DNA of 64,000 bases. It comes from Promethearchaeia archaeon (GTDB taxonomy: Archaea > Asgardarchaeota > Lokiarchaeia > Sigyniarchaeales > SOKP01). The position numbers were made by a program, and so were the translations under genes. The stretch covers positions 32,001 to 96,000 of the forward strand of contig JAHQWH010000193.1 of assembly GCA_029856105.1 (NCBI GenBank), read 5' to 3'. Shown here piece after piece: positions 1 through 64,000 of the stretch. A model generated the notes under the pieces. The model was not told where the DNA came from and did not search any database. It saw nothing but the letters and a program-made list of their open reading frames with translations. Positions within the stretch are counted from its first letter, which is position 1, and the number at the start of each line of letters is the position of its first letter.

Positions 1-945
1 TGAAAAAATTATTATAATAATAAACAGCATCAAGTACATTTGATTAGCTCCTTGTTCTGTTGGGCTAATTGCAGAGATAAATAAACCTATGGCTATTCCA
101 CTAAAGCCAATCATTATTAAAACTAGATAAAAATTAAATAACGAGCCTAAACTATATAAACCGAAAAATGATGTCATTACGAATATTTCTGTAGCTTGCA
201 TTATCATTATTATAGTGTTTGCAATTAGTTTACTAAGGATTATATCCCTTTTTGCCGTAGGAGTTATAAGCATTCGCGGAAGCGGACCCTCAGAAACAAT
301 TGTTAGAGATGTTAAATTCATCGTAGTCCCAATTATTATTATTGGTAGGATCAGAGCTAATGAATAATTAAGTAATTGAGATTCCCATGAAGGCACTCCA
401 AATTCAAGATGAGGGACCATTATTGTAAAATTTTCCAACATATTAATCTCAACGCGAAAAAGAGCAAGTGGTTCTTGGAGAGCCACTTCAATTGCACCAA
501 CAGCGCTTAGATCAGAGCCATCTATATAATAGATTAATATAGGATTAGTTTTATTTGCTACAGATTCTGAGAAATTTTGAGGGAGTACAATAAAAACATC
601 GATTACTTCATTTTTTAATAAATTAACACACCGATAATATGCTTCGTCATACTCTACACTGGTGCTACTATTATAGTATCGATAAAGATCCCATGTTGTT
701 GTGTTTTGTTCCATAATCGAGATAAAAATATCATCGTATTGAGAAGAATTTGACGGGAAATTATCGTAAGTAGGCATTTCATCGAGAGTTATAATCGCAG
801 AGGTAAAAAATTTCATAGGGCCAACGCCCGTAGTTAGCCCAAAAATGACAATTAATATCATAGGTATTGTAAATAATAGAATTAAAGTTCTTTTATCCGA
901 TTTAATTCTACCAAATTCTTTTTGTATTAATCCGCCTAAGCTCAT
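1..945 (-). CDS. ABC-2 type transporter permease (3' end outside window)
   Basis: Not in ORF track. Manual translation from ATG at 945: MSLGGLIQKEFGRIKSDKRTLILIFTIPMILIVIFG...; N-terminal TM, extracytoplasmic loop, then several TMs (LITPTAKRDIILSKL, GLFISAISPTEQGANQ), typical of ABC-2 permeases. Confidence 0.85.
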   Translation of the reverse strand, partial: MSLGGLIQKEFGRIKSDKRTLILLFTIPMILIVIFGLTTGVGPMKFFTSAIITLDEMPTYDNFPSNSSQYDDIFISIMEQNTTTWDLYRYYNSSTSVEYDEAYYRCVNLLKNEVIDVFIVLPQNFSESVANKTNPILIYYIDGSDLSAVGAIEVALQEPLALFRVEINMLENFTIMVPHLEFGVPSWESQLLNYSLALILPIIIIGTTMNLTSLTIVSEGPLPRMLITPTAKRDIILSKLIANTIIMIMQATEIFVMTSFFGLYSLGSLFNFYLVLIMIGFSGIAIGLFISAISPTEQGANQMYLMLFIIIIIFS

Positions 946-1037
946 TATATTAAGCTCTTACAAGAAGTATTCTATAAATTTGAAGATTTGAATAATAATA
1001 AATGATTAATGATATTTAGGCGAATTTTCTTAAAAAT

Positions 1038-1601
1038 TTACTGCACAGTTTTGTCAACTGTTTGAAAAAATTTAAGATCCGATACTGGTGTTAATTCATT
1101 CATTTTCAAAAGAGACCTTCTTTTTTTGTCTTTAACAATAAATTTTTGAAAAATTTCATTGTTATCACTTATAAATTCCCAAAATTCTTCATAAATATCT
1201 TGTAATGTTCTAGGATTTTTCCTATTAAAGCTCTCTTTGATTATTTTTGTTTCTTTTTTAATATCTGGCTTTTTTTGCATGTTTTTGATAGAATTTTCCT
1301 TTGATACTGAAGATTTGTATAGCTTTAAACTATTTACAAAACTTTCTTCGTAATTGTGTCTTAGATTGTTCTTCTTTTTGTCATTCTCTAATTGAAAATC
1401 AACTTTTTGATATCCCCGTATTTTAAAATTTTTGTCTATAAATAATTGGAAGTGATGTTGACAAATCTCTCCTTTAGGAACAGAGACGGTAGTTAATTGA
1501 GAAGCTTGGTTAATTACGGACTTAGGAATCCTTATCGTGTTCTGTGCTTTACACACAGGACAAATAACTTGAATATATCTATTAACTGTTATAGCTTCCA
1601 T
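1038..1601 (-). CDS. Hypothetical protein with N-terminal Zn-ribbon-like domain (CPxC...C-x-H-x-F)
   Basis: CPVC...VPKGEICQHHFQLFIDKNFKIRGY; same motif as 25916..26764. Confidence 0.7.
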   Translation of the reverse strand: MEAITVNRYIQVICPVCKAQNTIRIPKSVINQASQLTTVSVPKGEICQHHFQLFIDKNFKIRGYQKVDFQLENDKKKNNLRHNYEESFVNSLKLYKSSVSKENSIKNMQKKPDIKKETKIIKESFNRKNPRTLQDIYEEFWEFISDNNEIFQKFIVKDKKRRSLLKMNELTPVSDLKFFQTVDKTVQ

Positions 1602-1774
1602 ACAATTTTTACAAAAATAAATTAATTTTTTCGTCTTTAAATTTATCTACATCTTAGAATATAAATACCCCTAATTTCGAAAACAATATAGTTTCAACCT
1701 TCAAAACTAAATTTTAAGTTCAATAAATTATAATCTTTTATAATACTAATCTTTTCAATGGGACAAATTAAATT

Positions 1775-3187
1775 ATGAGCGATCAAATAACTGATATGGA
1801 TGTTTTCTTTAACCCTAAATCCATTGCTATTATAGGTGCTTCAGATACTTTCAAATTTGGTTATACTATGACAAAGTATTTATTAGAGTCGAATTTTAAA
1901 ACGTATCCCGTAAATATAAATAAAGATGTTATTTTTGGTCATAAAATGTTCAAAAATATTAATGATATACCAGATGATATCGAATTAGTAATTGTCGTAG
2001 TAAATAATGAACATGTGCTTCAAATAGTGAAAGATTCTGTCAAAAAAGGAGTTAAAGGAATAATTATAGAAACTGCAGGCTTTGCTGAAACGGGTATAGA
2101 GAAATTTGTTAAAATCCAAGAAGAAATAGAGTTAATTGCTAAAAATTCGAATGTAAGAATAATTGGTCCTAATTGTGTGGGTGTTACTAATTTTAACAAC
2201 AAATTTACAACCACAGAAATAGATTTTAATCAATCTATAGAAGGAGGAACTATTTCTATTATTGCACAGTCAGGTGTGTTAGGAAATATATTTGTCGAAT
2301 GGTCAGCAAGTCAGAAAATTGGTTTTTCGAAAACTATAACTCTTGGAAATAAAGTAGATGTTGATGAGATTGATATGCTGGAATATCTTGAGAAAGATGA
2401 GAATACAAATGTAATAACTCTTTATTTAGAAGGCGTGAAACGGGGACCAAAATTAATAGAAATATTAAGAAAATTGACTAAACCTGTTTTAATTCTAAAA
2501 AATGGTCGCAGCGAAATTGGTTCTAAAGCGATAAAGAGTCACACTGGCTCTATCGCTGGAGACGACAAAATTTACGATGCGATTTTCAAACAATATTCCG
2601 GTATTTATCGCGTAAATAATTTTTACGAGATGTTTGATATAGCTCAAGTATTTGCTACTCAACCCTTACCCAAAGGAAAGAACATCGCAATAATTACATC
2701 TTCTGGAAGTTTAGGTATATTAGCATGCGATGAAATTGAAAGACTAGGTTTAAAACTTGCAGTTCTAAATGAGTCCACTATCCAAGAAATGAAATCGATC
2801 TCACCCAATTGGACTTCTTTGAAGAATCCTGTAGACTTGGGCCCATCTCTATTTATGACCTTTAACAAATCGTTAAAAGCGATACTAAACGATGAGAACG
2901 TTGATGCCTTACTACACATTTTCGCTGTCCCTCAAAAACCTTTAGAAACCTTTTCTATACCTATAACACCACACTTGAAAGAAATGAGAAATCTTTCAAC
3001 TAAGCTTAATAAACCCATTATTACTTGCGTTTTTGGGTCCCGTTGGGTTCTTGAATACTTTTTAAAACATTCGCACAAATATAAAATTCCAATAATGACT
3101 CAGATAAGCCACGCAATAAAGACGTTCAGATTTATGTATGATTTTAGTAAATCAAATAAAAACATGAATACAGATATCGAAATTTAA
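1775..3187 (+). CDS. acdA: ADP-forming acetate/acyl-CoA ligase, alpha-type (CoA-binding) subunit
   Basis: FFNPKSIAIIGAS, IIGPNCVG, AQSG, SHTGS phospho-His motif, NPVDL. Confidence 0.85.
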   Translation: MSDQITDMDVFFNPKSIAIIGASDTFKFGYTMTKYLLESNFKTYPVNINKDVIFGHKMFKNINDIPDDIELVIVVVNNEHVLQIVKDSVKKGVKGIIIETAGFAETGIEKFVKIQEEIELIAKNSNVRIIGPNCVGVTNFNNKFTTTEIDFNQSIEGGTISIIAQSGVLGNIFVEWSASQKIGFSKTITLGNKVDVDEIDMLEYLEKDENTNVITLYLEGVKRGPKLIEILRKLTKPVLILKNGRSEIGSKAIKSHTGSIAGDDKIYDAIFKQYSGIYRVNNFYEMFDIAQVFATQPLPKGKNIAIITSSGSLGILACDEIERLGLKLAVLNESTIQEMKSISPNWTSLKNPVDLGPSLFMTFNKSLKAILNDENVDALLHIFAVPQKPLETFSIPITPHLKEMRNLSTKLNKPIITCVFGSRWVLEYFLKHSHKYKIPIMTQISHAIKTFRFMYDFSKSNKNMNTDIEI

Positions 3188-3586
3188 TGTTTATTAATAC
3201 CTTTCAATTTAAAAAATTTTACTTATACATAGAGAAATAATCGCAGTAGGAAGTGAACTTGGATTCTTACCGTTTATTTTTATTGCTCCTTTTGTTTCTA
3301 CCGCTATTTCCATGCCACCCTTGTTATTTTACGATTGGAAAATAAAAAGTTTACACAATAAATTTGTCAGTAAATTAACTAAAAGGGGACTAAGAATTGT
3401 TGATAATGTTAATGATATCTAATTTTACTAATTCCTTTTTTTCTAGTGAATTAAAAATTCTCTTTTAAGCTTTTTTAAGTAAAAGGCCATTATAAAAACT
3501 GGACTCCAAATTTTTTATAATCGACTCCAAACTCCTTTTAATTAAAAATAAAACATTAAATATAATAGTTAAAAAGGTGGTAATTA

Positions 3587-4117
3587 GTGAATAATAACTG
3601 GGACCAAATTTCGGATCAAGCTTTATTATATTGGGAGGAATTTATGACATGGTTTTTAAGTATGCCTATCCCTGCTCAAGTCTTACTCATAATTGGTACT
3701 GTAGCGTCGTTAATTCTAGCCGTACTTATCGTATATTTTGTGTTAAAGGGAGTCTGCTATTTAATTTATTACATATTAAAAGGAGTTTATCTTCTATTAA
3801 AGGGTATTTTTGTAGGCCTATACAAATTATTTGAAGAAATATATTATGATATTTCTGGAAAACCTAAACCTGTTAAGAAAGCTTCTAGTAGCGAAGAACA
3901 AAAAGTTAATCCGCCCCAAGCTTATGTAGAGCCTGAAATCATTAAACCGGTACTAAAACAAGTTGAAATTATACAGCCTAATGCCGTATACTGTAGTGAA
4001 TGCGGAAGTCAATATACCGAAAAAATGCTTGAACAATTAGCTGAAACCGGAATTGCTTTCTGCGTTTATTGTGGAAAAGGATACAAATCTACTAAAGTTG
4101 CAGTAGAACAATACTAA
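3587..4117 (+). CDS. Membrane protein with C-terminal zinc ribbon
   Basis: GTG start after AAGGTGG SD; hydrophobic N-terminal half; CSECG...CVYCG. Confidence 0.7.
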   Translation: MNNNWDQISDQALLYWEEFMTWFLSMPIPAQVLLIIGTVASLILAVLIVYFVLKGVCYLIYYILKGVYLLLKGIFVGLYKLFEEIYYDISGKPKPVKKASSSEEQKVNPPQAYVEPEIIKPVLKQVEIIQPNAVYCSECGSQYTEKMLEQLAETGIAFCVYCGKGYKSTKVAVEQY

Positions 4118-4279
4118 ATAATTTAATTTTTTTAATTTCTTTTTTTATATAGCAATTTTAAAATTATTATTGTTATTTATTGGCTATTTCAGAAGAATAA
4201 TTTTAAATATTGATCTAACAATAAAGTAATTACCAAATTTCGTTAATTATATTAAAATAATATTAGAATCTGATAAAAA

Positions 4280-6010
4280 ATGAATAACGAAGATGCCAAA
4301 AATAGTCCATATTTGGAAAAAATATGGCTTAAATCTTACGATACTCATGTAAAACCAAAAATTGATCTAGAGTATTATTCTATAGCAGAAATGATGAAAC
4401 GTACAGCTAATAAATACCCTAATAGTTTATGCTACGATTTTCAAGGTTCTTGTGCGACTTTTAAAGAAGCAGAAAAATATATTAACAGTTTTGCTAACTT
4501 TCTTGTTGAGAGTGGCGTAAAAAAAGGAGAACGCGTCGTAATAAATTTACCAAATCTTCCCCAATTTATCGTAGCGTTATTTGGAACTTTTTTCGCTGGA
4601 TGTGCTGCTTCAGGGATGAATTTTTTATTACAACCAAATGAAATAAGGTATCAGTTAAAAGACAGCGGAGCGGTTGCGATAATTACTCTTGACTCTTTTT
4701 ACGAAGAGAAAGTAAGGGAAGCGCTCCAAACGGGGGACACAGATGTAAAAATTGTGATTACTACTAGCGTAGCTGACGTTATGGATTTAGAACCTGCTAT
4801 GAAAGAACAACTAATTAAAATAGGAAAAGTTCCTTATGGAAAAGTTGAGCCAATTAATAGTATAAAATATTTTACCTATAAAGATATTGTGGATAAATAT
4901 CCAAACGATAAATCGCCTAATGTTGAAATAGGTCCAGAAGATGTTTTATTACTTCAATACACGGGTGGAACGACTGGCCCCCCTAAAGGGGCAATACTAA
5001 CTCATCGAAATTTAATACAAATAATGCAAATAGTAGCTCATTGGTTTGATCCTGGTTCCAATCCTGGTGAAGATATTTACATGTCAGGATTTCCATTTTT
5101 CCATTTAGCAGGTTTACAATTTTGCCTTCAGAGTGTTTTTTTGGGTAGTGCACAGATTTTAGTTCCTGATCCAAGAGATACTAATTATATGACTGGAAAA
5201 ATGAAAGAATATGAAGGTAAAATAGCGCTAATGTACAACGTTCCAACTCTTTATATGATGCTTTTAAAGAATCGAAAATTTAAAAAATTAGACTTAAGTT
5301 CTGTAATAGGTTACATCTCTGGCGCTGCTCCTTTCCCCACCAAAAACATAAACGAATTCGAAGGTGTAGTCGGCGAAGGGAAACTTGTAGAAGCTTATGG
5401 AATGACGGAGGCGTCTCCTGGAGTAACTATGAATCCTTACCTTGGAAAGAAGAAAGTTGGAACTGTTGGTGTTCCATTTCCTAACACAGAAGTAAAACTA
5501 GTAGATGTTACAGATCGAAATAAGGAAGTCCCTATAGGGACACCTGGAGAAATAGCCATAAAAGGCCCTCAAATATTCAAAGGCTATTGGAATAAACCAA
5601 AAGAAACTGAAAATGCGCTTGTTGACGGTTGGTTCTATTCTGGTGATGTTGGTGTGATGGATGAGGATGGGTATCTTACCATAGTTGACCGTACAAAAGA
5701 TATGATAATTGTCAGCGGCTTTAAGGTTTTTAGCGTTGAAGTTGACGATAAGATGAATAAGCATCCCGCAATTGAGTTATGTTCTACCGTTGGAATCCCT
5801 GACTCAGATCGTCCAGGTTCAGAAATAGTTAAATTGTATGTGCTGCTTAAGGAAGGTTACCAAGCTTCAGAGGAAGTTAAAGCAGATATTTTAAAATATG
5901 CTCAAGATAATTTAGCAAAATATAAAGTTCCTAAATTCATTGAATTTCTCGATCAATTACCATTAACAACAATAGGCAAAGTCGATAAAAAAGCTTTAAG
6001 AAAGATGTAA
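4280..6010 (+). CDS. fadD: Long-chain fatty acid--CoA ligase (AMP-binding enzyme)
   Basis: YTGGTTGPPKG, YGMTE, GWFYSGD, DRTKDMI, GKVDKK motifs. Confidence 0.92.
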   Translation: MNNEDAKNSPYLEKIWLKSYDTHVKPKIDLEYYSIAEMMKRTANKYPNSLCYDFQGSCATFKEAEKYINSFANFLVESGVKKGERVVINLPNLPQFIVALFGTFFAGCAASGMNFLLQPNEIRYQLKDSGAVAIITLDSFYEEKVREALQTGDTDVKIVITTSVADVMDLEPAMKEQLIKIGKVPYGKVEPINSIKYFTYKDIVDKYPNDKSPNVEIGPEDVLLLQYTGGTTGPPKGAILTHRNLIQIMQIVAHWFDPGSNPGEDIYMSGFPFFHLAGLQFCLQSVFLGSAQILVPDPRDTNYMTGKMKEYEGKIALMYNVPTLYMMLLKNRKFKKLDLSSVIGYISGAAPFPTKNINEFEGVVGEGKLVEAYGMTEASPGVTMNPYLGKKKVGTVGVPFPNTEVKLVDVTDRNKEVPIGTPGEIAIKGPQIFKGYWNKPKETENALVDGWFYSGDVGVMDEDGYLTIVDRTKDMIIVSGFKVFSVEVDDKMNKHPAIELCSTVGIPDSDRPGSEIVKLYVLLKEGYQASEEVKADILKYAQDNLAKYKVPKFIEFLDQLPLTTIGKVDKKALRKM

Positions 6011-6021
6011 TTCCTTTTTTT

Positions 6022-6894
6022 TTATTTTAATTTTTTTTCATAAAGAATAACCGCTACGGGTTCGTCTTCCCAAGAGGGATCTTTAAACCCTAATTCTTTT
6101 ACATACTTTACTACTTCAGCCTTACAGTAAAGCTCAACTAAATCGATCTCATCTTCATCAATCTCGAAGCTTAATGTATAAGTTATTAATTGACAAGCGG
6201 CTAATGGATCACCGTAAACTATGATCCATACTTCGCTTTCTCTAGGTTTTTCCGGTTGAGCAAGACTCTTAATATCTATTTTCTGTAAAATTGCTTCAGA
6301 ATTAGTCAACCATAAAGAATTTATATCCTCTAAATTTAATAACGGTATATACGACCATCCAATATTTAATTCATCTCCAGGGCCAATATCCATTTTTTTA
6401 TAAATAATTTTTGCCTCTTCGTTAGTTATTTTCCGTATTTGAGAAAAATCGCTTTTACTTAGTTTTAACTCGTTCATTTTACATTCTAAGACTTCCATCT
6501 TTTTTTTCTCTTTAAATCCGTGAAATTTTGCTAAAGAAAGTGAGCCAAAATTTCTCGAAGATGTATCGTATTGAGCGACCGTAGCGCCTGCTTGAATCGC
6601 GTAATCTATTGCATATTTCATCAAATATCGCCCTATTCCTTGTTTTTGGTGAGTTATCTTAACTCGACCACCCTCTAACCAAGCTACTCCATTAGAAAAC
6701 ATCTTTACTCTTCCAAATCCAATTAATTCCTTCATTTCTTTTTCAAGAAATGCTCCATAAACTAACTTATCATCCTCATTTAACCACCTTTTTATAACAT
6801 CGGGAATGTAATCATCTCCTTCCCATATATCTTTACTTATATCTAAGATTGCTGGTATATCTTTTTCTGTTAAATCTCGGAAGAATAATTTCAT
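6022..6894 (-). CDS. GNAT family N-acetyltransferase
   Basis: IWEGDDYIP; AWLEGGRV...QKQGIG acetyl-CoA binding motif A. Confidence 0.8.
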   Translation of the reverse strand: MKLFFRDLTEKDIPAILDISKDIWEGDDYIPDVIKRWLNEDDKLVYGAFLEKEMKELIGFGRVKMFSNGVAWLEGGRVKITHQKQGIGRYLMKYAIDYAIQAGATVAQYDTSSRNFGSLSLAKFHGFKEKKKMEVLECKMNELKLSKSDFSQIRKITNEEAKIIYKKMDIGPGDELNIGWSYIPLLNLEDINSLWLTNSEAILQKIDIKSLAQPEKPRESEVWIIVYGDPLAACQLITYTLSFEIDEDEIDLVELYCKAEVVKYVKELGFKDPSWEDEPVAVILYEKKLK

Positions 6895-6946
6895 AATATC
6901 AACTTAAAATAAACAAATTGTTTATATTAAAATAATAAGAATGTAT

Positions 6947-7537
6947 TTAAGAAAGTTTTTTGTATAAGTTATAATATATTATAAAGACCAAGCTAAAATG
7001 AACTATAATACACGCAAATATGCCTAATGTAAAAAGGAGATATGCGTTATAGATTCCTAAAAGGAATGAAAATATAATATAAGAAATCAGAATTTTTAAG
7101 TCTTTAAATCTAAACCATGTATGAATGTGATATAGCGAAAAAATTAAACTTGAAATCATAATTGTTGAAATTATTTCTAAATTTAGATGGTTTAATAAAA
7201 TCCCTATAAGATAATAGCGAAAAATTAATTCCTCCATTATCATAGTCAACGGAAAAAAGACGAGTAAAACTATTTTACCTTCATCGTTCAAAAGTACCCT
7301 GATAACATCGTGTTGTTTCATTTTTTCTTTACTTTTTTTACCGTACAAAAATGATTCCATCACTTTTCCTAAAACTAAAAGAAGCACAAGCCCTATCAAT
7401 AAAAATAACAAAATCTCTAAGTTAATTTCGCTTACGGTGAGAAAATCGGCGTAAATTCCAAAAAATATTGGAATAATTAAAACTATAACTATTGAAATTA
7501 TAGCTAAATACTTTTTTCCTAATTTCAATTCTTTCAA
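6947..7537 (-). CDS. CPBP (Abi/CAAX protease-like) intramembrane glutamic endopeptidase
   Basis: EELIFR, FSLYH and a late H within TM helices. Confidence 0.8.
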   Translation of the reverse strand: MKELKLGKKYLAIISIVIVLIIPIFFGIYADFLTVSEINLEILLFLLIGLVLLLVLGKVMESFLYGKKSKEKMKQHDVIRVLLNDEGKIVLLVFFPLTMIMEELIFRYYLIGILLNHLNLEIISTIMISSLIFSLYHIHTWFRFKDLKILISYIIFSFLLGIYNAYLLFTLGIFACIIVHFSLVFIIYYNLYKKLS

Positions 7538-7638
7538 ACCAATCTTATGATGTTGAAAATAGTAAATTGAATTACATTTAAGTAGTTGAAGCTTTCTAAT
7601 ATATATTATTTTAATCCATATAAATTAAGGTTTAAAAC

Positions 7639-9156
7639 TTGTCAGAATTGTTTCAAAAATTAGAAAATATAGTTAAGGAGAAATATATCTCGAACAGTCT
7701 TTATGTAAGACACGCATATTCGAGGAATGTAGATCCCGTATTGCAAGGTGTCCCTGACATCGTAATTAGACCGAAAGATGCAAAAGAAATTTCTGAGATT
7801 TTGAAAGTTGCAAACGAGGATAATGTCCCCGTTACTCCCCGTGGCGGCGGTGATTGTGAATTTGGCGGTAGTAAACCAATAGGAGATGGCGGCATTGTCT
7901 TGGATTTAAAACGTATGAATAATATAGTTAATTTAGATCAAGAAAATCTTATCGTAACCGTTGAGGCTGGAATCTCTTGGGCAAAGTTAAACGAATACTT
8001 GTGTCATTTTGGATTATACACTGGATGTTTAGGTCCAGGCTCCGGGTTAACTGCATCAGTGGGAGGAGGCATTTCACATCAATCAGTAGGAGGTGGGGGG
8101 TGTGCGAAATACGGTTCGTGCACAAATCAATTAGTTTCTTTAGAAGTAGTTTTACCAACAGGCGAAATTATTGAAACTGGATCTCAAGCAAATAAGTTTT
8201 CAAAGTTTCCGTTTAATAGATTTGGGAATGGGCCAGACTTAGCAAGTCTTTTTTGTGGTGATAATGGCATTTTAGGTGTAAAAACAAAAGCTTCGCTACA
8301 AATATTTCCAAAACCTCCATTTGCGGATTATAAAACATTTCTCATGCCACGAAAATCTGAAGAAGTATCAGCAAAAATTTTTACAGAATTTAGGCGTAAA
8401 GGGATTGATGTTTACGATTCGATGTATTTTATGGATTTATTAGTAAGAGTAGGCACAGAAAAAGGAATTTTTCCTTTATGGGAAAACTTAAAGAGAAAAA
8501 GGGGTACAATGTTTTACACCGTAGAAGCTAACTCGGAAAAAGAACTTGAAGAGAAAGTTAAACAGTTAGATAAGATTTTTCTACAAAATAAAGCAGAAGA
8601 ATTAGGTCCAGAAATTGCAGACGGGAACATAGGGAAATGGCACTACGAAGAGCAAGGACATTGGTTAATTGCACATAATTTATGGGGGTTAGTCCCTGGC
8701 TTTACAGCATTAGACGCAGAATGTCACACGCCAATAACCGCTTATCCCGGAATTTTAAAAGATGTAGAACTTTGGGATTTTGAACATTCTAATGAAATGG
8801 AACAAATTTTAGATGTTTCAGGAATGCGACCAATTTCTGGAGCGGGTCCAATTATACTAATTGGAGATCACAACGTTGAGCTAACAACCGGATTTACAAG
8901 CTTCGAAAGCTATATTGATGGAAAAAATTATGAATTTCTTAAAGAATTAAACATCAAACTTTGGAAATCGCTACTCGAAAGAATAACTAAACACGGAGTA
9001 ACATGGTACATGGTAGGGGATATTCTCAGTAGACTTTTGGTAGAAATTGGAGCGTTTCAGCCAGAATATTTTAAATTTATGAAATCAATAAAAAAAATGC
9101 TTGACCCTGAATTCATTTTAAGCAGAGGAAAATTTAATTTTTGGGGAGAAAAATAA
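7639..9156 (+). CDS. FAD-binding oxidoreductase, GlcD/D-lactate dehydrogenase-like (copy 1)
   Basis: PDIVIRP, VTPRGGG, VTVEAG, LEVVLPTG, G-x-LGV FAD_binding_4 motifs; TTG start. Confidence 0.85.
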   Translation: MSELFQKLENIVKEKYISNSLYVRHAYSRNVDPVLQGVPDIVIRPKDAKEISEILKVANEDNVPVTPRGGGDCEFGGSKPIGDGGIVLDLKRMNNIVNLDQENLIVTVEAGISWAKLNEYLCHFGLYTGCLGPGSGLTASVGGGISHQSVGGGGCAKYGSCTNQLVSLEVVLPTGEIIETGSQANKFSKFPFNRFGNGPDLASLFCGDNGILGVKTKASLQIFPKPPFADYKTFLMPRKSEEVSAKIFTEFRRKGIDVYDSMYFMDLLVRVGTEKGIFPLWENLKRKRGTMFYTVEANSEKELEEKVKQLDKIFLQNKAEELGPEIADGNIGKWHYEEQGHWLIAHNLWGLVPGFTALDAECHTPITAYPGILKDVELWDFEHSNEMEQILDVSGMRPISGAGPIILIGDHNVELTTGFTSFESYIDGKNYEFLKELNIKLWKSLLERITKHGVTWYMVGDILSRLLVEIGAFQPEYFKFMKSIKKMLDPEFILSRGKFNFWGEK

Positions 9157-9189
9157 AAAGCAAATGTCATTAGAAAAAGGAGCAAAAAA

Positions 9190-9504
9190 ATGTTTAGTAA
9201 AAGGACTTATCTTGAAAATAACGTTGGGAATATAGTTAAAGTAAAAGGTAGAATTTCTAAAGTAATCTGGCAACATATGACAGCTCTTATTAATTCTCAT
9301 CCACACATGAATTATTTCGACTTAGCTGATAGTTATCAAATTATAGTTTATACTAAGGACCAGATTTCTTGTGAAGGTCAGATCGAAATAACTGGGAAAG
9401 TAACGATGCTAGAGAGTGATTACAATAATCCTGAAGCCAAAATTAGCGATAAATTTGCTGAATATCATATAATTGCAGATTCTTGGAAATGTATTGAAGA
9501 ATGA
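9190..9504 (+). CDS. Small hypothetical protein, possibly OB-fold-like
   Basis: 104-aa ORF, beta-strand-rich pattern (IVKVKGRIS, IEITGKV); lies between the two GlcD-like paralogs. Confidence 0.6.
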   Translation: MFSKRTYLENNVGNIVKVKGRISKVIWQHMTALINSHPHMNYFDLADSYQIIVYTKDQISCEGQIEITGKVTMLESDYNNPEAKISDKFAEYHIIADSWKCIEE

Positions 9505-9634
9505 TTAAAAAATGAGAAAGTTTGAAAATAAATAAATCAAAAATTTTAATTTGATTAGAATTAGAAAACATTTAAGTAATTTATAGAGTCTATTATAAAT
9601 TGTTTTTATTAAATTGTTAAGAGGTTTAAGAAAA

Positions 9635-11149
9635 TTGTCTGAAGTATATAAAAAATTAGAAAATATCGTTAAAGAGAAATTCATCTCTAATAGTATTTAT
9701 GTCCGGCACGCGTATTCAAGAAATGTAGATCCCGTTTTACAAGGCGTACCTGATATAGTAATTAGACCGAAAGATGCTCAAGAGATTGCAGAAATTCTTA
9801 AAATTGCAAACATTGAAAATATCCCCGTTACACCTCGTGGAGGCGGGGATTGTGAATTCGGTGGAAGCAAACCCATAGGGGATGGTGGAATTGTATTAGA
9901 TATGAAAAGAATGAACGAGGTTATCAATTTAGACCAAGAAAATCTTATTGTAACCGTTGAAGCCGGAATTTCTTGGGGAAAATTAAACGAATACTTGTGT
10001 CATTATGGACTTTATACGGGTTGTATGGGACCGGGTTCCGGAATGACTGCGGCGATAGGAGGAGGAATATCTCATCATTCAGTAGGTGGAGGGGGGTGTG
10101 CGAAATATGGAGCCTGTACTAATCAATTGGTTTCATTGGAAGTAGTCCTTCCGACGGGTGATATCATAGAAACGGGCTCTCAAGCTAATAAGTACTCCAA
10201 ATTCCCATTCAATCGATTTGGTAATGGTCCTGATTTAGCGGGACTTTTCTGTGGTGACAATGGAATTTTTGGCGTGAAAACTAAAGTTTCGTTACAAATA
10301 TTTCCAAGACCACCATTCGCAGCATATAAAACATTTCAATTACCTCGAAAAGAGAGGGAAGTTTCGGCAAAAATAATGACTGACATTAGGCAAAAGGGAA
10401 TTGATGTTTACGATGTTATGTATATAATGGATCTTATTGTTAGAATAGGTTGTGAGCAAGGAATGTTTCCTTTTTGGGAAAACTTGAAAAAAAAGAGAGG
10501 TATAATCTTTTATACGATCGAAGCAAATTCGGAAAAAGAATTAGAGGAGAAAATAAAACAATTAGACGAAATTATGCTAAATAATAAGACAGAAAAATTA
10601 GATCCAGAAATTTCTGACGGGAACATGGCTAAATGGCATTATACTGAACAAGGTCATTGGCAATTCTATCATAACTTATGGGGCATGTCTCCCTGCATGG
10701 AACCATTAACAGCAGAATGTTTTAGCTCGATCAATTCATATCCTCCAATTTTAAACGACATTGACCAATGGGATATGGAACATAACGAAGATATGCAAAA
10801 AATTTTAAATATAACAAAAAGTCGTCCGATTGCAGGGAGTGGACCAATATTATTAATTGATGGAAATAACGTAGAAATAACATGTGGTTTTACTAGCTTT
10901 GGAAGTTATTTCGATGGAGAAATTCATGAAATTCTTAAGGAACTAGATTTAAAGCTCTGGAAATCGCTATTAGAAAGAGTGACAAAAAGCGGGGTTCAGT
11001 GGTATATGATGGGAGATTTTATGTCTCGTTTGATGGTCGATATTGGAGCTTATACGCCAGAGTATTATAATTTTATGAAATCAATAAAAAAAGTTCTTGA
11101 CCCTAAATCAATACTAAGTAGAGGAAAATTTAATTTTTGGGGGGATTGA
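9635..11149 (+). CDS. FAD-binding oxidoreductase, GlcD-like (copy 2)
   Basis: Close paralog of 7639..9156. Start moved to TTG 9635 (MSEVYKKLEN), which matches the paralog N-terminus and follows GAGG. Confidence 0.85.
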   Translation: MSEVYKKLENIVKEKFISNSIYVRHAYSRNVDPVLQGVPDIVIRPKDAQEIAEILKIANIENIPVTPRGGGDCEFGGSKPIGDGGIVLDMKRMNEVINLDQENLIVTVEAGISWGKLNEYLCHYGLYTGCMGPGSGMTAAIGGGISHHSVGGGGCAKYGACTNQLVSLEVVLPTGDIIETGSQANKYSKFPFNRFGNGPDLAGLFCGDNGIFGVKTKVSLQIFPRPPFAAYKTFQLPRKEREVSAKIMTDIRQKGIDVYDVMYIMDLIVRIGCEQGMFPFWENLKKKRGIIFYTIEANSEKELEEKIKQLDEIMLNNKTEKLDPEISDGNMAKWHYTEQGHWQFYHNLWGMSPCMEPLTAECFSSINSYPPILNDIDQWDMEHNEDMQKILNITKSRPIAGSGPILLIDGNNVEITCGFTSFGSYFDGEIHEILKELDLKLWKSLLERVTKSGVQWYMMGDFMSRLMVDIGAYTPEYYNFMKSIKKVLDPKSILSRGKFNFWGD

Positions 11150-11153
11150 AAAA

Positions 11154-12386
11154 ATGAGTGAGTTAAAACATTTAAAGAATGAATGGAAAGCCATATTCAG
11201 CTGTATGGGGTGCGGAGACTGTGGGTATGCCATAAGACCCGCAGTTGATAGATATTTAACTTGTCCGGTTTTAGAAGCTAAAGGAGAAGGAGGTTTTGAA
11301 ATTTATTTTGCTCGAGGAAGAATGAACGTTCTTAAAAGCATATTAGAAGGACAGATTCCTCTTTCCAGAGAGCTCGCAGAATTCGTTTACGAGTGTATGG
11401 AATGCGGAAATTGCACAGAAGTGTGTCATATGTCTCAAAACGAGTATATCGTTCTTAATACATCTAAATGGATCGACCATGTAAAAGTATGGGAAGCGTT
11501 ACGAAAAGATCTAATAGAAGCTGGATTCGCTCCCCTTGATAGACACGGTAAATTAATTGATTACATGAACGACGAAGGTATGAGAAATCCTTACGGCGAA
11601 GAAGAAGCAAAAAAATTCGAGTGGACAACCGAATTTCCGGAAATCAAGGATAAAGGAGATTTAGTGTTTTTTGGAGGGTGCACGATGCCTTTAAGACAAG
11701 TAGATGCATTGAAAAGTATGATGAAAATTTTAAAAGCTGCTGGAAAAGTTATCGCAATGTCTAAAAATGAGTGGTGCTGTGGTTCGGTTGCCTTAAGAAT
11801 CGGCGACGAAAAAGCTTTAACAGATATAATTAGGCATAACATAGAAGTTTTTAAGAATATGGGCGCTAAAACAGTCTTTACAGCGTGTGCAGGATGTTAT
11901 CGAACTTGGAAAAAGGATTATCCTGAATTGCTCGGTGAGGAATTACCGTTTGAAATAAAGCATATTACGGAAATTTTAGTTGAGATGTTAAATAATGACG
12001 AAATACCATTTAAATCCGTAGAAGGTTCGGAAATGATAACTTGGCACGATCCTTGCCATTTAGGCCGTCACATGGATCTTTACGAAATACCTAGAGAAGT
12101 ACTATCGAAAATTCCGGGAATTGAACTAGTAGAAATGAAAAGAAACCGTAAGAATGCCTGGTGTTGTGGAGCTGGAGGAGGCGTAAAAAGTCAATTTCCC
12201 GAATTAGCTCTTGACATCTCAAAAGAGAGAATTCAAGAAGCCATAGATACGGGCGCAAATATCTTAACTACGAGTTGTCCATTCTGTATTGGCAATTTTA
12301 GAGACGCTTATAAGGAAATGGAAACGGAAGTTCGAGAAAAAATTCAAGTTATTGATATAATTGATTTGATCGCAAATAAAATTTAA
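11154..12386 (+). CDS. Fe-S oxidoreductase, HdrD/GlcF-like (two 4Fe-4S motifs plus two CCG domains)
   Basis: CMGCGDC, CMECGNCTEVC, WCCG, CAGC, HDPCHL, CCGAGGG, SCPFC. Confidence 0.88.
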   Translation: MSELKHLKNEWKAIFSCMGCGDCGYAIRPAVDRYLTCPVLEAKGEGGFEIYFARGRMNVLKSILEGQIPLSRELAEFVYECMECGNCTEVCHMSQNEYIVLNTSKWIDHVKVWEALRKDLIEAGFAPLDRHGKLIDYMNDEGMRNPYGEEEAKKFEWTTEFPEIKDKGDLVFFGGCTMPLRQVDALKSMMKILKAAGKVIAMSKNEWCCGSVALRIGDEKALTDIIRHNIEVFKNMGAKTVFTACAGCYRTWKKDYPELLGEELPFEIKHITEILVEMLNNDEIPFKSVEGSEMITWHDPCHLGRHMDLYEIPREVLSKIPGIELVEMKRNRKNAWCCGAGGGVKSQFPELALDISKERIQEAIDTGANILTTSCPFCIGNFRDAYKEMETEVREKIQVIDIIDLIANKI

Positions 12387-12462
12387 AATATTAAATTTTT
12401 TTCTATTTCTACTTTTTATTAAGTATGGAAATATTCAAAAATGACCAAATTTTTTCCTTATT

Positions 12463-13140
12463 ATGGGGAATTTGGATATTTATCTACAACCTACTAAATT
12501 TTTTGATTTTAACAAGAAATTTGTTCGGGATAAAGCTTTTAAAATTACAGAAGGGTTAGAAACTGAAAAAGAAAAAGCAATTGCTCTTTTCTATTGGGTA
12601 AGAGATGAAATTAAATATAACATGCACACATATATTCCGTCAATAAAGGCAAATTTTAAAGCAAGCGTAACTCTACGACGAAAAAATGGTTTTTGCGTCT
12701 CAAAATCCGTACTATTATCTTCCTTTGCGAGGGCTATTGGAATTCCCGCGAGTATTCATTTAGTAGACTTGATAAATCATAAGATCTCTCAAAAAATTAT
12801 AGATTTTATGGGAACTAATGTCATGCATTATCATGGCTATAGCGAGCTTTATCTGAATAATAAATGGGTAAAATTAACGCCTTCATTTGACCCGAAAACA
12901 GCAATAAAGGGTGGTTTTATTCCTATGGTTGAATTCGATGGCGAAAACGACGCTGTTTTTGCTGTATACGATAATGAAGGTAAGCTATTTGGAGAATACA
13001 CCATGGATAGAGGGATACACGCAGATTTACCGCTTGAGGAAATTGAACGAGTATTTGAAGAAAAATATCCCATATTTTCTGAATATAAAAAAGGACTCCC
13101 TATTCTACCCGTAAAAGATAAAACTTTAACATATAAATAA
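12463..13140 (+). CDS. Transglutaminase-like protein
   Basis: LFYWVRDEIKY, GFCVSKSVLL (catalytic Cys), HGYSELYLNNKW. Confidence 0.85.
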   Translation: MGNLDIYLQPTKFFDFNKKFVRDKAFKITEGLETEKEKAIALFYWVRDEIKYNMHTYIPSIKANFKASVTLRRKNGFCVSKSVLLSSFARAIGIPASIHLVDLINHKISQKIIDFMGTNVMHYHGYSELYLNNKWVKLTPSFDPKTAIKGGFIPMVEFDGENDAVFAVYDNEGKLFGEYTMDRGIHADLPLEEIERVFEEKYPIFSEYKKGLPILPVKDKTLTYK

Positions 13141-13149
13141 AATAGAAAT

Positions 13150-14076
13150 TTAACTAAAATAGCTTTCTTTTAAACCTAATTCTCGTAAATATATTTTAAA
13201 TTTACCTAATTTTCCCTCATAGTTTCCGGCAGAAATCTTAAGCAAGCCATCCATGTCTAAAATTCCTTCTATTACTTTTGCCATTGTTAACTCAACGGTT
13301 TCAAGATCAAGGGCGTTGAAAATTATTTCAGGAATAGATAAAGCTCCTTCAGGAACCTCAAATTCTTCTGGGGATAATTTATCTTTCAACGTTGGGCAGA
13401 AAGGATGATTTGTAGGTGGTCCAATCTCAGGAAATTTAGCATCTGCTGGAACTGGTTTAGATCCTGCTGAACATATGTCAAAAGTGGTGCATACATTGTT
13501 TAATCCTGCGATAATTCTTACGGCTTCTCGCCCTACCTTGATACCCGAATCGACAGAATCGCAAAATAACCATAAATTTCCCCCCATTATTCCTTTCGCA
13601 TAAGATATTTCTTCTTCAATTAAAAAATCGAAACCCATCATAATCGGAACTGAAATTAGCTTTCGATCGAATTTTTCAACTATTTCTTCGTATCCATCTC
13701 CGCAATGTCCCACATTATCCATCATATTAAATTTAGTATCAATTTTTTTAGGATAATAATCAAAAACGGCCGTGGTTGGAACTACAAGAATACCTTGTCT
13801 CATTCTCCTTCCTAATTGTTCGTAGAATTTAGCTTGAGCTTTTTTTCCCGTACCAGTGACCCACAATTGAACGATTGCCCCTAATCTTCCATCAATTGTC
13901 TCTTTTTCAGAAAGCCACCTTACGATCCCCCCTTCAGCATCTCCAAAAACCGTAGAAGGTAACGCAGTGAAGGCATTTACGGCTCTATTTAGGAATTCAG
14001 CATCTTGAGCAGTCACCATTAACTGAATAACAAGGCCTTCAAAAGCTTCACAATAAGTATTATCAATAATCGTCAT
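13150..14076 (-). CDS. ftr: Formylmethanofuran--tetrahydromethanopterin formyltransferase
   Basis: IDNTYCEAF, VPTTAVF, GDGYE, GIMGGN, SAGSK, TNHPFCPTL, ISAGNYEGKLG. Confidence 0.9.
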   Translation of the reverse strand: MTIIDNTYCEAFEGLVIQLMVTAQDAEFLNRAVNAFTALPSTVFGDAEGGIVRWLSEKETIDGRLGAIVQLWVTGTGKKAQAKFYEQLGRRMRQGILVVPTTAVFDYYPKKIDTKFNMMDNVGHCGDGYEEIVEKFDRKLISVPIMMGFDFLIEEEISYAKGIMGGNLWLFCDSVDSGIKVGREAVRIIAGLNNVCTTFDICSAGSKPVPADAKFPEIGPPTNHPFCPTLKDKLSPEEFEVPEGALSIPEIIFNALDLETVELTMAKVIEGILDMDGLLKISAGNYEGKLGKFKIYLRELGLKESYFS

Positions 14077-14224
14077 TTTATAAATTCACTATTTAAATTC
14101 TCATAATTCTAAGATAATATCAAAATGTTTTGATTAGATAAAAATTTAAAATCAAATGCTTATTAACTAGTAATTAATATTAAGTATAATTTTAATATGA
14201 AAAAATATACTGTGAATGAATATT

Positions 14225-15148
14225 ATGCCAGTTGGAATATATCTCTATGAAATTGACGAATCATTTGGACCAAATGTATTAGCAGAATATTATTTGGCTC
14301 AAGAAAATAAAATTGATCTAGAAATTTTAAAAGAATTCGAAGAACAACACATCCAAAAAGAATTTTTGGATACAATATGTTGGAGAGAAGATTTAAGGTT
14401 TTACTCATCAAAGATAAGTGCAGAATCTATTGAAAGAGACAATCTCTTTTTAGGTTTCGTCTTTAAAAAAGACGAGGACTTAGTTTCTTTGAAGAGTATA
14501 CTCGATAACATCGCTGCTAAAGTTGTTGAAGAATTTTCAAAGGAGAAAGGAAAATTAGAAGCGTTGCTTAAAAAAGAATTTGATTCCATTTTCACTTTAA
14601 TGGAAAAATTAAAAGAACCGACTCTGATTAAAGAAACCATCAATGATAAAACTAAAAAAATGCTTGACAACGGAAAGTTGCAAGAAGCTAGAGAATTAAT
14701 CAATTTAGGTGAAGACATTCCTGAGAAGTTGTCAGAGGAGATCAAACTTGCTGAGCAATTATTAATTGATAAATTTTATAAAAAGGCTAGGAAAAGCTTT
14801 CTTAAAGCTGCTGAATTAGCCAATATCATCCAAGAAAACGATGTTGTCTTGTTTTTGACAAGCAAAGCTGACCAAGTAGTAAAATTTCCCGAATTAATTA
14901 AAGATCGCGAAAAGATACATGGAGATATGGAAAAAAAAATTGAGGAGTTCCAACAAAATAAGCTTCATCTATATCACGAGTTAATCAGACCTGTAGATGC
15001 TTTAATAAATATTTCAAATTCGTTTGAGAATCACGAATTAACAATGAGTTTAACTGAATTGTTAAAGAATTTCAAGAGAGCAGACCAACTAGCAAAGGAA
15101 TTATTTAATTTAGATACAAAAATTAAAGAAAATTTCGAAAAACTTTAA
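14225..15148 (+). CDS. Hypothetical protein, N-terminal longin/uDENN-like segment plus helical C-terminus
   Basis: MPVGIYLYEIDESFGPNVLAEYY beta-hairpin/GP pattern; remainder is helical/TPR-like. Start may be 14216. Confidence 0.6.
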   Translation: MPVGIYLYEIDESFGPNVLAEYYLAQENKIDLEILKEFEEQHIQKEFLDTICWREDLRFYSSKISAESIERDNLFLGFVFKKDEDLVSLKSILDNIAAKVVEEFSKEKGKLEALLKKEFDSIFTLMEKLKEPTLIKETINDKTKKMLDNGKLQEARELINLGEDIPEKLSEEIKLAEQLLIDKFYKKARKSFLKAAELANIIQENDVVLFLTSKADQVVKFPELIKDREKIHGDMEKKIEEFQQNKLHLYHELIRPVDALINISNSFENHELTMSLTELLKNFKRADQLAKELFNLDTKIKENFEKL

Positions 15149-15184
15149 TTATTTTTAAATTAAAAAAGAGATGTTTTAAGCTTT

Positions 15185-17014
15185 TTATAATTCAGTATCC
15201 TCTGAAGGTTCTTCAACTTGAGGAGGGACATATTCTCCAATATCGGTGAAAATTATCTTTGCAATATTCCATCCTTCTTTAGTTGGGGATTTTAACGCAT
15301 TTGCTATTAAATTTTCTCCTAACTCGTTGTTCAACTCTACTTTATGAATATCTTTATTGTTTTGCAAAATCATGTCAAATTTCGCACCGCCGCTACCCGT
15401 TGGCACGATTAGTATAGCTGAATCAATAGCTTTTTGATCAATTGCATCTTTCAATCTTTTAGCTGCGTAATAACCAGCAACCCCTGCACTTCTATCGAAA
15501 TTCTTGCAGGAAGGTATTTCTAAACCCCATTTTTTACCACCAGTTTCAATTAAAGCAGCTAAAGTTTGAGATTTCTTGCCAAGCATAAATTTATATTCCA
15601 TTTGAGTTTTAAATTTTTTTCCTTTTTGATCTCCTACGTTATCAATACATTTTAGTGCGGCACCCGCAACCGATTGAGGATTAACATCAATAGCATATTC
15701 CTCTTCCGCTAATATTTCTTCAATAGTCCTTTTAATAATTTCTCTAGGCTTCGAAAAATCTATTACTTCTTCCTCTTCTGTTTGCGGTTTTGCTGTTGCT
15801 ACCATATCTATGCCTGCCTCTAATAATTCTTCTACGCTCATTTCGTCAGTCACAATTTTCTCAATAAATCTCCTGCAAAGTTTGATTGAATTCCTTGGAT
15901 TTCCTTGAGTCTTTTCGTAAATCATCTCAATTAATTTTTCGTTTAATGGAAATAACGGGTATAATGGAGGATTTAAATTATTATCTTCCCAAAAGACTTC
16001 CATAGACTTACTAAAGTAAATTTTTAAATCGTTCAAACTAAAAGGTTTTAACTCTTGTTCAGGTTCCATCCTTGAGCGTAGTGGTTGATCTGCGATCTCT
16101 AAAATACGTGGCCAGATTTCTTTTAAAACAGCAACAACGATAACCAAACTTTTAACTTCATTATATAATCGTTTTAATATTTCAAGCAATTTTTGTTCTG
16201 CAAGTTCGCCATGCATCCTATAAGGAGACTCTAACTCGTCAAAATAAAGAATAAGCACTCTATCTAAATTTTCAGTAATAATTTTAATCATGGCAAGGCA
16301 TACATCGTCCTCTTCCACAACTGAATTAATTCCAAGTTCACTCAATTCTTCGTCTTGTAAGTCTTCACCGAGAAGCCATCTTTCAGCAAGACCTCTTTTA
16401 TTTTTATCTAATTGATAAGTTACAAGGGCCTTAACACAATCAGCAAATACTCCAGGGAATTCTCTTATGCCTATTTGAATAACTTCATCGATTTTAGGTT
16501 TCTGAAACAATCCCCCCTTTTTACCTCCCCATTTTTCTCTAACTAGTTTTTTTGAGACGATATCGAGAATTTCTGGTCCACATTCTTCAATAATGCAAGT
16601 ATATACGTGGAGTAAAACTCGAATTGCCGCAGGTGGGCTCGGTACATAAACTATTGTCCAATCAACTGGTTCCAGTTGACTCGCCTCTATTTCTTCTGCT
16701 TCAACAGTTTGTTCTATCTTTCTTTTATTTTCTCTCTCTTTGTCCTTAAATGAATGGTAGGCGTGAGTTTTTCCTGTGCCCGCTGAACCTAACAACGGTA
16801 ACATTCTACTTGATTTATCGCGCGATGTCTGGCGTACTAATCTATAAACTTCACGATCAATATAACTTCTTGGCCTACTTATATCAATTTTGTCGGGGAT
16901 ATCTCCTCGTGAGACAAAATTGCTGAATGGCAAGATCGGGGCTTCTCTTAGAACATCTAAATACATTTCTTTATCGTCGTCACTTAATTCTGAATAAATA
17001 AAAATCAACTCCAT
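15185..17014 (-). CDS. AAA+ P-loop ATPase with uncharacterised C-terminal domain
   Basis: Walker A GSAGTGKT, Walker B LILYFDE, LRSRM (arginine finger), GNPR (sensor-2). Confidence 0.8.
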   Translation of the reverse strand: MELIFIYSELSDDDKEMYLDVLREAPILPFSNFVSRGDIPDKIDISRPRSYIDREVYRLVRQTSRDKSSRMLPLLGSAGTGKTHAYHSFKDKERENKRKIEQTVEAEEIEASQLEPVDWTIVYVPSPPAAIRVLLHVYTCIIEECGPEILDIVSKKLVREKWGGKKGGLFQKPKIDEVIQIGIREFPGVFADCVKALVTYQLDKNKRGLAERWLLGEDLQDEELSELGINSVVEEDDVCLAMIKIITENLDRVLILYFDELESPYRMHGELAEQKLLEILKRLYNEVKSLVIVVAVLKEIWPRILEIADQPLRSRMEPEQELKPFSLNDLKIYFSKSMEVFWEDNNLNPPLYPLFPLNEKLIEMIYEKTQGNPRNSIKLCRRFIEKIVTDEMSVEELLEAGIDMVATAKPQTEEEEVIDFSKPREIIKRTIEEILAEEEYAIDVNPQSVAGAALKCIDNVGDQKGKKFKTQMEYKFMLGKKSQTLAALIETGGKKWGLEIPSCKNFDRSAGVAGYYAAKRLKDAIDQKAIDSAILIVPTGSGGAKFDMILQNNKDIHKVELNNELGENLIANALKSPTKEGWNIAKIIFTDIGEYVPPQVEEPSEDTEL

Positions 17015-17191
17015 TTAATTACTTTAAATATTATGTATCAAATTTTTTGATTGGAATAACTTTATTAAACTAAACAATTTTTTCTAGAATAAAAGCTATT
17101 ATGTTTATAGCTTTAGTATTTATATTTAAATCTATATTTAAAAATTTAAGTGTAATTAATATCTACATATATTTTACTAGGATGTGATACT

Positions 17192-17860
17192 ATGCCGGGA
17201 AAAGACGATTACGAGGACGAAGAAGAAGATGAAGAAGATGAATACAATGACATTTTTAATATGATTAAAGGTTTTGGGGGTCCCAACAACCCTTTCAAAA
17301 ATTTAGACCCTGCCAAATTATTTAATTCAAAAGAATTTCAGAAAATGTTTAAAGAAATTTTTAAACAAATCTCAAAAAATTTACCAAAAGATTTACAAGG
17401 ACTCACACCAGAAGATTTTACAAAAGAATTAATGAAAAATAAATCTAAAGTTGGAGCTAAAGGGCCAATAATATATGGATTCAATATCGGGATCGGTCCA
17501 GACGGAAAACCTAGTATGGGTTCGTTCGGTAATATTGAAAAGGAACCCCTTACAGGCGAAACCAAAGTAAGAAAGACGAGAGAACCACTAGTGGAAGTGA
17601 ATGAAGAGGAAGACCAAATCATAGTTATTGCTGAAATGCCGGGAGTGAGAAAAGAAGATATTGAAATAAACGCTACAAACCGATCTCTAACTATTTCTAC
17701 CGAAAAAATTGTTTTAGGGAGGAAATATTACAAAGAGATAGAATTGCCAAACGCTATTAACTCTGATTACGCTAAGGCTCGCTATACCAATGGGATTCTT
17801 GAGATCAAGTTGAAAAAATTAAAAGGAAAAGAAAAAGGAACAAGTATTGAAATCGATTAA
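17192..17860 (+). CDS. hsp20: Archaeal small heat shock protein Hsp20
   Basis: GPIIYGFNIGIGPDGKP..FGN, REPLVEV, AEMPGV, ARYTNGILEI. Confidence 0.92.
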   Translation: MPGKDDYEDEEEDEEDEYNDIFNMIKGFGGPNNPFKNLDPAKLFNSKEFQKMFKEIFKQISKNLPKDLQGLTPEDFTKELMKNKSKVGAKGPIIYGFNIGIGPDGKPSMGSFGNIEKEPLTGETKVRKTREPLVEVNEEEDQIIVIAEMPGVRKEDIEINATNRSLTISTEKIVLGRKYYKEIELPNAINSDYAKARYTNGILEIKLKKLKGKEKGTSIEID

Positions 17861-18027
17861 GAAATTTTAAGAAATATCAATATTATTTCTATAAATCTAC
17901 AACTAAAACAAAAAGATCGTGAAACGCCAATTTCACGCCCTTGAATATATCAAATAGTGCTATTCTAATTCATACATAAATATTATATTCAAATCAAAAA
18001 ATACTTTAAATTAAAGAAATAGATTCA

Positions 18028-18978
18028 TCAAATCTGTTTAAGGATGGTTTCTTTTATATCATCAATAAAGGATTTGTTTAACACATTATCCTTTTCGAAA
18101 ATTTGAGGATATTTGAACCCAGCTCGATCTTTATGACCTCCTCCTGTAAAAGCCCTCGCAAAATCCCTACAGTTAATAAAATCGCTATGGATTATAATTT
18201 CATTGTGTCGAGTATCAACCCCAATACGAGCTTTTGCTTCGGGAAATTTCTCTTTCAATAAATTAGCTATCTTTCCTCCGCCAATTTTTGCCCATGAAAT
18301 AATTATTTTACCAAAAGATTTCATTGGAATAGATTTAGCGTGATTTAAAGCAAAAGTAGACTCGTCTTCGTGCCATTTTTTTAAAATTTTTAGTTGCGAA
18401 CTAAACCAAGAGTTCTCAAAATCGCCTTGAGACAATAATTCAACTATTCTAAGTTTATTTTGATCGTTATGAGCTCCACGGTTAAAACCGATAATTAACT
18501 GCAAATCTGATGCTAATTTATATATATCAGTCCTAAAATCAGTATCTCTAGCAAATTCAGCGATCTTTGAGGCGATAGGGTCATCTGGTAAATAATAATC
18601 TTTAACGATTTCAGCAGCACATTTTTTAGTGTCATTTGAGTAAATATGAACTAAATTTCTTAGTTTTTCTTTTGTTAAATCGTCTACAATGTGATGATCG
18701 AACCACGATATCTTACATTCTCGTTTTTTCGCATTTTTGAAAACAGAGAACAAATCTACAAAATCTTCGTTAAATCCTATATCAGAAATTATTAGTTGTG
18801 AAGGGAGAGATTCTGAATCTAAGATATTGCTAACTTTTTCAACGAAATCAATGTAATGAGCGTAAAAACATCTGATCTCATCTGGATGGATTTCTCGGTT
18901 TAAATTGAAATATCGTTGAATAATTGCTTGTGACCCTAATCCATCGAGATCATGTTCATGAGTAATAGAAACGATCAT
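18028..18978 (-). CDS. DHH/DHHA1 family phosphoesterase
   Basis: HEHDLDG, ISD, FDHH, GGGHKDRAG. Confidence 0.88.
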   Translation of the reverse strand: MIVSITHEHDLDGLGSQAIIQRYFNLNREIHPDEIRCFYAHYIDFVEKVSNILDSESLPSQLIISDIGFNEDFVDLFSVFKNAKKRECKISWFDHHIVDDLTKEKLRNLVHIYSNDTKKCAAEIVKDYYLPDDPIASKIAEFARDTDFRTDIYKLASDLQLIIGFNRGAHNDQNKLRIVELLSQGDFENSWFSSQLKILKKWHEDESTFALNHAKSIPMKSFGKIIISWAKIGGGKIANLLKEKFPEAKARIGVDTRHNEIIIHSDFINCRDFARAFTGGGHKDRAGFKYPQIFEKDNVLNKSFIDDIKETILKQI

Positions 18979-19043
18979 TCTTAGTTAACTTCTCAATAAA
19001 ATTTATTAAATTATAAGAGTAAAGATGTTTTTTAAATTTTAAC

Positions 19044-19496
19044 TTAAAATAAATCCAAATACGGTCTAACTTTTTTCTTATTTTGAGGATCTTTTACCGA
19101 TTCTAATATCTTTTTCGCTAATTGCTTTTTTTTTTCGTAATATATTTTCATGTACTCTTCTTTAGTTTTATCGGGATATCTCTTTTCTAAGGCTGGATCT
19201 CTTCTGGGGCAACCTCCTCTTCGCATACAACAATACGAAATAGAGCCAAAACAAACTAAATCAGAATCCCAGTCATTATCTTTTGAAAATTCTTCCTTTA
19301 TTTTAATAAATTCTTCTTGACTTATCCCCAACTCTTTTAATGTTTCATCTCTCTTGCACTTAAAGCCAAAGGTGAGAGAATAGCCTGGTTTACAGCAAAA
19401 AGTTAACCCTCGATAATCTGCATCCATACATATGTGAATAGGTGCATTCTCCCATCCTGTTACATCTCGAAGTTTGTCTGGATCTAATTCAACCAT
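19044..19496 (-). CDS. Methanogenesis marker 9 domain protein (stand-alone, Cys-rich)
   Basis: WENAPIHIC..DYRGLTFCC and CFGSISYCC...CPRRD match my recollection of the marker-9 domain pattern. Confidence 0.75.
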   Translation of the reverse strand: MVELDPDKLRDVTGWENAPIHICMDADYRGLTFCCKPGYSLTFGFKCKRDETLKELGISQEEFIKIKEEFSKDNDWDSDLVCFGSISYCCMRRGGCPRRDPALEKRYPDKTKEEYMKIYYEKKKQLAKKILESVKDPQNKKKVRPYLDLF

Positions 19497-19633
19497 GATA
19501 TAAAATAAATCCCCATCCTAAAATTGAATAAGTAAATTCACTAAAAGATATTAATTTTCTACTTTATAGGTTATAAAAAAGAATGTAAGTAAAAAAGTTG
19601 AATTTATTAATTATAAGAGGGCTCGGAGGGGGA

Positions 19634-19663
19634 TTTTCATACTGCTGATAAATTCAACAATAT
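19634..19663 (-). other. tRNA-His intron 3 (position 59/60, 30 nt)
   Basis: Strict BHB: T-stem, central helix TTCA/TGAA, bulges AT|A and AA|T, inner stem TATTGTTGA/TCAGCAGTA. Confidence 0.85.
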
Positions 19664-19676
19664 ATTGAACCCCCCT

Positions 19677-19707
19677 TTCCCCAATACAAGAGAATTCCCT
19701 TGTATTT
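19677..19707 (-). other. tRNA-His intron 2 (position 45/46, 31 nt)
   Basis: Central helix CCCT/GGGG, bulges AG|A and AA|A, inner hairpin AATACAAGGG/CTCTTGTATT. Confidence 0.8.
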
Positions 19708-19720
19708 CTAGGGATTCACA

Positions 19721-19750
19721 GTGGGGATTCTCGAAAGAACCTCAAGATTT
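19721..19750 (-). other. tRNA-His intron 1 (position 32/33, 30 nt)
   Basis: Central helix GGGG/CCCC, 3-nt bulges AC|A and AC|T, inner hairpin TCTTGAG/TTCGAGA. Confidence 0.8.
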
Positions 19751-19802
19751 GTCCCCAATACTAACCACTATACGACCCGAGCCATGTTTTTTTTTAATTA
19801 AG

Positions 19803-19810
19803 TTATAAAA
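19803..19810 (-). promoter_or_regulatory. Putative TATA box of tRNA-His
   Basis: TTTTATAA 20-27 nt upstream of G-1, preceded by a purine-rich BRE-like tract; background is AT-rich. Confidence 0.4.
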
Positions 19811-19849
19811 TTTAATCTTTCTTTCTAAAAAAATTTGTCCTTTGTTAAT

Positions 19850-20455
19850 TTAAAATATTTCTTTTCCCCCAACCACACTTACTAGATAGTTTAAAAATTG
19901 ATTAATTGCATTTTCTAATTCTTCAGAATTATCAACAGCAAAATCAGCATCAGGAAATTTCTGATTCCTTTTTGCTCTTTCTATTCTTTCTTCTAATCTT
20001 TTTCCGCTCTCTCTGGCGCGGGCTTTTAACCTTTTTAAAGTAATTTCAAAAGGAACTTCAATAAATATTATTTTTAAATTTCTATAAATTTCACAAGCTT
20101 TTTTCACAATTGTTCGACTAACATTTACGAGCACGGGATGTCCTTTTTTTAACCAACTATCAATTTCTATAGGAACTCCGTAATCAAGACCATAAATGTG
20201 CCATTTTAAGGTAAATTTACCTTGTTTTGACATCTCTCTGAACTCTTCTGGGCTAATCGATATATTGTCTTCGTCTTCAGAAGGAGGTCTTGTAATATAC
20301 CGTTGAGTAAGGCGAATACTTTTTAAATCAGAAGGATACCTTTCTAATACAGCTTTGATAATAGAATCTTTACCCGAACCAGAGTTTCCGACAACTAAGA
20401 ATAATGTTCCAGAAAATACTTTTCTATTTTTTTCTTTTGTTTTCATCTGTTTCAA
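19850..20455 (-). CDS. phnN: Ribose 1,5-bisphosphokinase PhnN
   Basis: VVGNSGSGKDS, RYITRP, W...GLDYGVP, VNVSR, RLKARARES. Confidence 0.85.
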   Translation of the reverse strand: MKQMKTKEKNRKVFSGTLFLVVGNSGSGKDSIIKAVLERYPSDLKSIRLTQRYITRPPSEDEDNISISPEEFREMSKQGKFTLKWHIYGLDYGVPIEIDSWLKKGHPVLVNVSRTIVKKACEIYRNLKIIFIEVPFEITLKRLKARARESGKRLEERIERAKRNQKFPDADFAVDNSEELENAINQFLNYLVSVVGGKEIF

Positions 20456-20594
20456 AATTAATAATTATTATTTCAATTTTAGTTTTAATGGTAAAAAATT
20501 AATAACTTTATTTATAAAAACGAAAAGAAATATTAAGAATAATAAATGTTATGAGACTTGGCAAAGAAAAAAATAAATATTTCTTAATTAGAAA

Positions 20595-21011
20595 ATGACA
20601 AGTAGTACAAAAAGCACTGGAGAAATTTCAGAAATACCCGAGAGCTACCAGAGATATATAGATGTCATTTATACTATTTCAAAGAAAAAAAGAGGAGGAT
20701 GGGTAACAAATAAAGGAATTGCTGAAAGCCTCCAAGTTGAGCCTGCCTCGGTGTCAGGAATGCTCGAAAAATTAAGAAAAAAAGGTTTAATTAACTGGGA
20801 GCCACGAAAATCAATAAGACTTACAGATAAGGGGAAGATGTATGCGCAACAGTTAGAAGAAATTGAAAAATTGCTCCACACTTTTTTTAAAGAAGTATTA
20901 AAAATCGACGACGAAGAGCTTGTTGAAAAGATATCTTGTGAAATAGAACATCATATTACTCGAGAAGTAAAAGAGTCCTTTAAAGACTTCTTGTCAAATT
21001 ATCATAAATAG
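20595..21011 (+). CDS. DtxR/MntR family metal-dependent transcriptional regulator
   Basis: YIDVIY, IAESLQVEPASVSGMLEKL HTH, LTDKG, CEIEH. Confidence 0.88.
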   Translation: MTSSTKSTGEISEIPESYQRYIDVIYTISKKKRGGWVTNKGIAESLQVEPASVSGMLEKLRKKGLINWEPRKSIRLTDKGKMYAQQLEEIEKLLHTFFKEVLKIDDEELVEKISCEIEHHITREVKESFKDFLSNYHK

Positions 21012-21078
21012 ATTTAATTATAATTAACAATTTATTGATTTAACTAATTTAAATCAAACCTACAAAGAGTTTAGATAT

Positions 21079-21831
21079 ATGTCTGAAGAATTAATTGGGA
21101 AAATAAAAGTTGTTAATGAATACTTTAAAGATTTCAATAATTTTCTTGAACTCAAAGATTTTCGAGCTTTCCTATTATTGACGTTAACAAGTCAAGCCGT
21201 AACGAATATTATGGCTCAACTTGGTATAGGGGGTGATAAAGATGTTATTAATCTACCTTATAACCCTAACTATAAATTCTATTATCAAAAAATCAATTTA
21301 ATGTCTTCAAGCTCGATAATATTATACGTAAAGTCTGAACCAATAACAAACGAGCTTATTTTGGAAAAAAATAACGAAGTTTTTAAAAAATATTTAAGTT
21401 CAAATGAGATAGCTCTCGCATTTAGAGGCAAAGAAAAGTTTTTATTTCCGAAAGTTAGCGATTGCAGCACATTGGAAGCTTCAGACATTACTGTGAAGGT
21501 TGACGATTTATTTCACACTTTAGATTCTTTCATTTCTTATGCTCAACCAAATATCCTGTTTGTCTTTGATGCTGAAACATCTTCGAAACCAGATTTAGTA
21601 TTTACATTTAACATGATGCCACAATTGCCAAAAAAATTAAATGAAAATGTGTTAAAAGTTGATACCTTTTTGGATTACGAAAGAAAGACAAAAGATATTA
21701 CTTACATTAAGCGGGAGGAAGATTATAGTCTAACTTATTTAGAAGATATCAAAGAAATCAGCCACGCGGAATTATACAAGTCATCCTTTTCCTTAGTGAT
21801 ACATTTAAAATCTATAAATAAACCTACTTGA
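21079..21831 (+). CDS. Hypothetical protein
   Basis: 250-aa ORF; no recognisable motif. Confidence 0.65.
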   Translation: MSEELIGKIKVVNEYFKDFNNFLELKDFRAFLLLTLTSQAVTNIMAQLGIGGDKDVINLPYNPNYKFYYQKINLMSSSSIILYVKSEPITNELILEKNNEVFKKYLSSNEIALAFRGKEKFLFPKVSDCSTLEASDITVKVDDLFHTLDSFISYAQPNILFVFDAETSSKPDLVFTFNMMPQLPKKLNENVLKVDTFLDYERKTKDITYIKREEDYSLTYLEDIKEISHAELYKSSFSLVIHLKSINKPT

Positions 21832-22026
21832 ACAATTTCTTTTTTATTTTATCAATCATATTAAGCGTTTAATATTAATTATTCGTTAATGATTAAGCCG
21901 TTAACACCATTAAAGGATTAATACTCTTAATTTATAAATTATCCGACAAAATATGATTAGTAATTAAACTGTTAAAACAGTTAAAACTTCAATTTAATAT
22001 TTCAAACAAATTAAGGGTTGGTAGTA

Positions 22027-22230
22027 ATGAAAATAATAACTATTAATTTACCTGAGAAGTATTTAGCAGCAATTCAAGTCTTAAATGACTTGGGCGTGTA
22101 TCCAAGTCGAAGCGAAGCAATAAGAACTGCTTTAAGAGATTTCTTAGATGACGAATTAAAAATGTTTAACAATTTAGAAGACGAAACTTTTAAAATGCTT
22201 GTTAGAAACACAGCAAATAATAGACGATAA
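22027..22230 (+). CDS. Ribbon-helix-helix (CopG/Arc/MetJ) DNA-binding protein
   Basis: MKIITINLP...GVYPSRSEAIRTALRDFL; ATG at 22027 (track uses TTG 22018). Confidence 0.88.
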   Translation: MKIITINLPEKYLAAIQVLNDLGVYPSRSEAIRTALRDFLDDELKMFNNLEDETFKMLVRNTANNRR

Positions 22231-22256
22231 TTTCTATTTTTTTTTAATTTTAAGAA

Positions 22257-22721
22257 TTAATCTACATTTACATCGACTTTACACTTATTACAACGTTTTG
22301 ATCCCCGAAATAATTGATTGCCACAATTTGGACAATGATATCTATTCTCTTCTTGTTTTACAAATTCTTCTGTGCCATTTTCTCGCCAAAATGGGATTGC
22401 TCGGAGGATAACTTTCTTCCCTACTGTTATCGGAAAGTTATTAATAAATTTACACGGAAACTCGTCGCACTGATGACATCCTTCAATCCCTTTATCGTTA
22501 CAACACTTTTTAATAGAACATACTCTGCAAACCGGGAAAACAATTCCATCTGATAAGCATCCCGTACAAGCTATGTCGTCTACGCTTTTTGCAAACGCTT
22601 TATAGACGGGCAATAATTTTTCTTTAAATTTCAAATTATTATCTCGGTGAGCGATATAAATCGAGCAAACTCCACAATACAATCCACAAGGTGCTAATAA
22701 ATTTTCTTTGATCTCAACCAT
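22257..22721 (-). CDS. DUF3795-type Cys-rich protein with C-terminal zinc ribbon
   Basis: APCGLYCGVC, CTGC, CSIKKCC, CHQCDEFPC, CPNCG...CNKC. Confidence 0.8.
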   Translation of the reverse strand: MVEIKENLLAPCGLYCGVCSIYIAHRDNNLKFKEKLLPVYKAFAKSVDDIACTGCLSDGIVFPVCRVCSIKKCCNDKGIEGCHQCDEFPCKFINNFPITVGKKVILRAIPFWRENGTEEFVKQEENRYHCPNCGNQLFRGSKRCNKCKVDVNVD

Positions 22722-22862
22722 TTAATATCATCATTTAAACATTCTAAATATTAAAAATTAATAATATCGAATTAAATCTTTTGATTTAAGATCTTACTTT
22801 TAATAATTATAAAAACATATTATTTTTAATACTGTTAATTTTGAATTTATGTAGGTATTACA

Positions 22863-23912
22863 ATGAAAATTGCACGATATTATAACAATAACGATGTTAG
22901 GCTTGACGAGATACCAAAACCAATAATTGGTTCAGGAGAATTTTTGGTAAAAGTAGTAAAGTCAGGTATTTGTGGTTCGGATGTTCTAGAATATTATAGA
23001 TTTGCCAAAATGAAAAAACTAGGCGTAGATAATCTAATTCTTGGGCATGAAATAGCAGGCGATATTGTTGAGGTAGGAAAGGATGTAAGACGCTTCAAAG
23101 TCGGAGATCGTGTTTTTGTTTCTCACCATGTTCCTTGTTATGATTGTTATTATTGTCATCATGGGCACCATACTGCGTGTGCTCTACTTCACAGTACCAA
23201 TTTCGATCCAGGCGGTTTTTCTGAATATGTTAGAATTCCTAAGATTAATATCGAGAAAAAAGGAGTATTTGTTTTAGATAAGTCGGTATCGTATGATGAA
23301 GCAGTTTTTATCGAACCCTTTGGGTGTGTGTGTAGGGCACAAAGATTAGCTATTGTTGGAAAAGGATTAACAGTTTTAATACTCGGTATTGGAGTTTCTG
23401 GAATTTTGCATATTCAACTAGCAAAATTGCGAGGGGTGGCAAAAGTGTTTGCAACGGACATCAATGAATATAGGTTAAAAATGGCGAAGAAGTTTGGGGC
23501 TGATGAGGCTTTTTTTGCTAGTGAGGATATCCCTTCAAACCTTTTGGAATTGAACGATCATCGATTAGCAGATATTGTTATCGTATGTACTGGTGCTTTA
23601 TCTGCCGCAAATCAAGCTTTAAAATGTGCTGCTCCTGGTGGTAAAATTATATTTTTTGCAGTTCCTGCCCCCGGTATTAATTTAGAAGTCCCTATAAACG
23701 AATATTGGAGAAATGAGATAACAATAACGACATCATATGGTGCAGCACCTGAAGATCTTCAAGAGTCTTATATATGGATATTATCTAAGAAAATAAAAGT
23801 CTTAGAATTAATAACTCATAGATTCCCCCTAAGTCAAGCTGGAAAAGCCTTCAAGGTCGTTTGTGAAGCAAAAGAATCCCTAAAAGTTGTTTTAGAGCCC
23901 AATAAAGAATGA
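22863..23912 (+). CDS. Zn-dependent medium-chain dehydrogenase (sorbitol/threonine DH-like)
   Basis: GICGSD, GHE, CYDCYYC...C structural Zn site, GIGVSG. Confidence 0.9.
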   Translation: MKIARYYNNNDVRLDEIPKPIIGSGEFLVKVVKSGICGSDVLEYYRFAKMKKLGVDNLILGHEIAGDIVEVGKDVRRFKVGDRVFVSHHVPCYDCYYCHHGHHTACALLHSTNFDPGGFSEYVRIPKINIEKKGVFVLDKSVSYDEAVFIEPFGCVCRAQRLAIVGKGLTVLILGIGVSGILHIQLAKLRGVAKVFATDINEYRLKMAKKFGADEAFFASEDIPSNLLELNDHRLADIVIVCTGALSAANQALKCAAPGGKIIFFAVPAPGINLEVPINEYWRNEITITTSYGAAPEDLQESYIWILSKKIKVLELITHRFPLSQAGKAFKVVCEAKESLKVVLEPNKE

Positions 23913-23917
23913 GTTAT

Positions 23918-24880
23918 TTATAGATTTGTTCTTATACTTCTTTCAATATGCTTTCTTATTATCCAGGATTCCCAAAAAGCGTAAACCTTTAGCATTGCTC
24001 CTTTCATTTTTCTTTTAGGAAAAAAAATATCTAATTTAAGCAACGCTTCTGTTTTTTCGCTAATTGCAAGTTTATGATCAAGCGTTTTTAGTGCAGAATT
24101 AACTTTCTCTTGATTTTCTTCTATTTTTTTTCTCATATAATTAAACGGTGTTCTATCGGGATTTTTAACTACATACGAATGACTCGAAGTTAATTTAATT
24201 GCTTTCTCAAGAAAAAATTCTTCAGCAAGATTAATATCCCTGATAGTCTGCTCAATAGAGCAATCCCTAAATCCGTACCAAGGGCCAAAACCATTTACTT
24301 CTGGTTGAGTTTGGTCAAATCCCATACAACTTATATGTAAAATTTTTTCGGAAGGAAAAAAAAATCCAACATGACCTAAGGAGTGTCCTGGAAAAGAGAT
24401 GGTTTGCAGTTCGAAATTATCGAATCTTAACATATCACCGGGTTTAAACGAAATAACTTCATTACATTTTTTATAACCCATTGAATTAACGAAACTCATT
24501 CCAGTTTCTAAGTCAAGATCCTCTAAAAATCCAAAGTTATTTAAAAAATTATAACTATCTAACAAATTCGTATGTTCTGGAACAGGAGCATATATATTTA
24601 CTCTTTTTTCGCTCCAAATATGCACATGAGCTGCGTGATCTAAATGCGTGTGACTACATACATAATCCGAAATGGGCTTAAACAAATTGTATATGGTATT
24701 TGCATACCGTGGCTCAATATTAAGATCTATAATAATAGCGTGCCTATTTACACCCTTTTCGGGTAATTTAATTAAACCGTCGCACCTTGTAAAGACGGCT
24801 GATGCTTTTATTTGGTGAACTCTTAATAAATTTTTAGTAACCTTAGAAATTTGAAGATTATCAATATTAGGTAAAGACAT
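23918..24880 (-). CDS. Metallo-beta-lactamase fold hydrolase
   Basis: SHTHLDH, PGHSLGH, SSH. Confidence 0.85.
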   Translation of the reverse strand: MSLPNIDNLQISKVTKNLLRVHQIKASAVFTRCDGLIKLPEKGVNRHAIIIDLNIEPRYANTIYNLFKPISDYVCSHTHLDHAAHVHIWSEKRVNIYAPVPEHTNLLDSYNFLNNFGFLEDLDLETGMSFVNSMGYKKCNEVISFKPGDMLRFDNFELQTISFPGHSLGHVGFFFPSEKILHISCMGFDQTQPEVNGFGPWYGFRDCSIEQTIRDINLAEEFFLEKAIKLTSSHSYVVKNPDRTPFNYMRKKIEENQEKVNSALKTLDHKLAISEKTEALLKLDIFFPKRKMKGAMLKVYAFWESWIIRKHIERSIRTNL

Positions 24881-24988
24881 TAGTGCGAATATAATCTCTA
24901 TAGTAATTATAAAGGAAAATTATGAAATATTTAAGAACTTAATCTTAACACAAAATATTCTTAAAATATAGAAATAAAAAAAATAAAA

Positions 24989-25771
24989 TTATAATCCTAC
25001 TGGACCATTACTATAGATTTCATATGCTTCATCTACGGAAGCATTTTCGTGAACTATTGCTCTTACTGCTTGAATCATTCCAATTGGTTTATCAGATTGG
25101 AAGATATTCCTCCCCATGTCTACACCGATAGCTCCAGAATTAATAGCATTCTTTGCCATTTGTAATGCATCCCTCTCCGATGTTTTTTTCCCTCCCGCAA
25201 TAACTACAGGTACAGGACAAATACTTGTTACGTTTTCAAAATTTTCACAATAGTATGTTTTTACAAATGTAGCACCTAACTCCGCGGCCATTCTACTAGC
25301 CATCCCTAAGTAACGGTGATCTCTAACCATTTCCCTACCAACTGCGGTGACTGCTAAGGTAGGAATTCCATATTCTTGTCCCCAATTTACTATTTTCGAT
25401 AAATTCATTAAGCTTTGCTTTTCAAACTCTCCGCCGACAAAAATCGAGCAAGTTATTGCTGAAACATTTAATCTTATGGCTTCTTCAATAGTTACGTTAA
25501 TTTCTTCATTTGAAAGGTCTTTTAACATGCTAGCTCCAGCCGATACTCTTAATACTATCGGAATATCAAAATCAGCGGAAACGCAACTTCTTAGCATCCC
25601 CCGAGTAAGCATTAAAGCATCAGCATATTGAAATAACGGATTTAAATCTCCAAAACATTTCAATTGACCAGGTATATTACCAAAGTATCCATGATCGACG
25701 GCAAGCATTACACAACGCCCAGACTTAGGTTTGATAATCCTTGCTAATCGATTTTGCATTCCCCAATCCAT
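24989..25771 (-). CDS. lsrF: LsrF-like thiolase / DhnA-type class I aldolase
   Basis: MDWGMQNRLARI, MLAVDHGYF, VKTYY, VIAGGKK, GVDMGRNIFQS; closely follows LsrF. Confidence 0.85.
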   Translation of the reverse strand: MDWGMQNRLARIIKPKSGRCVMLAVDHGYFGNIPGQLKCFGDLNPLFQYADALMLTRGMLRSCVSADFDIPIVLRVSAGASMLKDLSNEEINVTIEEAIRLNVSAITCSIFVGGEFEKQSLMNLSKIVNWGQEYGIPTLAVTAVGREMVRDHRYLGMASRMAAELGATFVKTYYCENFENVTSICPVPVVIAGGKKTSERDALQMAKNAINSGAIGVDMGRNIFQSDKPIGMIQAVRAIVHENASVDEAYEIYSNGPVGL

Positions 25772-25915
25772 TTTTAATTCACTTTATTTGATTTTCAATT
25801 AAATTATTGCATTGATAAATTATGAAAATTATTAATTTATTATCTTTTTTGTGCTTTTGCATAGAAATGTCTTTAAAGAAGAGAGTGTAAAGAAAATGGT
25901 TAATGATTCATCAAA

Positions 25916-26764
25916 TTAGTTCCTTATTTTTTTACCTAAATCCTTCGAAATTCGTCTACTAATAAATTCTTTTATTAAAACGATTCTGTTTCTATTGATC
26001 GTAGAAACTATTAACTTTTCTTTTAACTTTTTTGTTAATTCTTTTTCGTTGATACCTTTAGCGTTCTCTAAAAGCGAAATAGTAAATTCTACATCACTTA
26101 AAAATTGTTTAATATAGAGCGCTAAATACTTTAATTGATCGTTTTTATCTGTCTTACCCAGAGCGTTGCTTAATATAGACTTTTCAAAATCAATCTGCGA
26201 ATGCCATGGTACTTGGATAACCAATTTACGATTATTGATTAAAAACGCGTTGGAATATTCTTGTTTAGTCATAGTATAGAAATAATTTGGATTAGGAAAC
26301 ACATAAGAGTCAAATTCTTCGTCTATTATAACATTCGAATTTCGATACTCGACAGGGATTAATCTGTCAAATAATTCGTTTAATTGCTCTATGTTGAGAC
26401 TAGTTTCTTCGTTTCTAATAATTCGGGAGTCGTAATCGAATAATTTAGCGTGTATGAAACCTGCAACACAATTGAAACCAAAAGCATCGATTAATTCATC
26501 TAATGTCAAACTGATTAAATCAATCGGTAATTTATCTTTTTGATCTAACGATACGGAAGCATCAATTATGTCGTATCCAATAACATTTCCTTTAGTAGAA
26601 ATAAAAACGATAAAATTGTGCTCTTCACAAACTACTCCTTTAGGTACTTTAATCTTAACGGTACCAAACTTTTTATCAACAAACAATGATTCTGGAACGG
26701 ATATTTCTTTTCCCACGCCACATCGGGGGCAAGAAACCTCAAACTTTTTCAAGTTACTACTCAT
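25916..26764 (-). CDS. Hypothetical protein with N-terminal Zn-ribbon-like domain
   Basis: CPRC...VPKGVVCEEHNFIVFISTKGNVIGY; N-domain paralogous to 1038..1601. Confidence 0.7.
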   Translation of the reverse strand: MSSNLKKFEVSCPRCGVGKEISVPESLFVDKKFGTVKIKVPKGVVCEEHNFIVFISTKGNVIGYDIIDASVSLDQKDKLPIDLISLTLDELIDAFGFNCVAGFIHAKLFDYDSRIIRNEETSLNIEQLNELFDRLIPVEYRNSNVIIDEEFDSYVFPNPNYFYTMTKQEYSNAFLINNRKLVIQVPWHSQIDFEKSILSNALGKTDKNDQLKYLALYIKQFLSDVEFTISLLENAKGINEKELTKKLKEKLIVSTINRNRIVLIKEFISRRISKDLGKKIRN

Positions 26765-27010
26765 TTAATCCCTAAATTTAGATTATTTGTTTAGTTAATT
26801 TTTTTTTATTTTTATATTTTTTTTTAGACAAAAATACTAAAAAAGTTTTCATTAAAAAGCTTAAACATTTCGTCAAAAAATATTATAAAATATTATAAAA
26901 TTTTAAATACAATTTAAATATCAAATACAATTTTTAAATTCGTCTTAAATTAAATATTAAATTTTTTAAAGCAATTTTAAAATCAATTAACTAGTATTAG
27001 GTAAAAATTA

Positions 27011-28288
27011 ATGATTGTAATTTCAAGCGAAGATTCAAAATATATGTATGAAATAATCCAAAGGATTATCGAAGAATGTGGCCCAAGAATGCCTTGTAGT
27101 CCTCAAGAGGCTCAAAGTGCGGAAATAATCAAAGAGGAATTAGAACATGTCTGTGATAAGACGGTAATAGAACCCTTCTCGTGTAATCCTCGCGCCTTCT
27201 TAGGATTTATAAAGGTTAATCTTACTTTAGTTGTTATGTCGTTTATAGCCTTTTTTCTTATACCGTTTAATTTAGTAAATTATTGGAGCTATTTAATGAC
27301 ATTTTTATCGTTCGGTTTGAACGTAATTGCGTTCCTAATCATATGGAATGAATTTTTTAATTATCGAGAATTCATTGATCCATTATTTAAATCAAGAGAA
27401 TCACAAAATGTTATTGGAAAGATTTCCTCTGAGGAAGAATTAAAAAAAATCGTGATCTTTTCTGGACATCACGATAGTGCGCTTCAGTTTAATTTATTAA
27501 CTCATTTAAAAATAGGCTATCCCATTATTATCTTTTTAGGCCTAGGTATTATGTTCTTGTGGTTGTTTGTATCAACCCTTATATTACTCTTAACCTTAAT
27601 GGGTTTATTTTTCTACGAAATCTTTTTTATTTTTGTATTAAGCCTGTTTTTAATAGGAACCCCAGCTTTTATTGGTTTATTTTTCTTCGTATCGTTTGGA
27701 AAAAAGGCTAATAAAGTACCAGGAGCCGTTGATAATTTAAGCGCTGTAGCAATCGTGTTAGCTATTGGAAAATACCTAAAAAATCATAAAGAAATTATAC
27801 CCAAAAACACAGAGATTAGATTAATATCTTTTGGGTGCGAAGAAGCCGGTTTAAGAGGCGCTTATAGATATGTTAAAGAACATTACGACGAGTTAGTAAA
27901 GTACGACGCAGAATGCGTCAATATGGATGGAATTCACAGCAAAGACAATATTTCTATCATAGATTTTGAACCAACAACTCGTACAAAACATTCTGATATT
28001 GTTGTTCAAAAAATAATTAATGCTGCTAAAAATTCCGAAATTAAACTTCAATCATCAGGATTAGGAGGATCAAGTAAGTTAGAAAAATTATTTGGCCAAA
28101 TTACTGGTGGCACAGATGCTACAGCATTCTCAAAAGCAAAGATCAAAGCTGCTAATATTTCTGCCATGAATTTAAAACAAATGGTTGGATTTTACCACCA
28201 ACATACAGACACAGTGGATAAAATTGAAAAAGGATCCCTTGAGAATGTTTTAAAGATTTGTATTTCCTACATTAATGGCGAATCTTAA
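27011..28288 (+). CDS. Membrane-embedded M28 family metallopeptidase
   Basis: GHHDS, GAVDNLS, GCEEAGLRG, NMD, YHQHTD; four TM segments inserted. Confidence 0.87.
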   Translation: MIVISSEDSKYMYEIIQRIIEECGPRMPCSPQEAQSAEIIKEELEHVCDKTVIEPFSCNPRAFLGFIKVNLTLVVMSFIAFFLIPFNLVNYWSYLMTFLSFGLNVIAFLIIWNEFFNYREFIDPLFKSRESQNVIGKISSEEELKKIVIFSGHHDSALQFNLLTHLKIGYPIIIFLGLGIMFLWLFVSTLILLLTLMGLFFYEIFFIFVLSLFLIGTPAFIGLFFFVSFGKKANKVPGAVDNLSAVAIVLAIGKYLKNHKEIIPKNTEIRLISFGCEEAGLRGAYRYVKEHYDELVKYDAECVNMDGIHSKDNISIIDFEPTTRTKHSDIVVQKIINAAKNSEIKLQSSGLGGSSKLEKLFGQITGGTDATAFSKAKIKAANISAMNLKQMVGFYHQHTDTVDKIEKGSLENVLKICISYINGES

Positions 28289-28314
28289 AAAAAGTTGAAA
28301 GAGATAAAAAAAAA

Positions 28315-30948
28315 TTAGTTAATTAAATCAATTCTCTCGTCTTTTTCTTTAACAACTAATTTAATTAACAATATTCCAAAAACAGTTGGAAGAATTCCGA
28401 CACCTATTACTGCAAATAAAATAAGTTGACCCATATTCTCAAAACTCACAAATAAAAATAGTTGTCCAACAGAATCTATGAGATAGTGCGCAATTATGCT
28501 AGGTATTATACTCTTAGTTTTGAGAAACATGTATCCGAAGAGAAACCCTAATAGAGCCGCGTATATTACTTGTAAAATTGTTAGAACCAAATATCTCCCA
28601 ACTAATAAATTAACAAAATGAAATAATCCAAATAATACGGATACTATTATCCACGTTGTTCTTTGAGAATATCTCCTTAAATTTAATTTAGTGATTACAC
28701 CCCTAAATGCTACTTCCTCCCATATCCCTGGAATCAACATTATAATAAATAAAAACCATCCAAAGAGCGCAATACTAGAACCAGGGGTTCCAAAAATCAC
28801 CTCTAAATCAAAGATATAATGCCCGAAAAGATTAGCTGTAATATAAGTGCTAATGAAAAATATAATAGAACATCCAATTCCAAGCATGATATTGCGAACT
28901 ATTTTATTATCAAATTTCAACCCAATGTTTTTTACGAATTCTTTTAGAGATTGTTTTCCCTCTGGAAGATTTAAGGAGCGTGGAACAATTAATAACCAAA
29001 ATAATGCCATTACTCCAAAAGTGACAAAGAAATCAAAAAAGAGTAACGCAATAAAGGGGATATCTACGAAAATATCTACGATAATGATTAAAGGTAATTC
29101 AATAAATATTGGTAAAAATAAGAATCCCGCATATAATAACAATAGAATTCCTGTACCAAAGATAGGGTATTTTCTGAAGCCTTCCCTTATACTTATCATT
29201 ATCTTCTTTCCTAGTACTTTTGGAAACATGCCATTAAATGAAATTAGTAAAATGCCCAAAGAGAACAAGCCCGCAATAAAAGTTACTAAAAACATCAAAC
29301 TGGCACCGTAAAAAATTAATAATATGCCCCCTAAGACGTTAAATGCTAAGTAAATCAAATGTAAACCAACTCCTATTATAATCCATTTAATTACTTTTTT
29401 TTCTGGATTAACTTCCTCAACAACAAATTTATATTTCATTCTACCGAAAAATCGAATTTTCAATTGGAACATGGATAATAGCAATGTTAATACTACTGGA
29501 TACCATGCAATAAACGACAGCAAATAGTTTAAAAATTCGGGATTTCCAATAAACAGAAAAATCGGTAGGAAATAAGAAATCGTCTGAATTGAACCCAATA
29601 AAAACAATTTCGCTTTAGCTTGGTCGCGAGGATTAATTGGTAAAGATGAGAGTATTGCCGCCCCAGAATCTTCCATATTTAAAAATGCTGAAGTAAGCAT
29701 CATTGAAACCATGGGTTGGTACATAGTTAGAAAAGACCAAATTACAATATAGTCTTCATAATAAGAAGCGCCTAGTCCGCTTGAACTCATCAAAAGGGGA
29801 ATTAAAGTTATAAAAGGGAAGATGAAAGGTATAATTACAAACATAAATGTTTGCATATCTCTTGTCGTAGTAGATAAATCCTTACGAATATAAGCTTTTA
29901 TTGGGGATCGTGATTCAATAAGCACTTCTATTTCTTTTTCAGGTTTTTTTTTGGAAGTAGTCTTTTTTTTTGTTTCAAGTGCGGCTGAAGAAGTTACTAT
30001 CCGCATTGACTTTAACGCTCTTTTATAGGCGAATCGGGTTAATAATATGGAGAGCGCGACTCCTAAAATAGTAGTAATCCAAAAAATAGCAGAAAAACTC
30101 GTTGGTTCAATAGCCAATGTTAATAAATTAGTTGATGCAAAAGGAAACGGGATTAAACTCATAATGATTTTTACTATAAAGGGAATTTCAAGTGAAGCGC
30201 TTAAATAAAATAATTCACTCGAAACAGTTATTATCCATTGAATAAAAAACGAAGCGGAAAATATTACGATTACATAACTCAACATAGTAAATATACGGAT
30301 AAGTGTCGCCTTCTTAGAACCTGCTTCGCTAACTTTTAATACGCGACTAATCCTTTCTGCTATTAAAACCAGTACGCTAAAAGAAAACATAACGTTAATT
30401 ATAGAAACAAATGCAGCAATTAAAGCCAATATTATATTTAGAGATATGATGAACATTATAACAGGAAAAGCAAGAGTCATAGTTATAAGTCCGATATCTA
30501 AATTGCGAAAAACCGTCATAAATCCTAATTTCCTTAATTTATCCTTAGAGATGGGTAGGGTCTCGTACCACCTAAAAGCCTCTCCAGACATCATAGCCGC
30601 AATACTGAACATCCCCAACATTGTTAAATATAATAATTGCATAATAAAAAATGCTCCAAAAAGAATACTTCCGGGGATTAAGACCGAATCTGCAGAAATT
30701 AGAGGATTGCCAAGGGCGTATTTAGCTTCTAGATAAGTACTTATTGGTAAAAATGAGATAGATAAAAACAATCCTGAAAATATTATTTTGATAGCAATAA
30801 CTTGTTGTTTAATAGATTTTTTATTTTTTTTGTATTTCTCCATAAGGCGGGCTTGGTTAGCTCCAGAAGATTGAACCTGCCCCTCCATCGTGATCTCTAA
30901 ATTAGTGAATTTAGCCAGTTTATAGAGCGTTAAATCCTTTTCTGTCAT
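28315..30948 (-). CDS. ABC exporter permease fused to C-terminal CPBP protease (copy 1)
   Basis: Multi-TM N-region (LPISK, YIRKDL...RD); C-terminal EEVAFRG, FGLFH, HYLID. Confidence 0.82.
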   Translation of the reverse strand: MTEKDLTLYKLAKFTNLEITMEGQVQSSGANQARLMEKYKKNKKSIKQQVIAIKIIFSGLFLSISFLPISTYLEAKYALGNPLISADSVLIPGSILFGAFFIMQLLYLTMLGMFSIAAMMSGEAFRWYETLPISKDKLRKLGFMTVFRNLDIGLITMTLAFPVIMFIISLNIILALIAAFVSIINVMFSFSVLVLIAERISRVLKVSEAGSKKATLIRIFTMLSYVIVIFSASFFIQWIITVSSELFYLSASLEIPFIVKIIMSLIPFPFASTNLLTLAIEPTSFSAIFWITTILGVALSILLTRFAYKRALKSMRIVTSSAALETKKKTTSKKKPEKEIEVLIESRSPIKAYIRKDLSTTTRDMQTFMFVIIPFIFPFITLIPLLMSSSGLGASYYEDYIVIWSFLTMYQPMVSMMLTSAFLNMEDSGAAILSSLPINPRDQAKAKLFLLGSIQTISYFLPIFLFIGNPEFLNYLLSFIAWYPVVLTLLLSMFQLKIRFFGRMKYKFVVEEVNPEKKVIKWIIIGVGLHLIYLAFNVLGGILLIFYGASLMFLVTFIAGLFSLGILLISFNGMFPKVLGKKIMISIREGFRKYPIFGTGILLLLYAGFLFLPIFIELPLIIIVDIFVDIPFIALLFFDFFVTFGVMALFWLLIVPRSLNLPEGKQSLKEFVKNIGLKFDNKIVRNIMLGIGCSIIFFISTYITANLFGHYIFDLEVIFGTPGSSIALFGWFLFIIMLIPGIWEEVAFRGVITKLNLRRYSQRTTWIIVSVLFGLFHFVNLLVGRYLVLTILQVIYAALLGFLFGYMFLKTKSIIPSIIAHYLIDSVGQLFLFVSFENMGQLILFAVIGVGILPTVFGILLIKLVVKEKDERIDLIN

Positions 30949-30962
30949 AAAAATGAATCACC

Positions 30963-31760
30963 TTATTTTTTGGTGTTTTTAAAAGATTTTCGCAATTTTT
31001 TAACAATTTCGTTGACGCTCGTATCTTGTTCTGTCAATCTTAAGAAAACGTCTTCTAAACTCGCACCTAACTTGTCGGCTTGCTGTCGAAGTTCGTCCAT
31101 CGTTCCAATTCCAACCAATTTTCCCTTACTCATTATTGCTATTCGGTTACATAAATCTTCTGCTATTTCCATGATATGGGTAGAAAAAAGAACGGAACCT
31201 CCTTTCTCAATATGTATATCCAATATTTCTTTAACAACTCTTACGGACTTCGCGTCAAGTCCTGCCAAAGGCTCGTCTAAAATTAGTAAATCTGGGTCGT
31301 GAAGAATTGCCGAAATAATTTGAATTTTCTGCTTATTCCCGTGGGATAAAGTTGCTACTAATTGTTCGTAATAATCCAAGGCTCCCAAACTTTCCAGATA
31401 CTCTTTCGCTCGCTCTGTGGTTTCCTCTGCGTCTAATCTACGAATAGAAGCTATAAAATTAAACAAATCTTTAGGCGTGAGGGATTTGAATATGAGGGGC
31501 TCTTCTGAGACATAGCCTACTCGACTCTTAATTTGGACCTCATCTGTTTCTGGGTTTAAGCCCATTATAGTTATATTTCCTTCTTTGGGCTCTAATAACC
31601 CTAACAACATTTTTAAAGTAGTTGTCTTACCCGCTCCGTTCGGCCCTAAGAGCCCGAAAACTTCACCCTTTTTTACGTCAAAGGATATTCCATTTACTGC
31701 TTTAACATCCCCAAAAAACTTTTTCAATTCGTTAACAGAAATCATAACATTATCGTTCAT
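30963..31760 (-). CDS. ABC transporter ATP-binding protein (copy 1)
   Basis: GPNGAGKTT, LSHGNKQK, LILDEP, STH. Confidence 0.95.
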   Translation of the reverse strand: MNDNVMISVNELKKFFGDVKAVNGISFDVKKGEVFGLLGPNGAGKTTTLKMLLGLLEPKEGNITIMGLNPETDEVQIKSRVGYVSEEPLIFKSLTPKDLFNFIASIRRLDAEETTERAKEYLESLGALDYYEQLVATLSHGNKQKIQIISAILHDPDLLILDEPLAGLDAKSVRVVKEILDIHIEKGGSVLFSTHIMEIAEDLCNRIAIMSKGKLVGIGTMDELRQQADKLGASLEDVFLRLTEQDTSVNEIVKKLRKSFKNTKK

Positions 31761-31793
31761 TCTTTATCACTCTAACAAAATTATACAAAATTT

Positions 31794-34436
31794 TTAATAT
31801 TTTTTAAATTGTAAATCTTTTTTTTTCTCTTTCCTAAAAAGTAATTTTATAAAGAGAATATTTAAAATTGTTGGGATTACGCCAACAAACCCGATTAAAT
31901 ATATTCCAATAATAAATATATTTTCTATATAACAGCTCATCAAGATTAGACCTACTGTATCAATTAAATAATGATATATGATAGATGGAAGCAGACTTTT
32001 AGTTTTTATAAACATATATCCCATCGAAAAACCAATTAAAGTCGCGTATATGACTTGAAATACTGCTAATAAGGGATCTAGTCCTGATAATAAAACAAAT
32101 GTGAGATTAGGCGCATGTACTAATCCAAAAATTACGCCACTAATTAGAATCGATATTATTTGCTTATATTTTCTTGAAAGGAGGGGTAAAATAACACCTC
32201 GAAAAGCTACTTCTTCCCATAATCCTGGTCTAATCATAAAAATCCAAATAAACCAACCAAAACTAGCGACTCCAGGAATCAAAGGGTTTGGATCTCTAAA
32301 TAAGAATTCAGGGGTCCAAATAAAAGTTCCTAAAAGATTAGCGCCAATCCATACAACGATACTAAAAATTGCAAAAGAAACTAATCCAATAAGGAGATTT
32401 CGGCCTAAAGGTTTAACCTTAGTTAATCCGATTGTTCTAAAATAATCGCTAATCTTTTCATCTCTACAAGGTAATTTCAACCCCTTTGGAACTACTAAAA
32501 GAAATAAGAGTATTAGAAACCCCTCTATGAGAAAAAATTCAACAAATAATATTCCCACAAATGGTAGCGTTAATAAAAACGGGAGAAAAATAATCTCAAT
32601 AATACTTGCGAGATTTAGAAAAATTGTAAATAATACTAATACTACTAATCCACCTAGAATCGGTTTGTTTCTTAATAACCCTCGTGTTTCAAATAATGGT
32701 AGTTTGTCAGCCTTTGGGAACATTTTTGAAAAAATATAAACAACCATTGATAACCCAACCAATCCTATGATAAACAACGCTATTATTGAAGTTGTAATCC
32801 CTACACTAACGAATAATGTAAAACCGATAATTAATATAAATATACATATAGCTACATCAGCACCAATCATCAAAAGCCATTTCTCTATTTTATGTTTTTT
32901 ATTTACTTCCTCAAGAACATATTTGTATTTCATTGTACTGAATAATCGAATCTTCATTTCGAATACAAATAGTAGAAACATCCAAACAATTGGTAAGCTG
33001 CTTAGAAATAGGATTAGAACTATAATCGATTGAGTTAGAATCGTTAGAAGTGTAGCCATTAAAATTAATGAAATTCCTTGGATAATTAGCATCAATATTA
33101 ATTTGCCTTTAGCTTGGTCGCGTGGTAAAAGGGGCAATGAAGCAAGAGTGGATGAACCTGATTCTTCAAGATTTAATAATCCTCCAACAAGCATAAATGG
33201 TATAAATTGACTAGCCACCAAAATAATTGCCCATAATATCATAATACTAAAGGTAGATGATACTTCTCTAGTTATTACAGTTTGCATCGAAAGAACCATA
33301 ATTATAGGATAGAGAAGAGGCATAAGAATAAAAATTAAAGATTGATAATCCCGCGTTGAAGATATTAAATCCTTACGAATATAAGATTTGACGGGAGACT
33401 TCGTTTTTATTTCAATTTCAATAGTTTTTGTTATTGTCTTAGATTTCTTTTTTTTCTTAACAGAATCTTTTTCAATAATGGCTACGCTATTTAAAGATTT
33501 TATAGCTACTTTATACAAAAGAAAAGCGATTACTGCTAGAATTGCCGTTCCTATTAGGCTTGATATCCATAAATTTAGAGGAACTTGTCCCGGCGCTAAA
33601 CTTAAGCCAACTAAATAGCCGGGCGCAAACGGTAAGGGAATAAAACTCAATATTATATTTAAATCCATTGAGGGCGGATTTATACTAAAATTATCAATAA
33701 GAGATACTATAGAATTCATTCCAAATTGTAAAACAAAACTTGAGCCAAAAGCTAAAAGAAAAAACCCCATCATAGAGACAGTTCTTAAAATATTTGCTTT
33801 TTTTGATTTTCCACTTGATTCAGAAAAAAGTCGGCTAAATCTCTCTGCAACAAAAATCAAAATACTTACACCTAATATTGTAATGAAGAATGATGATATA
33901 ACACTTAAAATAAAAGTTAAAAAACTCTGAGTTATTATAAGTAAAACAATTGGAAAAGCAAAAGTCATTACAATTATCGGGGCGCTTAAATTTCGGAATA
34001 ATGTCATAAATCCTAATTTTTTTAAATCATTTCGAGATATTGGTAAGGTTTGTAACCATTTGAAGGAGTTACCTGACATTAAAGAACTAGTGGTAAACAA
34101 CCCAAATAGAAAGATATATAGGATAGATATTGTTAAAAATATCCACATAAAAAAACTATAGAGAAAGATTTGTCCTTCTATAGGGTATGAAGGATATATC
34201 CCCTCGGTAATTTCAAAATATAAAATAATTGACATAAATGGCATGAACATCATAACGAAAGCAGAAGCAAACTTTAGCGCAATCGATTGATTTTTTATAT
34301 ATTTATTATTTTTCTCAGACTTTTCAAGTACTTTAGATTGATGAGCACCAGAAGAAGCTAACATAGAATCCATAATCATCTCGTAATTAGTGAATTTTGA
34401 TAGTGAGAAACAGCTTAATTTCTTCTTATCTTCCAT
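31794..34436 (-). CDS. ABC exporter permease fused to C-terminal CPBP protease (copy 2)
   Basis: Paralog of 28315..30948; EEVAFRG, FGLVH, HYLID. Confidence 0.82.
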   Translation of the reverse strand: MEDKKKLSCFSLSKFTNYEMIMDSMLASSGAHQSKVLEKSEKNNKYIKNQSIALKFASAFVMMFMPFMSIILYFEITEGIYPSYPIEGQIFLYSFFMWIFLTISILYIFLFGLFTTSSLMSGNSFKWLQTLPISRNDLKKLGFMTLFRNLSAPIIVMTFAFPIVLLIITQSFLTFILSVISSFFITILGVSILIFVAERFSRLFSESSGKSKKANILRTVSMMGFFLLAFGSSFVLQFGMNSIVSLIDNFSINPPSMDLNIILSFIPLPFAPGYLVGLSLAPGQVPLNLWISSLIGTAILAVIAFLLYKVAIKSLNSVAIIEKDSVKKKKKSKTITKTIEIEIKTKSPVKSYIRKDLISSTRDYQSLIFILMPLLYPIIMVLSMQTVITREVSSTFSIMILWAIILVASQFIPFMLVGGLLNLEESGSSTLASLPLLPRDQAKGKLILMLIIQGISLILMATLLTILTQSIIVLILFLSSLPIVWMFLLFVFEMKIRLFSTMKYKYVLEEVNKKHKIEKWLLMIGADVAICIFILIIGFTLFVSVGITTSIIALFIIGLVGLSMVVYIFSKMFPKADKLPLFETRGLLRNKPILGGLVVLVLFTIFLNLASIIEIIFLPFLLTLPFVGILFVEFFLIEGFLILLFLLVVPKGLKLPCRDEKISDYFRTIGLTKVKPLGRNLLIGLVSFAIFSIVVWIGANLLGTFIWTPEFLFRDPNPLIPGVASFGWFIWIFMIRPGLWEEVAFRGVILPLLSRKYKQIISILISGVIFGLVHAPNLTFVLLSGLDPLLAVFQVIYATLIGFSMGYMFIKTKSLLPSIIYHYLIDTVGLILMSCYIENIFIIGIYLIGFVGVIPTILNILFIKLLFRKEKKKDLQFKKY

Positions 34437-34437
34437 T

Positions 34438-35244
34438 TTAACCCGTCTCCTTGATTTTTTTCTTATATGACGCCCTTAACTTCTTAACAATCTCTTCTAC
34501 GGAAGAATCTTGTTCAGTTAATCTAAGAAAAACCTCTTCCAAACTCGCACCCAATTTATCTGCTTGTTGTCGAAGCTCGTCTATAGTTCCAAGTCCTACT
34601 AACTTACCCCTGTTTATTATTGCTATACGATCGCACAAATCTTCTGCGATTTCCATGATATGGGTAGAAAAAAGAACGGAACCTCCTTTCTCAATATGCA
34701 TATCTAAGATTTCTTTTACTACCCTAACAGATTTAGCATCAAGTCCGGCTATTGGCTCGTCTAAAATTAAAAGCTCTGGTTCATGAAGTATAGAGGCAAT
34801 AATTTGCATTTTTTGCTTGTTTCCGTGTGATAATGTAGAAATCAATTGTCCATAATACTCCACAGCGCCTAGGCTTTCTAAATACCTTTGTACGCGTTCT
34901 GTGGTTTCCTCTGCGTCTAACTTACGAATAGAAGCAACAAAATTAAACAAGTCTTTAGGCGTGAGCGATTTAAATATAAATGGCTCTTCTGACACATAGC
35001 CTACTTTCTCTTTCATTTGAACCTCTTCACGCTCTGGATTTAAACCAAAAATACTGATATTTCCTTCTAATGGTTCAAGTAGTCCTAAAAGAAGTTTAAT
35101 TGTAGTTGTTTTCCCAGCTCCGTTTGGGCCTAAAAGACCGAAAACTTCACCCTTTTTTACATCAAAAGAAATACCATTAACAGCTTTAACCTCACCAAAA
35201 TACTTTTTCAAATCTCGAACGGAGATCGTTAAATTATCATTCAT
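34438..35244 (-). CDS. ABC transporter ATP-binding protein (copy 2)
   Basis: GPNGAGKTT, LSHGNKQK, LILDEP; close paralog of 30963..31760. Confidence 0.95.
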   Translation of the reverse strand: MNDNLTISVRDLKKYFGEVKAVNGISFDVKKGEVFGLLGPNGAGKTTTIKLLLGLLEPLEGNISIFGLNPEREEVQMKEKVGYVSEEPFIFKSLTPKDLFNFVASIRKLDAEETTERVQRYLESLGAVEYYGQLISTLSHGNKQKMQIIASILHEPELLILDEPIAGLDAKSVRVVKEILDMHIEKGGSVLFSTHIMEIAEDLCDRIAIINRGKLVGLGTIDELRQQADKLGASLEEVFLRLTEQDSSVEEIVKKLRASYKKKIKETG

Positions 35245-35499
35245 TTTTAATATTTCCTTGAATTTTAAGTTGAATATTTAGGTAATAATCTTAATTTAAC
35301 TTAACTTTTATTAATATATTTTTTAATATATTACTATATTTCTTCAATATATAAATGTTATGACTAATGTTTTACCTTTATAAATTGACGTTCTAACAGA
35401 GGAACAATATAATATATGAGAATATATTACAATATATAAAATAACAACTTAGGATTTCAATATTGATATTACTGAAAATTAGGTTTGATAATTTATGAT

Positions 35500-36444
35500 T
35501 TATTTTTCTTTTTGCTTAACAATTATAACGATCGATACGACAATGATAACAAGTCCTATTAAATGAAAGATTGTAAATAGTTCTCCTAAAAATAACGTAG
35601 CAAATATCGCAGTAATAATTGGCGTTGGCGAAAAAAGGATTGTTGCCTTCGAAACATCTAAATATGAGAGCGTTTTGTACCAGCAATATAATCCCGCCCC
35701 ATAAACGGTTCCCATTGAGATGTAATAGAATTGGTTGATTGGTACAAATAATAGGCTAATATTCTCGAAAGGAAAGAATAGAAAATAAGTAGAAAATAAA
35801 ATAATACCACTCAAAATATTTCTAATAAAAACCATCTGAGTCGGAGTAGCTTCATTTCGAACAAAAACCGGCTTAGTAATTGAATGTCCAAACATCCATA
35901 AACAAGTAATAAATAACATAATCAACACGCCACTCAAGATATCTAAACTAAAAGTTAAGAGATTAAATGATCCTTGCGAAATAGCAAGGATTAACCCAAA
36001 AAATAAAATCGTTGAAAAAATTATTTGTACTTTAGTTATCCGCTCTTTTAAAATTAGAAAACCAAAAATCAAACTAAAAAAGACTGTTGTTTTTTGAGTA
36101 AGAGACCCATTAATTGCTCCTGCTAATTCATATCCTATAAAAAATAGTAGTTGGTTAAAACCAAAGATTATTCCAATAAATAGAAAGAGCCAAATATTTT
36201 TTCTCCAGTTTTTAATCATGGAATTGGTATGATTGGTACTTGCATTATTATTCTTAGCTAGATTCACTTTTTTCTCTATAATAATTAATGGTAAGAAAAG
36301 CGCTGCTTCTACTAAACAAGTCATTACGGCGAAAATGTGAGCATCAAGCGCAACTGGGCGGCTGTTAGCAATTATTGGTTGAAAACCTACAAAAATATTC
36401 CCAATAACCCCGAAAATTAAACCTTTCTTTAAGTTGGTGTTCAA
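35500..36444 (-). CDS. EamA/DMT family transporter
   Basis: About 10 TMs, LKERIT and FLGE motifs; paralog of 37725..38699. Confidence 0.88.
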   Translation of the reverse strand: MNTNLKKGLIFGVIGNIFVGFQPIIANSRPVALDAHIFAVMTCLVEAALFLPLIIIEKKVNLAKNNNASTNHTNSMIKNWRKNIWLFLFIGIIFGFNQLLFFIGYELAGAINGSLTQKTTVFFSLIFGFLILKERITKVQIIFSTILFFGLILAISQGSFNLLTFSLDILSGVLIMLFITCLWMFGHSITKPVFVRNEATPTQMVFIRNILSGIILFSTYFLFFPFENISLLFVPINQFYYISMGTVYGAGLYCWYKTLSYLDVSKATILFSPTPIITAIFATLFLGELFTIFHLIGLVIIVVSIVIIVKQKEK

Positions 36445-36562
36445 GATATTTAAGATAAGGTATAAAAAATTAAAAAGTTTTACAACTAAAAAGAGTAGAA
36501 AAGTCTAAACCTCGATATAAAGAAAAAATACTATTAAATATTCCTATGTTGAAATATTAATT

Positions 36563-37723
36563 ATGAATAGTTTCGAACGAATATGGGCAGCTTTAAATCT
36601 CGAAGAACCCGATAGAATTCCAACACATACGATAAATATCGATGGTAATGTTGCTGATAAGATCATAGGTCGTCCAGAAAGAACTGCGTTTGATGTATTT
36701 GACGATTTGGAAAAACAATACCCAGATGATTGGCTTGATAAAATCAATTCTATCATTGTCGATATTGAAATATCTACTTTTTCGAAAGCAGTTAGAGCGG
36801 GGTATGAAATAGGGTTTGATGGCGTTGGAGTACAATATATACCATTCATCTTCGAAAGTCAGACAGAACTGACGGATGTATTTGGAAAGAGACATAAAGT
36901 AAGAAATATTGATGGAAACCCTTATCCAGATTATTATGGAGGATACATTAAAAATCGAGATGATTGGGAAAAATATCCTAAGCCAGATATGAAACAGGAA
37001 TTTAAAACTGCTAAAAAATTTTATAAAGGAGTTCTAAGAAAGTGTAGAGATATCAAAGACGATATTTGTATTATAGCTCAAAATGCTTTAACGTCAGTAT
37101 TTCCACCTGTATGGCAAGGCATGGGAATGAATAACTTTGCTCGCGCTTTAAAGAACGACCCAAAATTAATTGAAGAACGTTTTCGATTTTGCACTGACTT
37201 CGTCTTGACCGTTTTTAGAGCGTATTCCGATTGTGGTGCAAAGATTTTTCTCGAAGGAGGGGACATAGCACATAAAGGAGGTCCAATGATGAGTCCAAAA
37301 TACTTCAACAAATATCTTTTACCACGATACCAAGAAGTTTCAGAAGCTATACATGATTGGGGCGGGAAATATATATTACACACAGATGGTGACGTTACTT
37401 CTCAATTAGATTTTATTGTTGAATCTGGTTTTGATGGCCTCCAATGCCTCGAACCTCCTTGGGTTGATCCTTATTTGGTTAAAAAGAAAGTTGGAGATAA
37501 ATTATGCTTATCTGGAAACATTGATACAAAACATATCTTAGTCGATGCTACTAAACAGGAAGTAGAACAAGCCGTGGCGAATGCGATAAAAGCAATGGGT
37601 AAGGGGGGAGGATTTATGATATCTCCGGCTAACTTTCATCCAAACATGACAGTTGATCGTTTAAAATGGATGATTGAAGCTGCTAATAAATTAGGCGTTT
37701 ACCCCTTACATAATATTGAGTAA
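36563..37723 (+). CDS. Uroporphyrinogen decarboxylase / MtaA-CmuA methyltransferase superfamily protein
   Basis: EEPDRIP, DIAHKGGPMMSP, HTDG, CLSGNID, GGGFM. Confidence 0.85.
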   Translation: MNSFERIWAALNLEEPDRIPTHTINIDGNVADKIIGRPERTAFDVFDDLEKQYPDDWLDKINSIIVDIEISTFSKAVRAGYEIGFDGVGVQYIPFIFESQTELTDVFGKRHKVRNIDGNPYPDYYGGYIKNRDDWEKYPKPDMKQEFKTAKKFYKGVLRKCRDIKDDICIIAQNALTSVFPPVWQGMGMNNFARALKNDPKLIEERFRFCTDFVLTVFRAYSDCGAKIFLEGGDIAHKGGPMMSPKYFNKYLLPRYQEVSEAIHDWGGKYILHTDGDVTSQLDFIVESGFDGLQCLEPPWVDPYLVKKKVGDKLCLSGNIDTKHILVDATKQEVEQAVANAIKAMGKGGGFMISPANFHPNMTVDRLKWMIEAANKLGVYPLHNIE

Positions 37724-37724
37724 A

Positions 37725-38699
37725 TTACTTTTTCTCATCAAGCATAAGATTCTTTTTTAACTTTTTTTCTCTTACAATCATGTAAATTGAAATTATAATA
37801 ATAATCATGCCTATTAAATGGAAGATTGTGAATATATCGTCCAGAATGATCCAAGCGAATAAAGCTGTTATAATTGGTGTTACTGAATTTATTACGCCAG
37901 CTTTTCCTATTTGTATATAAGATAAAGTTTTATACCAAAGAAATAAGCTTACACTGTAATCTAGTCCCATCAGAAGATAATATATGAAATAATTAGGGTT
38001 GAATACAATATTTATTCTGTCTAGAGGAAAAAAAATGAAATATGTAGAAAATAAAATTATTCCACTTAACAGACTCCGGATAAAAACTACTTGAATAGGG
38101 GAGAGCTCATTTCTGTCGAATCTAGATTTAGTGAATGTGTGGACGAGAGTGAACAAGGCAACATCTATCAGTAAGATTAGAACTCCAACATTAAATTCAA
38201 GCAAATTAAAAGATCCCTGTGTTATTGCAATATATACTCCGAAGAATAGAATTGCGCAGAATAGAAGTTGAACTTTTGAAATACTTTTTTCTTTTAAAAA
38301 TATGTAACCAAATAATAAAGCGAAAAAAACTTCACTCTTTAAAGTTAGTGAGCTATTTATTGCCCCTGCAAGGTCAAAACCCACAAATAATAGCACAGGG
38401 ACGATTGAAAAGGTAATTCCTATTATTGCAAGAAACTTTAAGTTGGTTTTCTTTTTCCATCCGTTTAACAAGGAATATAACTTTTCATTTGAGTTTACAT
38501 CTATTGACGATTTTAGTTTGTGTCTTTCAAGTACAAACAACGGAAAAAAGATTGTAGCCATAATTAAAGCTGTTACTGCAGCAAATATGTAAGAATCAAT
38601 AACTGATGGTCTAGAATTGGCAATAATCGGTTGAAGAGAGATCCCTAATACACCAATTGTGCCACAAATCAATCCTTTTCTTAAATTATAATTTTCCAT
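37725..38699 (-). CDS. EamA/DMT family transporter
   Basis: About 10 TMs; shares QPIIANSRP and WYKTLSY with 35500..36444. Confidence 0.88.
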   Translation of the reverse strand: MENYNLRKGLICGTIGVLGISLQPIIANSRPSVIDSYIFAAVTALIMATIFFPLFVLERHKLKSSIDVNSNEKLYSLLNGWKKKTNLKFLAIIGITFSIVPVLLFVGFDLAGAINSSLTLKSEVFFALLFGYIFLKEKSISKVQLLFCAILFFGVYIAITQGSFNLLEFNVGVLILLIDVALFTLVHTFTKSRFDRNELSPIQVVFIRSLLSGIILFSTYFIFFPLDRINIVFNPNYFIYYLLMGLDYSVSLFLWYKTLSYIQIGKAGVINSVTPIITALFAWIILDDIFTIFHLIGMIIIIISIYMIVREKKLKKNLMLDEKK

Positions 38700-38800
38700 T
38701 TGTCGTTTGTAAATTCAGATTTAATTGATACTAGTTAAAAAATAGTCTCTTTTTAAAATTTAAGTAATTAACAATTTAAACAAAAGAAAAGTAAAAAAGA

Positions 38801-40618
38801 TTATTTAGAATAACTTCCAAATTGAGGAAATGTCTTTAATTGGGTCGAATTGAAGATAGGCCCATCTTTACATACGCTAATATCGTTCTTTTCTCCTACA
38901 CAACAAGAACCACATAATCCTACTCCACATTTCATTTTTCTTTCCAGACTAGCTTGAATTTCGATGTTTTTAGAATCTGCGATTTCGAGAACCCGTTTCA
39001 TCATGATTTCCGGTCCACATGTAATAATAAGATCTATATTTTCCTTTTCAATTATATCTTCAATAGGATCCGTTACAACACATTTCTTACCTACAGACCC
39101 GTCTTCCGTAGTACACATCGTATTTGGAATTAGATCTATTAATCGATCGGCAAATATTAACGAGGGCTCATCTTTCGCTCCGATCGCTACAAATACATTC
39201 TTTTTATTTAATCTTAGAGATTCTGTTATAGTAATTAACGCTGGAATTCCCATTCCACCTCCTACTACAAGGATACTTTTTGCTTTTTCGTAATTAAACG
39301 AGTTTCCAAAAGGACCTCTAATCCCTATAGAATCTCCTTCTCTTAATTCAAATAATTTTGATGTTCCTTCACCAATTTTTTGAACTGTTACTTCGATAAG
39401 ATTACCATTTATGCTAGAGATGGACATTGGTAAGAAATCAATATCGGGAAGCCATAATATAACAAACATTCCGGGTTTGTAGGCTTTCGCAATTCGCGGG
39501 TTTTTAACTATGAAGCTTTTAATATCGTGAGCATGCTCTTTTATCGATTTAATTTTTACTATATCAGTTTTATTTCTTGTAATGTCTAAAATCAAATCCT
39601 CCTTTTCGTGTTCTAGAGGCTTTGTTTCGAGGAAACCTTGTTCGACAGCTAGCTCAAAAACTTCTTTACCTCTTTCAGTTCGCACAATTATAGTATTCCA
39701 TCCGTCTTCACTGCCAAACTCTCCAACAGATATATCTGCAAACGAGGCTGTATAATCGGAACACGAAAAACAAGCAGCTCTAATTGCTTTATCGTATAAA
39801 TAATTAAGGGGTATTTCTTTGACTGTTGAATCAACGCTTACTTTCATTTTGAAATTATCTTTATCGATATCAATTTTATCAACCTCGCTTAGGTTGATGT
39901 TAAATTCCTCAAACGCGATTTTTAATAATTGGTTGTAATAAGTTCCAAAACAAAAGGTTCCAATGGCTAACGTTACTAGATCGTAAGCTTCGTAATCGAA
40001 AGCAGGATGGTTTTGTACTTTTCTCAAAGCTTGTATTTGGCATGGAGTGCCTACTACCGCGATATCTTTACACTCCTTATTGATGGCATCGCCTAGAAGC
40101 GAAAGAGTTGGACCTTGACTTGGTTTATACCCAGCTCCTTTAAGTAAATCTTGTTGACTCTGAGCAATTATTGGAAAAGGTCTGAAGTTCTCATCTTTAT
40201 CAGTAATAATCGATGCGTCGATGAGACCATTCTCCATAGCAACCCATAGTAATCCTGTTAAAGGTCCTGCTTCAGCTGGGATCTTTTTACGTGCTTTATT
40301 TGTTAATTTTACAGAAACTATTTCGATATAGTGACCCAAAATTTTATCGTGTTCTTTACCAAAAACCCATTTATCTAATAGTGACAGAGGAATCTTCTCA
40401 TTTTCAGTTTTCGGACAGAGATTATAACAGAGCCCGAATCCGTCTTTACAAGTATTCATATCTTTGCAAGATCCATCTTCTATTGGGATTTCTTTTTCTC
40501 TATCAAATTGAATGCTAGCACAAAAGGCTCCACAAGCTCCACAGTATACGCATTTTCCCGTTTGAATTATTTCCTCGTATAGTTCTTTCCAACCTTTTTG
40601 AGTTTTCCCAATATACAT
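38801..40618 (-). CDS. Fusion: FrhB/FdhB (F420-binding beta subunit) plus PyrK-like FAD/NAD(P)/[2Fe-2S] electron transfer subunit
   Basis: N-half: CVYCGACGAFC, VGTPCQ, GTFC, CFSCSD...ADISVG, W..IIVRTERG. C-half: RGPFGN, GGGMG, CGPEIMM, ERKMKCGVGLCGSC, VCKDGPIF. Confidence 0.88.
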   Translation of the reverse strand: MYIGKTQKGWKELYEEIIQTGKCVYCGACGAFCASIQFDREKEIPIEDGSCKDMNTCKDGFGLCYNLCPKTENEKIPLSLLDKWVFGKEHDKILGHYIEIVSVKLTNKARKKIPAEAGPLTGLLWVAMENGLIDASIITDKDENFRPFPIIAQSQQDLLKGAGYKPSQGPTLSLLGDAINKECKDIAVVGTPCQIQALRKVQNHPAFDYEAYDLVTLAIGTFCFGTYYNQLLKIAFEEFNINLSEVDKIDIDKDNFKMKVSVDSTVKEIPLNYLYDKAIRAACFSCSDYTASFADISVGEFGSEDGWNTIIVRTERGKEVFELAVEQGFLETKPLEHEKEDLILDITRNKTDIVKIKSIKEHAHDIKSFIVKNPRIAKAYKPGMFVILWLPDIDFLPMSISSINGNLIEVTVQKIGEGTSKLFELREGDSIGIRGPFGNSFNYEKAKSILVVGGGMGIPALITITESLRLNKKNVFVAIGAKDEPSLIFADRLIDLIPNTMCTTEDGSVGKKCVVTDPIEDIIEKENIDLIITCGPEIMMKRVLEIADSKNIEIQASLERKMKCGVGLCGSCCVGEKNDISVCKDGPIFNSTQLKTFPQFGSYSK

Positions 40619-40619
40619 T

Positions 40620-41219
40620 TTATTTACCTTCCTCCTTTAATTTTTGAAGAAATTTTTTTGCTTCTTGTTTTCCAAGCTCAAACGCTTCTATATTTGTGTC
40701 TAAGGTTGAACTTGGCACAAACTTTTTAATCGTTTTTAAAGCAGATTCTTCAGAAAATATCCCTGCAAGTATAGTAAAAACAGCAAACAAAATTGTATTT
40801 CCAAATACTATGTTACCAAATTTTTCAACAGCTAATTTCTGAACGGGGATGTTCAAGGCTTTACTTATTTTTTTTGCCCCTCTAAATTTGTTTATCGTTG
40901 AGGGATCCCAAACTAAAAACCCGGTATTTTTATCAGATTTAACAAAATTAGCTTTTATATCATTAGCAGATTCTTGAGACAAAACAATTAGAAAATCGTA
41001 CGGCTTTAAGGCTTTCGGGTAATCAATATATTCAATACTTTTATCTAAATCAACGACAACTTCCGCCCAACATTTTCCTCCGCGTGCAGCGGCAGAATAA
41101 GCTTCTGTTTGCGTAGCAGCGAGACCTTCATAGATTGAACTTGCCATAATTATCATTTTGCTGAGAGTGATAACTCCTTGGCCGCCAAATCCACTTACTC
41201 GAATTTCGTATCGAGACAT
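40620..41219 (-). CDS. korC: 2-oxoacid:ferredoxin oxidoreductase gamma subunit
   Basis: SGFGGQGV, AARGG, NIEAFELG. Confidence 0.88.
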   Translation of the reverse strand: MSRYEIRVSGFGGQGVITLSKMIIMASSIYEGLAATQTEAYSAAARGGKCWAEVVVDLDKSIEYIDYPKALKPYDFLIVLSQESANDIKANFVKSDKNTGFLVWDPSTINKFRGAKKISKALNIPVQKLAVEKFGNIVFGNTILFAVFTILAGIFSEESALKTIKKFVPSSTLDTNIEAFELGKQEAKKFLQKLKEEGK

Positions 41220-41222
41220 TGT

Positions 41223-42140
41223 TTATGTGCCTCCTCTTGCGATTTTTTGTATTTTAGCGTATTCTTCTGAGTACTCTGGTTTATCTGGCTCGTATCTAAA
41301 TTCACCAATAATGTATTTATTAAACAATTCTACTTCACTCATGAATTTCGCTTGGTTTTTTCTTACGCTATTTCGCTTAATCCATTCTATCATCTTACCT
41401 GCTGTATCCATTTTTTCTCCTTTTTCTCCTAAATATTCAGCTCCTAAACTACTCAAATTTTTTCTACCAAAATAAGTAACACAAGGCGTGATTAGCTCAA
41501 TTACTGAAGTGCCTTTATGTTTTAAGGCTTTTCTGAAATACTTCATGAAAGTACGAGGATGAGCTACGGTAGTTCGTGCTACATAAGTTGCACCAGCTGC
41601 AAGAGCAAGTTTCACTCCATCACTTCTATTTTCAAACATTTTATATGGTGTTGTTGTACTATTAGCACCGTACAGGGTTGTTGGCGCACCTTGACCACCT
41701 GTCATTGCGTAAATACTATTGTTAAATATTAATATAATGCAATCTATATTTCGGCGACAAGTATGGATAAAATGGTTCCCTCCAATTCCTAAACAATCGC
41801 CATCTCCTGTAAATATTATAGGTTTCATTTGAGGGTTGGCCATTTTCATGCCAGTTGCTAACGAGGGTGCCCGACCGTGGAGCGATAAAACTTTTTGGGT
41901 AGCATGATGTACTAGTAATAACATCTGACTATAGCATCCAATACCGATAACTAACGGGTATAATTTTGGATCTAGTTTTTCGTCTTCAAATATTCGGGTA
42001 AAAATATGGGCGATGATCCCATAACCGCATCCAGCGCAAAATCTAGACGAATAATTACCCAATAAATGGCCCGCGTAAGAGATTAATACGTAAGGATTCT
42101 CTGGTTTCTCGTTTGGAAACATTGGTCCTATTCCCGACAT
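41223..42140 (-). CDS. korB: 2-oxoacid:ferredoxin oxidoreductase beta subunit (TPP-binding)
   Basis: CAGCG, GIGC, HGRA, GDGD...NN, YAMTGGQ. Confidence 0.92.
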   Translation of the reverse strand: MSGIGPMFPNEKPENPYVLISYAGHLLGNYSSRFCAGCGYGIIAHIFTRIFEDEKLDPKLYPLVIGIGCYSQMLLLVHHATQKVLSLHGRAPSLATGMKMANPQMKPIIFTGDGDCLGIGGNHFIHTCRRNIDCIILIFNNSIYAMTGGQGAPTTLYGANSTTTPYKMFENRSDGVKLALAAGATYVARTTVAHPRTFMKYFRKALKHKGTSVIELITPCVTYFGRKNLSSLGAEYLGEKGEKMDTAGKMIEWIKRNSVRKNQAKFMSEVELFNKYIIGEFRYEPDKPEYSEEYAKIQKIARGGT

Positions 42141-43309
42141 TAATTAGCCACCTCCTTAATAACTTTTAAAATATCATGTGGATGATGTATTTCACATGCT
42201 TTTGGAATTCTAATAACTGGTGTGCTAAGCTCAGTTACCCGTTCGACTTGTTCTGCTATAATTCCTGTATAGTTTAACTCAGGAACTATAACTGCTTTAA
42301 CATCCTTAACAGCTTCTTTAACTTTCTCGTCTGGAAAAGGCCAGATTGTTATAAGTCTGAAAATTCCAACTTTTATTCCTTCTTTCCGTGCTAAATCAAC
42401 CGCACGATAACTGGTTCTAACAGGTAGACCATAAGCAATTATAACTATTTCAGCATCGTCCAATTTATAAGTGCTTGTTAGCGAAATTTTATCTATATTG
42501 CTAGTTATTTTATCGATCATCATCTCTATAAATTGAAGTGGTTTGGGTGTCGGTAAACCTTCGTAATTGTGAGGTTGCGAGAGAAACATTCCTGGACAAT
42601 AATCAGTACCTATAATCGGTGGTTTAGGGATAACATATTTCCCGAGGTTCTCGTCTTTATAAGAAAATTTTTTGGTAAAATCATTTGGTAATTCACGGTC
42701 AATTACTCTCTTTAACACCTCTTCTTGTTGTGGTATATTAACTACTTCGTGAAGGTGTCCTAAATAAGCATCTGACATAATAAACACTGGGCAACGGTAT
42801 GTCTCAGCAAAGTTAAATGCTGTAATTGTTAAATCATATAATTCTTGACAACTCATTGGTGCTAATGTTATAACTTGAAATTCACCATTTCCCGCAAAGC
42901 GCATTAACCCTATATCATTATGATGCGGTTCTGTTACATATCCCGTCCCAGGACCATTACGCTGTACATCACAAAAAACAAACGGGATTTCTAAATTTGC
43001 TGCCATTGAGATCGTTTCGGTCATTAAAGAAAGACCAGGACCAGAAGTTGCTGTCATAGCCTTAGCGCCGACTAAGGAAGCCCCGATTACAGAATTAATA
43101 GATGCTATTTCGTCCTCCATTTGCATACAAACACCTCCAATTTGTGGCAATCTAACTGCAAGATGTTCAATTACCTCGGTACTTGGGGTGATAGGGTAAC
43201 CTCCAAAAAATTTCAATCCAGCAGCTATAGCGCCTTCGGACATCGCTATGTTTCCCATCATTAGATGTTTACCTTCTGGTAAGAATCTTTTACTATTTTC
43301 TATATCCAT
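42140..43309 (-). CDS. korA: 2-oxoacid:ferredoxin oxidoreductase alpha subunit
   Basis: GYPITPSTE, EDEIAS, TATSGPG, QRNGPGTG. Confidence 0.92.
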   Translation of the reverse strand: MDIENSKRFLPEGKHLMMGNIAMSEGAIAAGLKFFGGYPITPSTEVIEHLAVRLPQIGGVCMQMEDEIASINSVIGASLVGAKAMTATSGPGLSLMTETISMAANLEIPFVFCDVQRNGPGTGYVTEPHHNDIGLMRFAGNGEFQVITLAPMSCQELYDLTITAFNFAETYRCPVFIMSDAYLGHLHEVVNIPQQEEVLKRVIDRELPNDFTKKFSYKDENLGKYVIPKPPIIGTDYCPGMFLSQPHNYEGLPTPKPLQFIEMMIDKITSNIDKISLTSTYKLDDAEIVIIAYGLPVRTSYRAVDLARKEGIKVGIFRLITIWPFPDEKVKEAVKDVKAVIVPELNYTGIIAEQVERVTELSTPVIRIPKACEIHHPHDILKVIKEVAN

Positions 43310-43323
43310 TTTTTTTCACCTTG

Positions 43324-43593
43324 TTATACTTTGGCTTTATTAGCCACATTTTCATTTTCTGATTCTTGCAAAATGTATATACACCAATCTGGACATCCAT
43401 ATTCGCATCGTTTACACGCTGTACAATATTTTGCTTTCCCTTCTTTAACTCGTGGAATATAAGCAATTCTCATATTTAACTCGTCTCCCATTTCTAAAAT
43501 ACCTGTTGGGCACACATAGACACAAACTTGACAACCACCACACCTATTTTTATTTAGGAATAATGAAAAATTCTTCTCTCTATTCTCTAACAA
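43324..43593 (-). CDS. korD: Ferredoxin-like delta subunit (2x[4Fe-4S])
   Basis: CGGCQVCVYVCP, CTACKRCEYGCP; first gene of the operon. Confidence 0.88.
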   Translation of the reverse strand: MLENREKNFSLFLNKNRCGGCQVCVYVCPTGILEMGDELNMRIAYIPRVKEGKAKYCTACKRCEYGCPDWCIYILQESENENVANKAKV

Positions 43594-43749
43594 TTTTGGA
43601 ATTTTAGACCAACTCAGTTTTTATCTGATATTTTATTTAAATATTTTTACCGTTATAAATTTCAATTTAATTTATTTTAAGTCTTTCTGCAATTATTCTT
43701 AAATAAAATAACATCAAATCTTAATTAAAACTAAAAAGTTAATTAAATT

Positions 43750-44487
43750 ATGAGAAAGATAATTTATTTAGGGTGTTTATCAAGCTCAAAATACAAAGAA
43801 ACTTGCGAAAATGGAATAAAGATCATTAAATTCCTTGACAATGAATACGAAATTCTTGATGGTGTCCCTTGTTGCGGCGCGTTATCTTATCACATTTCCA
43901 GCGACGAAGAATTAAAGAAACACGTAGAATTTGTGAATAATTGGTTTAAATCAAACGATGTTTCTAAAATTGTTACGATTTGCGCAGGTTGTTATAATTA
44001 TCTAACTCGATATTATAAACAATATTTAGGCTCTGATTTCAATGTCGAAGTTAAACACCTTTTACAATTTATGGCTACACCTGAAAATTTAAAGAAGTTG
44101 AATTTAAAGTATTCTGGAAAAAAATTAATTGTCAATTATCACGATGCTTGTCATCTACGAAATGCGATTCCACCAATCATCGAAGAACCAAGAACAATCA
44201 TCAACTCGATCGATAATATAGAAATATTCGAAATGGAAAACACAAAAATTAATAGTATTTGTTGTGGGGCTGGCGGAGGTGTCTATGCCATTTTTAAAGA
44301 AAATAGCGATTATAACGCTAAATCGATTTTCAATCAAATGAGGAAAGGAAAAGCTTTGTTAACAGCCTGTCCATTCTGTTATACTGCATTACAAAGAATA
44401 CGAAAAGAAAATAATATTAGGAAACCTGTAATTAAATTTGAGGATTTTTTAATCAAAATAATGAATCAGGAGGATCCCTTAATATGA
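43750..44487 (+). CDS. CCG-domain Fe-S protein (LutA/HdrB-like)
   Basis: CCG, CAGC, HDACHL, CCGAGGG, ACPFC. Confidence 0.85.
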   Translation: MRKIIYLGCLSSSKYKETCENGIKIIKFLDNEYEILDGVPCCGALSYHISSDEELKKHVEFVNNWFKSNDVSKIVTICAGCYNYLTRYYKQYLGSDFNVEVKHLLQFMATPENLKKLNLKYSGKKLIVNYHDACHLRNAIPPIIEEPRTIINSIDNIEIFEMENTKINSICCGAGGGVYAIFKENSDYNAKSIFNQMRKGKALLTACPFCYTALQRIRKENNIRKPVIKFEDFLIKIMNQEDPLI

Positions 44488-45788
44488 GCGAAAAAGGAAA
44501 AGAGCTATATGAAAAAGTAAAAGAAAAGATAGAACAATTAAACGATAAAGATTCAGTCTACAGCAAGTTTGGAGATATCTGGAAGCTAGCAAGCTTAGGT
44601 AAGTATCGTTCCTTCGATTTACGATATCTTTACGAAGATACTAGTAGAGAATTTGTTGAAGAACACAAAGAACATCTTACCAAAATACGTGAAGATTTCG
44701 TTGAAAATATTGATGACTATGTAAAAAAATGCATAGATGTGATGCGTAAGACTAATAAATTTAAGGTTTATTACGCCAAAACAAACGAGGAAGCCCAAAA
44801 AATTTTTATGGAAGAGTTAGGAGATAATAAAGTTTTATACAAATCAAAATCTTTGGAAGCAAAGGATATAGGAATAATTGATGTTTTAAAGAAAAATAAT
44901 ATAGAAATTAAAGAAACAGATTTAGGCGACGTCCTATGCCAACTATTTGATTACAAATATCCAAGTTTCACCTTAGCTCCTGGAGTTCAATTTACTGAAA
45001 AAGAAATCGTCGCAAAAATGAAGGAAAAATATGGAATAGATATAGAGGAGAAAGCAGAAGCAATAGTAGCCTATTACCGGAAGAATTATCGCCCAGAATT
45101 ACTTAATGATGTTAAGGTTTCTCTTACATCAGCTAATGTAATTGCTGCAAATGATGGTTCTATCGTTCTAATTGAGAATGAAGGAAATATTAGTCTCTTA
45201 ACTAGGGCGACTGAGAAACACATCGTTGTAGTAGGAATACAAAAAATCGTTCCAAATGTTTTTGATGCTCTAATTGTAGCTAAATTACATGAGAGAATAA
45301 ATAATGTAGATGGAGCTTATATTAGTTTTATATCCGCGGCATCAAATACTTCCGATATTCAAGGAAAGCGTGTATTTGGGATGTATGGTGCGAAAGAAGT
45401 AGTTATAATATTTGTAGATGACTGGAGAATTAAAGCAGCAAAAGAAAATCTATTTTATAAAGATATTCTAAAATGTATCTCATGTAAAAGTTGTGATTAT
45501 GTATGCACAGCTTCTCGAGCATTTGGTAATATCTACGCATCAAAATACGGTATTGGAGCAATAAATATCGTTCGAGATTATATTCATAATGGAATCGAAG
45601 CTGCTGTTAAAGATGGTTTATTCTTATGTACAGGTTGCGAAAATTGTACGAATTGGTGTCCTGTGGGAGTTGATTTAGCAGAAATCATGAAAAAACTTAA
45701 AAAAGAAGCTACTGAAAAAGAGCTTTGTCCTCCTTCGTTAAAAGAATATAAAGAAAAAATATTCAGAGATAAGAACCCATTCATTTAA
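44484..45788 (+). CDS. LUD-domain Fe-S protein (LutB/LldF-like)
   Basis: KSKS, ETDLG, ENEGN, TSDI, CISCKSC...C, CTGCENCTNWCP; ATGA overlap with upstream gene. Confidence 0.85.
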   Translation: MSEKGKELYEKVKEKIEQLNDKDSVYSKFGDIWKLASLGKYRSFDLRYLYEDTSREFVEEHKEHLTKIREDFVENIDDYVKKCIDVMRKTNKFKVYYAKTNEEAQKIFMEELGDNKVLYKSKSLEAKDIGIIDVLKKNNIEIKETDLGDVLCQLFDYKYPSFTLAPGVQFTEKEIVAKMKEKYGIDIEEKAEAIVAYYRKNYRPELLNDVKVSLTSANVIAANDGSIVLIENEGNISLLTRATEKHIVVVGIQKIVPNVFDALIVAKLHERINNVDGAYISFISAASNTSDIQGKRVFGMYGAKEVVIIFVDDWRIKAAKENLFYKDILKCISCKSCDYVCTASRAFGNIYASKYGIGAINIVRDYIHNGIEAAVKDGLFLCTGCENCTNWCPVGVDLAEIMKKLKKEATEKELCPPSLKEYKEKIFRDKNPFI

Positions 45789-45903
45789 TTTTAGAATAAG
45801 ATTATTTTTGTTTGGGTGCAAAATTTAGTGATTCAATATCAACATTTAAAGTAATATAAAATTGGTTTGATTTAATAATCCTATATTGTAATATAACGAA
45901 TAG

Positions 45904-46533
45904 CTAATTAAAATAATAAAATAATAAACTAACTATTATTTGAGTAAGTATGCAAATAGTAAATAGCATGGAAAATGTCCCAAATTTCTCTTTCTTTCCA
46001 AATTTACCCACCCATATGCTCTCAGATTCTTTCCTGACTTTGAAAACACCAGTTGATATTCCTATACTAAAAATCGCACTGTAAGTAAACATTCCAAGAA
46101 TAGATCCAAAATCAATAATATTTAACAAGTAAAGTTCTAATGCTAAAAAAACTACGAGTGGCAAGAATATTATTTGAAACAAAAATATTGTTGATTTTAA
46201 ATTTGCTATCGCTATCTGAAGTTTATTGAAACTATGAATATCCTCTTTTTCCTTGACTCTAAGTATAAGTTGCAAACAAATTTCACCAATTTCATTTAAT
46301 ATATATTTTCCATCAACATCTTTTTTAATCAGCAAATCGTTCATTTCTCTTAAATGATAGTTTAAAAGACTACTTTCCGGAATATTAAGATTTTTCAAAA
46401 TTTGTGAGTAAGTTTGTGGACTTTTAGATAATTGTTTAAGAATTCCTCTCCGCATTGGATGTTTTAACAAGTTAAAAATTTGTGAAAGTTCTTTTTCTGA
46501 GAGATATTTATTTATTACTATCAAAATCACCAA
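45904..46533 (-). CDS. ArsR-like winged-helix regulator with C-terminal transmembrane helices
   Basis: LKHPMRRGIL...LLNYHLREM...Y.L.E.G followed by about 3 hydrophobic helices. Confidence 0.75.
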   Translation of the reverse strand: MVILIVINKYLSEKELSQIFNLLKHPMRRGILKQLSKSPQTYSQILKNLNIPESSLLNYHLREMNDLLIKKDVDGKYILNEIGEICLQLILRVKEKEDIHSFNKLQIAIANLKSTIFLFQIIFLPLVVFLALELYLLNIIDFGSILGMFTYSAIFSIGISTGVFKVRKESESIWVGKFGKKEKFGTFSMLFTICILTQIIVSLLFYYFN

Positions 46534-46685
46534 TTAATCAGAAAAAAGATATTGATATAAACTTTTTTGGAAAATTTTCTTTACAAAAAAAAACTTACTT
46601 ATTTTCGACTGGAAAATCGTAGATCATTTAAATTTAAATGCATTTTATGTTAAGTTCAAAAAGGATTATTAATTCTATGTAAAAT

Positions 46686-47870
46686 CTATAGCTGATACAT
46701 TGTTGAAAGGATTGTATTTGCTCTCAAAATTGCCAAATCTTCAAAACCTAGAATTTCAGCACAAGTTCGTTCCCCATTGCATGTTGATTTTAGTTTAGTC
46801 CATAGTACTTCAGCAATATCCTCAACTGTTTTATTTTCCGTAAAAATCTTACTCGCGTCAATATCGATATTTCCTGCCATCCATTCACAACTTCGTGTAT
46901 TCCCACAAACTTTGATTACAGGGGCAACTGGATTCCCGCATGGACTTCCTCGACCTGTTGTCATAATAATTACCTGTGCTCCCGCAGCAGCAAGCCCCGT
47001 CATTGATTCTATATCTAATCCCGGTTCAATCATTAACCACAAACCCCTTCCTTTTGGGGGCTCCGAATAGTCTAATAATCCTTGGATAGGTGCCTTTCCT
47101 GCTTTGGCGATGGTACCTAATGATTTTTCCTCGATTGTAGTTAATCCACCCTTTATATTTCCAGGTGTTGGTTGAATTCCTCGGAAATCTATTCCGAGTC
47201 TTCTAGTTCCTTCTAGAAATCGATTTAAAGTGGAATGGATTTTTTCAGCTACGTCTTTATTTACTGCCCTTTCAATTAGCAAATGTTCTGTACCTATCCA
47301 TTCTGTAAATTCAGGAAGAATAGATGTGCCTCCTAAATTTACAACTTTATCTGAGACAATTCCCAAAGAAGGATTAGCAGATATTCCCGATATTGAGTCA
47401 GAACTCCCACATTCTAATCCTAATACGAGATGAGAGAAGTCGAACGGTTCACGTTTTAATTCCTTTGCAGCCTCTGATATTTTTTTTCCAATTTTGATGC
47501 CTTTTTCTATTGCTGCAGTTGTTCCTCCTTGAATGTCTTGGACATCAAAGAATTCCACTGGTTTTTTTGATTGTTTAATTTTTCTTGCCAATAATTTACT
47601 GGTGATATTCTCACAACCTAAACCAACCACAATAACCCCATAAATATTTGGGTTTATTCCTAAACCAGATAAAGTTCGAACTGTATAATTAAAGTCTGGA
47701 CCAAATTGACCGCAACCTAGCGGGTGCGTTATAGCAACCGCATTTTCAATTTGGTTCGCAATTTGTCGTGTGACGTGATTAACGCATACTACTGAAGATA
47801 TAACAGCTACTTTATTACGAATACCTACTTTTCCTTTAGGTCTTTGGTAACCAAAGAATTCTTCGGTTAT
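46686..47870 (-). CDS. UxaA/GarD/SuyB family dehydratase large subunit (probable ATA start)
   Basis: Frame is open 80 codons beyond the track start: ITEEFFGYQRPKGKVGIRN...HPLGC...VGLGCE; also ECGSSD, TPGN, TTIEEKSLG, TTGRG. Confidence 0.85.
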   Translation of the reverse strand: MTEEFFGYQRPKGKVGIRNKVAVISSVVCVNHVTRQIANQIENAVAITHPLGCGQFGPDFNYTVRTLSGLGINPNIYGVIVVGLGCENITSKLLARKIKQSKKPVEFFDVQDIQGGTTAAIEKGIKIGKKISEAAKELKREPFDFSHLVLGLECGSSDSISGISANPSLGIVSDKVVNLGGTSILPEFTEWIGTEHLLIERAVNKDVAEKIHSTLNRFLEGTRRLGIDFRGIQPTPGNIKGGLTTIEEKSLGTIAKAGKAPIQGLLDYSEPPKGRGLWLMIEPGLDIESMTGLAAAGAQVIIMTTGRGSPCGNPVAPVIKVCGNTRSCEWMAGNIDIDASKIFTENKTVEDIAEVLWTKLKSTCNGERTCAEILGFEDLAILRANTILSTMYQL

Positions 47871-48154
47871 TTTTTAGCCACCTCCAAATAGTAACTTTTT
47901 AGATTGTGTGTGTGAATCCAATCACCCGTTTTTATATCTTGAGTAGTTATGCCAATAATTTGACCATATTTTTTTACTAATTCTCCTTTATTAATATCTT
48001 TCAGTGAGAATTTATGCCCCATCGGAATATTTTGATTTAAATTTATGAAAATTTCGTTTGATTTTAATTCAGTGTCTTTAGATATATCTATTAAAGCCGT
48101 AGCGCAATTATCATCCAAATGCATAATAATTAATTTATTTTTTAAATCAGACAT
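47867..48154 (-). CDS. UxaA/SuyA family SAF-domain small subunit
   Basis: DNCATAL, IPMGHKF, KYGQIIG, GDWIHTHN. Confidence 0.9.
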   Translation of the reverse strand: MSDLKNKLIIMHLDDNCATALIDISKDTELKSNEIFINLNQNIPMGHKFSLKDINKGELVKKYGQIIGITTQDIKTGDWIHTHNLKSYYLEVAKK

Positions 48155-48269
48155 CTTAGATAAATAATTTTCAAATTCTATTTTATAATGTTTTTAAACT
48201 TTCTTAGCATTTATTATATTTAATAATTGTTTATGAATATATTACAAATTTTTAAAAGAGTTAATAAAA

Positions 48270-50108
48270 ATGCCAAATGGTTATATGGGAAAAATTCTCT
48301 GGGTAAATCTTACTGATGGGACTTTTAAGGAAGAAGATGTGCCAGAAGAGTTATATCGGCAATATTTAGGCGGTTTTGGGTTAGCAGCTAAGTATATTTA
48401 TGAAAATACGCCTAAAAATGTAGACCCTTTGGGTCCAGATGCAATATTAGGCTTTTTTCCAGGTTTCTTAACTGGAACATTGGCACCTCTTACAGGGAGA
48501 TATATGGTAGCAGGTAAGTCGCCTCTTACGGGAACATGGGGGGATTCTCACTGTGGAGGTTTTTTCGGACCTGAAATAAAAAAATCTGGATACGATGGTA
48601 TATTAATAAAAGGTATAGCAAATAGTCCAAAAATTATAACGATAATCGATAATGAGAAGCAAATTATTGATGCACCAGACATATGGGGTTTAGATACCAT
48701 AGAAACGGAAGAGAAATTATTAGAAAAATATTCAGGTGCTAGAATTGCTAGTATTGGGGTTGCTGGTGAAAATCTTTCTTTAATCTCAGGAATCGTAAAT
48801 GATAAGGGAAGGATAGCAGCTAGATCTGGTTTGGGTGCTGTAATGGGTTCTAAAAAACTTAAGGCAATTGTATTAAAAGGAAACCAAAAAATTGGGTTAG
48901 TAGATAAGGATGCTCTTATTCAATTAGTGAAAGAATATAATAATAGCATAAGCGCTGCTACAGTAGGTTCAATACAACTATGGAGGGATTTGGGTACACC
49001 ATGGATGAATGACATCTCAGCTAAAACAGGTGATGCTCCTATAAAGAATTGGGGTGGATCTTCTGCCGAAGATTTTACAACGGAAAGTCTAAATAAAATT
49101 ACCGGTTTAGAGTTCGATAAATTTAAAGAAAAAAAATACGGTTGTTTTGGTTGCCCTGTCCAGTGCGGAGCTATATTGAAAGCACCCCAAATTAACATTG
49201 AAGAAACGCACAGACCTGAATATGAAACATGTGTATCTTTTGGACATCTTTTGTTGAATGACGATTTGCTTTCTATAATTGAAATTAATGAACTATGCAA
49301 TCGTGGAGGAATTGATACAATTTCTGTTGGTGGAACTGTAGCTTATACCATTGAATGCTATGAAAAAGGTTTACTAACTAAGGATGATTTAGATGGTCTT
49401 GAATTAAATTGGGGTAAATCAAAGGCAATTGTCGAATTAGTGAAAAAAATTATTAGCCGCGATGGTATAGGAGATATTTTAGCTGACGGTTCGAAAGTTG
49501 CTTCAGAGAAACTTGGAAAGGGCGCTGAATATGCGATACATTCGATGGGGCAAGAACTTCCGATGCATTCACCTAAATATTACAAATCGCTAGGAATGTC
49601 CTATGCTTTCGATCCAACTCCGGGTAGGCACACCTCAGGATGTTTAGATATGATGGTTGCAGGGCCATTGATGAAACCTGATGGACTTTTTTCGGGATTT
49701 AGTTTACCTAGAAAATTTAAAAGACCAAGCGAAGATCGTAATGAAGCACTTAAATCGGTTTCAGCTCTTTGGCAAGCAACAAGTTGTACTGGCTTGTGTG
49801 AATTTGCTTACTTCTTCCAGAAATATCCTCTCACAGAATTTATAAAATGCATTGTTGGTTGGGATATTACTATGGACGATATCGTAAAGATAGGAAAGCG
49901 TATTCAAACTCTAAGACAATCATTCAATGTTAGAGAAGGCATTGACATGGCTAAAAACAAATTGCCAGAAAGGGCTGTAGGAGTAGACTATGTAGCAGAT
50001 TACAAAGCTTACTGCGAAAGTTTCGGTTGGAACCCTGAAAATGGTCAACCACTAAAAGAAACTCTTTCAGAATTAGATTTGGATTTTGTAATTAAAGACC
50101 TTTACTAA
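48270..50108 (+). CDS. aor: Aldehyde:ferredoxin oxidoreductase (W/Mo-pterin)
   Basis: GYMGKILWVNL, KSPLTG, GLGAVMGSKKLKA, CFGCPVQC, PEYET, GIDTIS. Confidence 0.93.
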   Translation: MPNGYMGKILWVNLTDGTFKEEDVPEELYRQYLGGFGLAAKYIYENTPKNVDPLGPDAILGFFPGFLTGTLAPLTGRYMVAGKSPLTGTWGDSHCGGFFGPEIKKSGYDGILIKGIANSPKIITIIDNEKQIIDAPDIWGLDTIETEEKLLEKYSGARIASIGVAGENLSLISGIVNDKGRIAARSGLGAVMGSKKLKAIVLKGNQKIGLVDKDALIQLVKEYNNSISAATVGSIQLWRDLGTPWMNDISAKTGDAPIKNWGGSSAEDFTTESLNKITGLEFDKFKEKKYGCFGCPVQCGAILKAPQINIEETHRPEYETCVSFGHLLLNDDLLSIIEINELCNRGGIDTISVGGTVAYTIECYEKGLLTKDDLDGLELNWGKSKAIVELVKKIISRDGIGDILADGSKVASEKLGKGAEYAIHSMGQELPMHSPKYYKSLGMSYAFDPTPGRHTSGCLDMMVAGPLMKPDGLFSGFSLPRKFKRPSEDRNEALKSVSALWQATSCTGLCEFAYFFQKYPLTEFIKCIVGWDITMDDIVKIGKRIQTLRQSFNVREGIDMAKNKLPERAVGVDYVADYKAYCESFGWNPENGQPLKETLSELDLDFVIKDLY

Positions 50109-50111
50109 TCA

Positions 50112-50145
50112 TTTTTTAATTTTTTTTTTCTTTTTAAAAAAAAAA
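50112..50145. terminator. Putative bidirectional oligo-T terminator
   Basis: Long T tract followed by an A tract between convergent aor and the PLP-enzyme gene. Confidence 0.5.
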
Positions 50146-50151
50146 GATATT

Positions 50152-51354
50152 TTAAGAAAATCTTTTACCATAACCTCTATATGTTTTATAAGTGTCTATT
50201 ATTTCACCGTTCTGATAAATATAAACTTGATTAAAATGCTCTAAAGGTTCCCCTGCTTTACCAAACCTACAAAATATCGGGGCTCCAAGATCTAAATCTA
50301 ATTGCTCCGGGTTGAAAGTAAAGGGCGTTTGCACTTCTCCGAATTCTTCGTCTTTAGATGTTATTAAATTCTTGGGGATAACAGGGATTGGTAATGCTCT
50401 TACGCTTCCAGAACTTACATAACCTCCTGAAAAAGCAGTTGCAATATTTTCTTTTGGCTTACGAACAATTTGAATAACGAAAAAAAGAGATGGTAAAAAC
50501 TCGTTCAAAGAATTAATTGTATCGAAGATATGCGATTTAAAAAGCAAAGACCCTATACCAATTTCTGTTATAGAGGGTTCGGCAGCAGTTTCTTGAAAAC
50601 ACCCAGATCCTCCACCGTTAACAACTTCAGGTTTAAACCCGGCGTTATTAAGGGCGTCTACAAAGTTTTGGCGCCAAATATTTACGTGTTTCCTAGATCT
50701 TTTTTTTGCAAATCTAAATAATGCTTTATCATCGCCTATACTAGCATTTTGAGCTTCGTAACCCATAATTCCCCTAAAATGCAAGTTATTTGCTTTACTT
50801 ATTATTTGTGCTAGTTTCACTGCTGCTTCGGGTTCCCTTATTGGACTTCTATAAACGCCAACATTTCTTCCAAATAATTTGTCTGCAACATCTATTTCAA
50901 TCAATGTATCAAATTCAACATCATTTTTAACTGCAAATTCTTCTAACAAATTAATCTGTTTTATATCGTCAACCATAACTGTAATGCTTACACCGTCTAT
51001 GCTAGCTGCTTTGCATAATTCATCAACATCCACCTTAGACATCGTGGGATAACCCAACAATATATCTTTAGTTTTATAATTTTCAGCGTAAAACAAAGCT
51101 TCAGCTGAATTATAAGTAAATATCCCGTTAACAAAATCCTCTTTTTCAATTATATTTACCAATTCAGGAACTCTAACTGATTTAGTACATAATCTTAAAC
51201 TTTTTTTCACTTTCTTTAAATAATTCCCAACACTTTCTAAATTCTGATTGAAAGCATCGAGATCGCAGATTACCATAGGAAACTTTTTACCTTTAACTAA
51301 ATCTTTTAATTCCTCATAACTAGTGGATAATATCAATCTATTTTTACCTTTCAA
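50152..51354 (-). CDS. Fold-type III PLP enzyme (DSD1/D-threonine aldolase/alanine racemase-like)
   Basis: DLDAF..N, RLCTKSVR (PLP lysine), GIMGYE, NGGGSG, EIGIGS, GEVQTP. Confidence 0.82.
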   Translation of the reverse strand: MKGKNRLILSTSYEELKDLVKGKKFPMVICDLDAFNQNLESVGNYLKKVKKSLRLCTKSVRVPELVNIIEKEDFVNGIFTYNSAEALFYAENYKTKDILLGYPTMSKVDVDELCKAASIDGVSITVMVDDIKQINLLEEFAVKNDVEFDTLIEIDVADKLFGRNVGVYRSPIREPEAAVKLAQIISKANNLHFRGIMGYEAQNASIGDDKALFRFAKKRSRKHVNIWRQNFVDALNNAGFKPEVVNGGGSGCFQETAAEPSITEIGIGSLLFKSHIFDTINSLNEFLPSLFFVIQIVRKPKENIATAFSGGYVSSGSVRALPIPVIPKNLITSKDEEFGEVQTPFTFNPEQLDLDLGAPIFCRFGKAGEPLEHFNQVYIYQNGEIIDTYKTYRGYGKRFS

Positions 51355-51479
51355 ATTTAATAATTAATTGATAGTACATGAAAATTACTTTTTAGACTTT
51401 GTTAATAAGGAATTGGCTTTGACAAAACCTAAAATTAGAAATAACAATTAAGATAAAAAAAAAAAGATAATTAATTTAT

Positions 51480-51857
51480 TTACAGCGCTACTATAGCACT
51501 TATTTCTATTAACATACTAGCAAGAGGTAAATTTGATACTTCCACTGTTACTCTCGCGGGATAAGATTCAGAAACTCCGTTGTCATTAAAAAATTTTTTA
51601 TAAACGCTGTTCATTTCGTTAAATTCTTTAATATTTTTTAAAAATACGGTTGTATTGACAATGTTCGAAATTTTACATCCAGCAGCTTCTACGATTTTTT
51701 TAATATTGGTTAGTGCAACTAAAGTCTGTTCTTTAATATCATTTGCAGGTTGAGCCGATCCTTGGCCAGAAACAAATAGTAAATTACTTGCTTTTATGCC
51801 CGGGCTATAAGGTCCCGCAACGGGAGTTCCAGGATTAATAATTTCAATACCTGACAT
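51480..51857 (-). CDS. ridA: RidA/YjgF family imine deaminase
   Basis: GPYS, FVSGQ, FNEMNSVY, PAR, IEISA; ATG 51857 preferred as start. Confidence 0.88.
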   Translation of the reverse strand: MSGIEIINPGTPVAGPYSPGIKASNLLFVSGQGSAQPANDIKEQTLVALTNIKKIVEAAGCKISNIVNTTVFLKNIKEFNEMNSVYKKFFNDNGVSESYPARVTVEVSNLPLASMLIEISAIVAL

Positions 51858-52017
51858 AATTAATTTTAAGCTCAATTATTTTAAAAGATTTTCTTCTCAA
51901 AACCTCCTAATTAGAAAAATCAAAAATCAAGTATTTTGGTTGAATAAAATCGAAAAAAATATTTGTAAATGATCGTTTTTTTAAATAACTCTAGCGTTAA
52001 TTTAATTGAATAATATT

Positions 52018-53367
52018 ATGTCTAAGAAATTTTCAACAAAACCACTAAGAGGAATGAAAGATTATTATCCACCGGATTTACGAGAAATAAACTGGATAAT
52101 TGATACAATTCGAGATGTTGCGGAATTGTATAGTTATGAAGAATTTGAAAGTCCAAGATTAGAACCAATTGAGATTTTTGCTGCTAAATCTTCAGACGAG
52201 TTAGTGAATGAACAATCCTTCATAGTAGAGAAAAAAAAAGGAGAAAAGTTAATACTAATTCCAGAACTTACTCCATCGTTAGCGCGAATGATCACAGCAA
52301 AAAGTCAAGAACTTAAAAAACCCATAAGGTGGTTCTCAGTACCTACATGTTATAGGTACGAGCGCCCACAGAAAGGCCGGAGAAGGGAATTCAAGCAAAT
52401 TAATATGGACATCTTGGGAGAAAATAGTCTCTATGCCGAACTCGAAATATTCAATGCAGTTGTTGATATCTTTTTAGAATTTGGAGCCATTTCAGACCAA
52501 TTTCAAATTTTTTATAATAATCGACGATTTATCGATTCTGTGTGTGAACTGATACTAAATGTACCTAAAGAGAAATTAAAGTTAGTATATAAAGTATTAG
52601 ATAAATTCGATAAATTAGAGGAATCGGAATTAGAGAGATTTGTTTTTGACTCTTTCCAAGACGAGACAATTGTGCAAGGCATTTTTAAACTAAAAGAGTC
52701 TACATCTTTAGAGGATTTATTAAATAAATTTGAGGACATCCCCGAAGAGTTTTATAATTCTCGTGGTTATGTTGAATTATTAAATTTTAATTTATTACTT
52801 TCAGAAGCAAAAATCACCGAATATTGTACATTTTCTTCAAGCGTTGTTAGAGGTCTAGATTATTATACTGGCATTGTATTCGAAGTACTTGATACTGGAA
52901 AAGATAACATCAGAAGCATTTTTGGAGGAGGACGCTACGATGACTTGTTATCCCTATTCTCAGACGAAAAAATATCAGGAATAGGGTTTGGAATGGGCGT
53001 GTTAATGTTTTCATTATTCTTAAAAACATATAATTTAATTCCTGAAGATATTAAAGAAAAAGTTTATACTGATACTATTTATATTGCCTCTATTAACGAT
53101 AATGCGTCTAGTTACGCGTTAAAATTAGCAAAAATGGTTAGAGATGAGGATTTTCCGTGTATAATAGATTACAAGTTTAAAAATTTAAAAAACCAATTAA
53201 AAAAAGCTAATGAGCTCGGTGTTTTAGTCGTATTGATAATAGGACCAAAAGAAGCTGAGAATGATAAAGTTTCTATTAAAAATATGGCAACAGAAGAACA
53301 AAAAACAATTGATATCGGAGAATTAATTGACGAAATCTATAACATTATTGAAGAATTTGGAAGTTAA
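52018..53367 (+). CDS. hisS: Histidine--tRNA ligase
   Basis: RGMKD, PELTPS, RYERPQKGRRREF.Q, RGLDYYTG, GGGRYD, GFGMG. Confidence 0.97.
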   Translation: MSKKFSTKPLRGMKDYYPPDLREINWIIDTIRDVAELYSYEEFESPRLEPIEIFAAKSSDELVNEQSFIVEKKKGEKLILIPELTPSLARMITAKSQELKKPIRWFSVPTCYRYERPQKGRRREFKQINMDILGENSLYAELEIFNAVVDIFLEFGAISDQFQIFYNNRRFIDSVCELILNVPKEKLKLVYKVLDKFDKLEESELERFVFDSFQDETIVQGIFKLKESTSLEDLLNKFEDIPEEFYNSRGYVELLNFNLLLSEAKITEYCTFSSSVVRGLDYYTGIVFEVLDTGKDNIRSIFGGGRYDDLLSLFSDEKISGIGFGMGVLMFSLFLKTYNLIPEDIKEKVYTDTIYIASINDNASSYALKLAKMVRDEDFPCIIDYKFKNLKNQLKKANELGVLVVLIIGPKEAENDKVSIKNMATEEQKTIDIGELIDEIYNIIEEFGS

Positions 53368-53389
53368 AAAAAAAAGGAGATAGCATTAT

Positions 53390-53734
53390 TTGGATATAGA
53401 AGAGTTAAAAAAATTTGGAATTGATGGTCCTGATGAAGGTATATTTATAATTGTTTTATGTTCTAAATGGTGTAGGTCTTGTAAATTATTCACTACAATA
53501 TTAGAACAAATTAGAGACGAAGGTATTATAAAGTTAAAAATAGTTGATATTGGTGAAAGTTCTAAGTTAGCTCAAGAATTGAAAATCAATGCAATACCCG
53601 CTTTAATAATTTTTAAGGATGGCAAGCTCTTAAATAAAAACATTAAATTGTATGGGGAATTAATCGTTAATAAAGGAATTACAATTGGATCTTTCAATGA
53701 AGAGATTTTGAAAGAGATAATTAACCAAATTTAA
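53390..53734 (+). CDS. Thioredoxin family protein
   Basis: WCRSC redox motif, cis-Pro AIPAL, FKDGK; GGAG SD before TTG. Confidence 0.82.
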   Translation: MDIEELKKFGIDGPDEGIFIIVLCSKWCRSCKLFTTILEQIRDEGIIKLKIVDIGESSKLAQELKINAIPALIIFKDGKLLNKNIKLYGELIVNKGITIGSFNEEILKEIINQI

Positions 53735-53913
53735 ATTTCTCTGATATTTTTAGAAGTTAAAAAAGTTTTTTTATTTGCGTGTTCCCGCTTACTCATGTCT
53801 TTCAAGAGCTTTGAATAGTTTTCAAGCTGCCTTTCAATAGCATTTTTTGAATAATATAACTTAAAGTCTGAAAACACGAATATTTTTAAGATTTCAAGTA
53901 ATTTATTTTATTT

Positions 53914-54882
53914 ATGAATCTAGATCTCAAAAAATTTGATATATTTTATATAATTGGTTTAGTTGCAACCACTATTTTCATGATTCTTGAATTGATCTTT
54001 GGATTTATTGCGGTGAATATTACTTTCTTAATTTTCTTTTGGACAATGAAGCTTCTTTCCGGTTTTGGTTTGATATTAACTGTTGCAAATGGTATTTTGT
54101 GGATTCTAAATCGTTTTACTGAAAAATTTAGTAAAAAAGACGTTCAGGTTCTTATAATTATTCAGGTGATAGTTCCAGGAATTTTCATAGGATATGCTGT
54201 TTATAGCATAATTTCAAGCTTACCTCCCACAATACCTAAAACAGGTATACAATTTTGGTTTGATCTTCTATTATTTCTTTACGGTATTATCTCTTTGATG
54301 CTATCATTATATATAATTCCCTTAATTAGAGAAGAGTTTCAAGAAGCTGTAGACACGGGAACAATTAAGCGTATTAAGAGAGGAACAAAAAAAATAGGAA
54401 GAAAAATGAAGAAAGGATACTTTAGCTGGAGAGGAAAGTATGCGAAAGTTCAAATTCAAGATCAGATGACGTTAGGAGAAGTCCTGGATATCTGGAGAAA
54501 TCAATTTGCAGTGTATTTGCTTATCCCGATTGCCATAGGTTCCCTTATCTTTACGCCTATTGCATTTATTTGCATAGTTTTTTGGTTAAAAATAATTGTT
54601 TTTGATAAAGGCGAGCCTAAGTTTTATGAAAGAATAGCTTTACTTATCTCCATGATTTGGATCACAACGATCACATGTTTGTCTTACGCTTTCAAACTTG
54701 TATTCTTTACATCAATCGAGCCATTTTTCTGGACTATTCAAGTGTTTTACCTAATTGGAATTGTTATCTCCACCAGTATATTTATTTACCAATTCATTAA
54801 ACTCAAAGGAATCACAATAAAAAAGATTAAGGAAGAAATCCGAGAAAGAAGAGAGCCAGAAGATATTGAGGAAACAGATTAA
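53914..54882 (+). CDS. Hypothetical integral membrane protein
   Basis: About 7 hydrophobic segments with a basic internal loop. Confidence 0.7.
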   Translation: MNLDLKKFDIFYIIGLVATTIFMILELIFGFIAVNITFLIFFWTMKLLSGFGLILTVANGILWILNRFTEKFSKKDVQVLIIIQVIVPGIFIGYAVYSIISSLPPTIPKTGIQFWFDLLLFLYGIISLMLSLYIIPLIREEFQEAVDTGTIKRIKRGTKKIGRKMKKGYFSWRGKYAKVQIQDQMTLGEVLDIWRNQFAVYLLIPIAIGSLIFTPIAFICIVFWLKIIVFDKGEPKFYERIALLISMIWITTITCLSYAFKLVFFTSIEPFFWTIQVFYLIGIVISTSIFIYQFIKLKGITIKKIKEEIRERREPEDIEETD

Positions 54883-55087
54883 GTTGAATAAATTTTAAAA
54901 AAAATTAATTAATTCTATTTTTATTTTAGTAGACATTCCCATCACTAAATTTTTTAGAAACCACTTCCTATACATATTCAGATTTAAGATTATTGCCAAA
55001 AATTTCTAAAATTTAGATCATTCATGGTCAATAATTATTAAGTGGATTGCCAATATTATTAAAAAAAAATCATCACTAAAGGTAGAT

Positions 55088-56008
55088 ATGCAATTTATTG
55101 AACGATTAATTCAGTCTATTAAGGATAAGAAAAGCGTAGTTTGTATGGGACTTGATCCCAGGATGGATAAGCAAGGCGAAATTCCAAAGTATTTAATAGA
55201 TGAGTTAAAAGATCCAAATAAAATAATTCTAGAATTTAACAAAAATCTTATTGATCATACATCTGATTTAATCCCCGTTGTAAAACCGCAGATCGCTTTT
55301 TACGAGAAATATGAGGCGTTAGCAGCGTTGAAAGAAACGATAAAATACGCCCATAAAAAAGATTTACTTGTCATTTTAGATTCAAAGCGTAACGATATTG
55401 GTTCAACTTCGGAAGCGTACGCGTATTCCACGTTTAAAGTTTACAATGCTGACGCTTGTACAATAAACGCATACCTTGGATTTGATGGGATTAAACCTTA
55501 TTTAAGTTATAAAGAGAAAGGTCTATTTATCCTAGTAAAAACTTCAAACCCTAGTAGTAAAGATTTTCAAGATATCTTTAGCGCTAGGATCCTTAATGTT
55601 CCCGACTCTGATGTTGAAGTTATAGTAGATCAAATAACACTGGAAAGAAATTATATCCACATGGCAAAACTAGTTTCTGAGTGGGGAAAGAACCTTGAAC
55701 AATTTTCTAATTTTCATAATTTGGGAGTAGTAGTAGGAGCAACTTACCCACAAGAATTAAAAGCAATAAGGAAAACAGTCAAAAATTCCTACGTGTTAAT
55801 ACCCGGATATGGGGCTCAAGGTGCTCAAACGAAAGAAATTAAACATGGTTTTAACGATAAAGGATTGGGGGGAATTGTAAATTCGTCAAGAGGGATAATA
55901 TATTCGTATAATAAAAAAGAATTATTCTCGCCTGATAAGTATGGTGAAGCTGCGAGAGACGAAATAATTGACATGAACAAAAAAATTAACAAAGAAGTTA
56001 ATTTGTGA
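55088..56008 (+). CDS. pyrF: Orotidine-5'-phosphate decarboxylase (subfamily 2)
   Basis: GLDP, KPQIAFYE, DSKRNDIGST, KTSNP, VVGAT, PGYGAQG, NSSRGI. Confidence 0.95.
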   Translation: MQFIERLIQSIKDKKSVVCMGLDPRMDKQGEIPKYLIDELKDPNKIILEFNKNLIDHTSDLIPVVKPQIAFYEKYEALAALKETIKYAHKKDLLVILDSKRNDIGSTSEAYAYSTFKVYNADACTINAYLGFDGIKPYLSYKEKGLFILVKTSNPSSKDFQDIFSARILNVPDSDVEVIVDQITLERNYIHMAKLVSEWGKNLEQFSNFHNLGVVVGATYPQELKAIRKTVKNSYVLIPGYGAQGAQTKEIKHGFNDKGLGGIVNSSRGIIYSYNKKELFSPDKYGEAARDEIIDMNKKINKEVNL

Positions 56009-56024
56009 AAACAAATTAGTTCAA

Positions 56025-56516
56025 TCACATTATATTTGAGAGAATGGATCCCATATTAACCATAATAAAAACGATTGGAAGGATTATTATCGAAACTACG
56101 GTTAACGAACGTTTAAGGCCAACTTGATGTATGACATTAATTACGTTTAAGTCAATAAAAGTACAAAATATTATTATTGGGATGATTACTTCGGGGGCTC
56201 CCTTGAACTCCCCTGCGAATCCTAACAAAAATAAAGGAGAACTAATAAAAAAAATTACTCCAAATTGAATTAGAAAACTTACCGCCACCCATTTCATTCC
56301 TGTTCTTTTTTTAGCTTTAGTTATTGCTAACCCGAACTTTAATAATAAGATATCTCCACCCGCAAAAGCAGCCATAAGGATTAGAAGCATAATATCCCCT
56401 TCTGGAGGATCTCCCATTTGTAATAAATTTAATAACATCTCTATTTCACTAACCGTAGAAGTTCTATTTAAATTTGATTTAATCAAACTTTTTTTATTCA
56501 ATTGCTTAAAAAACAC
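56025..56516 (-). CDS. Hypothetical membrane protein
   Basis: Four TMs; true start probably the internal ATG (MLLNLLQ). Confidence 0.6.
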   Translation of the reverse strand: MFFKQLNKKSLIKSNLNRTSTVSEIEMLLNLLQMGDPPEGDIMLLILMAAFAGGDILLLKFGLAITKAKKRTGMKWVAVSFLIQFGVIFFISSPLFLLGFAGEFKGAPEVIIPIIIFCTFIDLNVINVIHQVGLKRSLTVVSIIILPIVFIMVNMGSILSNIM

Positions 56517-56652
56517 ATAAAAGATTTTTGATTTAAAGTTAATTTTTTTAATCAGTTATTTTAAATTAGAATAAAATATTTAGATTCATAATAACAATAA
56601 TTACAAATTATTGGAGGAAACTAACAAAAAGGAACAAAAGGAATGATATGCA

Positions 56653-58617
56653 ATGGTAGAAACTAAAATTACAAATGATGAACCAAGAATCTTCGTGGCA
56701 GTATGCCAATGAGGTATTAATATTGCCGAAATAATCGATACAAAAGCTCTATCAGAATATTCAAAAACGCTTCCAAATGTAGTTGAAGCTTTAGATTACA
56801 TTTCAATGTGCACACAAGGCGGAGCCGAATTCATTAAAGAAAAAATGATCGAGAGCAACGCTAATAGGTTAGTTATGGCATCTTGCACCCCAATAACTCA
56901 CGAACCTGTTTTTAAAAGCGTACTAGAATCTATGGGTTTGGACCCTTCTTACTTGGAATTCGTGAACATACGAGAACACTCGAGTTTTGTCCATAGACAA
57001 GATAAAATAGGGGCACAAAGAACCGCTGAGGATCTTATTCGGTCTGGTGTTGCTAGGGCTAGTGTTTTAGAAAAAATTCTAATCAAAGAGGTAGATATCA
57101 CTAAAAAGGCCTTAATTATTGGTGGTGGCGTGGCAGGACTAACAGCAGGAATAGATTTGGCCGAAGAAGGTTTTGAAGTCCATTTGGTTGAGAAAAATCC
57201 GACAACTGGAGGAAAAATGGCTATGTTAGATCGAACATTTCCCACTGACGATTGTAGTATATGAATTCTTGGCCCTGTTATGCTCGAAGCGGCAAGAACT
57301 CCAGGGTTAATTGTATATACTTATAGTGACGTGGAAGATGTTTCTGGATTTGTTGGAAACTTTAATGTTAAAATCCGCAAAAGGGCAAGGTACGTTAATA
57401 ACGACTGCAATGGTTGCGGTGCTTGCTTTGATGTGTGTCCCGCTTACGGATACGATGAATTTAACGAAGGAATGAACCCGAGAAAAGCAATTTACGTTTC
57501 CTTTGCTCAAGCAGTACCCTCGATGGCTCAAATTGATATGACGAGATGCATTAAATGTGAATTGTGTAAAGGTGTCTGTGAAGTTAAAGCAATTGATTTT
57601 GATCAAGAAGATGAAATTGTAGACGTTAAAGTTGGCTCAATAATAGTAGCTACAGGATGGGACGAGTACGAACCAGAAACGGGTTATTTAGGATACGATG
57701 TTTATCCAAATGTAATAACCCAAATGAAGTTAGAAAGGATTCTTGCACCTAACGGACCAACTCTTGGGCATCTAGTTCGCCCTTCTGACGGAAAAAAACC
57801 TGAAAAAATACTATTTATTCAATGTGTAGGGTCGAGAGATTTAAACATGAATACTTATTGCAGTGGCGGAGTATGTTGTATGGTTTCAATTAAAAATTCT
57901 AAACTTATAAAACAACATTATCCTGAAATAGAAATCTCTGTTGCCTACATGGATATTCGAGCCGCTGGAAAAGATTACGAAGAGTATTACACCGCATCTC
58001 GAAAAGAAGGTATTAGATATATTAGAACTAATGTCTCAAAAATTCAAGAAGACCTTGAAACTCAAAATCTTAAAATAATTATCCAAAACACACTTAGCAG
58101 TACAAGATTAAAAGAACTTGAGTACGATATGGTGGTTCTATCGTGCGCTATGGTACCCGCAAAGGGAGTAGAAAAAATTGGAAGAATCTTAAAGCTTGAA
58201 ACGAGCCAAGATGGATTTTTCAAGGAATTCCATTCTCGATTAAATCCAATTGACACCAAAATTCCGGGTATCGTACTTGCAGGAGCTTCTCAAAGCCCCA
58301 AATCTGTAGCTGAATCAATAGCTCAAGGAAGGGCAGCAGCATCTTCTTTAGCACGATTGATGTGGAAGGATAAGTATAGGATTTTATTAATTCGAGCTAC
58401 TGTAGACAAAGATAGATGTGCGAAGTGTGGGCTGTGTGAATTAAATTGTCCTTACGATGCAATTAAGACTTTAGCTGATGGAGCAGAAGTAAACGAGATA
58501 TTGTGCCGTGGATGCGGTTCGTGCTTAGCCAATTGTCCTTCTGAGGCGATTACGCTAAGATACTACCGTGAACCTCAATATGAAAAACAAATCGATGCTA
58601 TTTTAGAAGAGATATAG
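56653..58617 (+). CDS. hdrA: Heterodisulfide reductase subunit A, selenoprotein (Sec20, Sec204), 654 aa
   Basis: One frame through TGA 56710-12 (VAVCQ-U-GINI; canonical CHCGxNI) and TGA 57262-64 (FPTDDCSI-U-IL; canonical CSxCIL). GGGVAG FAD motif, ferredoxin motifs, CVGSR. Joins track ORFs 56806 and 57280. Confidence 0.93.
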
Positions 58618-58630
58618 AGAGGTGTAAAAA

Positions 58631-59116
58631 GTGGCGACAATAGATAAAGACCAAATAAAGATCTTAGCATTTATGTGCTGGAAATGAGGTTATGGTGCTG
58701 GAGATATGGCGGGTACGATACGCGCTCAATACCCTTCTACGATTAGACCTATAAGAATCAACTGTACTGGACGCGTAACGCCTTCACTTATGATGCGCGC
58801 GATTGGAAAGGGTGCCGATGGAGTAATTGTTGCTGGATGATACGAAGGAGAATGCGATTATGAAACCGGTAATTTGGTAGCAGCAAAAAACGTGAAGTAT
58901 ACGAGAGAAATTTTAAAAACCACGGGTGTTTCCCCTGATAGAATCCAAATGTTCCATTGTAGCGCAGCTGAAGGTCAACGATTTCAAGAAGAAGTCACCA
59001 GAATCTCAGAAATAATCGAAAATTTAGGCAGCAATCCAATTAAAGAATCTCTGCGTTCCGAAAAGAACAAAAAAGATTCAAAAAAAGAACAAAAAAAAAT
59101 TAAACCGAAGGAATGA
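58631..59116 (+). CDS. vhuD: MvhD/VhuD hydrogenase Fe-S subunit, selenoprotein (Sec19, Sec70), 161 aa
   Basis: GTG start after GAGGTG SD. FMCWK-U-GY (TGA 58685-87; canonical CNWCSY), CTGRV, GADGVIVAG-U-YEGEC (TGA 58838-40; canonical AGCHxGDC), SAAEG. Confidence 0.93.
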
Positions 59117-59170
59117 CTCTTGCGAGAAAATATTAGTCGCAAGACGACGAACCATTAGCTATGGTTTCGG
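59105..59170 (+). promoter_or_regulatory. SECIS element, eukaryote-like (AUGA...GA core)
   Basis: ATGAC-TCTTGCGA-(GAAAATATTAG)-TCGCAAGA-CGAC: AUGA/GA core, perfect 8-bp stem, apical A-run; basal CCGAA/TTCGG; directly after the UGA-containing genes. Confidence 0.85.
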
Positions 59171-59352
59171 AAATTATTATTTCTATAATAATTTTTATTA
59201 TTTATTCTAAATTAACGTAATTTGAAGTTTAAAACTATTAAACTTCTACTTAGTAAGATAAAGTATAAAAACTCATCTTTCTAGATAAACTATAATTTCA
59301 ATTTTGTTTGAAATTAAAAAAATAAATGTTAAAAACAAATAAGTGAAAAAAT

Positions 59353-59973
59353 ATGGGAGAAACTTCTAAAGTAGGAATCTCAGCATCTAAAGTTGTAGCT
59401 CTTATTGGTGCGTTAGTCGTTATTCAAGTATGTATAGGATATTTTGCAACATTAGATGCATTGAATATATTATATGGCATAATAGGACTAATATTTGCGG
59501 CTGTAATCTTCATATCATTAGAAATCGTGGATTTAAAGAAAGTGAAAATACCTTATTTATGGTGGGTATTGTTAATCATCGGGATTCTCTTAATATTATT
59601 TGAATTTGCTGTTGGACCCTCATATCTTGGAGGTATTTTAGTTTTAATAGCAGCATTACTAGAATTTTTAAGTCAGAAGAAAACTTATGCGGAATCCAAA
59701 ATTGTTGCTTTAATTGGAGCATGTTATCTAATATATGAATCCGTAATGCCACTTCTTTCTGTTTCACCTGCACCTACAAGTATAGCCCTTTCTATTGTTG
59801 GATTCGTTTTTGCAATAATATTAATTTTAACATTGCAAGATAAAATAGATGTAAAAATACCTTATGCATGGTGGACAATTCTCATAATTGGCTTTGTAGT
59901 ATTTACATGGGTGACGACAGTTAGCGGAACGGTCATAATGGTAGCCTTTATCCTTATCCTGATGGCTTTTTAA
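59353..59973 (+). CDS. Membrane protein with internal duplication
   Basis: Two halves, SKVVALIGA...KIPYLWW and SKIVALIGA...KIPYAWW. Confidence 0.75.
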   Translation: MGETSKVGISASKVVALIGALVVIQVCIGYFATLDALNILYGIIGLIFAAVIFISLEIVDLKKVKIPYLWWVLLIIGILLILFEFAVGPSYLGGILVLIAALLEFLSQKKTYAESKIVALIGACYLIYESVMPLLSVSPAPTSIALSIVGFVFAIILILTLQDKIDVKIPYAWWTILIIGFVVFTWVTTVSGTVIMVAFILILMAF

Positions 59974-60106
59974 TCCAAAATTAAATCTATTATTTTTTTT
60001 ATTTTTTTTAAGGTATTATTCTTTGTAAGATTGTAATAGAAAATTCAGACTATTCACTTAATTTTTAATTTCACAATGAATTTATAATAATAATAGTGAT
60101 TTTTTA

Positions 60107-61414
60107 ATGGGAAAGGATCAAAGATTAGTTGCCGAAAATCAATTTTTAAAAGCTGAGCAATTGTTTAAAGCTAGACAATTTAAAAAAGCAGGTAATAAAT
60201 ACCATGTAGCGGGAAATTCGTATCTTAAGTTAAATGAATTTGAAAAATCAAAAGTCTGTTTCATTAAAGGTGCAAAATCGTTTATAATATTAGAGAAATT
60301 TGACACTAGTATAGAGTTATTAAGACAATCTGGAGAGGCTTGTCTATATGATAGTAAGTTTGTAGAAGCTAACCAAATATATAAAGAAGTCATTAACTAT
60401 ATTCCTAAATTGAAAAGTCTCAGCGATAGGAACTCAAATTTCGTAATATTTTCGGTATTATCGTATTTATGCTCGTTTGTTAAAGGTACTCCTGATGAGG
60501 GTTTAGATTTTATAAAAAGAACTAAAAAAAAAGTTGATAAAGAATTTTTTAAAGAACATTCTCTGATAAAGCTCGTTTCTGAACTAACAATAGCGCTAAG
60601 AGATAGCGATCCAAAATATCTCGAGAAAATTATAAATAATGTTGGGCGTTATAAATTTAGAGATGCTGAATTAAAATTGTTAAAGAAAGTACTACTTTTA
60701 ACAAAATTTAAGCTTTTAATAAACGTTACCTTTAAATTAGATAAAGAAACATACACGACTAAAGAAATTATAAATTTGAATTTGGGTTTTGATACTTCAA
60801 ACCTCTTACAAATTTTAAAAGACTCTTTTTTACGTTATGAATTAGACGAGTTCAATATAACAAAAATATTGGTAAATCTCTCAGATAATTTGTCTATTAG
60901 TAAAAAACCAAAAGCTCCCTTCCAAATTGAAGTTGGAAAACAATCGAACTTAGAGTTCACATTTAAACCACATTTTCAAGTCGATAATCCAAGAATAGGT
61001 CCTATGTTTTTAACGTGTGAGTTAAACAATAATTTGATATTTATTTATGAAACTCAATCGATAGAACCACAACTAATTTCTCCTCCTACCACATTAAACA
61101 CATCGATTAAGAATTTAAGACCTCCTCTTATTGGTCAAACTTTTCCCTTAGAGATTGTGGTTGAGAATAAAGGCGAAGGAGAAGCGTTAGATGTAAAAAT
61201 TGATGTCGAATTTCCCGAAGATTTGAAAGTTATGAGGGGTACCACGAATAAACAAATCTTTTCGTTGAAGTCGAATGAAGATTTAAAATGGGAAATTAGT
61301 CTTAAACCCATTGAAGCAGGAGATTACATAATTAAAATAGATATAAAATTTATGGACTCTGATCGAAACAAAATAGAAGAAACAAAAGATTTTCCATTCT
61401 CTATAAAATTATAA
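60107..61414 (+). CDS. TPR/alpha-solenoid protein with C-terminal Ig-like beta-sandwich domains
   Basis: Helical repeats (AGNKYHVAGNSY...); C-terminal GQTFPLEIVVENKG..A.DV...L.P...GDY CARDB/BatD-like pattern. Confidence 0.72.
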   Translation: MGKDQRLVAENQFLKAEQLFKARQFKKAGNKYHVAGNSYLKLNEFEKSKVCFIKGAKSFIILEKFDTSIELLRQSGEACLYDSKFVEANQIYKEVINYIPKLKSLSDRNSNFVIFSVLSYLCSFVKGTPDEGLDFIKRTKKKVDKEFFKEHSLIKLVSELTIALRDSDPKYLEKIINNVGRYKFRDAELKLLKKVLLLTKFKLLINVTFKLDKETYTTKEIINLNLGFDTSNLLQILKDSFLRYELDEFNITKILVNLSDNLSISKKPKAPFQIEVGKQSNLEFTFKPHFQVDNPRIGPMFLTCELNNNLIFIYETQSIEPQLISPPTTLNTSIKNLRPPLIGQTFPLEIVVENKGEGEALDVKIDVEFPEDLKVMRGTTNKQIFSLKSNEDLKWEISLKPIEAGDYIIKIDIKFMDSDRNKIEETKDFPFSIKL

Positions 61415-61428
61415 CGTTTTTCTTTCAA

Positions 61429-62568
61429 TTATATTTGAATTGGTTCTTTTGAGACAGAAGTAACTTGCTCGCATTCAGTTTTACCTATTATTATATCGTC
61501 TTCTAATCTTATTCCCCACTTACCTAACCAATATAAACCTGGTTCGTTAGTGTATACCATATTTTCTTTAAGTTTATATTTGTCAGGCATTTTCCAACTT
61601 ATTCTTCCCCCAACATCATGCGCTTCAAAACCTAACGAATGCCCTAATCCATGGAAAAATAGTTTCTCATGATCGTACCCCTCTTCTGATAAATGTTCGC
61701 GACATTTTTTAGCGGGCATATTGTTTGGGGTACCATCAGTAAAGTATTTATTTGCCACTTGTTTCGATTCATAAAGAGCGTGATACGCGTGAATAAACTC
61801 TTCCGTAGGATGTTTACCAACCCAAAAACTCCTAGTAATATCAGAGCACATCTCATTAATTTGTAGTCCAGTATCTATTAATAAAACTCCTTGTTCAATT
61901 TTTTTCATGGATGTGTTGTGGTGAGGATCGGCCGAATGAGCTCCAGTTGCAACAATCGCTCCAAATGATGGTTTTCCTAGCTTCATATATTCGTATTCTA
62001 TTTTTGCTTTGATTTCTTTTTCCGTCATACCAACTTTAACCCAATCCGGTATCGTATCTAAGATTTCTATAGTTGCTTTACACACGTTCCGTAAGTCATT
62101 TAATTCCTCTGAAGATTTAACGCTCCTTAAATTATATATTATTGGTGCTGCTGAAATAAACTCCGTTTGAGGAGCCAACTTTTTCAAAGAAAAATAATCT
62201 CCAGCACGAATATAATCAGCATATGCCGTACTTTCCGCGCTTAAAATATTTTCCCCAAAATTAAGAGCTATCCGCGGCTTATTAATTATTGAACTTAACG
62301 ATGAAACTAAATCCTTTATAGTTCTATAGCTTATTACATCCGCATCAATTCCTTTGCTTTTTAAAGAATGTTCGATCATAGGTGCTTCCATTTCGACGGC
62401 AAGGACCTTATGTTTCCCATCCTTTGCCACATAGATGTAGTGTCGGGCGTGAGATTCAACACCTATTAGAAATCGAGAATTAACATCGCTGTCTTCGTTA
62501 CAAACAATTAACCAACCATCGCTCTTCAGTTCTTGGAGTACTTTTTGAGCTTTTTCGAACTTATTCAT
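61429..62568 (-). CDS. M24 family Xaa-Pro aminopeptidase/prolidase
   Basis: PHH, IDTG, SDITR, HGLGHSLG..HD, NEPGLY, GIRLEDD. Confidence 0.93.
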   Translation of the reverse strand: MNKFEKAQKVLQELKSDGWLIVCNEDSDVNSRFLIGVESHARHYIYVAKDGKHKVLAVEMEAPMIEHSLKSKGIDADVISYRTIKDLVSSLSSIINKPRIALNFGENILSAESTAYADYIRAGDYFSLKKLAPQTEFISAAPIIYNLRSVKSSEELNDLRNVCKATIEILDTIPDWVKVGMTEKEIKAKIEYEYMKLGKPSFGAIVATGAHSADPHHNTSMKKIEQGVLLIDTGLQINEMCSDITRSFWVGKHPTEEFIHAYHALYESKQVANKYFTDGTPNNMPAKKCREHLSEEGYDHEKLFFHGLGHSLGFEAHDVGGRISWKMPDKYKLKENMVYTNEPGLYWLGKWGIRLEDDIIIGKTECEQVTSVSKEPIQI

Positions 62569-62717
62569 ATATCAAATCATTTAATGGTTTTTAATTAATT
62601 TTATTAAAATGAATAAATAAAATAATCGAAAAAACCTAATACAATTGTAAAAATTTCAATTAAATTTATTTAATCAAGCTCTCTAATTAATAATTAATTA
62701 CACAAAATTTTGATTTT

Positions 62718-64000
62718 ATGAAGTTAAAAGTAAAAGAAATTAATTTCGAAACTGGGAATATTAAAGATGTTGTTCTTAATATTAAAGACGCACAAGAATT
62801 AGGACAGAAAGCTGGCGAACGTATTGTCGTAAAAAATCCTCAATCAAAGTCTCTTGAAGATAAATATTGGGTAGCAATACTACAAATTGATTATTCTAAT
62901 TCTTTGGTTCGTCCCGGAGAGATTGGAATATTTTTAGATATCCTTAAAGAGAAAAATAATTTAATTGACAATATGATTGTATCCGTTAAACCGGCAGATC
63001 CACCTGATTCTTTTAAATATATTCAGAGAAAAATAAGAGGAGCTAAACTAACAACTGAAGAAATCAATAGTATAATTAGCGATACAGTCTCTGGTTCATT
63101 ATCAAGAATCGATTTAGCAGCATTTATAACGGCGGTGTCTATAAATGGCATGGATAACGAAGAGATGACAGCATTGACTTATGCTGAAGCAAGAAGTGGA
63201 GAGCTATTCGACTTCGGACCGGAAGTTTATGACAAACATTCGACTGGTGGTGTGCCAGGAAATAAGGTTACGCTTATCATTGTTCCAATTGTCGCAGCTG
63301 CCGGGCTAACAATTCCAAAATCATCAACAAGAGCTATAACATCTCCCTCTGGAACTGCTGATTCTATGGAAGTTCTGGCTCCTATTGCTTTTGACGCTGA
63401 AAAATTAAAAAGCATCGTATCGAAAGAAAAAGCGTGCATTATATGGGGTGGAGCTCTAAATACCTCGCCTGCAGATAATATATTGATCGAAATTGAACGT
63501 CCATTACACATGGATCCAGTAGGACTTATGATTCCATCTATACTCACTAAAAAAATTTCTCTTGGAGTTAAAAAACTCGTATTAGATATACCCGTTGGCG
63601 AAGGAACAAAGTTTCCTACTCCAGATAATGGGAAACAGTTTGCTTATTTATTTAAAGAAATTGCAAAAAATGTGGGGATTGAAACGGAGTGTGCCCTAAC
63701 TCTTGCCCATCAACCAATTGGCCACGCAATTGGTCCAGGATTAGAAGCTAAAGAAGCGTTAACTTTGCTTATGGATTATTCTGCAGGTCCGAATTCTTTG
63801 ATTGAGAAATCAACTGATTTAGCGGGTATATTACTTGAAATGGGTGGAAAGGCTCAGAAGGGGAAGGGACAAAGCTTAGCCAAAGAGATATTGCGTTCTG
63901 GTAAAGCTTATGAAAAAATGAAAAGAATAATCGAAGTTCAAGGAGGAAATCCAGAACTAAAACCCAAAGATATAAAAATAGGCCCTCATTCTAAAGATTT
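62718..64000 (+). CDS. AMP phosphorylase (archaeal thymidine phosphorylase homolog), runs off window
   Basis: Not in ORF track. MKLKVKEINFETG N-terminal extension; DKHSTGGVPGNK, PKSSTRAITSPSGTAD, WGG, APIAF, DIPVG.GTK. Confidence 0.92.
   Translation, partial: MKLKVKEINFETGNIKDVVLNIKDAQELGQKAGERIVVKNPQSKSLEDKYWVAILQIDYSNSLVRPGEIGIFLDILKEKNNLIDNMIVSVKPADPPDSFKYIQRKIRGAKLTTEEINSIISDTVSGSLSRIDLAAFITAVSINGMDNEEMTALTYAEARSGELFDFGPEVYDKHSTGGVPGNKVTLIIVPIVAAAGLTIPKSSTRAITSPSGTADSMEVLAPIAFDAEKLKSIVSKEKACIIWGGALNTSPADNILIEIERPLHMDPVGLMIPSILTKKISLGVKKLVLDIPVGEGTKFPTPDNGKQFAYLFKEIAKNVGIETECALTLAHQPIGHAIGPGLEAKEALTLLMDYSAGPNSLIEKSTDLAGILLEMGGKAQKGKGQSLAKEILRSGKAYEKMKRIIEVQGGNPELKPKDIKIGPHSKD

Follow-up and report, generated by a model that had tools for sequence, protein, structure and literature searches.

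The minus-strand element at positions 19783 to 19620 of the window, the 64,000-nucleotide stretch of DNA analysed here, is very likely a working gene for tRNA-His(GUG) in a Loki-type Asgard archaeon. We put the probability of this reading at about 93%, taking in that it is the sole tRNA-His gene found and that its precursor is matured by the EndA/RtcB pathway. The precursor element spans 164 nt and is divided into four exons (33, 13, 13 and 14 nt) by three introns (30, 31 and 30 nt). In the order of the transcript, the parts are:

19751 to 19783, minus strand: exon 1, 33 nt, G-1 to C32, with the 5' strand of the acceptor stem, the D-arm and the 5' strand of the anticodon stem
19721 to 19750, minus strand: intron 1, 30 nt, at tRNA position 32/33
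19708 to 19720, minus strand: exon 2, 13 nt, U33 to G45, with the anticodon GUG and the 3' strand of the anticodon stem
19677 to 19707, minus strand: intron 2, 31 nt, at tRNA position 45/46
19664 to 19676, minus strand: exon 3, 13 nt, A46 to U59, with the variable region, the 5' strand of the T-stem and part of the T-loop
19634 to 19663, minus strand: intron 3, 30 nt, at tRNA position 59/60 in the T-loop
19620 to 19633, minus strand: exon 4, 14 nt, U60 to C73, with the 3' strand of the T-stem, the 3' strand of the acceptor stem and the discriminator

The coordinates, the strand, the insert sizes of 30, 31 and 30 nt and the junctions at 32/33, 45/46 and 59/60 are exactly those claimed in an earlier sequence-only reading of this DNA. 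The 73-nt cloverleaf expected after removal of the inserts was likewise recovered, as ARAGORN calls the joined exons tRNA-His(gtg) with a regular cloverleaf. The 73-mer has an acceptor stem of 7 bp, a D-stem of 4 bp, an anticodon stem of 5 bp (6 bp in the ARAGORN drawing) with a loop of 7 nt, a variable region of 4 nt and a T-stem composed of G-C pairs only. The conserved tRNA nucleotides U8, A14, G18-G19, U33, U54-U55-C56 and A58 are all readable. The D-stem is weak, with two G-U pairs, and is identical in the orthologues fetched. An encoded G-1 (19783) precedes G1 and faces the discriminator C73 (19620), and the anticodon reads GTG. G-1 opposite C73 combined with a GUG anticodon is the identity of histidine tRNAs, and the locus carries both. 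CCA is not encoded at the 3' end of exon 4. The gene sits in a 353-bp gap between two minus-strand open reading frames.

Upstream of the gene, an A3-T7-AGAAA-like motif lies on the minus strand at 19821 to 19836, 38-53 nt ahead of G-1. An A-rich motif with a T7 run recurs at a similar upstream distance in nearly all orthologous tRNA-His genes, and its holders are metagenome-assembled genomes (MAGs) labelled Promethearchaeota, Hodarchaeota, Hermodarchaeota and Thorarchaeota. From general knowledge of archaeal promoters we take the motif to be a putative BRE/TATA promoter, in which case the 5' leader of the transcript would be roughly 15-20 nt long.

The gene had been expected to escape standard scans, and two standard gene finders do miss it. 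ARAGORN detected no tRNA in the raw 64-kb window, Rfam returned nothing on raw DNA at its gathering thresholds, and no tRNA match appeared when the 361 bases around the element were compared with Rfam at E = 10. The cut-off of Rfam RF00005 is 29 bits, and natural intron-free orthologues, which differ from the 73-mer by 5-8 nt, score 55.4-59.1 bits. The assembly is a MAG of 238 contigs with 32% G+C and is 92% complete, which leaves room for a second tRNA-His on unassembled DNA. ARAGORN with introns allowed reported 22 tRNAs in the whole assembly, none of which is a tRNA-His. Infernal reported 20 matches above the cut-off and 9 weak ones, with no other His-like locus among them. The four exons map to this locus only in the assembly (blastn-short). 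The question whether another tRNA-His exists, raised along with the initial claim, can therefore be answered for the 92%-complete assembly, in which neither ARAGORN, Infernal and BLAST nor the census of bulge-helix-bulge (BHB) introns described below found a second one.

All three introns can be folded into BHB motifs. In this geometry, the central helix joins the four nucleotides of exon that precede the 5' bulge to the four of intron that precede the 3' bulge, and cuts were placed after the second nucleotide of each 3-nt bulge. The motifs are as follows:

Intron 1 (32/33): central helix GGGG/CCCC (G27-G30), 4/4 paired; bulges ACA and ACT; inner helix with 8 of 9 pairs; outer helix of 1 bp
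Intron 2 (45/46): central helix CCCU/GGGG (C40-U43), 4/4 paired; bulges AGA and AAA; inner helix with 9 of 9 pairs, 10 contiguous; outer helix of 1 bp
Intron 3 (59/60): central helix UUCA/UGAA (U54-A57), 4/4 paired; bulges AUA and AAU; inner helix with 9 of 9 pairs; outer helix of 6 bp

The sequence-only reading had described a 4-bp central helix, 3-nt bulges and a cut after the second bulge nucleotide, and this holds for all three motifs. Its remark that two of the three lack a good outer helix stands as well, given a single outer pair at introns 1 and 2 against six at intron 3. The outer helix of intron 3 corresponds to the T-stem plus one pair, and the 59/60 intron alone has the flanking helices of the strict hBHBh' class. 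Intron 3 thus belongs to the strict hBHBh' motifs, whereas the other two are of the relaxed HBh' kind. Being without an outer helix, introns 1 and 2 would depend on an enzyme of relaxed specificity. Each of these two introns also pairs with one strand of the anticodon stem, so that formation of the mature stem is precluded as long as both motifs are folded. Folded without constraints, the precursor consists of the acceptor stem and three arms, one per intron, with an energy of -69.8 kcal/mol (z = -6.56), and none of 200 shuffled sequences was as stable. Judged by eye, no sequence likeness that would point to transposition between sites was seen among the three introns.

The placement of the cuts has to be weighed against a real gene with one or more shifted junctions, for example intron 1 at 30/31 or 31/32, or with introns removed by something other than EndA. 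The two ends of intron 1 share the dinucleotide AC, and those of intron 2 share an A, so the DNA alone permits shifted cuts with the same product, and the relaxed motifs of these two introns add to the ambiguity. Such product-preserving shifts, however, retain merely 1-3 of the 4 central pairs, and only cuts at 32/33 and 45/46 combine a 4/4 central helix with 3-nt bulges. In all three introns, the junctions that restore the cloverleaf coincide with this geometry, and most orthologous introns scored at 32/33 and 45/46 share it. We consider shifted junctions or removal by another enzyme very improbable.

Orthologues of the gene are widespread among related archaea. A DNA search of 40 relatives located the locus in 17 of the 24 congeners searched. 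Exon 1 with two degenerate positions served as a motif for further orthologues and matched exactly in 28 further Asgard MAG contigs, titled Promethearchaeota, Promethearchaeia, Hodarchaeota, Hermodarchaeota, Thorarchaeota or 'uncultured archaeon'. The flanks are syntenic and share 94-95% identity with the window at two loci (L002 and L049), 89-92% at a third (L003) and 66-76% in most other congeners compared. Orthologous introns were set by spliced alignment with refinement by BHB geometry, and counts were sorted by gene length; the alignment-derived 45/46 boundary was mis-set for some orthologues. Among 36 distinct orthologues, 3 have no intron, 9 have one, 14 have two and 10 have three. The sites used are 15/16, 22/23, 32/33, 45/46, 58/59 and 59/60. 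The starts and ends of all 36 fit an encoded pair of G-1 and C73, and exon sequences, stems and these ends are kept in the Asgard orthologues fetched. Intron length varies little whatever the insertion site, with 42 of 75 orthologous introns measuring 30 nt and 17 measuring 31 nt. The first nucleotide of both bulges is A in most orthologous introns (L001-L050).

The syntenic orthologues probably settle the junctions, as far as comparison of gene sequences can. Three loci (L002, L044 and L049) contain the same three introns as the window. L002 departs from the window by three differences, located in the loop of intron 1 and in a bulge and the loop of intron 3. L003 contains a D-loop intron and the 32/33 intron only, and its spliced product is identical to the predicted 73-mer. 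Since L003 is uninterrupted at 45/46 and 59/60, both junctions can be read directly in DNA. Intron 3 is absent, with the predicted junction intact, in L003-L015. Five loci (L013, L023, L033, L038 and L043) are free of introns altogether and show 5-8 differences from the predicted product, most of which affect both partners of pairs in the acceptor and T stems. The T-loop intron sits at 58/59 rather than 59/60 in L031, L039, L040, L046 and L050, from MAGs titled Hermodarchaeota, Thorarchaeota, Promethearchaeota or Promethearchaeia. This suggests either an independent gain or an intron that slid.

The intron helices also show covariation. For the 32/33 intron, 19 distinct orthologous sequences were aligned and pairs were counted for the BHB structure. 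Of all cells, 90% are paired, versus 43-55% with slid partners. Changes on both sides occur in 7 of 8 pairs of the inner helix. The covariation score was reached by none of 500 shuffles, a count that is not to be read as a probability because the rows are related. The slid controls retain this relatedness, yet they fall far below the pairing of the 32/33 intron. The MAFFT alignment of the 45/46 intron mixes at least two helix registers, and single compensatory pairs are cited there in place of a covariation count. One of them is found at L049, a close relative, where G-C replaces an A-U pair in the inner helix of intron 2.

These observations bear on whether the locus might be a decaying tRNA-His pseudogene that retained insertions, with a working tRNA-His encoded elsewhere on unassembled DNA. 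The MAG being only 92% complete leaves some room for this, and so do the tRNA counts, as much of the tRNA set stays unaccounted for by the 22 ARAGORN tRNAs and the 20 Infernal matches above the cut-off. The closest relatives and the metagenomes, however, have identical exons, and variation falls in the flanks and introns. Differences among orthologues in the stems are compensatory, and the intron helices covary. In syntenic relatives the same locus is a tRNA-His gene, in some of them free of introns, and the assembly contains no other His-like sequence. Decay of the gene is hence very unlikely, and a functional tRNA-His gene remains the preferred reading.

Further tRNA genes of the genome are hidden in a similar way. 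A scan of the genome for BHB motifs and nothing else yielded 419,000 candidates, among which lengths near 30 nt were not enriched. The motif alone is thus swamped in a genome of 32% G+C, so the census was anchored on other tRNA features, namely acceptor-stem pairs, U8, A14 and the T-arm. Removable BHB candidates were then enumerated and the resulting products judged by ARAGORN. The census covers introns with a 4/4 central helix outside the acceptor stem; its set is incomplete, with many isoacceptors missing from it, and Infernal adds a few loci. It returned 26 loci in the real genome, the tRNA-His included, and 0 in the reversed genome. At least three more tRNA genes of the genome are hidden likewise by introns. 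The loci from the census are:

G000:C191:99855-99957, plus strand: tRNA-Lys(UUU), interrupted once, in the T-loop at 59/60, by an hBHBh' intron of 30 nt
G000:C2:64509-64627, plus strand: tRNA-Leu(UAA) with a 35-nt D-loop intron
G000:C74:14201-14333, plus strand: Val(CAC) candidate with at least two introns, one of them in the T-loop
G000:C121:3051-3180, minus strand: multi-intron tRNA candidate with a D-loop intron and an anticodon-loop intron, the anticodon call being uncertain

The tRNA-Lys(UUU) intron occupies the same site as intron 3 of the tRNA-His and is unrelated to it in sequence. Infernal gives only a sub-threshold partial match at this locus. The tRNA-Leu(UAA) locus reaches 24 bits in Infernal, which is below the cut-off, and is missed by ARAGORN. 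The odd variable region of the Val(CAC) candidate may hide a third intron. The prediction that tRNAs seemingly missing from such genomes are concealed by introns is therefore borne out qualitatively, with at least three further cases and no full count.

Metagenome contigs from other studies include the complete gene. The three-intron gene is spanned by single contigs in three other studies (X3 record 11, X4 record 19 and X9 record 21), whose differences from the window fall in the 3' flank. Run X12 shows a change in the loop of intron 1. The idea that the three-intron arrangement is an assembly chimera or a chance cloverleaf has only its source, a metagenome bin, in its favour, and we deem it refuted by the single spanning contigs from independent runs (X3, X4 and X9). 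The same architecture at three further MAG loci (L002, L044 and L049) and 0 tRNA calls in the reversed genome versus 26 in the real one also speak against it. Among the DNA contigs compared with the locus, no joints were listed, and one loose contig end was informative. A minor X3 contig from a low-depth relative in a subsurface metagenome, matching window positions 19664-19725, has changes inside intron 2. In this contig, exon 3 (U59) is joined directly to exon-4 sequence at the predicted place and intron 3 is absent. Intron states thus differ among co-occurring populations.

The genome contains candidates for the splicing enzymes. Exactly two matches to the EndA catalytic domain (PF01974 together with an N-terminal PF02778) were found, in open frames of 200 and 201-202 amino acids. 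The protein at G000:C107 is closest to the catalytic subunit of the Aeropyrum pernix enzyme (3P1Z_B, E = 3e-34) and aligns with it end to end. There is no gap through the Crenarchaea-specific loop (CSL), where K-P-R aligns with K44-P45-R46, and the equivalent of His133 is kept. The Tyr and Lys also kept in this protein presumably complete the catalytic triad. The protein at G000:C12 has a Ser at the position of the catalytic His of Methanocaldococcus jannaschii EndA. It is read as a putative structural beta subunit. From the alignments, the genome probably encodes EndA of the broad-specificity type, an alpha/beta pair in which alpha keeps the CSL lysine. This agrees with the expectation that an endonuclease of relaxed specificity is present. 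An RtcB match lies at G000:C191:86017-87324 on the plus strand, in an open frame of 545 amino acids against a profile of 426 positions. The surplus length may be a domain, an intein or an upstream extension.

Work on the A. pernix EndA has shown that the enzyme owes its broad substrate specificity to the CSL and requires K44 for activity, and it cuts D-loop BHB introns and relaxed motifs (Hirata et al. 2011, PMC3241643). The protein at G000:C107 resembles this enzyme (3P1Z, 3AJV) in the CSL and in its equivalents of K44/R46 and His133. In contrast to A. pernix, the putative Asgard beta subunit (G000:C12) is more similar in sequence to the EndA of M. jannaschii than to crenarchaeal beta subunits.

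Given how the locus is built, how it is conserved and covaries among relatives, and that the genome encodes the enzymes, we infer transcription, cleavage and ligation in the following order. Transcription would yield a precursor of some 164 nt, extended by a leader and a trailer, and this precursor would fold into the acceptor stem and three arms, each offering a bulge-helix-bulge. An EndA of (alpha-beta)2 type, with the proteins at G000:C107 (alpha) and G000:C12 (beta) as candidates, would cut after the second bulge nucleotide and release the introns at 32/33, 45/46 and 59/60. RtcB (G000:C191) would ligate the four exons. RNase P, 3' trimming and CCA addition would then produce the 73-nt tRNA with its encoded G-1 paired to C73.

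Multi-intron tRNAs have precedents in two groups of archaea. The sequence-only reading held that triple-intron tRNAs are described mainly in Thermoproteales, a view that is out of date given the published Asgard cases (PMC5829648, PMC11291895, 10.64898/2026.10.13.758758). Kaneta et al. 2018 (PMC5829648) included a Lokiarchaeota MAG among the four Asgard genomes whose tRNA genes they predicted, and noted that incomplete Asgard tRNA sets point to unidentified disrupted tRNA genes. The same study reported that Asgard archaea have an (alpha-beta)2 EndA with an L1 insert, and the two-subunit EndA with a loop lysine found here matches that enzyme. Valentin-Alvarado et al. 2024 (PMC11291895) found introns in 92-95% of the tRNA genes of three complete Asgard genomes, with several introns in over half of tRNA genes. 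According to the preprint by Goswami et al. of October 2026 (10.64898/2026.10.13.758758), 25-30% of the intervening sequences in Asgard tRNA genes escape tRNAscan-SE. The preprint also describes up to five intervening sequences per gene and repeated gains, with splicing not yet demonstrated.

These Asgard reports (PMC11291895, 10.64898/2026.10.13.758758, PMC5829648) describe several short BHB-type introns per tRNA gene at non-canonical positions including the T-arm, as is seen here. They share with this locus the failure of standard annotators, an (alpha-beta)2 EndA with an L1/CSL insert, and repeated intron gains and losses among relatives. Atabeyarchaeia, Freyarchaeia and Jordiarchaeia are the focus of the 2024 and 2026 papers, whereas the gene described here belongs to a Loki-type genus (MAGs titled Promethearchaeota). 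In the accessible text of the 2026 preprint, Loki-type lineages and tRNA-His are not mentioned. At the locus described here, ARAGORN and Rfam overlook the gene as a whole and not just an intron of it.

In Thermoproteales, multiple-intron tRNA genes found with SPLITS (cited in the Asgard literature as Sugahara 2008 and Fujishima 2010) have up to three protein-spliced introns each. Like those considered here, these introns occur at sites such as the D-loop, the variable region and the T-loop and form BHB motifs of either the strict or the relaxed kind. They depend on a heterotetrameric EndA of broad specificity, the type predicted here as well. Thermoproteales belong to another phylum, whereas the organisms considered here are mesophilic, live in marine sediment and have 32% G+C. 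The introns of the Asgard tRNA-His orthologues are also strikingly uniform, with 59 of 75 being 30 or 31 nt long.

Multi-intron and hidden Asgard tRNA genes having already been published, the general inference drawn from the locus is not new. The tRNA-His locus is a clean example of a published Asgard phenomenon and not a new kind of system. Its value lies in a clean worked example and an annotation fix, rather than in the discovery of a principle. Given the raw DNA of this Loki-type genome, ARAGORN and Rfam/Infernal do not see the tRNA needed for histidine codons. Where tRNAs seem to be missing from such MAGs, the gaps are hence at least partly annotation artefacts.

Two points are of some further interest, namely that introns turn over fast at one syntenic locus inside a genus, and that each strand of the anticodon stem pairs with a different intron. 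Within one Loki-type genus, the number of introns at this locus ranges from 0 to 3, with at least five sites in use. Nearly all of them follow a common hairpin design of 30-31 nt. At the locus with flanks of about 90% identity (L003), the 45/46 and 59/60 introns are swapped for a D-loop intron. Insertion and deletion of introns might still be active in these organisms, for example with reverse splicing by EndA and RtcB as a first step and reverse transcription or recombination as the second, a tentative idea that we consider rather unlikely. Slow decay of ancient introns is the alternative. With 36 distinct alleles carrying 0-3 introns, the locus is useful for the study of BHB intron gain and loss and of the substrate range of Asgard EndA. 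If turnover is indeed active, the locus would provide a natural time series for catching intron gain and loss.

Follow-up and report, generated by a model that had tools for sequence, protein, structure and literature searches.

An FrhB–PyrK fusion protein encoded with a four-subunit 2-oxoacid:ferredoxin oxidoreductase in a Lokiarchaeia genome: a possible built-in output to F420 and NAD(P)

The genes for a complete 2-oxoacid:ferredoxin oxidoreductase (OFOR) and for a 605-residue protein that joins a ferredoxin domain, an FrhB-type module and a PyrK-type module are packed into one tight cluster in the 64,000-nucleotide stretch of DNA analysed here (the window). We give an even chance to the reading that the KorDABC core and the fusion form one enzyme, in which the fusion would be the built-in electron-output subunit reducing F420 and/or NAD(P)+. 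No publication describing an FrhB–PyrK fusion was found in the literature. The features of the region, in window coordinates, are listed below.

38778..38800, minus strand: T-rich run immediately 3′ of the fusion stop codon, read from the sequence
38801-40618, minus strand: fusion gene, 605 residues, from the open reading frame (ORF) list
38801..39568, minus strand: fusion residues 351–605 with the stop codon, FAD/NAD(P) module of PyrK type (GGGMG at 453–457, CGP at 534–536)
39569..40348, minus strand: fusion residues 91–350, FrhB-type flavin/[4Fe-4S] module (Cys 193, 223, 283 and 286; Pfam, NCBIfam and structure matches)
40349..40618, minus strand: fusion residues 1–90, ferredoxin domain (eight Cys: 23, 26, 29, 33, 51, 57, 64 and 68)
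40620..41219, minus strand: korC, gamma subunit, 199 residues (POR domain in Pfam; NF006323 under its NCBIfam cut-off)
41223..42140, minus strand: korB, beta subunit with TPP and [4Fe-4S], 305 residues (TPP_enzyme_C in Pfam)
42140..43309, minus strand: korA, alpha subunit, 389 residues (POR_N and PFOR_II in Pfam)
43324..43593, minus strand: korD, delta subunit, an 89-residue two-[4Fe-4S] ferredoxin (Fer4_7 and related Pfam domains)
43594..43749, minus strand: AT-rich intergenic stretch separating korD from the divergent LutA-like gene, read from the sequence
43634-43641, minus strand: TATA-box-like word TTTAAATA, about 45 nt upstream of the korD start

All five genes lie on the minus strand in the order D-A-B-C-fusion and are separated by 14, -1, 3 and 1 nt in the ORF list, which bears out the close packing described in the initial annotation. 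By the archaeal TATA consensus, TTTAAATA is a candidate promoter element, and the T-rich run is possibly an archaeal oligo-T terminator ending the operon. RNA libraries made from close relatives yielded contigs that span the operon region, one of them crossing the korC/fusion junction; these libraries may contain DNA and come from other strains, and the contigs give a weak hint of co-transcription. The operon neighbours are an EamA transporter gene and a divergent LutA/LutB-like pair. As the initial annotation had stated, neither pyrD nor a hydrogenase large subunit is adjacent according to the ORF list and Pfam, which also place no frhA/frhG hydrogenase or fpo gene at the locus. The NiFe large subunits of the same genome are on other contigs, and a separate pyrD–pyrK pair is found on contig C191.

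The KorDABC proteins contain the complete set of alpha, beta, gamma and delta domains of a four-subunit 2-oxoacid:ferredoxin oxidoreductase in Pfam. Their top NCBIfam models are 2-oxoglutarate (OGOR) or generic OFOR models, all of them under the cut-offs: KorA scores 403.5 bits against NF006412 (cut-off 411), KorB 198 bits against its best model (cut-off 364) and KorD 62.5 bits against OorD (NF007205). Pad subunit names also turn up as weak NCBIfam matches. The nearest solved chain to KorB is 8YS5_C, the beta subunit of a 2-oxoglutarate ferredoxin oxidoreductase, and KorD is conserved from residue 1 onward in its relatives. With the order D-A-B-C-fusion, the cluster is set apart by description from the five-subunit OFOR of the Hydrogenobacter/Aquifex type (PMC13768988).

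The three-part architecture of the fusion, recognized in the initial annotation, is supported by both Pfam and NCBIfam matches. FrhB_FdhB_N (residues 116–175; 38.0 bits, cut-off 22) and FrhB_FdhB_C (residues 184–336; 140.1 bits, cut-off 23.3) place the central module in the FrhB/FdhB superfamily (PF04422 and PF04432), and a short linker helix (residues 337–347) closes this part of the protein. DHODB_Fe-S_bind follows at residues 559–594, around a four-Cys [2Fe-2S] site formed by residues 564, 569, 572 and 583. All 16 cluster cysteines, including the eight of the ferredoxin domain, as well as the GGGxG and CGP motifs are invariant in 24 fusion sequences, one of which is only 43% identical; C193, C223, C283 and C286 are also invariant in 35/35 FrhB-like single proteins. 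The eight N-terminal cysteines are predicted to hold two [4Fe-4S] clusters, and the whole chain would be a two-flavin protein with four iron–sulfur clusters.

The best solved relative of residues 13–350 is 8RIU_B (E 3.8e-57), the zeta subunit that makes the Ethanoperedens CO dehydrogenase (CODH) F420-reducing (PMC11493965), and the folds match in Foldseek with a target TM of 0.83 and an rmsd of 2.2 Å. Fusion residues 1–90 align to the ferredoxin domain of 8RIU_B; it is through this N-terminal domain, whose limits were defined in the same study, that the zeta subunit is anchored to the CODH core (PMC11493965). Among other solved chains the FrhB module matches FrhB at 1e-44 and HCAR (5DQR) at 2e-15. 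NCBIfam FrhB models cover residues 92–357 under their cut-offs, with 188 bits against 331.5 for FrhB proper (TIGR03289) and 113.6 against 475 for FpoF. Members of the FrhB family such as HCAR do not use F420, and the F420 site is without a residue-level definition; the structure of Fsr contains no F420 density despite co-crystallization, and its site is a presumed positively charged cleft (PMC10229431).

The C-terminal half (residues 351–604) matches the PyrK equivalog NF000796 with 254 bits (cut-off 224) and adopts a similar fold to 5KSW_B (Foldseek target TM 0.83) and 5JCA_S (0.81). The stand-alone proteins closest to it are PyrKs encoded next to pyrD in 38/57 loci, and the sequence comparison suggests descent from NAD-linked PyrKs. 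The [2Fe-2S] motif reads KCGVGLCGSC in the fusion versus DGTGMCG in the NfnA chains 4YLF_A and 5JCA_S and in the NfnA-like protein of the same genome; the first ligand is thus the PyrK-type Cys rather than Asp, and no NfnB is adjacent. Scores for the sulfhydrogenase gamma subunit (HydG/ShyC) are far under the NCBIfam cut-offs (84.9 bits versus 650 and 94.8 versus 600), and no Fer4_22 protein, the HydB-type partner, was found in the operon by Pfam. The chance that the fusion is a genuine PyrK of dihydroorotate dehydrogenase B, as the source database names and the passed PyrK cut-off have it, is virtually nil: the pair on C191 is a canonical adjacent pyrD–pyrK, the fusion is always by korC and never by pyrD, and it carries 350 extra ferredoxin and FrhB residues. 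The name 'dihydroorotate dehydrogenase electron transfer subunit' is probably wrong for hundreds of the database entries that carry it.

The link to kor, whose conservation the initial annotation had named as a test, is kept throughout. None of the three outcomes that the initial annotation would have taken as a refutation was observed, the one on F420-binding residues only as far as a site lacking a residue-level definition allows. KorC is immediately upstream of the fusion in 20/20 related loci with upstream sequence, and the five-gene order is kept in all of them, including a 42%-identical Sigynarchaeum copy, so that the arrangement is far beyond chance. Within one Asgard family the fusion was found in 43/68 genomes, against 0/232 in 29 other families; the divergent Sigynarchaeum copy was found in addition. 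The fusion itself is not Asgard-wide. The fusion-less near-complete genomes of the same family (5/5) are also without an orthologous KorA, their best KorA match being only 44% identical.

The cof genes that the initial annotation wanted checked are present, with cofG, cofH, cofD and cofE scoring above their cut-offs. F420 biosynthesis genes are nearly family-wide, and the presence of cofH does not follow that of the fusion within the family. The genome also encodes eight or more FrhB paralogs, a number that hints at an active F420 pool. Elsewhere in the same genome, FrhB modules are paired with an NfnA/NfnB system and with an HdrA-Flx-like cluster.

In the proposed enzyme, electrons from the TPP site would pass through the KorB cluster to the two KorD clusters and enter the fusion by its N-terminal two-cluster ferredoxin domain. 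They would then reach the FrhB-type [4Fe-4S]/FAD site, where F420 would be reduced, and also, via the PyrK-type [2Fe-2S] cluster, the second FAD, where NAD(P)+ would be reduced. The overall equation would read 2-oxoacid + CoA + F420 and/or NAD(P)+ → acyl-CoA + CO2 + F420H2 and/or NAD(P)H, with no free ferredoxin. What we infer in this scheme is that the fusion is physically attached to Kor, which acceptors it serves, which way the electrons run and which oxoacid is oxidized. Against the scheme, Kor retains its own delta ferredoxin subunit, so that free ferredoxin could remain the acceptor. The protein may more broadly act as the ferredoxin/F420/NAD(P) hub, with transhydrogenase or bifurcating function, conjectured in the initial annotation.

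Several observations argue against the output-subunit reading: two exits are not accounted for by a simple wire, the FrhB equivalog scores fall under their cut-offs and cofH does not track the fusion. The need to explain two flavin sites in a single chain favors an Nfn-like reaction, in which the FrhB-site FAD would branch, and Kor electrons arriving over the [4Fe-4S] chain together with NADH electrons from the PyrK FAD and [2Fe-2S] would reduce two F420, or the reverse. The cofactors map one-to-one on NfnAB (a hydride-accepting central flavin, a [2Fe-2S]–FAD–NAD arm and a low-potential poly-[4Fe-4S] arm), the PyrK half scores equally against the NfnA chains 4YLF_A and 5JCA_S and against PyrK, and the genome's other FrhB modules are paired with NfnA/NfnB and HdrA-Flx-like systems. 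Such confurcation or bifurcation is nevertheless unlikely, if a serious contender, given the Cys at a position where the two solved NfnA chains and the genome's NfnA-like protein have Asp, and given that accounts of Fsr and of the F420-reducing CODH treat the FAD simply as the point where electrons enter or leave an Fe-S relay (PMC10229431, PMC11493965). That KorDABC and the fusion represent a new class of enzyme for flavin-based confurcation or bifurcation, an F420 counterpart of Nfn assembled on an oxoacid oxidoreductase and driving 2-oxoacid and NADH electrons onto two F420 or the reverse, is rather unlikely.

The low FrhB and FpoF scores could instead mean that the FrhB-like module is a flavin/Fe-S relay no longer binding F420 and that the complex is a 2-oxoacid:NAD(P)+ oxidoreductase. 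The FrhB fold is indeed shared by enzymes that work without F420, HCAR (5DQR) being among the matches, and it is the PyrK half, with its NAD-linked descent, that scores above a curated cut-off. We regard this as distinctly unlikely: the module is much nearer to proven F420 enzymes (8RIU_B and FrhB) than to HCAR, and the F420 biosynthesis genes and FrhB paralogs of the genome also count against it. It is improbable that the fusion is a soluble protein merely co-expressed with Kor, working either as an F420H2:NAD(P)+ transhydrogenase or as a ferredoxin:F420/NAD(P)+ oxidoreductase. The delta subunit of Kor is complete, free ferredoxin could feed electrons into the N-terminal ferredoxin domain and co-transcription is no proof of a complex, but the 1-nt gap to korC, the adjacency in all 20 loci down to 42% identity and the joint absence of kor and fusion speak for a bound subunit. 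The homologous zeta subunit is itself bound, anchored by the corresponding ferredoxin domain (PMC11493965). The built-in output subunit stays our preferred reading.

If 2-oxoacid electrons are delivered directly to F420 and/or NAD(P), models of redox balance, hydrogen/formate yield and syntrophy would change. In Loki-type Asgard archaea, cultured as well as inferred, the oxidation of 2-oxoacids is regarded as the core of energy metabolism. It has been modelled there as strictly ferredoxin-coupled (PMC7015854). With such direct delivery, the F420-linked form of 'ferredoxin' enzymes, demonstrated to date only in the CODH and Fwd of an ethane oxidizer, would also include OFORs and reach the Asgard archaea. 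Confurcation, if it occurs, would give syntrophic Asgard archaea a route to re-oxidize the NADH of amino-acid catabolism, and with its two-flavin layout the fusion is a well-defined candidate, open to testing, for an electron-bifurcating enzyme of a new kind.

Some OFORs come with a pyridine-nucleotide output of their own, among them pyruvate:NADP+ oxidoreductase, which occurs in Euglena and Cryptosporidium, and the NADH-dependent phenylglyoxylate dehydrogenase PadEFGHI. As in the scheme proposed here, their core is extended by a flavoprotein that sends electrons to NAD(P)+ in place of free ferredoxin, but the modules that do so, P450-reductase-like in kind or GltD-like, are unrelated to the fusion, lack an FrhB/F420 site and occur in other lineages. 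PyrK (1EP3_B, 5KSW_B) shares with the C-terminal half its fold, the four-Cys [2Fe-2S] motif and the equivalog assignment; the fusion differs in having no PyrD partner and in placing this module behind a ferredoxin–FrhB module in a kor operon. In NfnAB (4YLF, 5JCA), an NADH-dependent ferredoxin:NADP+ oxidoreductase, the small subunit has the fold of that same half and the cofactor logic of two flavins, a [2Fe-2S] cluster and a [4Fe-4S] arm is common to both, whereas the fusion has no NfnB/GltD module, carries Cys at the NfnA Asp position and would bifurcate only hypothetically. Fsr (7NP8, 7NPA) is likewise a single chain that opens with a ferredoxin and an FrhB-type module joined to a second redox module, which in Fsr is a siroheme sulfite reductase consuming F420H2 electrons and in the fusion a second dinucleotide-type flavin site.

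FrhB paralogs are also known from PFOR gene clusters of ANME-1 ('FrhB6'; PMC9012536), and FrhB-like genes closing OFOR clusters are seen independently in metagenomes (16/80 loci). As in these ANME-1 clusters and in metagenomic PorA-PorB-FrhB clusters such as L125, the ferredoxin–FrhB gene stands immediately 3′ of OFOR genes, an arrangement that suggests F420-linked oxoacid oxidation. Those FrhBs fall into a separate clade in a quick tree, lack a PyrK module and are known from genomes only; the accompanying OFOR alpha and beta subunits are of another type (22–33% identity), and L125 has no nearby gamma or delta gene. The view of the initial annotation that there is no characterized example accordingly stands for the fusion and fails for its FrhB half, for which 8RIU_B and 8RJA_E, the characterized F420-reducing CODH and Fwd subunits of Ethanoperedens thermophilum (PMC11493965), are precedents. 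The fusion, known from sequence alone, is only 28–32% identical to these two chains, serves an OFOR in place of CODH or Fwd and has their C-terminal dimerization tail swapped for a full PyrK-type FAD/NAD/[2Fe-2S] module. It nevertheless shares with them the layout of a plug-in F420 reductase: a ferredoxin domain for two [4Fe-4S] clusters at the N-terminus leads into an FrhB-type [4Fe-4S]/FAD module, and the protein is encoded in the operon as an add-on subunit of a normally ferredoxin-dependent enzyme.

The genes korD, korA, korB and korC, which encode a four-subunit 2-oxoacid:ferredoxin oxidoreductase (OFOR; Kor), are followed by a 605-residue open reading frame (hereafter the fusion). The five-gene layout proposed in the initial annotation was borne out by the reading frames, the tight gaps and the Pfam and NCBIfam domains:

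43324–43593, minus strand: korD, ORF, OFOR subunit type by Pfam
42140–43309, minus strand: korA, ORF, OFOR subunit type by Pfam
41223–42140, minus strand: korB, ORF, OFOR subunit type by Pfam
40620–41219, minus strand: korC, ORF, OFOR subunit type by Pfam
38801–40618, minus strand: the fusion, 605-aa ORF, by Pfam and NCBIfam

All four OFOR subunit types are thus recognised by Pfam upstream of the fusion, and the five genes run head to tail with gaps of 14, -1, 3 and 1 nt. The sequence shows a T-rich run directly 3′ of the fusion stop codon, and the AT-rich stretch 5′ of korD contains the word TTTAAATA; both fit a single transcription unit, as the operon and fusion probably form. Two metatranscriptome libraries from a single study yielded contigs that cover much of the operon at 90–97% identity, and one 222-nt metatranscriptome contig spans the korC/fusion junction. 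All RNA-run data are assembled contigs of relatives in this identity range, uncovered stretches carrying no meaning, and run X16 gave just two small pieces. Because DNA carry-over is possible, these contigs hint only weakly at co-transcription of korC and the fusion in a relative.

The fusion contains three modules, in which Pfam detected FrhB_FdhB_N, FrhB_FdhB_C and DHODB_Fe-S_bind:

residues 1–90: ferredoxin domain, in which eight Cys serve two [4Fe-4S] clusters
residues 91–350: FrhB-type module, in which four Cys serve a single [4Fe-4S] cluster
residues 351–605: PyrK-type module, marked by GGGMG and CGP and by a [2Fe-2S] motif of four Cys

In NCBIfam, residues 351–604 match the PyrK equivalog at 254 bits (cut-off 224), and residues 92–357 match FrhB models with scores under the cut-offs. 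The 16 cysteines, like the two motifs GGGMG and CGP, do not vary across 24 fusion homologues, one of them only 43% identical. A single-sequence AlphaFold model was useless (mean pLDDT 33.7), and a model based on a 97-sequence alignment was used instead (mean pLDDT 89.8, pTM 0.82). In this model, the N-terminal half matches 8RIU_B (Foldseek target TM 0.83, rmsd 2.2 Å), which is the zeta subunit of Ca. Ethanoperedens thermophilum CO dehydrogenase, and its Fwd counterpart 8RJA_E; the C-terminal half matches NfnA (5JCA_S, target TM 0.81), PyrK (5KSW_B, 0.83) and sulfhydrogenase gamma. No chain with both halves was found by sequence and Foldseek comparison with solved structures.

The zeta subunit is anchored to the enzyme core by its ferredoxin domain, which binds two [4Fe-4S] clusters, and its F420-reductase domain binds FAD and one further [4Fe-4S] cluster; in this CO dehydrogenase and in the Fwd complex (8RJA), reduction of F420, not ferredoxin, is biochemically proven (PMC11493965). 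In architecture, the N-terminal 350 residues of the fusion therefore correspond to a proven plug-in F420 reductase. The closest stand-alone relatives of the C-terminal half (37–45% identity) are ordinary PyrKs, with pyrD directly adjacent in 38 of 57 loci. The first [2Fe-2S] ligand of the fusion is Cys, as in PyrK, whereas it is Asp in both solved NfnA chains and in the NfnA-like protein of the source genome; identity as NfnA was rejected on this ground, and identity as HydG by the NCBIfam search. The fusion is not the PyrK of the cell either: an adjacent pyrD–pyrK pair lies on contig C191 of the same genome, and the fusion is linked to kor instead. The database name of its homologues, 'dihydroorotate dehydrogenase electron transfer subunit', which stems from the PyrK equivalog score, is probably wrong. 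A domain search of the neighbouring genes in the window found no pyrD or hydrogenase gene adjoining the operon.

The coupling to kor is conserved. In species-representative genomes, every one of the 20 loci for which upstream sequence exists has the order korD-A-B-C-fusion, including that of Ca. Sigynarchaeum springense, in which the fusion is 42% identical. More than 120 protein clusters (71–93% identity) share the length and domains of the 605-residue fusion, and only about three full-length clusters remain at 50% clustering. The possibility that relatives encode the halves separately did not hold: the best half-length proteins among the 50%-clustered proteins are just 42–43% identical, so no split orthologues were seen. 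A sample of 301 Asgard genomes showed the fusion in 43 of the 68 from one Loki-type family and in none of 232 from 29 other families; phylum labels given by submitters differ among the fusion-bearing MAGs. Five family genomes that are 98–100% complete and lack the fusion contain no KorA above 44% identity (74–96% in carriers); in the genomes checked, the five genes thus occur as a set or not at all. In two related loci, 2.5 kb (L021, 4024–6535) and 0.7 kb (L024, 5806–6537) lie between korB and the part of korC that can be recognised, which starts at residue 46. The L021 insertion includes a 679-aa ORF with Ig-like domains; no intron or mobile-element signature was detected, and the insertion was rejected as a recognisable element of either kind. 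L024 also has an Rfam match to PYLIS_3, the mttB pyrrolysine insertion sequence (2776–2873, plus strand), which is barely above the gathering score and lies some hundreds of bases 5′ of korD.

The locus is flanked by an EamA transporter gene, an MtaA/URO-D-like gene and a divergent LutA/LutB-like pair. Downstream lie the EamA gene (37725–38699, minus strand), the MtaA/URO-D-like methyltransferase homologue (36563–37723, plus strand) and a second EamA gene (35500–36444, minus strand), all of which reappear downstream of the operon in about 12 related loci. The pair, at 43750–45788 on the plus strand, comprises a CCG-domain (LutA-like) protein and a LUD+Fer4 (LutB/LldF-like) protein, which together resemble a split LdhH; it is retained beside the operon in 8 of the 12 related loci whose upstream sequence reaches 3 kb or more. 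The family scores of Kor, every one under its cut-off, are nearest OGOR-like (2-oxoglutarate ferredoxin oxidoreductase) or generic OFORs. The retained LutA/LutB-like pair hints at oxoacids derived from 2-hydroxyacids as candidate substrates, and the locus could possibly lead from a 2-hydroxyacid via a 2-oxoacid to acyl-CoA.

The source genome was checked for cof genes, and cofG with cofH (adjacent on C18) and cofD with cofE (C123) all score above curated cut-offs; thus F420 is available. F420 biosynthesis is near-universal in the family, with cofH in 102 of 121 genomes, with or without the fusion, and in all 20 listed fusion-lacking genomes common to both samples. Eight carriers lack a cofH match. 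Among five of these examined further, cofD exceeds the cut-off in four and cofG in two, so the missing cofH looks like assembly gaps. Across family genomes the correlation of cofH with the fusion is uninformative, and F420 is available yet the cof distribution does not discriminate between the readings below. The source genome also encodes at least eight FrhB-family paralogs, none beside its two NiFe hydrogenase large subunits (C19, C225), and no Mer above cut-off. The structural papers on FrhB-type enzymes that were covered (among them PMC10229431) show no bound F420, define no residues that bind it and describe just a positively charged cleft.

The best-supported reading, to which we give about even credence, is that the fusion is a fifth subunit that connects Kor with soluble two-electron carriers. 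Its ferredoxin domain would receive electrons from the KorD clusters and hand them on to the FrhB [4Fe-4S]/FAD site, to reduce F420, and also via the [2Fe-2S] cluster to the PyrK FAD, to reduce NAD(P)+. The data show the set of modules, its conservation, the genetic coupling to kor and that F420 is available; the docking on Kor, the acceptors and this direction are what we infer. An Nfn-like confurcation would fit the cofactor topology, but the NfnA ligand signature is missing and this mechanism appears unlikely. Output to NAD(P) only, with a silent FrhB site, is a rather improbable alternative. Less credible still is that the fusion, for all its linkage to kor, is a soluble partner unattached to Kor.

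Wiring of an OFOR through an FrhB module may have parallels elsewhere. Among 80 metagenome loci with stand-alone ferredoxin–FrhB relatives, OFOR alpha and/or beta genes adjoin FrhB on the same strand in 16 (L125, 3777–7008, plus strand, and 15 others among L115–L177), directly upstream in 15. In L125 the genes run PorA-PorB-FrhB with a gap of 2 nt, and genes for gamma or delta subunits are missing nearby. The pattern agrees with the 'FrhB6-Pfor' clusters reported for ANME-1 (PMC9012536). In a quick FastTree, the FrhB halves of the fusions form one clade and the OFOR-adjacent FrhBs another; its long branches make this modest evidence, weakly suggesting separate clades. FrhB modules also lie beside PyrK-family proteins at two other places in the source genome. 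One (L180, C74:16000–29000; 4884–12976, minus strand) encodes a 1004-aa double HdrA, MvhD/FlpD, a 337-aa Fe-S protein, a Fer4_22 (HydB/FlxB-like) protein, a PyrK/FlxA-like protein and a ferredoxin–FrhB protein, in the order HdrA-MvhD-FeS-FlxB-like-FlxA-like-FrhB, and resembles a Flx-Hdr-type cluster to which an FrhB module has been added. The other (L181, C11:15000–28000; 4624–8176, minus strand) encodes a 275-aa NfnA-like protein with the Asp [2Fe-2S] ligand, followed by a 912-aa ferredoxin–FrhB–NfnB/GltD-like fusion; a 556-aa protein with an Mpt_N domain is in the vicinity.

No description of an FrhB–PyrK fusion was found in the literature searched. The Asgard isolation paper took these enzymes as ferredoxin-dependent (PMC7015854), and F420, FrhB and Asgard all go unmentioned in a review of PFOR diversity from November 2026 (PMC13768988). 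An FrhB add-on that turns a ferredoxin enzyme into an F420 enzyme is a known concept; new are the OFOR as its host, the addition of PyrK, and the lineage.

Follow-up and report, generated by a model that had tools for sequence, protein, structure and literature searches.

An hdrA-vhuD gene pair of a Loki-type Asgard archaeon with four probable selenocysteine codons and one eukaryote-like SECIS element 3' of vhuD

Introduction

Tandem HdrA-VhuD pairs of Lokiarchaeota were described as sharing one lokiSECIS by Mariotti et al. (2016, Mol Biol Evol, PMC4989117), and Huang, Xiao and Zhang (2024, ISME J, PMC11227280) reported hdrA and frhD (i.e. vhuD) to be always neighbours, with short gaps and one eSECIS-like structure. 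The shared-SECIS arrangement, with up to six UGA codons over about 2 kb, is thus already published (PMC4989117, PMC11227280), as are five selenocysteine (Sec) positions in HdrA, an N-terminal CxU among them (PMC4989117, PMC11227280). The VhuD SECIS of Methanococcus/Methanopyrus-type euryarchaea also carries the AUGA motif (PMC4989117).

The locus described here comes from another MAG and differs in nothing essential from the published pairs (PMC4989117), with which it has in common the gene order, the very short gap, a lokiSECIS that occurs once only, after vhuD, a multi-Sec HdrA whose positions are among the same five, two Sec in VhuD, an hdrA gene that always ends in UAA or UAG, and a SECIS that overlaps the end of the coding sequence. 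In this Asgard (Loki-type) archaeon the pair forms a genuine two-gene unit; its four internal UGA codons most likely specify selenocysteine under one eukaryote-like RNA signal 3' of vhuD, and the view that one SECIS would be common to both genes is well supported by comparison of relatives.

The hdrA and vhuD genes

Positions are those of the analysed stretch of 64 kb (the window). The features of the gene pair are as follows.

56517-56652, + strand: AT-rich divergent intergenic region, presumed promoter and leader of hdrA
56653-58617, + strand: hdrA, 654 codons (translated with TGA as U), ATG start at 56653, stop UAG (TAG at 58615-58617)
56710-56712, + strand: predicted Sec codon U20 (C-Q-U) of hdrA, TGA at codon 20, aligned to Cys13 of 5odc_A
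57262-57264, + strand: predicted Sec codon U204 (C-S-I-U) of hdrA, at the canonical HdrA Sec site, aligned to Cys197 of 5odc_A
58618-58630, + strand: intergenic gap of 13 nt, with an AGGTG ribosome-binding box at 58620-58624
58631-59116, + strand: vhuD (MvhD/FlpD family), 161 codons, GTG start, stop UGA
58685-58687, + strand: predicted Sec codon U19 (C-W-K-U) of vhuD, TGA, aligned to X of 9sfi_K and Cys of 9sw2_D
58838-58840, + strand: predicted Sec codon U70 (A-G-U) of vhuD, TGA, aligned to X of 9sfi_K and Cys of 9sw2_D

Residues 9-651 of HdrA match residues 2-650 of the solved structure of M. thermolithotrophicus HdrA (5odc_A, E 3e-197), and the best NCBIfam models are HdrA2 and HdrA (HdrA2 at 762 bits); these matches to 5odc_A and HdrA2 place the domain architecture along the full length of the protein, with FAD/NAD and 4Fe-4S domains identified by Pfam. 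VhuD matches Pfam PF02662 (E 2.4e-42), the NCBIfam VhuD model NF045873 (150.7 bits) and PDB 9sfi_K (E 5e-35), and combines the FlpD domain (PF02662) with two predicted Sec about 50 residues apart (U19, U70), the hallmark of the VhuD selenoprotein. HdrA covers positions 1-643 of the HdrA2 model and VhuD positions 644-774; since these are consecutive parts of one model, the pair is the split form of a single fused protein. The AGGTG box, which is Shine-Dalgarno-like, lies 6 nt upstream of the vhuD GTG start (58631). Upstream of hdrA, an ORF (56025-56516) runs on the minus strand. The neighbouring genes have unrelated housekeeping functions (HisRS, an OMP-decarboxylase-like protein, an M24 peptidase), and neither hdrBC nor mvhAG was found near the pair.

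The initial annotation reported in-frame TGA triplets at 56710 and 57262 in hdrA and at 58685 and 58838 in vhuD, all of which are present at exactly these coordinates, and the gap of 13 nt and the TAG end of hdrA that it described can be read directly from the sequence. Its further claim that each triplet occupies a conserved Cys position is borne out by alignment to the structures 5odc_A, 9sfi_K and 9sw2_D, in which all four fall at Cys or Sec positions, the two X residues of 9sfi_K in the U19 and U70 columns of VhuD being read as Sec. U204 occupies the canonical HdrA position (about residue 200), equivalent to Cys197, which helps to coordinate the N-terminal Fe-S cluster in the partner HdrA (PMC9012536).

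For comparison we used 74 related Promethearchaeota loci, the closest of which are 94-96% identical in VhuD. Codon 204 of hdrA is TGA in 65/65 related HdrA sequences, codon 19 of vhuD in all relatives examined, and codon 70 of vhuD is likewise TGA in relatives. The N-terminal CQU site had been regarded as additional to the better-known CxxU site; instead, it is the norm (60 of 63 relatives have TGA at codon 20, the other three Cys) and belongs to the five published HdrA positions. Judged from these alignments, TGA conservation at codons 20 and 204 is far beyond chance. The hdrA gene lies upstream of vhuD in every related locus whose contig reaches that far, with a gap of 13 nt in about half of relatives and of 1-19 nt, or an overlap, in the others. 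The hdrA stops of relatives comprise 33 UAG, 33 UAA and no UGA, although these loci share phylogeny, so that counts such as 0/66 overstate the independent evidence.

The SECIS element

The 3' end of vhuD coincides with a three-armed element composed as follows.

59104-59171, + strand: whole lokiSECIS, three-armed (covariance model R1, 81.9 bits, E 1.9e-18)
59105-59109, + strand: 5' strand of helix I, CCGAA, within the last vhuD codons, pairing with 59166-59170 (UUCGG)
59113-59116, + strand: SECIS core AUGA, its UGA (59114-59116) serving as the probable vhuD stop codon
59117-59145, + strand: helix II, a C.C position and 8 base pairs, from fold and covariation
59146-59147, + strand: 3' GA of the kink-turn-like core
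59151-59165, + strand: helix III, a small third hairpin (ACCAU/AUGGU, 5-nt loop)
59172-59215, + strand: AT hairpin and T-runs, presumed transcript end

A SECIS-like hairpin 3' of vhuD, about 2.4 kb from the first UGA, had been proposed in the initial annotation, and it is indeed there: the AUGA begins at 59113, at distances of 2403, 1851, 428 and 275 nt from the four UGA codons. With filters off, 59104-59171 is the sole R1 match in the window, the runner-up scoring 11 bits. Relatives show one strong lokiSECIS match per locus, at the vhuD 3' end and at the same position in 70/74, and in this genome the same element is found 3' of unrelated selenoprotein genes (PrxL, VhuU and small U-containing ORFs).

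The element displays every published lokiSECIS feature and the dimensions given in PMC4989117, i.e. AUGA directly 5' of the main stem, a stem of 9 positions with an apical loop of 11 nt (GAAAAUAUUAG, 59126-59136), GA (rarely AA) directly 3' of the stem, and a location at the end of a UGA-containing selenoprotein gene; the first five loop bases are A-rich and the last base is G preceded by A, so that the loop matches the definition in PMC4989117. It likewise resembles the Asgard type I eSECIS-like element of PMC11227280 in its AUGA_GA core and A-rich apical loop. Here the AUGA doubles as the vhuD stop; PMC4989117 reports such an overlap for VhuU.1.

Helix II pairs 59117-59125 with 59137-59145, its C.C adjoining the core; 32 of 68 relatives likewise lack a pair at the first position, so that this mismatch is normal. 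Changes on both sides are seen in 8/9 pairs (68 sequences), indicating strong covariation. The sequences were first picked by a pattern that demanded pairing, which makes the paired percentage for helix II circular in part; this does not affect the range of pair types or the finding of one match per locus. The core AUGA varies only at its first base, which is A in 69/70 relatives (G in L094), and on the 3' side G48, A49 and C50 are invariant in the first MAFFT alignment (A1). Helix I has its 5' strand shifted in half of the rows of A1, and in a second alignment (A2) every sequence was re-cut from helix I to helix I. Its CCGA/UCGG pairing is nearly invariant among 68 distinct sequences, with two compensatory changes (GCGA/UCGC in L087, UCGA/UCGA in L100), and its sequence varies among the gene families of the genome with complementarity kept. 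Helix III is paired in 88% of cells and its pair 54-63 covaries (AU 42, UA 10, UG 8, CG 3); it occurs also 3' of other selenoprotein genes of the genome, mostly with GCAA- or GCGA-type loops. The minimum free energy fold contains an extended hairpin (CGAACCAU/AUGGUUUCG) that competes with helix I; this was rejected, as the two bases that follow GAC show free variation in relatives but changes in CCGA/UCGG, where they occur at all, are compensated.

About 70 hdrA-vhuD loci share the three-armed architecture, which also recurs behind unrelated selenoprotein genes. The element overlaps the last four vhuD codons here, and in relatives the vhuD stop falls in every case within helix I, the core or the internal loop. 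Where the UGA of the core is in frame in relatives, the frame continues for 2-39 non-conserved codons, and we therefore take this UGA to act as the stop; correspondingly, the next in-frame TGA of vhuD after U70 (59114-59116) is probably its stop codon.

Neither the closing helix nor the third hairpin features in the main text of PMC4989117 or of PMC11227280, whose structural model comprises core, upper stem and apical loop only, leaving the three-way junction outside; a literature search for three-way-junction SECIS elements in archaea found nothing relevant. Compared with the type I eukaryotic SECIS, which acts with SBP2 and eEFSec, the element has the same 3' position, kilobase reach and tandem G.A core (AUGA...GA); its apical loop likewise contains unpaired adenines, and a minimum distance to the UGA applies in both. 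It differs in a shorter helix II, in a third hairpin that interrupts the 3' strand between core and helix I, in a bicistronic mRNA and in that no SBP2 is known; a search of the genome for an SBP2-like extra L7Ae paralogue returned only two L7Ae-family genes. The k-junction of Wang et al. (2014, NAR, PMC4005666) is similarly a kink-turn-based three-way junction with tandem G.A at the start of one arm, although the likeness is one of topology only; moreover, the SECIS internal loop has 5-6 nt before the GA and is longer than the standard 3-nt k-turn bulge. Euryarchaeal SECIS elements (Methanococcus, Methanopyrus) occupy the same 3'-UTR location and serve the same selenoprotein families, but the GAA_A bulge and GC-only upper stem are missing from our element.

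Selenocysteine machinery and UGA usage

The Sec reading of the initial annotation presupposed Sec machinery in the genome, and tRNA-Sec, PSTK, SepSecS, EFSec and SPS are all present, i.e. the genome has the Sec-decoding trait. SepSecS scores 478.6 bits, and EFSec scores 230.8 bits with the selB model against 142 bits for EF-Tu; PSTK and EFSec fall below the NCBI equivalog cut-offs, although a Sec-specific model is still the best family match for each. Two tandem selD genes contain Sec codons themselves, with one in-frame TGA apiece. Genome-wide Rfam tRNA-Sec and ARAGORN searches, the latter with and without intron mode, missed the tRNA-Sec, but a locus-level search located an intron-bearing gene with anticodon UCA adjoining SepSecS, which ARAGORN calls as tRNA-SeC once two insertions are removed in silico. 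UGA ends 11.6% of ORFs of at least 250 aa and is therefore also an ordinary stop in this genome.

Proposed mechanism and alternatives

From sequence and conservation we propose, with a probability of roughly 85%, that hdrA and vhuD are transcribed as one mRNA whose single 3' lokiSECIS allows all four UGA codons in both cistrons to be recoded. The element at 59104-59171 would be a Lokiarchaeial eukaryote-like SECIS with an AUGA...GA kink-turn-type core which, probably bound by some factor, for which L7Ae is the most evident candidate, would bring EFSec and Sec-tRNA(Sec) to ribosomes paused at an upstream UGA. Any UGA upstream on the same mRNA could be served in this way, and all four would be read as selenocysteine; hdrA would need UAG or UAA as its stop, since ribosomes would read through a UGA at that place, and the fifth in-frame UGA, inside the core, would be too close for recoding and would end vhuD. 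In M. maripaludis, a 3'-UTR SECIS is functional at 520-679 nt, and no strict limit on distance applies. Co-transcription of the pair and Sec insertion at the four UGA codons are what we infer, and action of the SECIS across the cistron boundary is deduced here as it was by Mariotti et al. (2016) and Huang et al. (2024).

The hdrA UGA codons might instead have their own signal, whether a local stem-loop of bacterial type, a GAA_A SECIS of the euryarchaeal kind in the leader or gap or a lokiSECIS hidden in the coding sequence, leaving the vhuD element to serve vhuD alone. Methanococcales hdrA is said to carry its own SECIS (PMC4989117) and a 5'-UTR SECIS is known for one archaeal gene; nevertheless, we regard this reading as very unlikely here. 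The initial annotation saw no second element, and R1 with filters off, pattern scans and local folds agree in finding no separate SECIS in hdrA, leader or gap: nothing in the window outside 59104-59171 exceeds 11 bits, none of about 65 related hdrA genes contains a SECIS-model match, and no GAA_A bulge flanked by a lower stem and a GC-only upper stem occurs on either strand of the 64 kb. The leader (56517-56652, z -0.69), the gap (z -0.34) and the 70 nt after each UGA fold no better than shuffled sequences (z +0.58 to -0.76 overall), and an Rfam scan (E up to 10) of 56000-59800 gave noise only, the lokiSECIS itself having no Rfam family match. It is similarly improbable that the two genes are transcribed apart and the SECIS RNA recruits the machinery in trans, off the hdrA mRNA: an internal promoter in the 3' end of hdrA is conceivable, yet the genes overlap or are separated by a very short gap in all relatives, their order is invariant, HdrA and VhuD are the split form of a fused protein, and the avoidance of UGA as the hdrA stop fits recoding in cis of any upstream UGA on the same mRNA.

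A further reading is that the genes are broken pseudogenes, or that UGA is reassigned throughout the genome, e.g. to Trp or Cys; in its favour, standard gene calling would fragment both hdrA and vhuD. The chance that the codons are not Sec is close to negligible, however, as both frames are otherwise intact, the UGA codons are confined to Cys/Sec columns and conserved in up to 65/65 relatives, UGA ends many long ORFs of the genome (the 11.6% given above) and the Sec machinery is complete. Finally, the hairpin at 59117-59145 might be just a transcript terminator or stabiliser with no recoding role, a reading favoured by its place at the 3' terminus of the unit, ahead of T-runs. We hold this to be extremely unlikely, given that the helix covaries around a conserved AUGA, GA, A-rich loop start and AG loop end, and that, throughout the genome, the element accompanies only genes with UGA codons, non-homologous ones among them.

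Implications

Because the arrangement was published in 2016 and 2024, the hdrA-vhuD locus is an ordinary member of a known system and offers no discovery beyond Mariotti et al. (2016) and Huang et al. (2024). In practice it is useful for annotation, as hdrA and vhuD are both split by standard callers and the locus needs correcting; for the comparative numbers (one SECIS in 70/74 loci, UGA at 0/66 hdrA stops, N-terminal Sec in 60/63); and for the structure, as helix I and helix III show which RNA to clone and which mutations to make. We know of no experimental demonstration, in any organism, of a SECIS acting across a stop codon and re-initiation site.

We also advance, tentatively and as a rather doubtful proposal, that the shared SECIS may be a three-armed, k-junction-like RNA, consisting of closing helix I, the SECIS arm and the third hairpin, which might form a dock for the binding factor and so enable recoding over 2.4 kb and across cistrons. 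If this were true, each terminating ribosome would unfold and reset the SECIS, since the vhuD stop always lies within the element. In no other known case is a single SECIS believed to act on several UGA codons spread over two cistrons and more than 2 kb. The locus illustrates this arrangement, which ties archaeal to eukaryotic selenocysteine decoding, cleanly and in full.

The hdrA-vhuD gene pair

The window corresponds to C194:32001-96000, i.e. part of one contig of a 3.66-Mb metagenome-assembled genome (MAG; G+C 32%) whose nearest relatives in a VhuD-based scan are Promethearchaeota (Lokiarchaeia) MAGs. Reading of the sequence and its frames bears out the gene and UGA coordinates of the initial annotation:

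56653-58617, forward strand: hdrA, 654 codons by translation, ATG at 56653 to TAG at 58615-58617
58631 onwards, forward strand: vhuD, GTG start, in-frame TGA at codons 19 (58685), 70 (58838) and 162 (59114)

TGA occurs in the hdrA frame only at codons 20 (56710) and 204 (57262), and the two genes are separated by 13 nt, with an AGGTG box 6 nt ahead of the vhuD start. Translation with table 11 gives pieces of 152, 445, 44 and 80 aa, the kind of breakup predicted for automated annotation. The first protein is HdrA, matching 5odc_A over its whole length (E 3e-197) with Pfam and NCBIfam in agreement, and the second is VhuD/MvhD (PF02662, E 2.4e-42). As had been claimed, the UGA codons occupy conserved Cys/Sec positions: Cys13 and Cys197 of 5odc_A lie opposite HdrA U20 and U204, whilst VhuD U19 and U70 lie opposite Cys in 9sw2_D and, in 9sfi_K, face the two 'X' residues that we read as Sec. 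The pair spans the whole of the fused HdrA2 model NF040770, HdrA taking positions 1-643 and VhuD positions 644-774, and the two therefore form one functional unit. Neither hdrBC nor mvhAG was found within 10 kb of window 56653-59116; the flanking genes are housekeeping.

Sec machinery and genetic code

The proposed check for Sec machinery returned a complete set in this genome: SepSecS (478.6 bits), PSTK (best family selen_PSTK), EFSec (best family selB, 230.8 bits vs 142 for EF-Tu), two tandem selD genes with one in-frame TGA apiece and, adjoining SepSecS and approximately 5 kb from EFSec, tRNA-Sec:

G000:C16:26706-26858 (L020:4707-4859 in the extracted locus), reverse strand: tRNA-Sec gene, apparent 153-nt precursor with two insertions

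The anticodon of this tRNA is UCA, its acceptor stem is 9 bp long and its discriminator base is G. The 31-nt insertion in its T loop matches that published for Lokiarchaeum, an apparent second insertion (about 32-35 nt) lies in the D-arm region, and ARAGORN returns tRNA-SeC once both are removed in silico. Switching on intron mode raises the whole-genome ARAGORN count from only 7 tRNAs to 20; introns appear to interrupt most of this MAG's tRNA genes, and the tRNA set is incomplete. UGA terminates 11.6% of ORFs of at least 250 aa, so the code is not reassigned.

A SECIS element behind vhuD, predicted to be three-armed

Each lokiSECIS feature listed by Mariotti et al. (2016, PMC4989117) is present downstream of vhuD, in an element that matches no Rfam family and that a strict-pattern scan locates once on the contig:

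59105-59108 with 59167-59170, forward strand: helix I, CCGA paired with UCGG, near-invariant
59113-59116, forward strand: core AUGA
59146-59147, forward strand: 3' GA of the core
59151-59155 with 59161-59165, forward strand: helix III, one covarying pair

Helix II comprises nine positions, a C.C position plus eight pairs, beneath an 11-nt apical loop, GAAAAUAUUAG. In a structure alignment of 70 sequences, which are related to each other and were pre-selected for pairing in helix II, two-sided changes occur in 8 of its 9 pairs; the position adjoining the core is unpaired in 32/68 sequences, which a non-Watson-Crick quartet would predict. Helix I has two compensatory variants (loci L087 and L100), and in the genome's other SECIS elements its sequence is very different with complementarity kept (CUCCC/GGGAG, AUCCC/GGGAU, UUGGCUU/AAGCCAA and UACCCU/AGGGUA). 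Most of these also possess helix III, mostly with GCAA- or GCGA-type loops. Since helices I and III are conserved beside helix II, the element is predicted from these sequence comparisons to be a three-way junction on a kink-turn-like core, recalling the k-junction of Wang et al. (2014, PMC4005666). The structural models in the main text of Mariotti et al. and of Huang et al. (2024, PMC11227280) comprise core, upper stem and loop only, and a literature search yielded no description of such a three-way-junction SECIS.

The strict pattern recurs in the genome behind three more vhuD genes, one PrxL, one VhuU and some small UGA-containing ORFs; model matches also follow two ORFs of unknown family:

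G000:C48:29570-29633, reverse strand: lokiSECIS behind a small ORF
G000:C190:1618-1683, reverse strand: lokiSECIS behind a small ORF
G000:C122:1332-1396, forward strand: lokiSECIS behind a small ORF
G000:C19:120102-120168, reverse strand: match (39.2 bits) behind an ORF of unknown family, which has an in-frame UGA close upstream of the match
G000:C19:21297-21363, reverse strand: match (27.8 bits) behind an ORF of unknown family

The three small ORFs carry GGG-U-x-C or GNGV-U-C-C motifs, with an N-terminal hydrophobic stretch in at least the C48 ORF. The C48 element has a helix II almost identical to that in the window, and its ORF probably encodes a small membrane selenoprotein.

Proposed sharing of one element by two cistrons

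A covariance model of the lokiSECIS, run over the whole window with filters off, scores 59104-59171 at 81.9 bits, with all else in the window at 11 bits or less; when it was run over 82 loci, each locus had a single strong match, and none of these lay in hdrA. No GAA_A-type SECIS was found in the window, and folds of the 70 nt after each UGA, of the intergenic gap and of the leader were no better than shuffles. No second signal, and therefore no separate SECIS inside hdrA, was found by any of these approaches, in keeping with the single hairpin reported initially. A leader AUGA (window 56643-56646), its TGA in frame three codons ahead of the hdrA start, is kept in 39/55 relatives; no stem follows it, it has no SECIS-model match, and it is probably merely a conserved leader.

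The VhuD-based scan, with one genome per species, gave 74 loci, and hdrA lies directly upstream of vhuD wherever the contig extends far enough. With the pattern relaxed to loops of 10-14 nt, 70/74 carry it at the vhuD end (in three of the other four the sequence ends short there), and only six weak chance matches lie elsewhere in approximately 400 kb. Locus L077 (JAWODV010000081.1) has a complete vhuD and lokiSECIS on a 4.2-kb contig binned as Kosmotogaceae bacterium, almost certainly a mis-binned Asgard contig. Among 65 HdrA sequences TGA is confined to five alignment columns, at residues 20 (60/63), 53 (12), 78 (4), 204 (65/65) and 599 (1), which are the 'five possible Sec positions' of Mariotti et al. 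The CxU site near the N terminus is therefore usual among these HdrA sequences, and not, as initially proposed for CQU here, an addition. The hdrA stop is TAG in 33 related loci, TAA in 33 and TGA in none, and all four vhuD genes of this genome are preceded by a Sec-containing hdrA ending in UAA or UAG. The vhuD stop always falls inside the AUGA or 0-15 nt before it; in loci with an in-frame core UGA, reading beyond it adds 2-39 non-conserved codons, and it therefore acts as a stop.

Interpretation

The best reading, supported by sequence comparison, is that one 3' SECIS serves the UGAs of both cistrons. The two genes would share a bicistronic mRNA on which this element recodes each sufficiently distant upstream UGA, across the cistron boundary; a UGA within or adjoining the element would terminate translation, and hdrA would shun UGA as its own stop. 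In M. maripaludis, experiments found a 3'-UTR SECIS active at 520-679 nt, with no strict limit on distance. The genome studied here has only two L7Ae-family genes, and no protein resembling SBP2 is evident in it. The one-SECIS, two-cistron interpretation thus stands in substance and falls as a new idea, being already the published model (PMC4989117, PMC11227280); the three-armed shape, tested on the window locus and 70 relatives, is the sole addition.

Mariotti et al. stated that the HdrA Sec positions are not cluster ligands. Cys197, however, is a ligand of the partner HdrA's N-terminal Fe-S cluster (PMC9012536), and Sec positions 20, 53, 78 and 204 may therefore all lie at one cluster site; if so, the 2016 statement would need to be revised.
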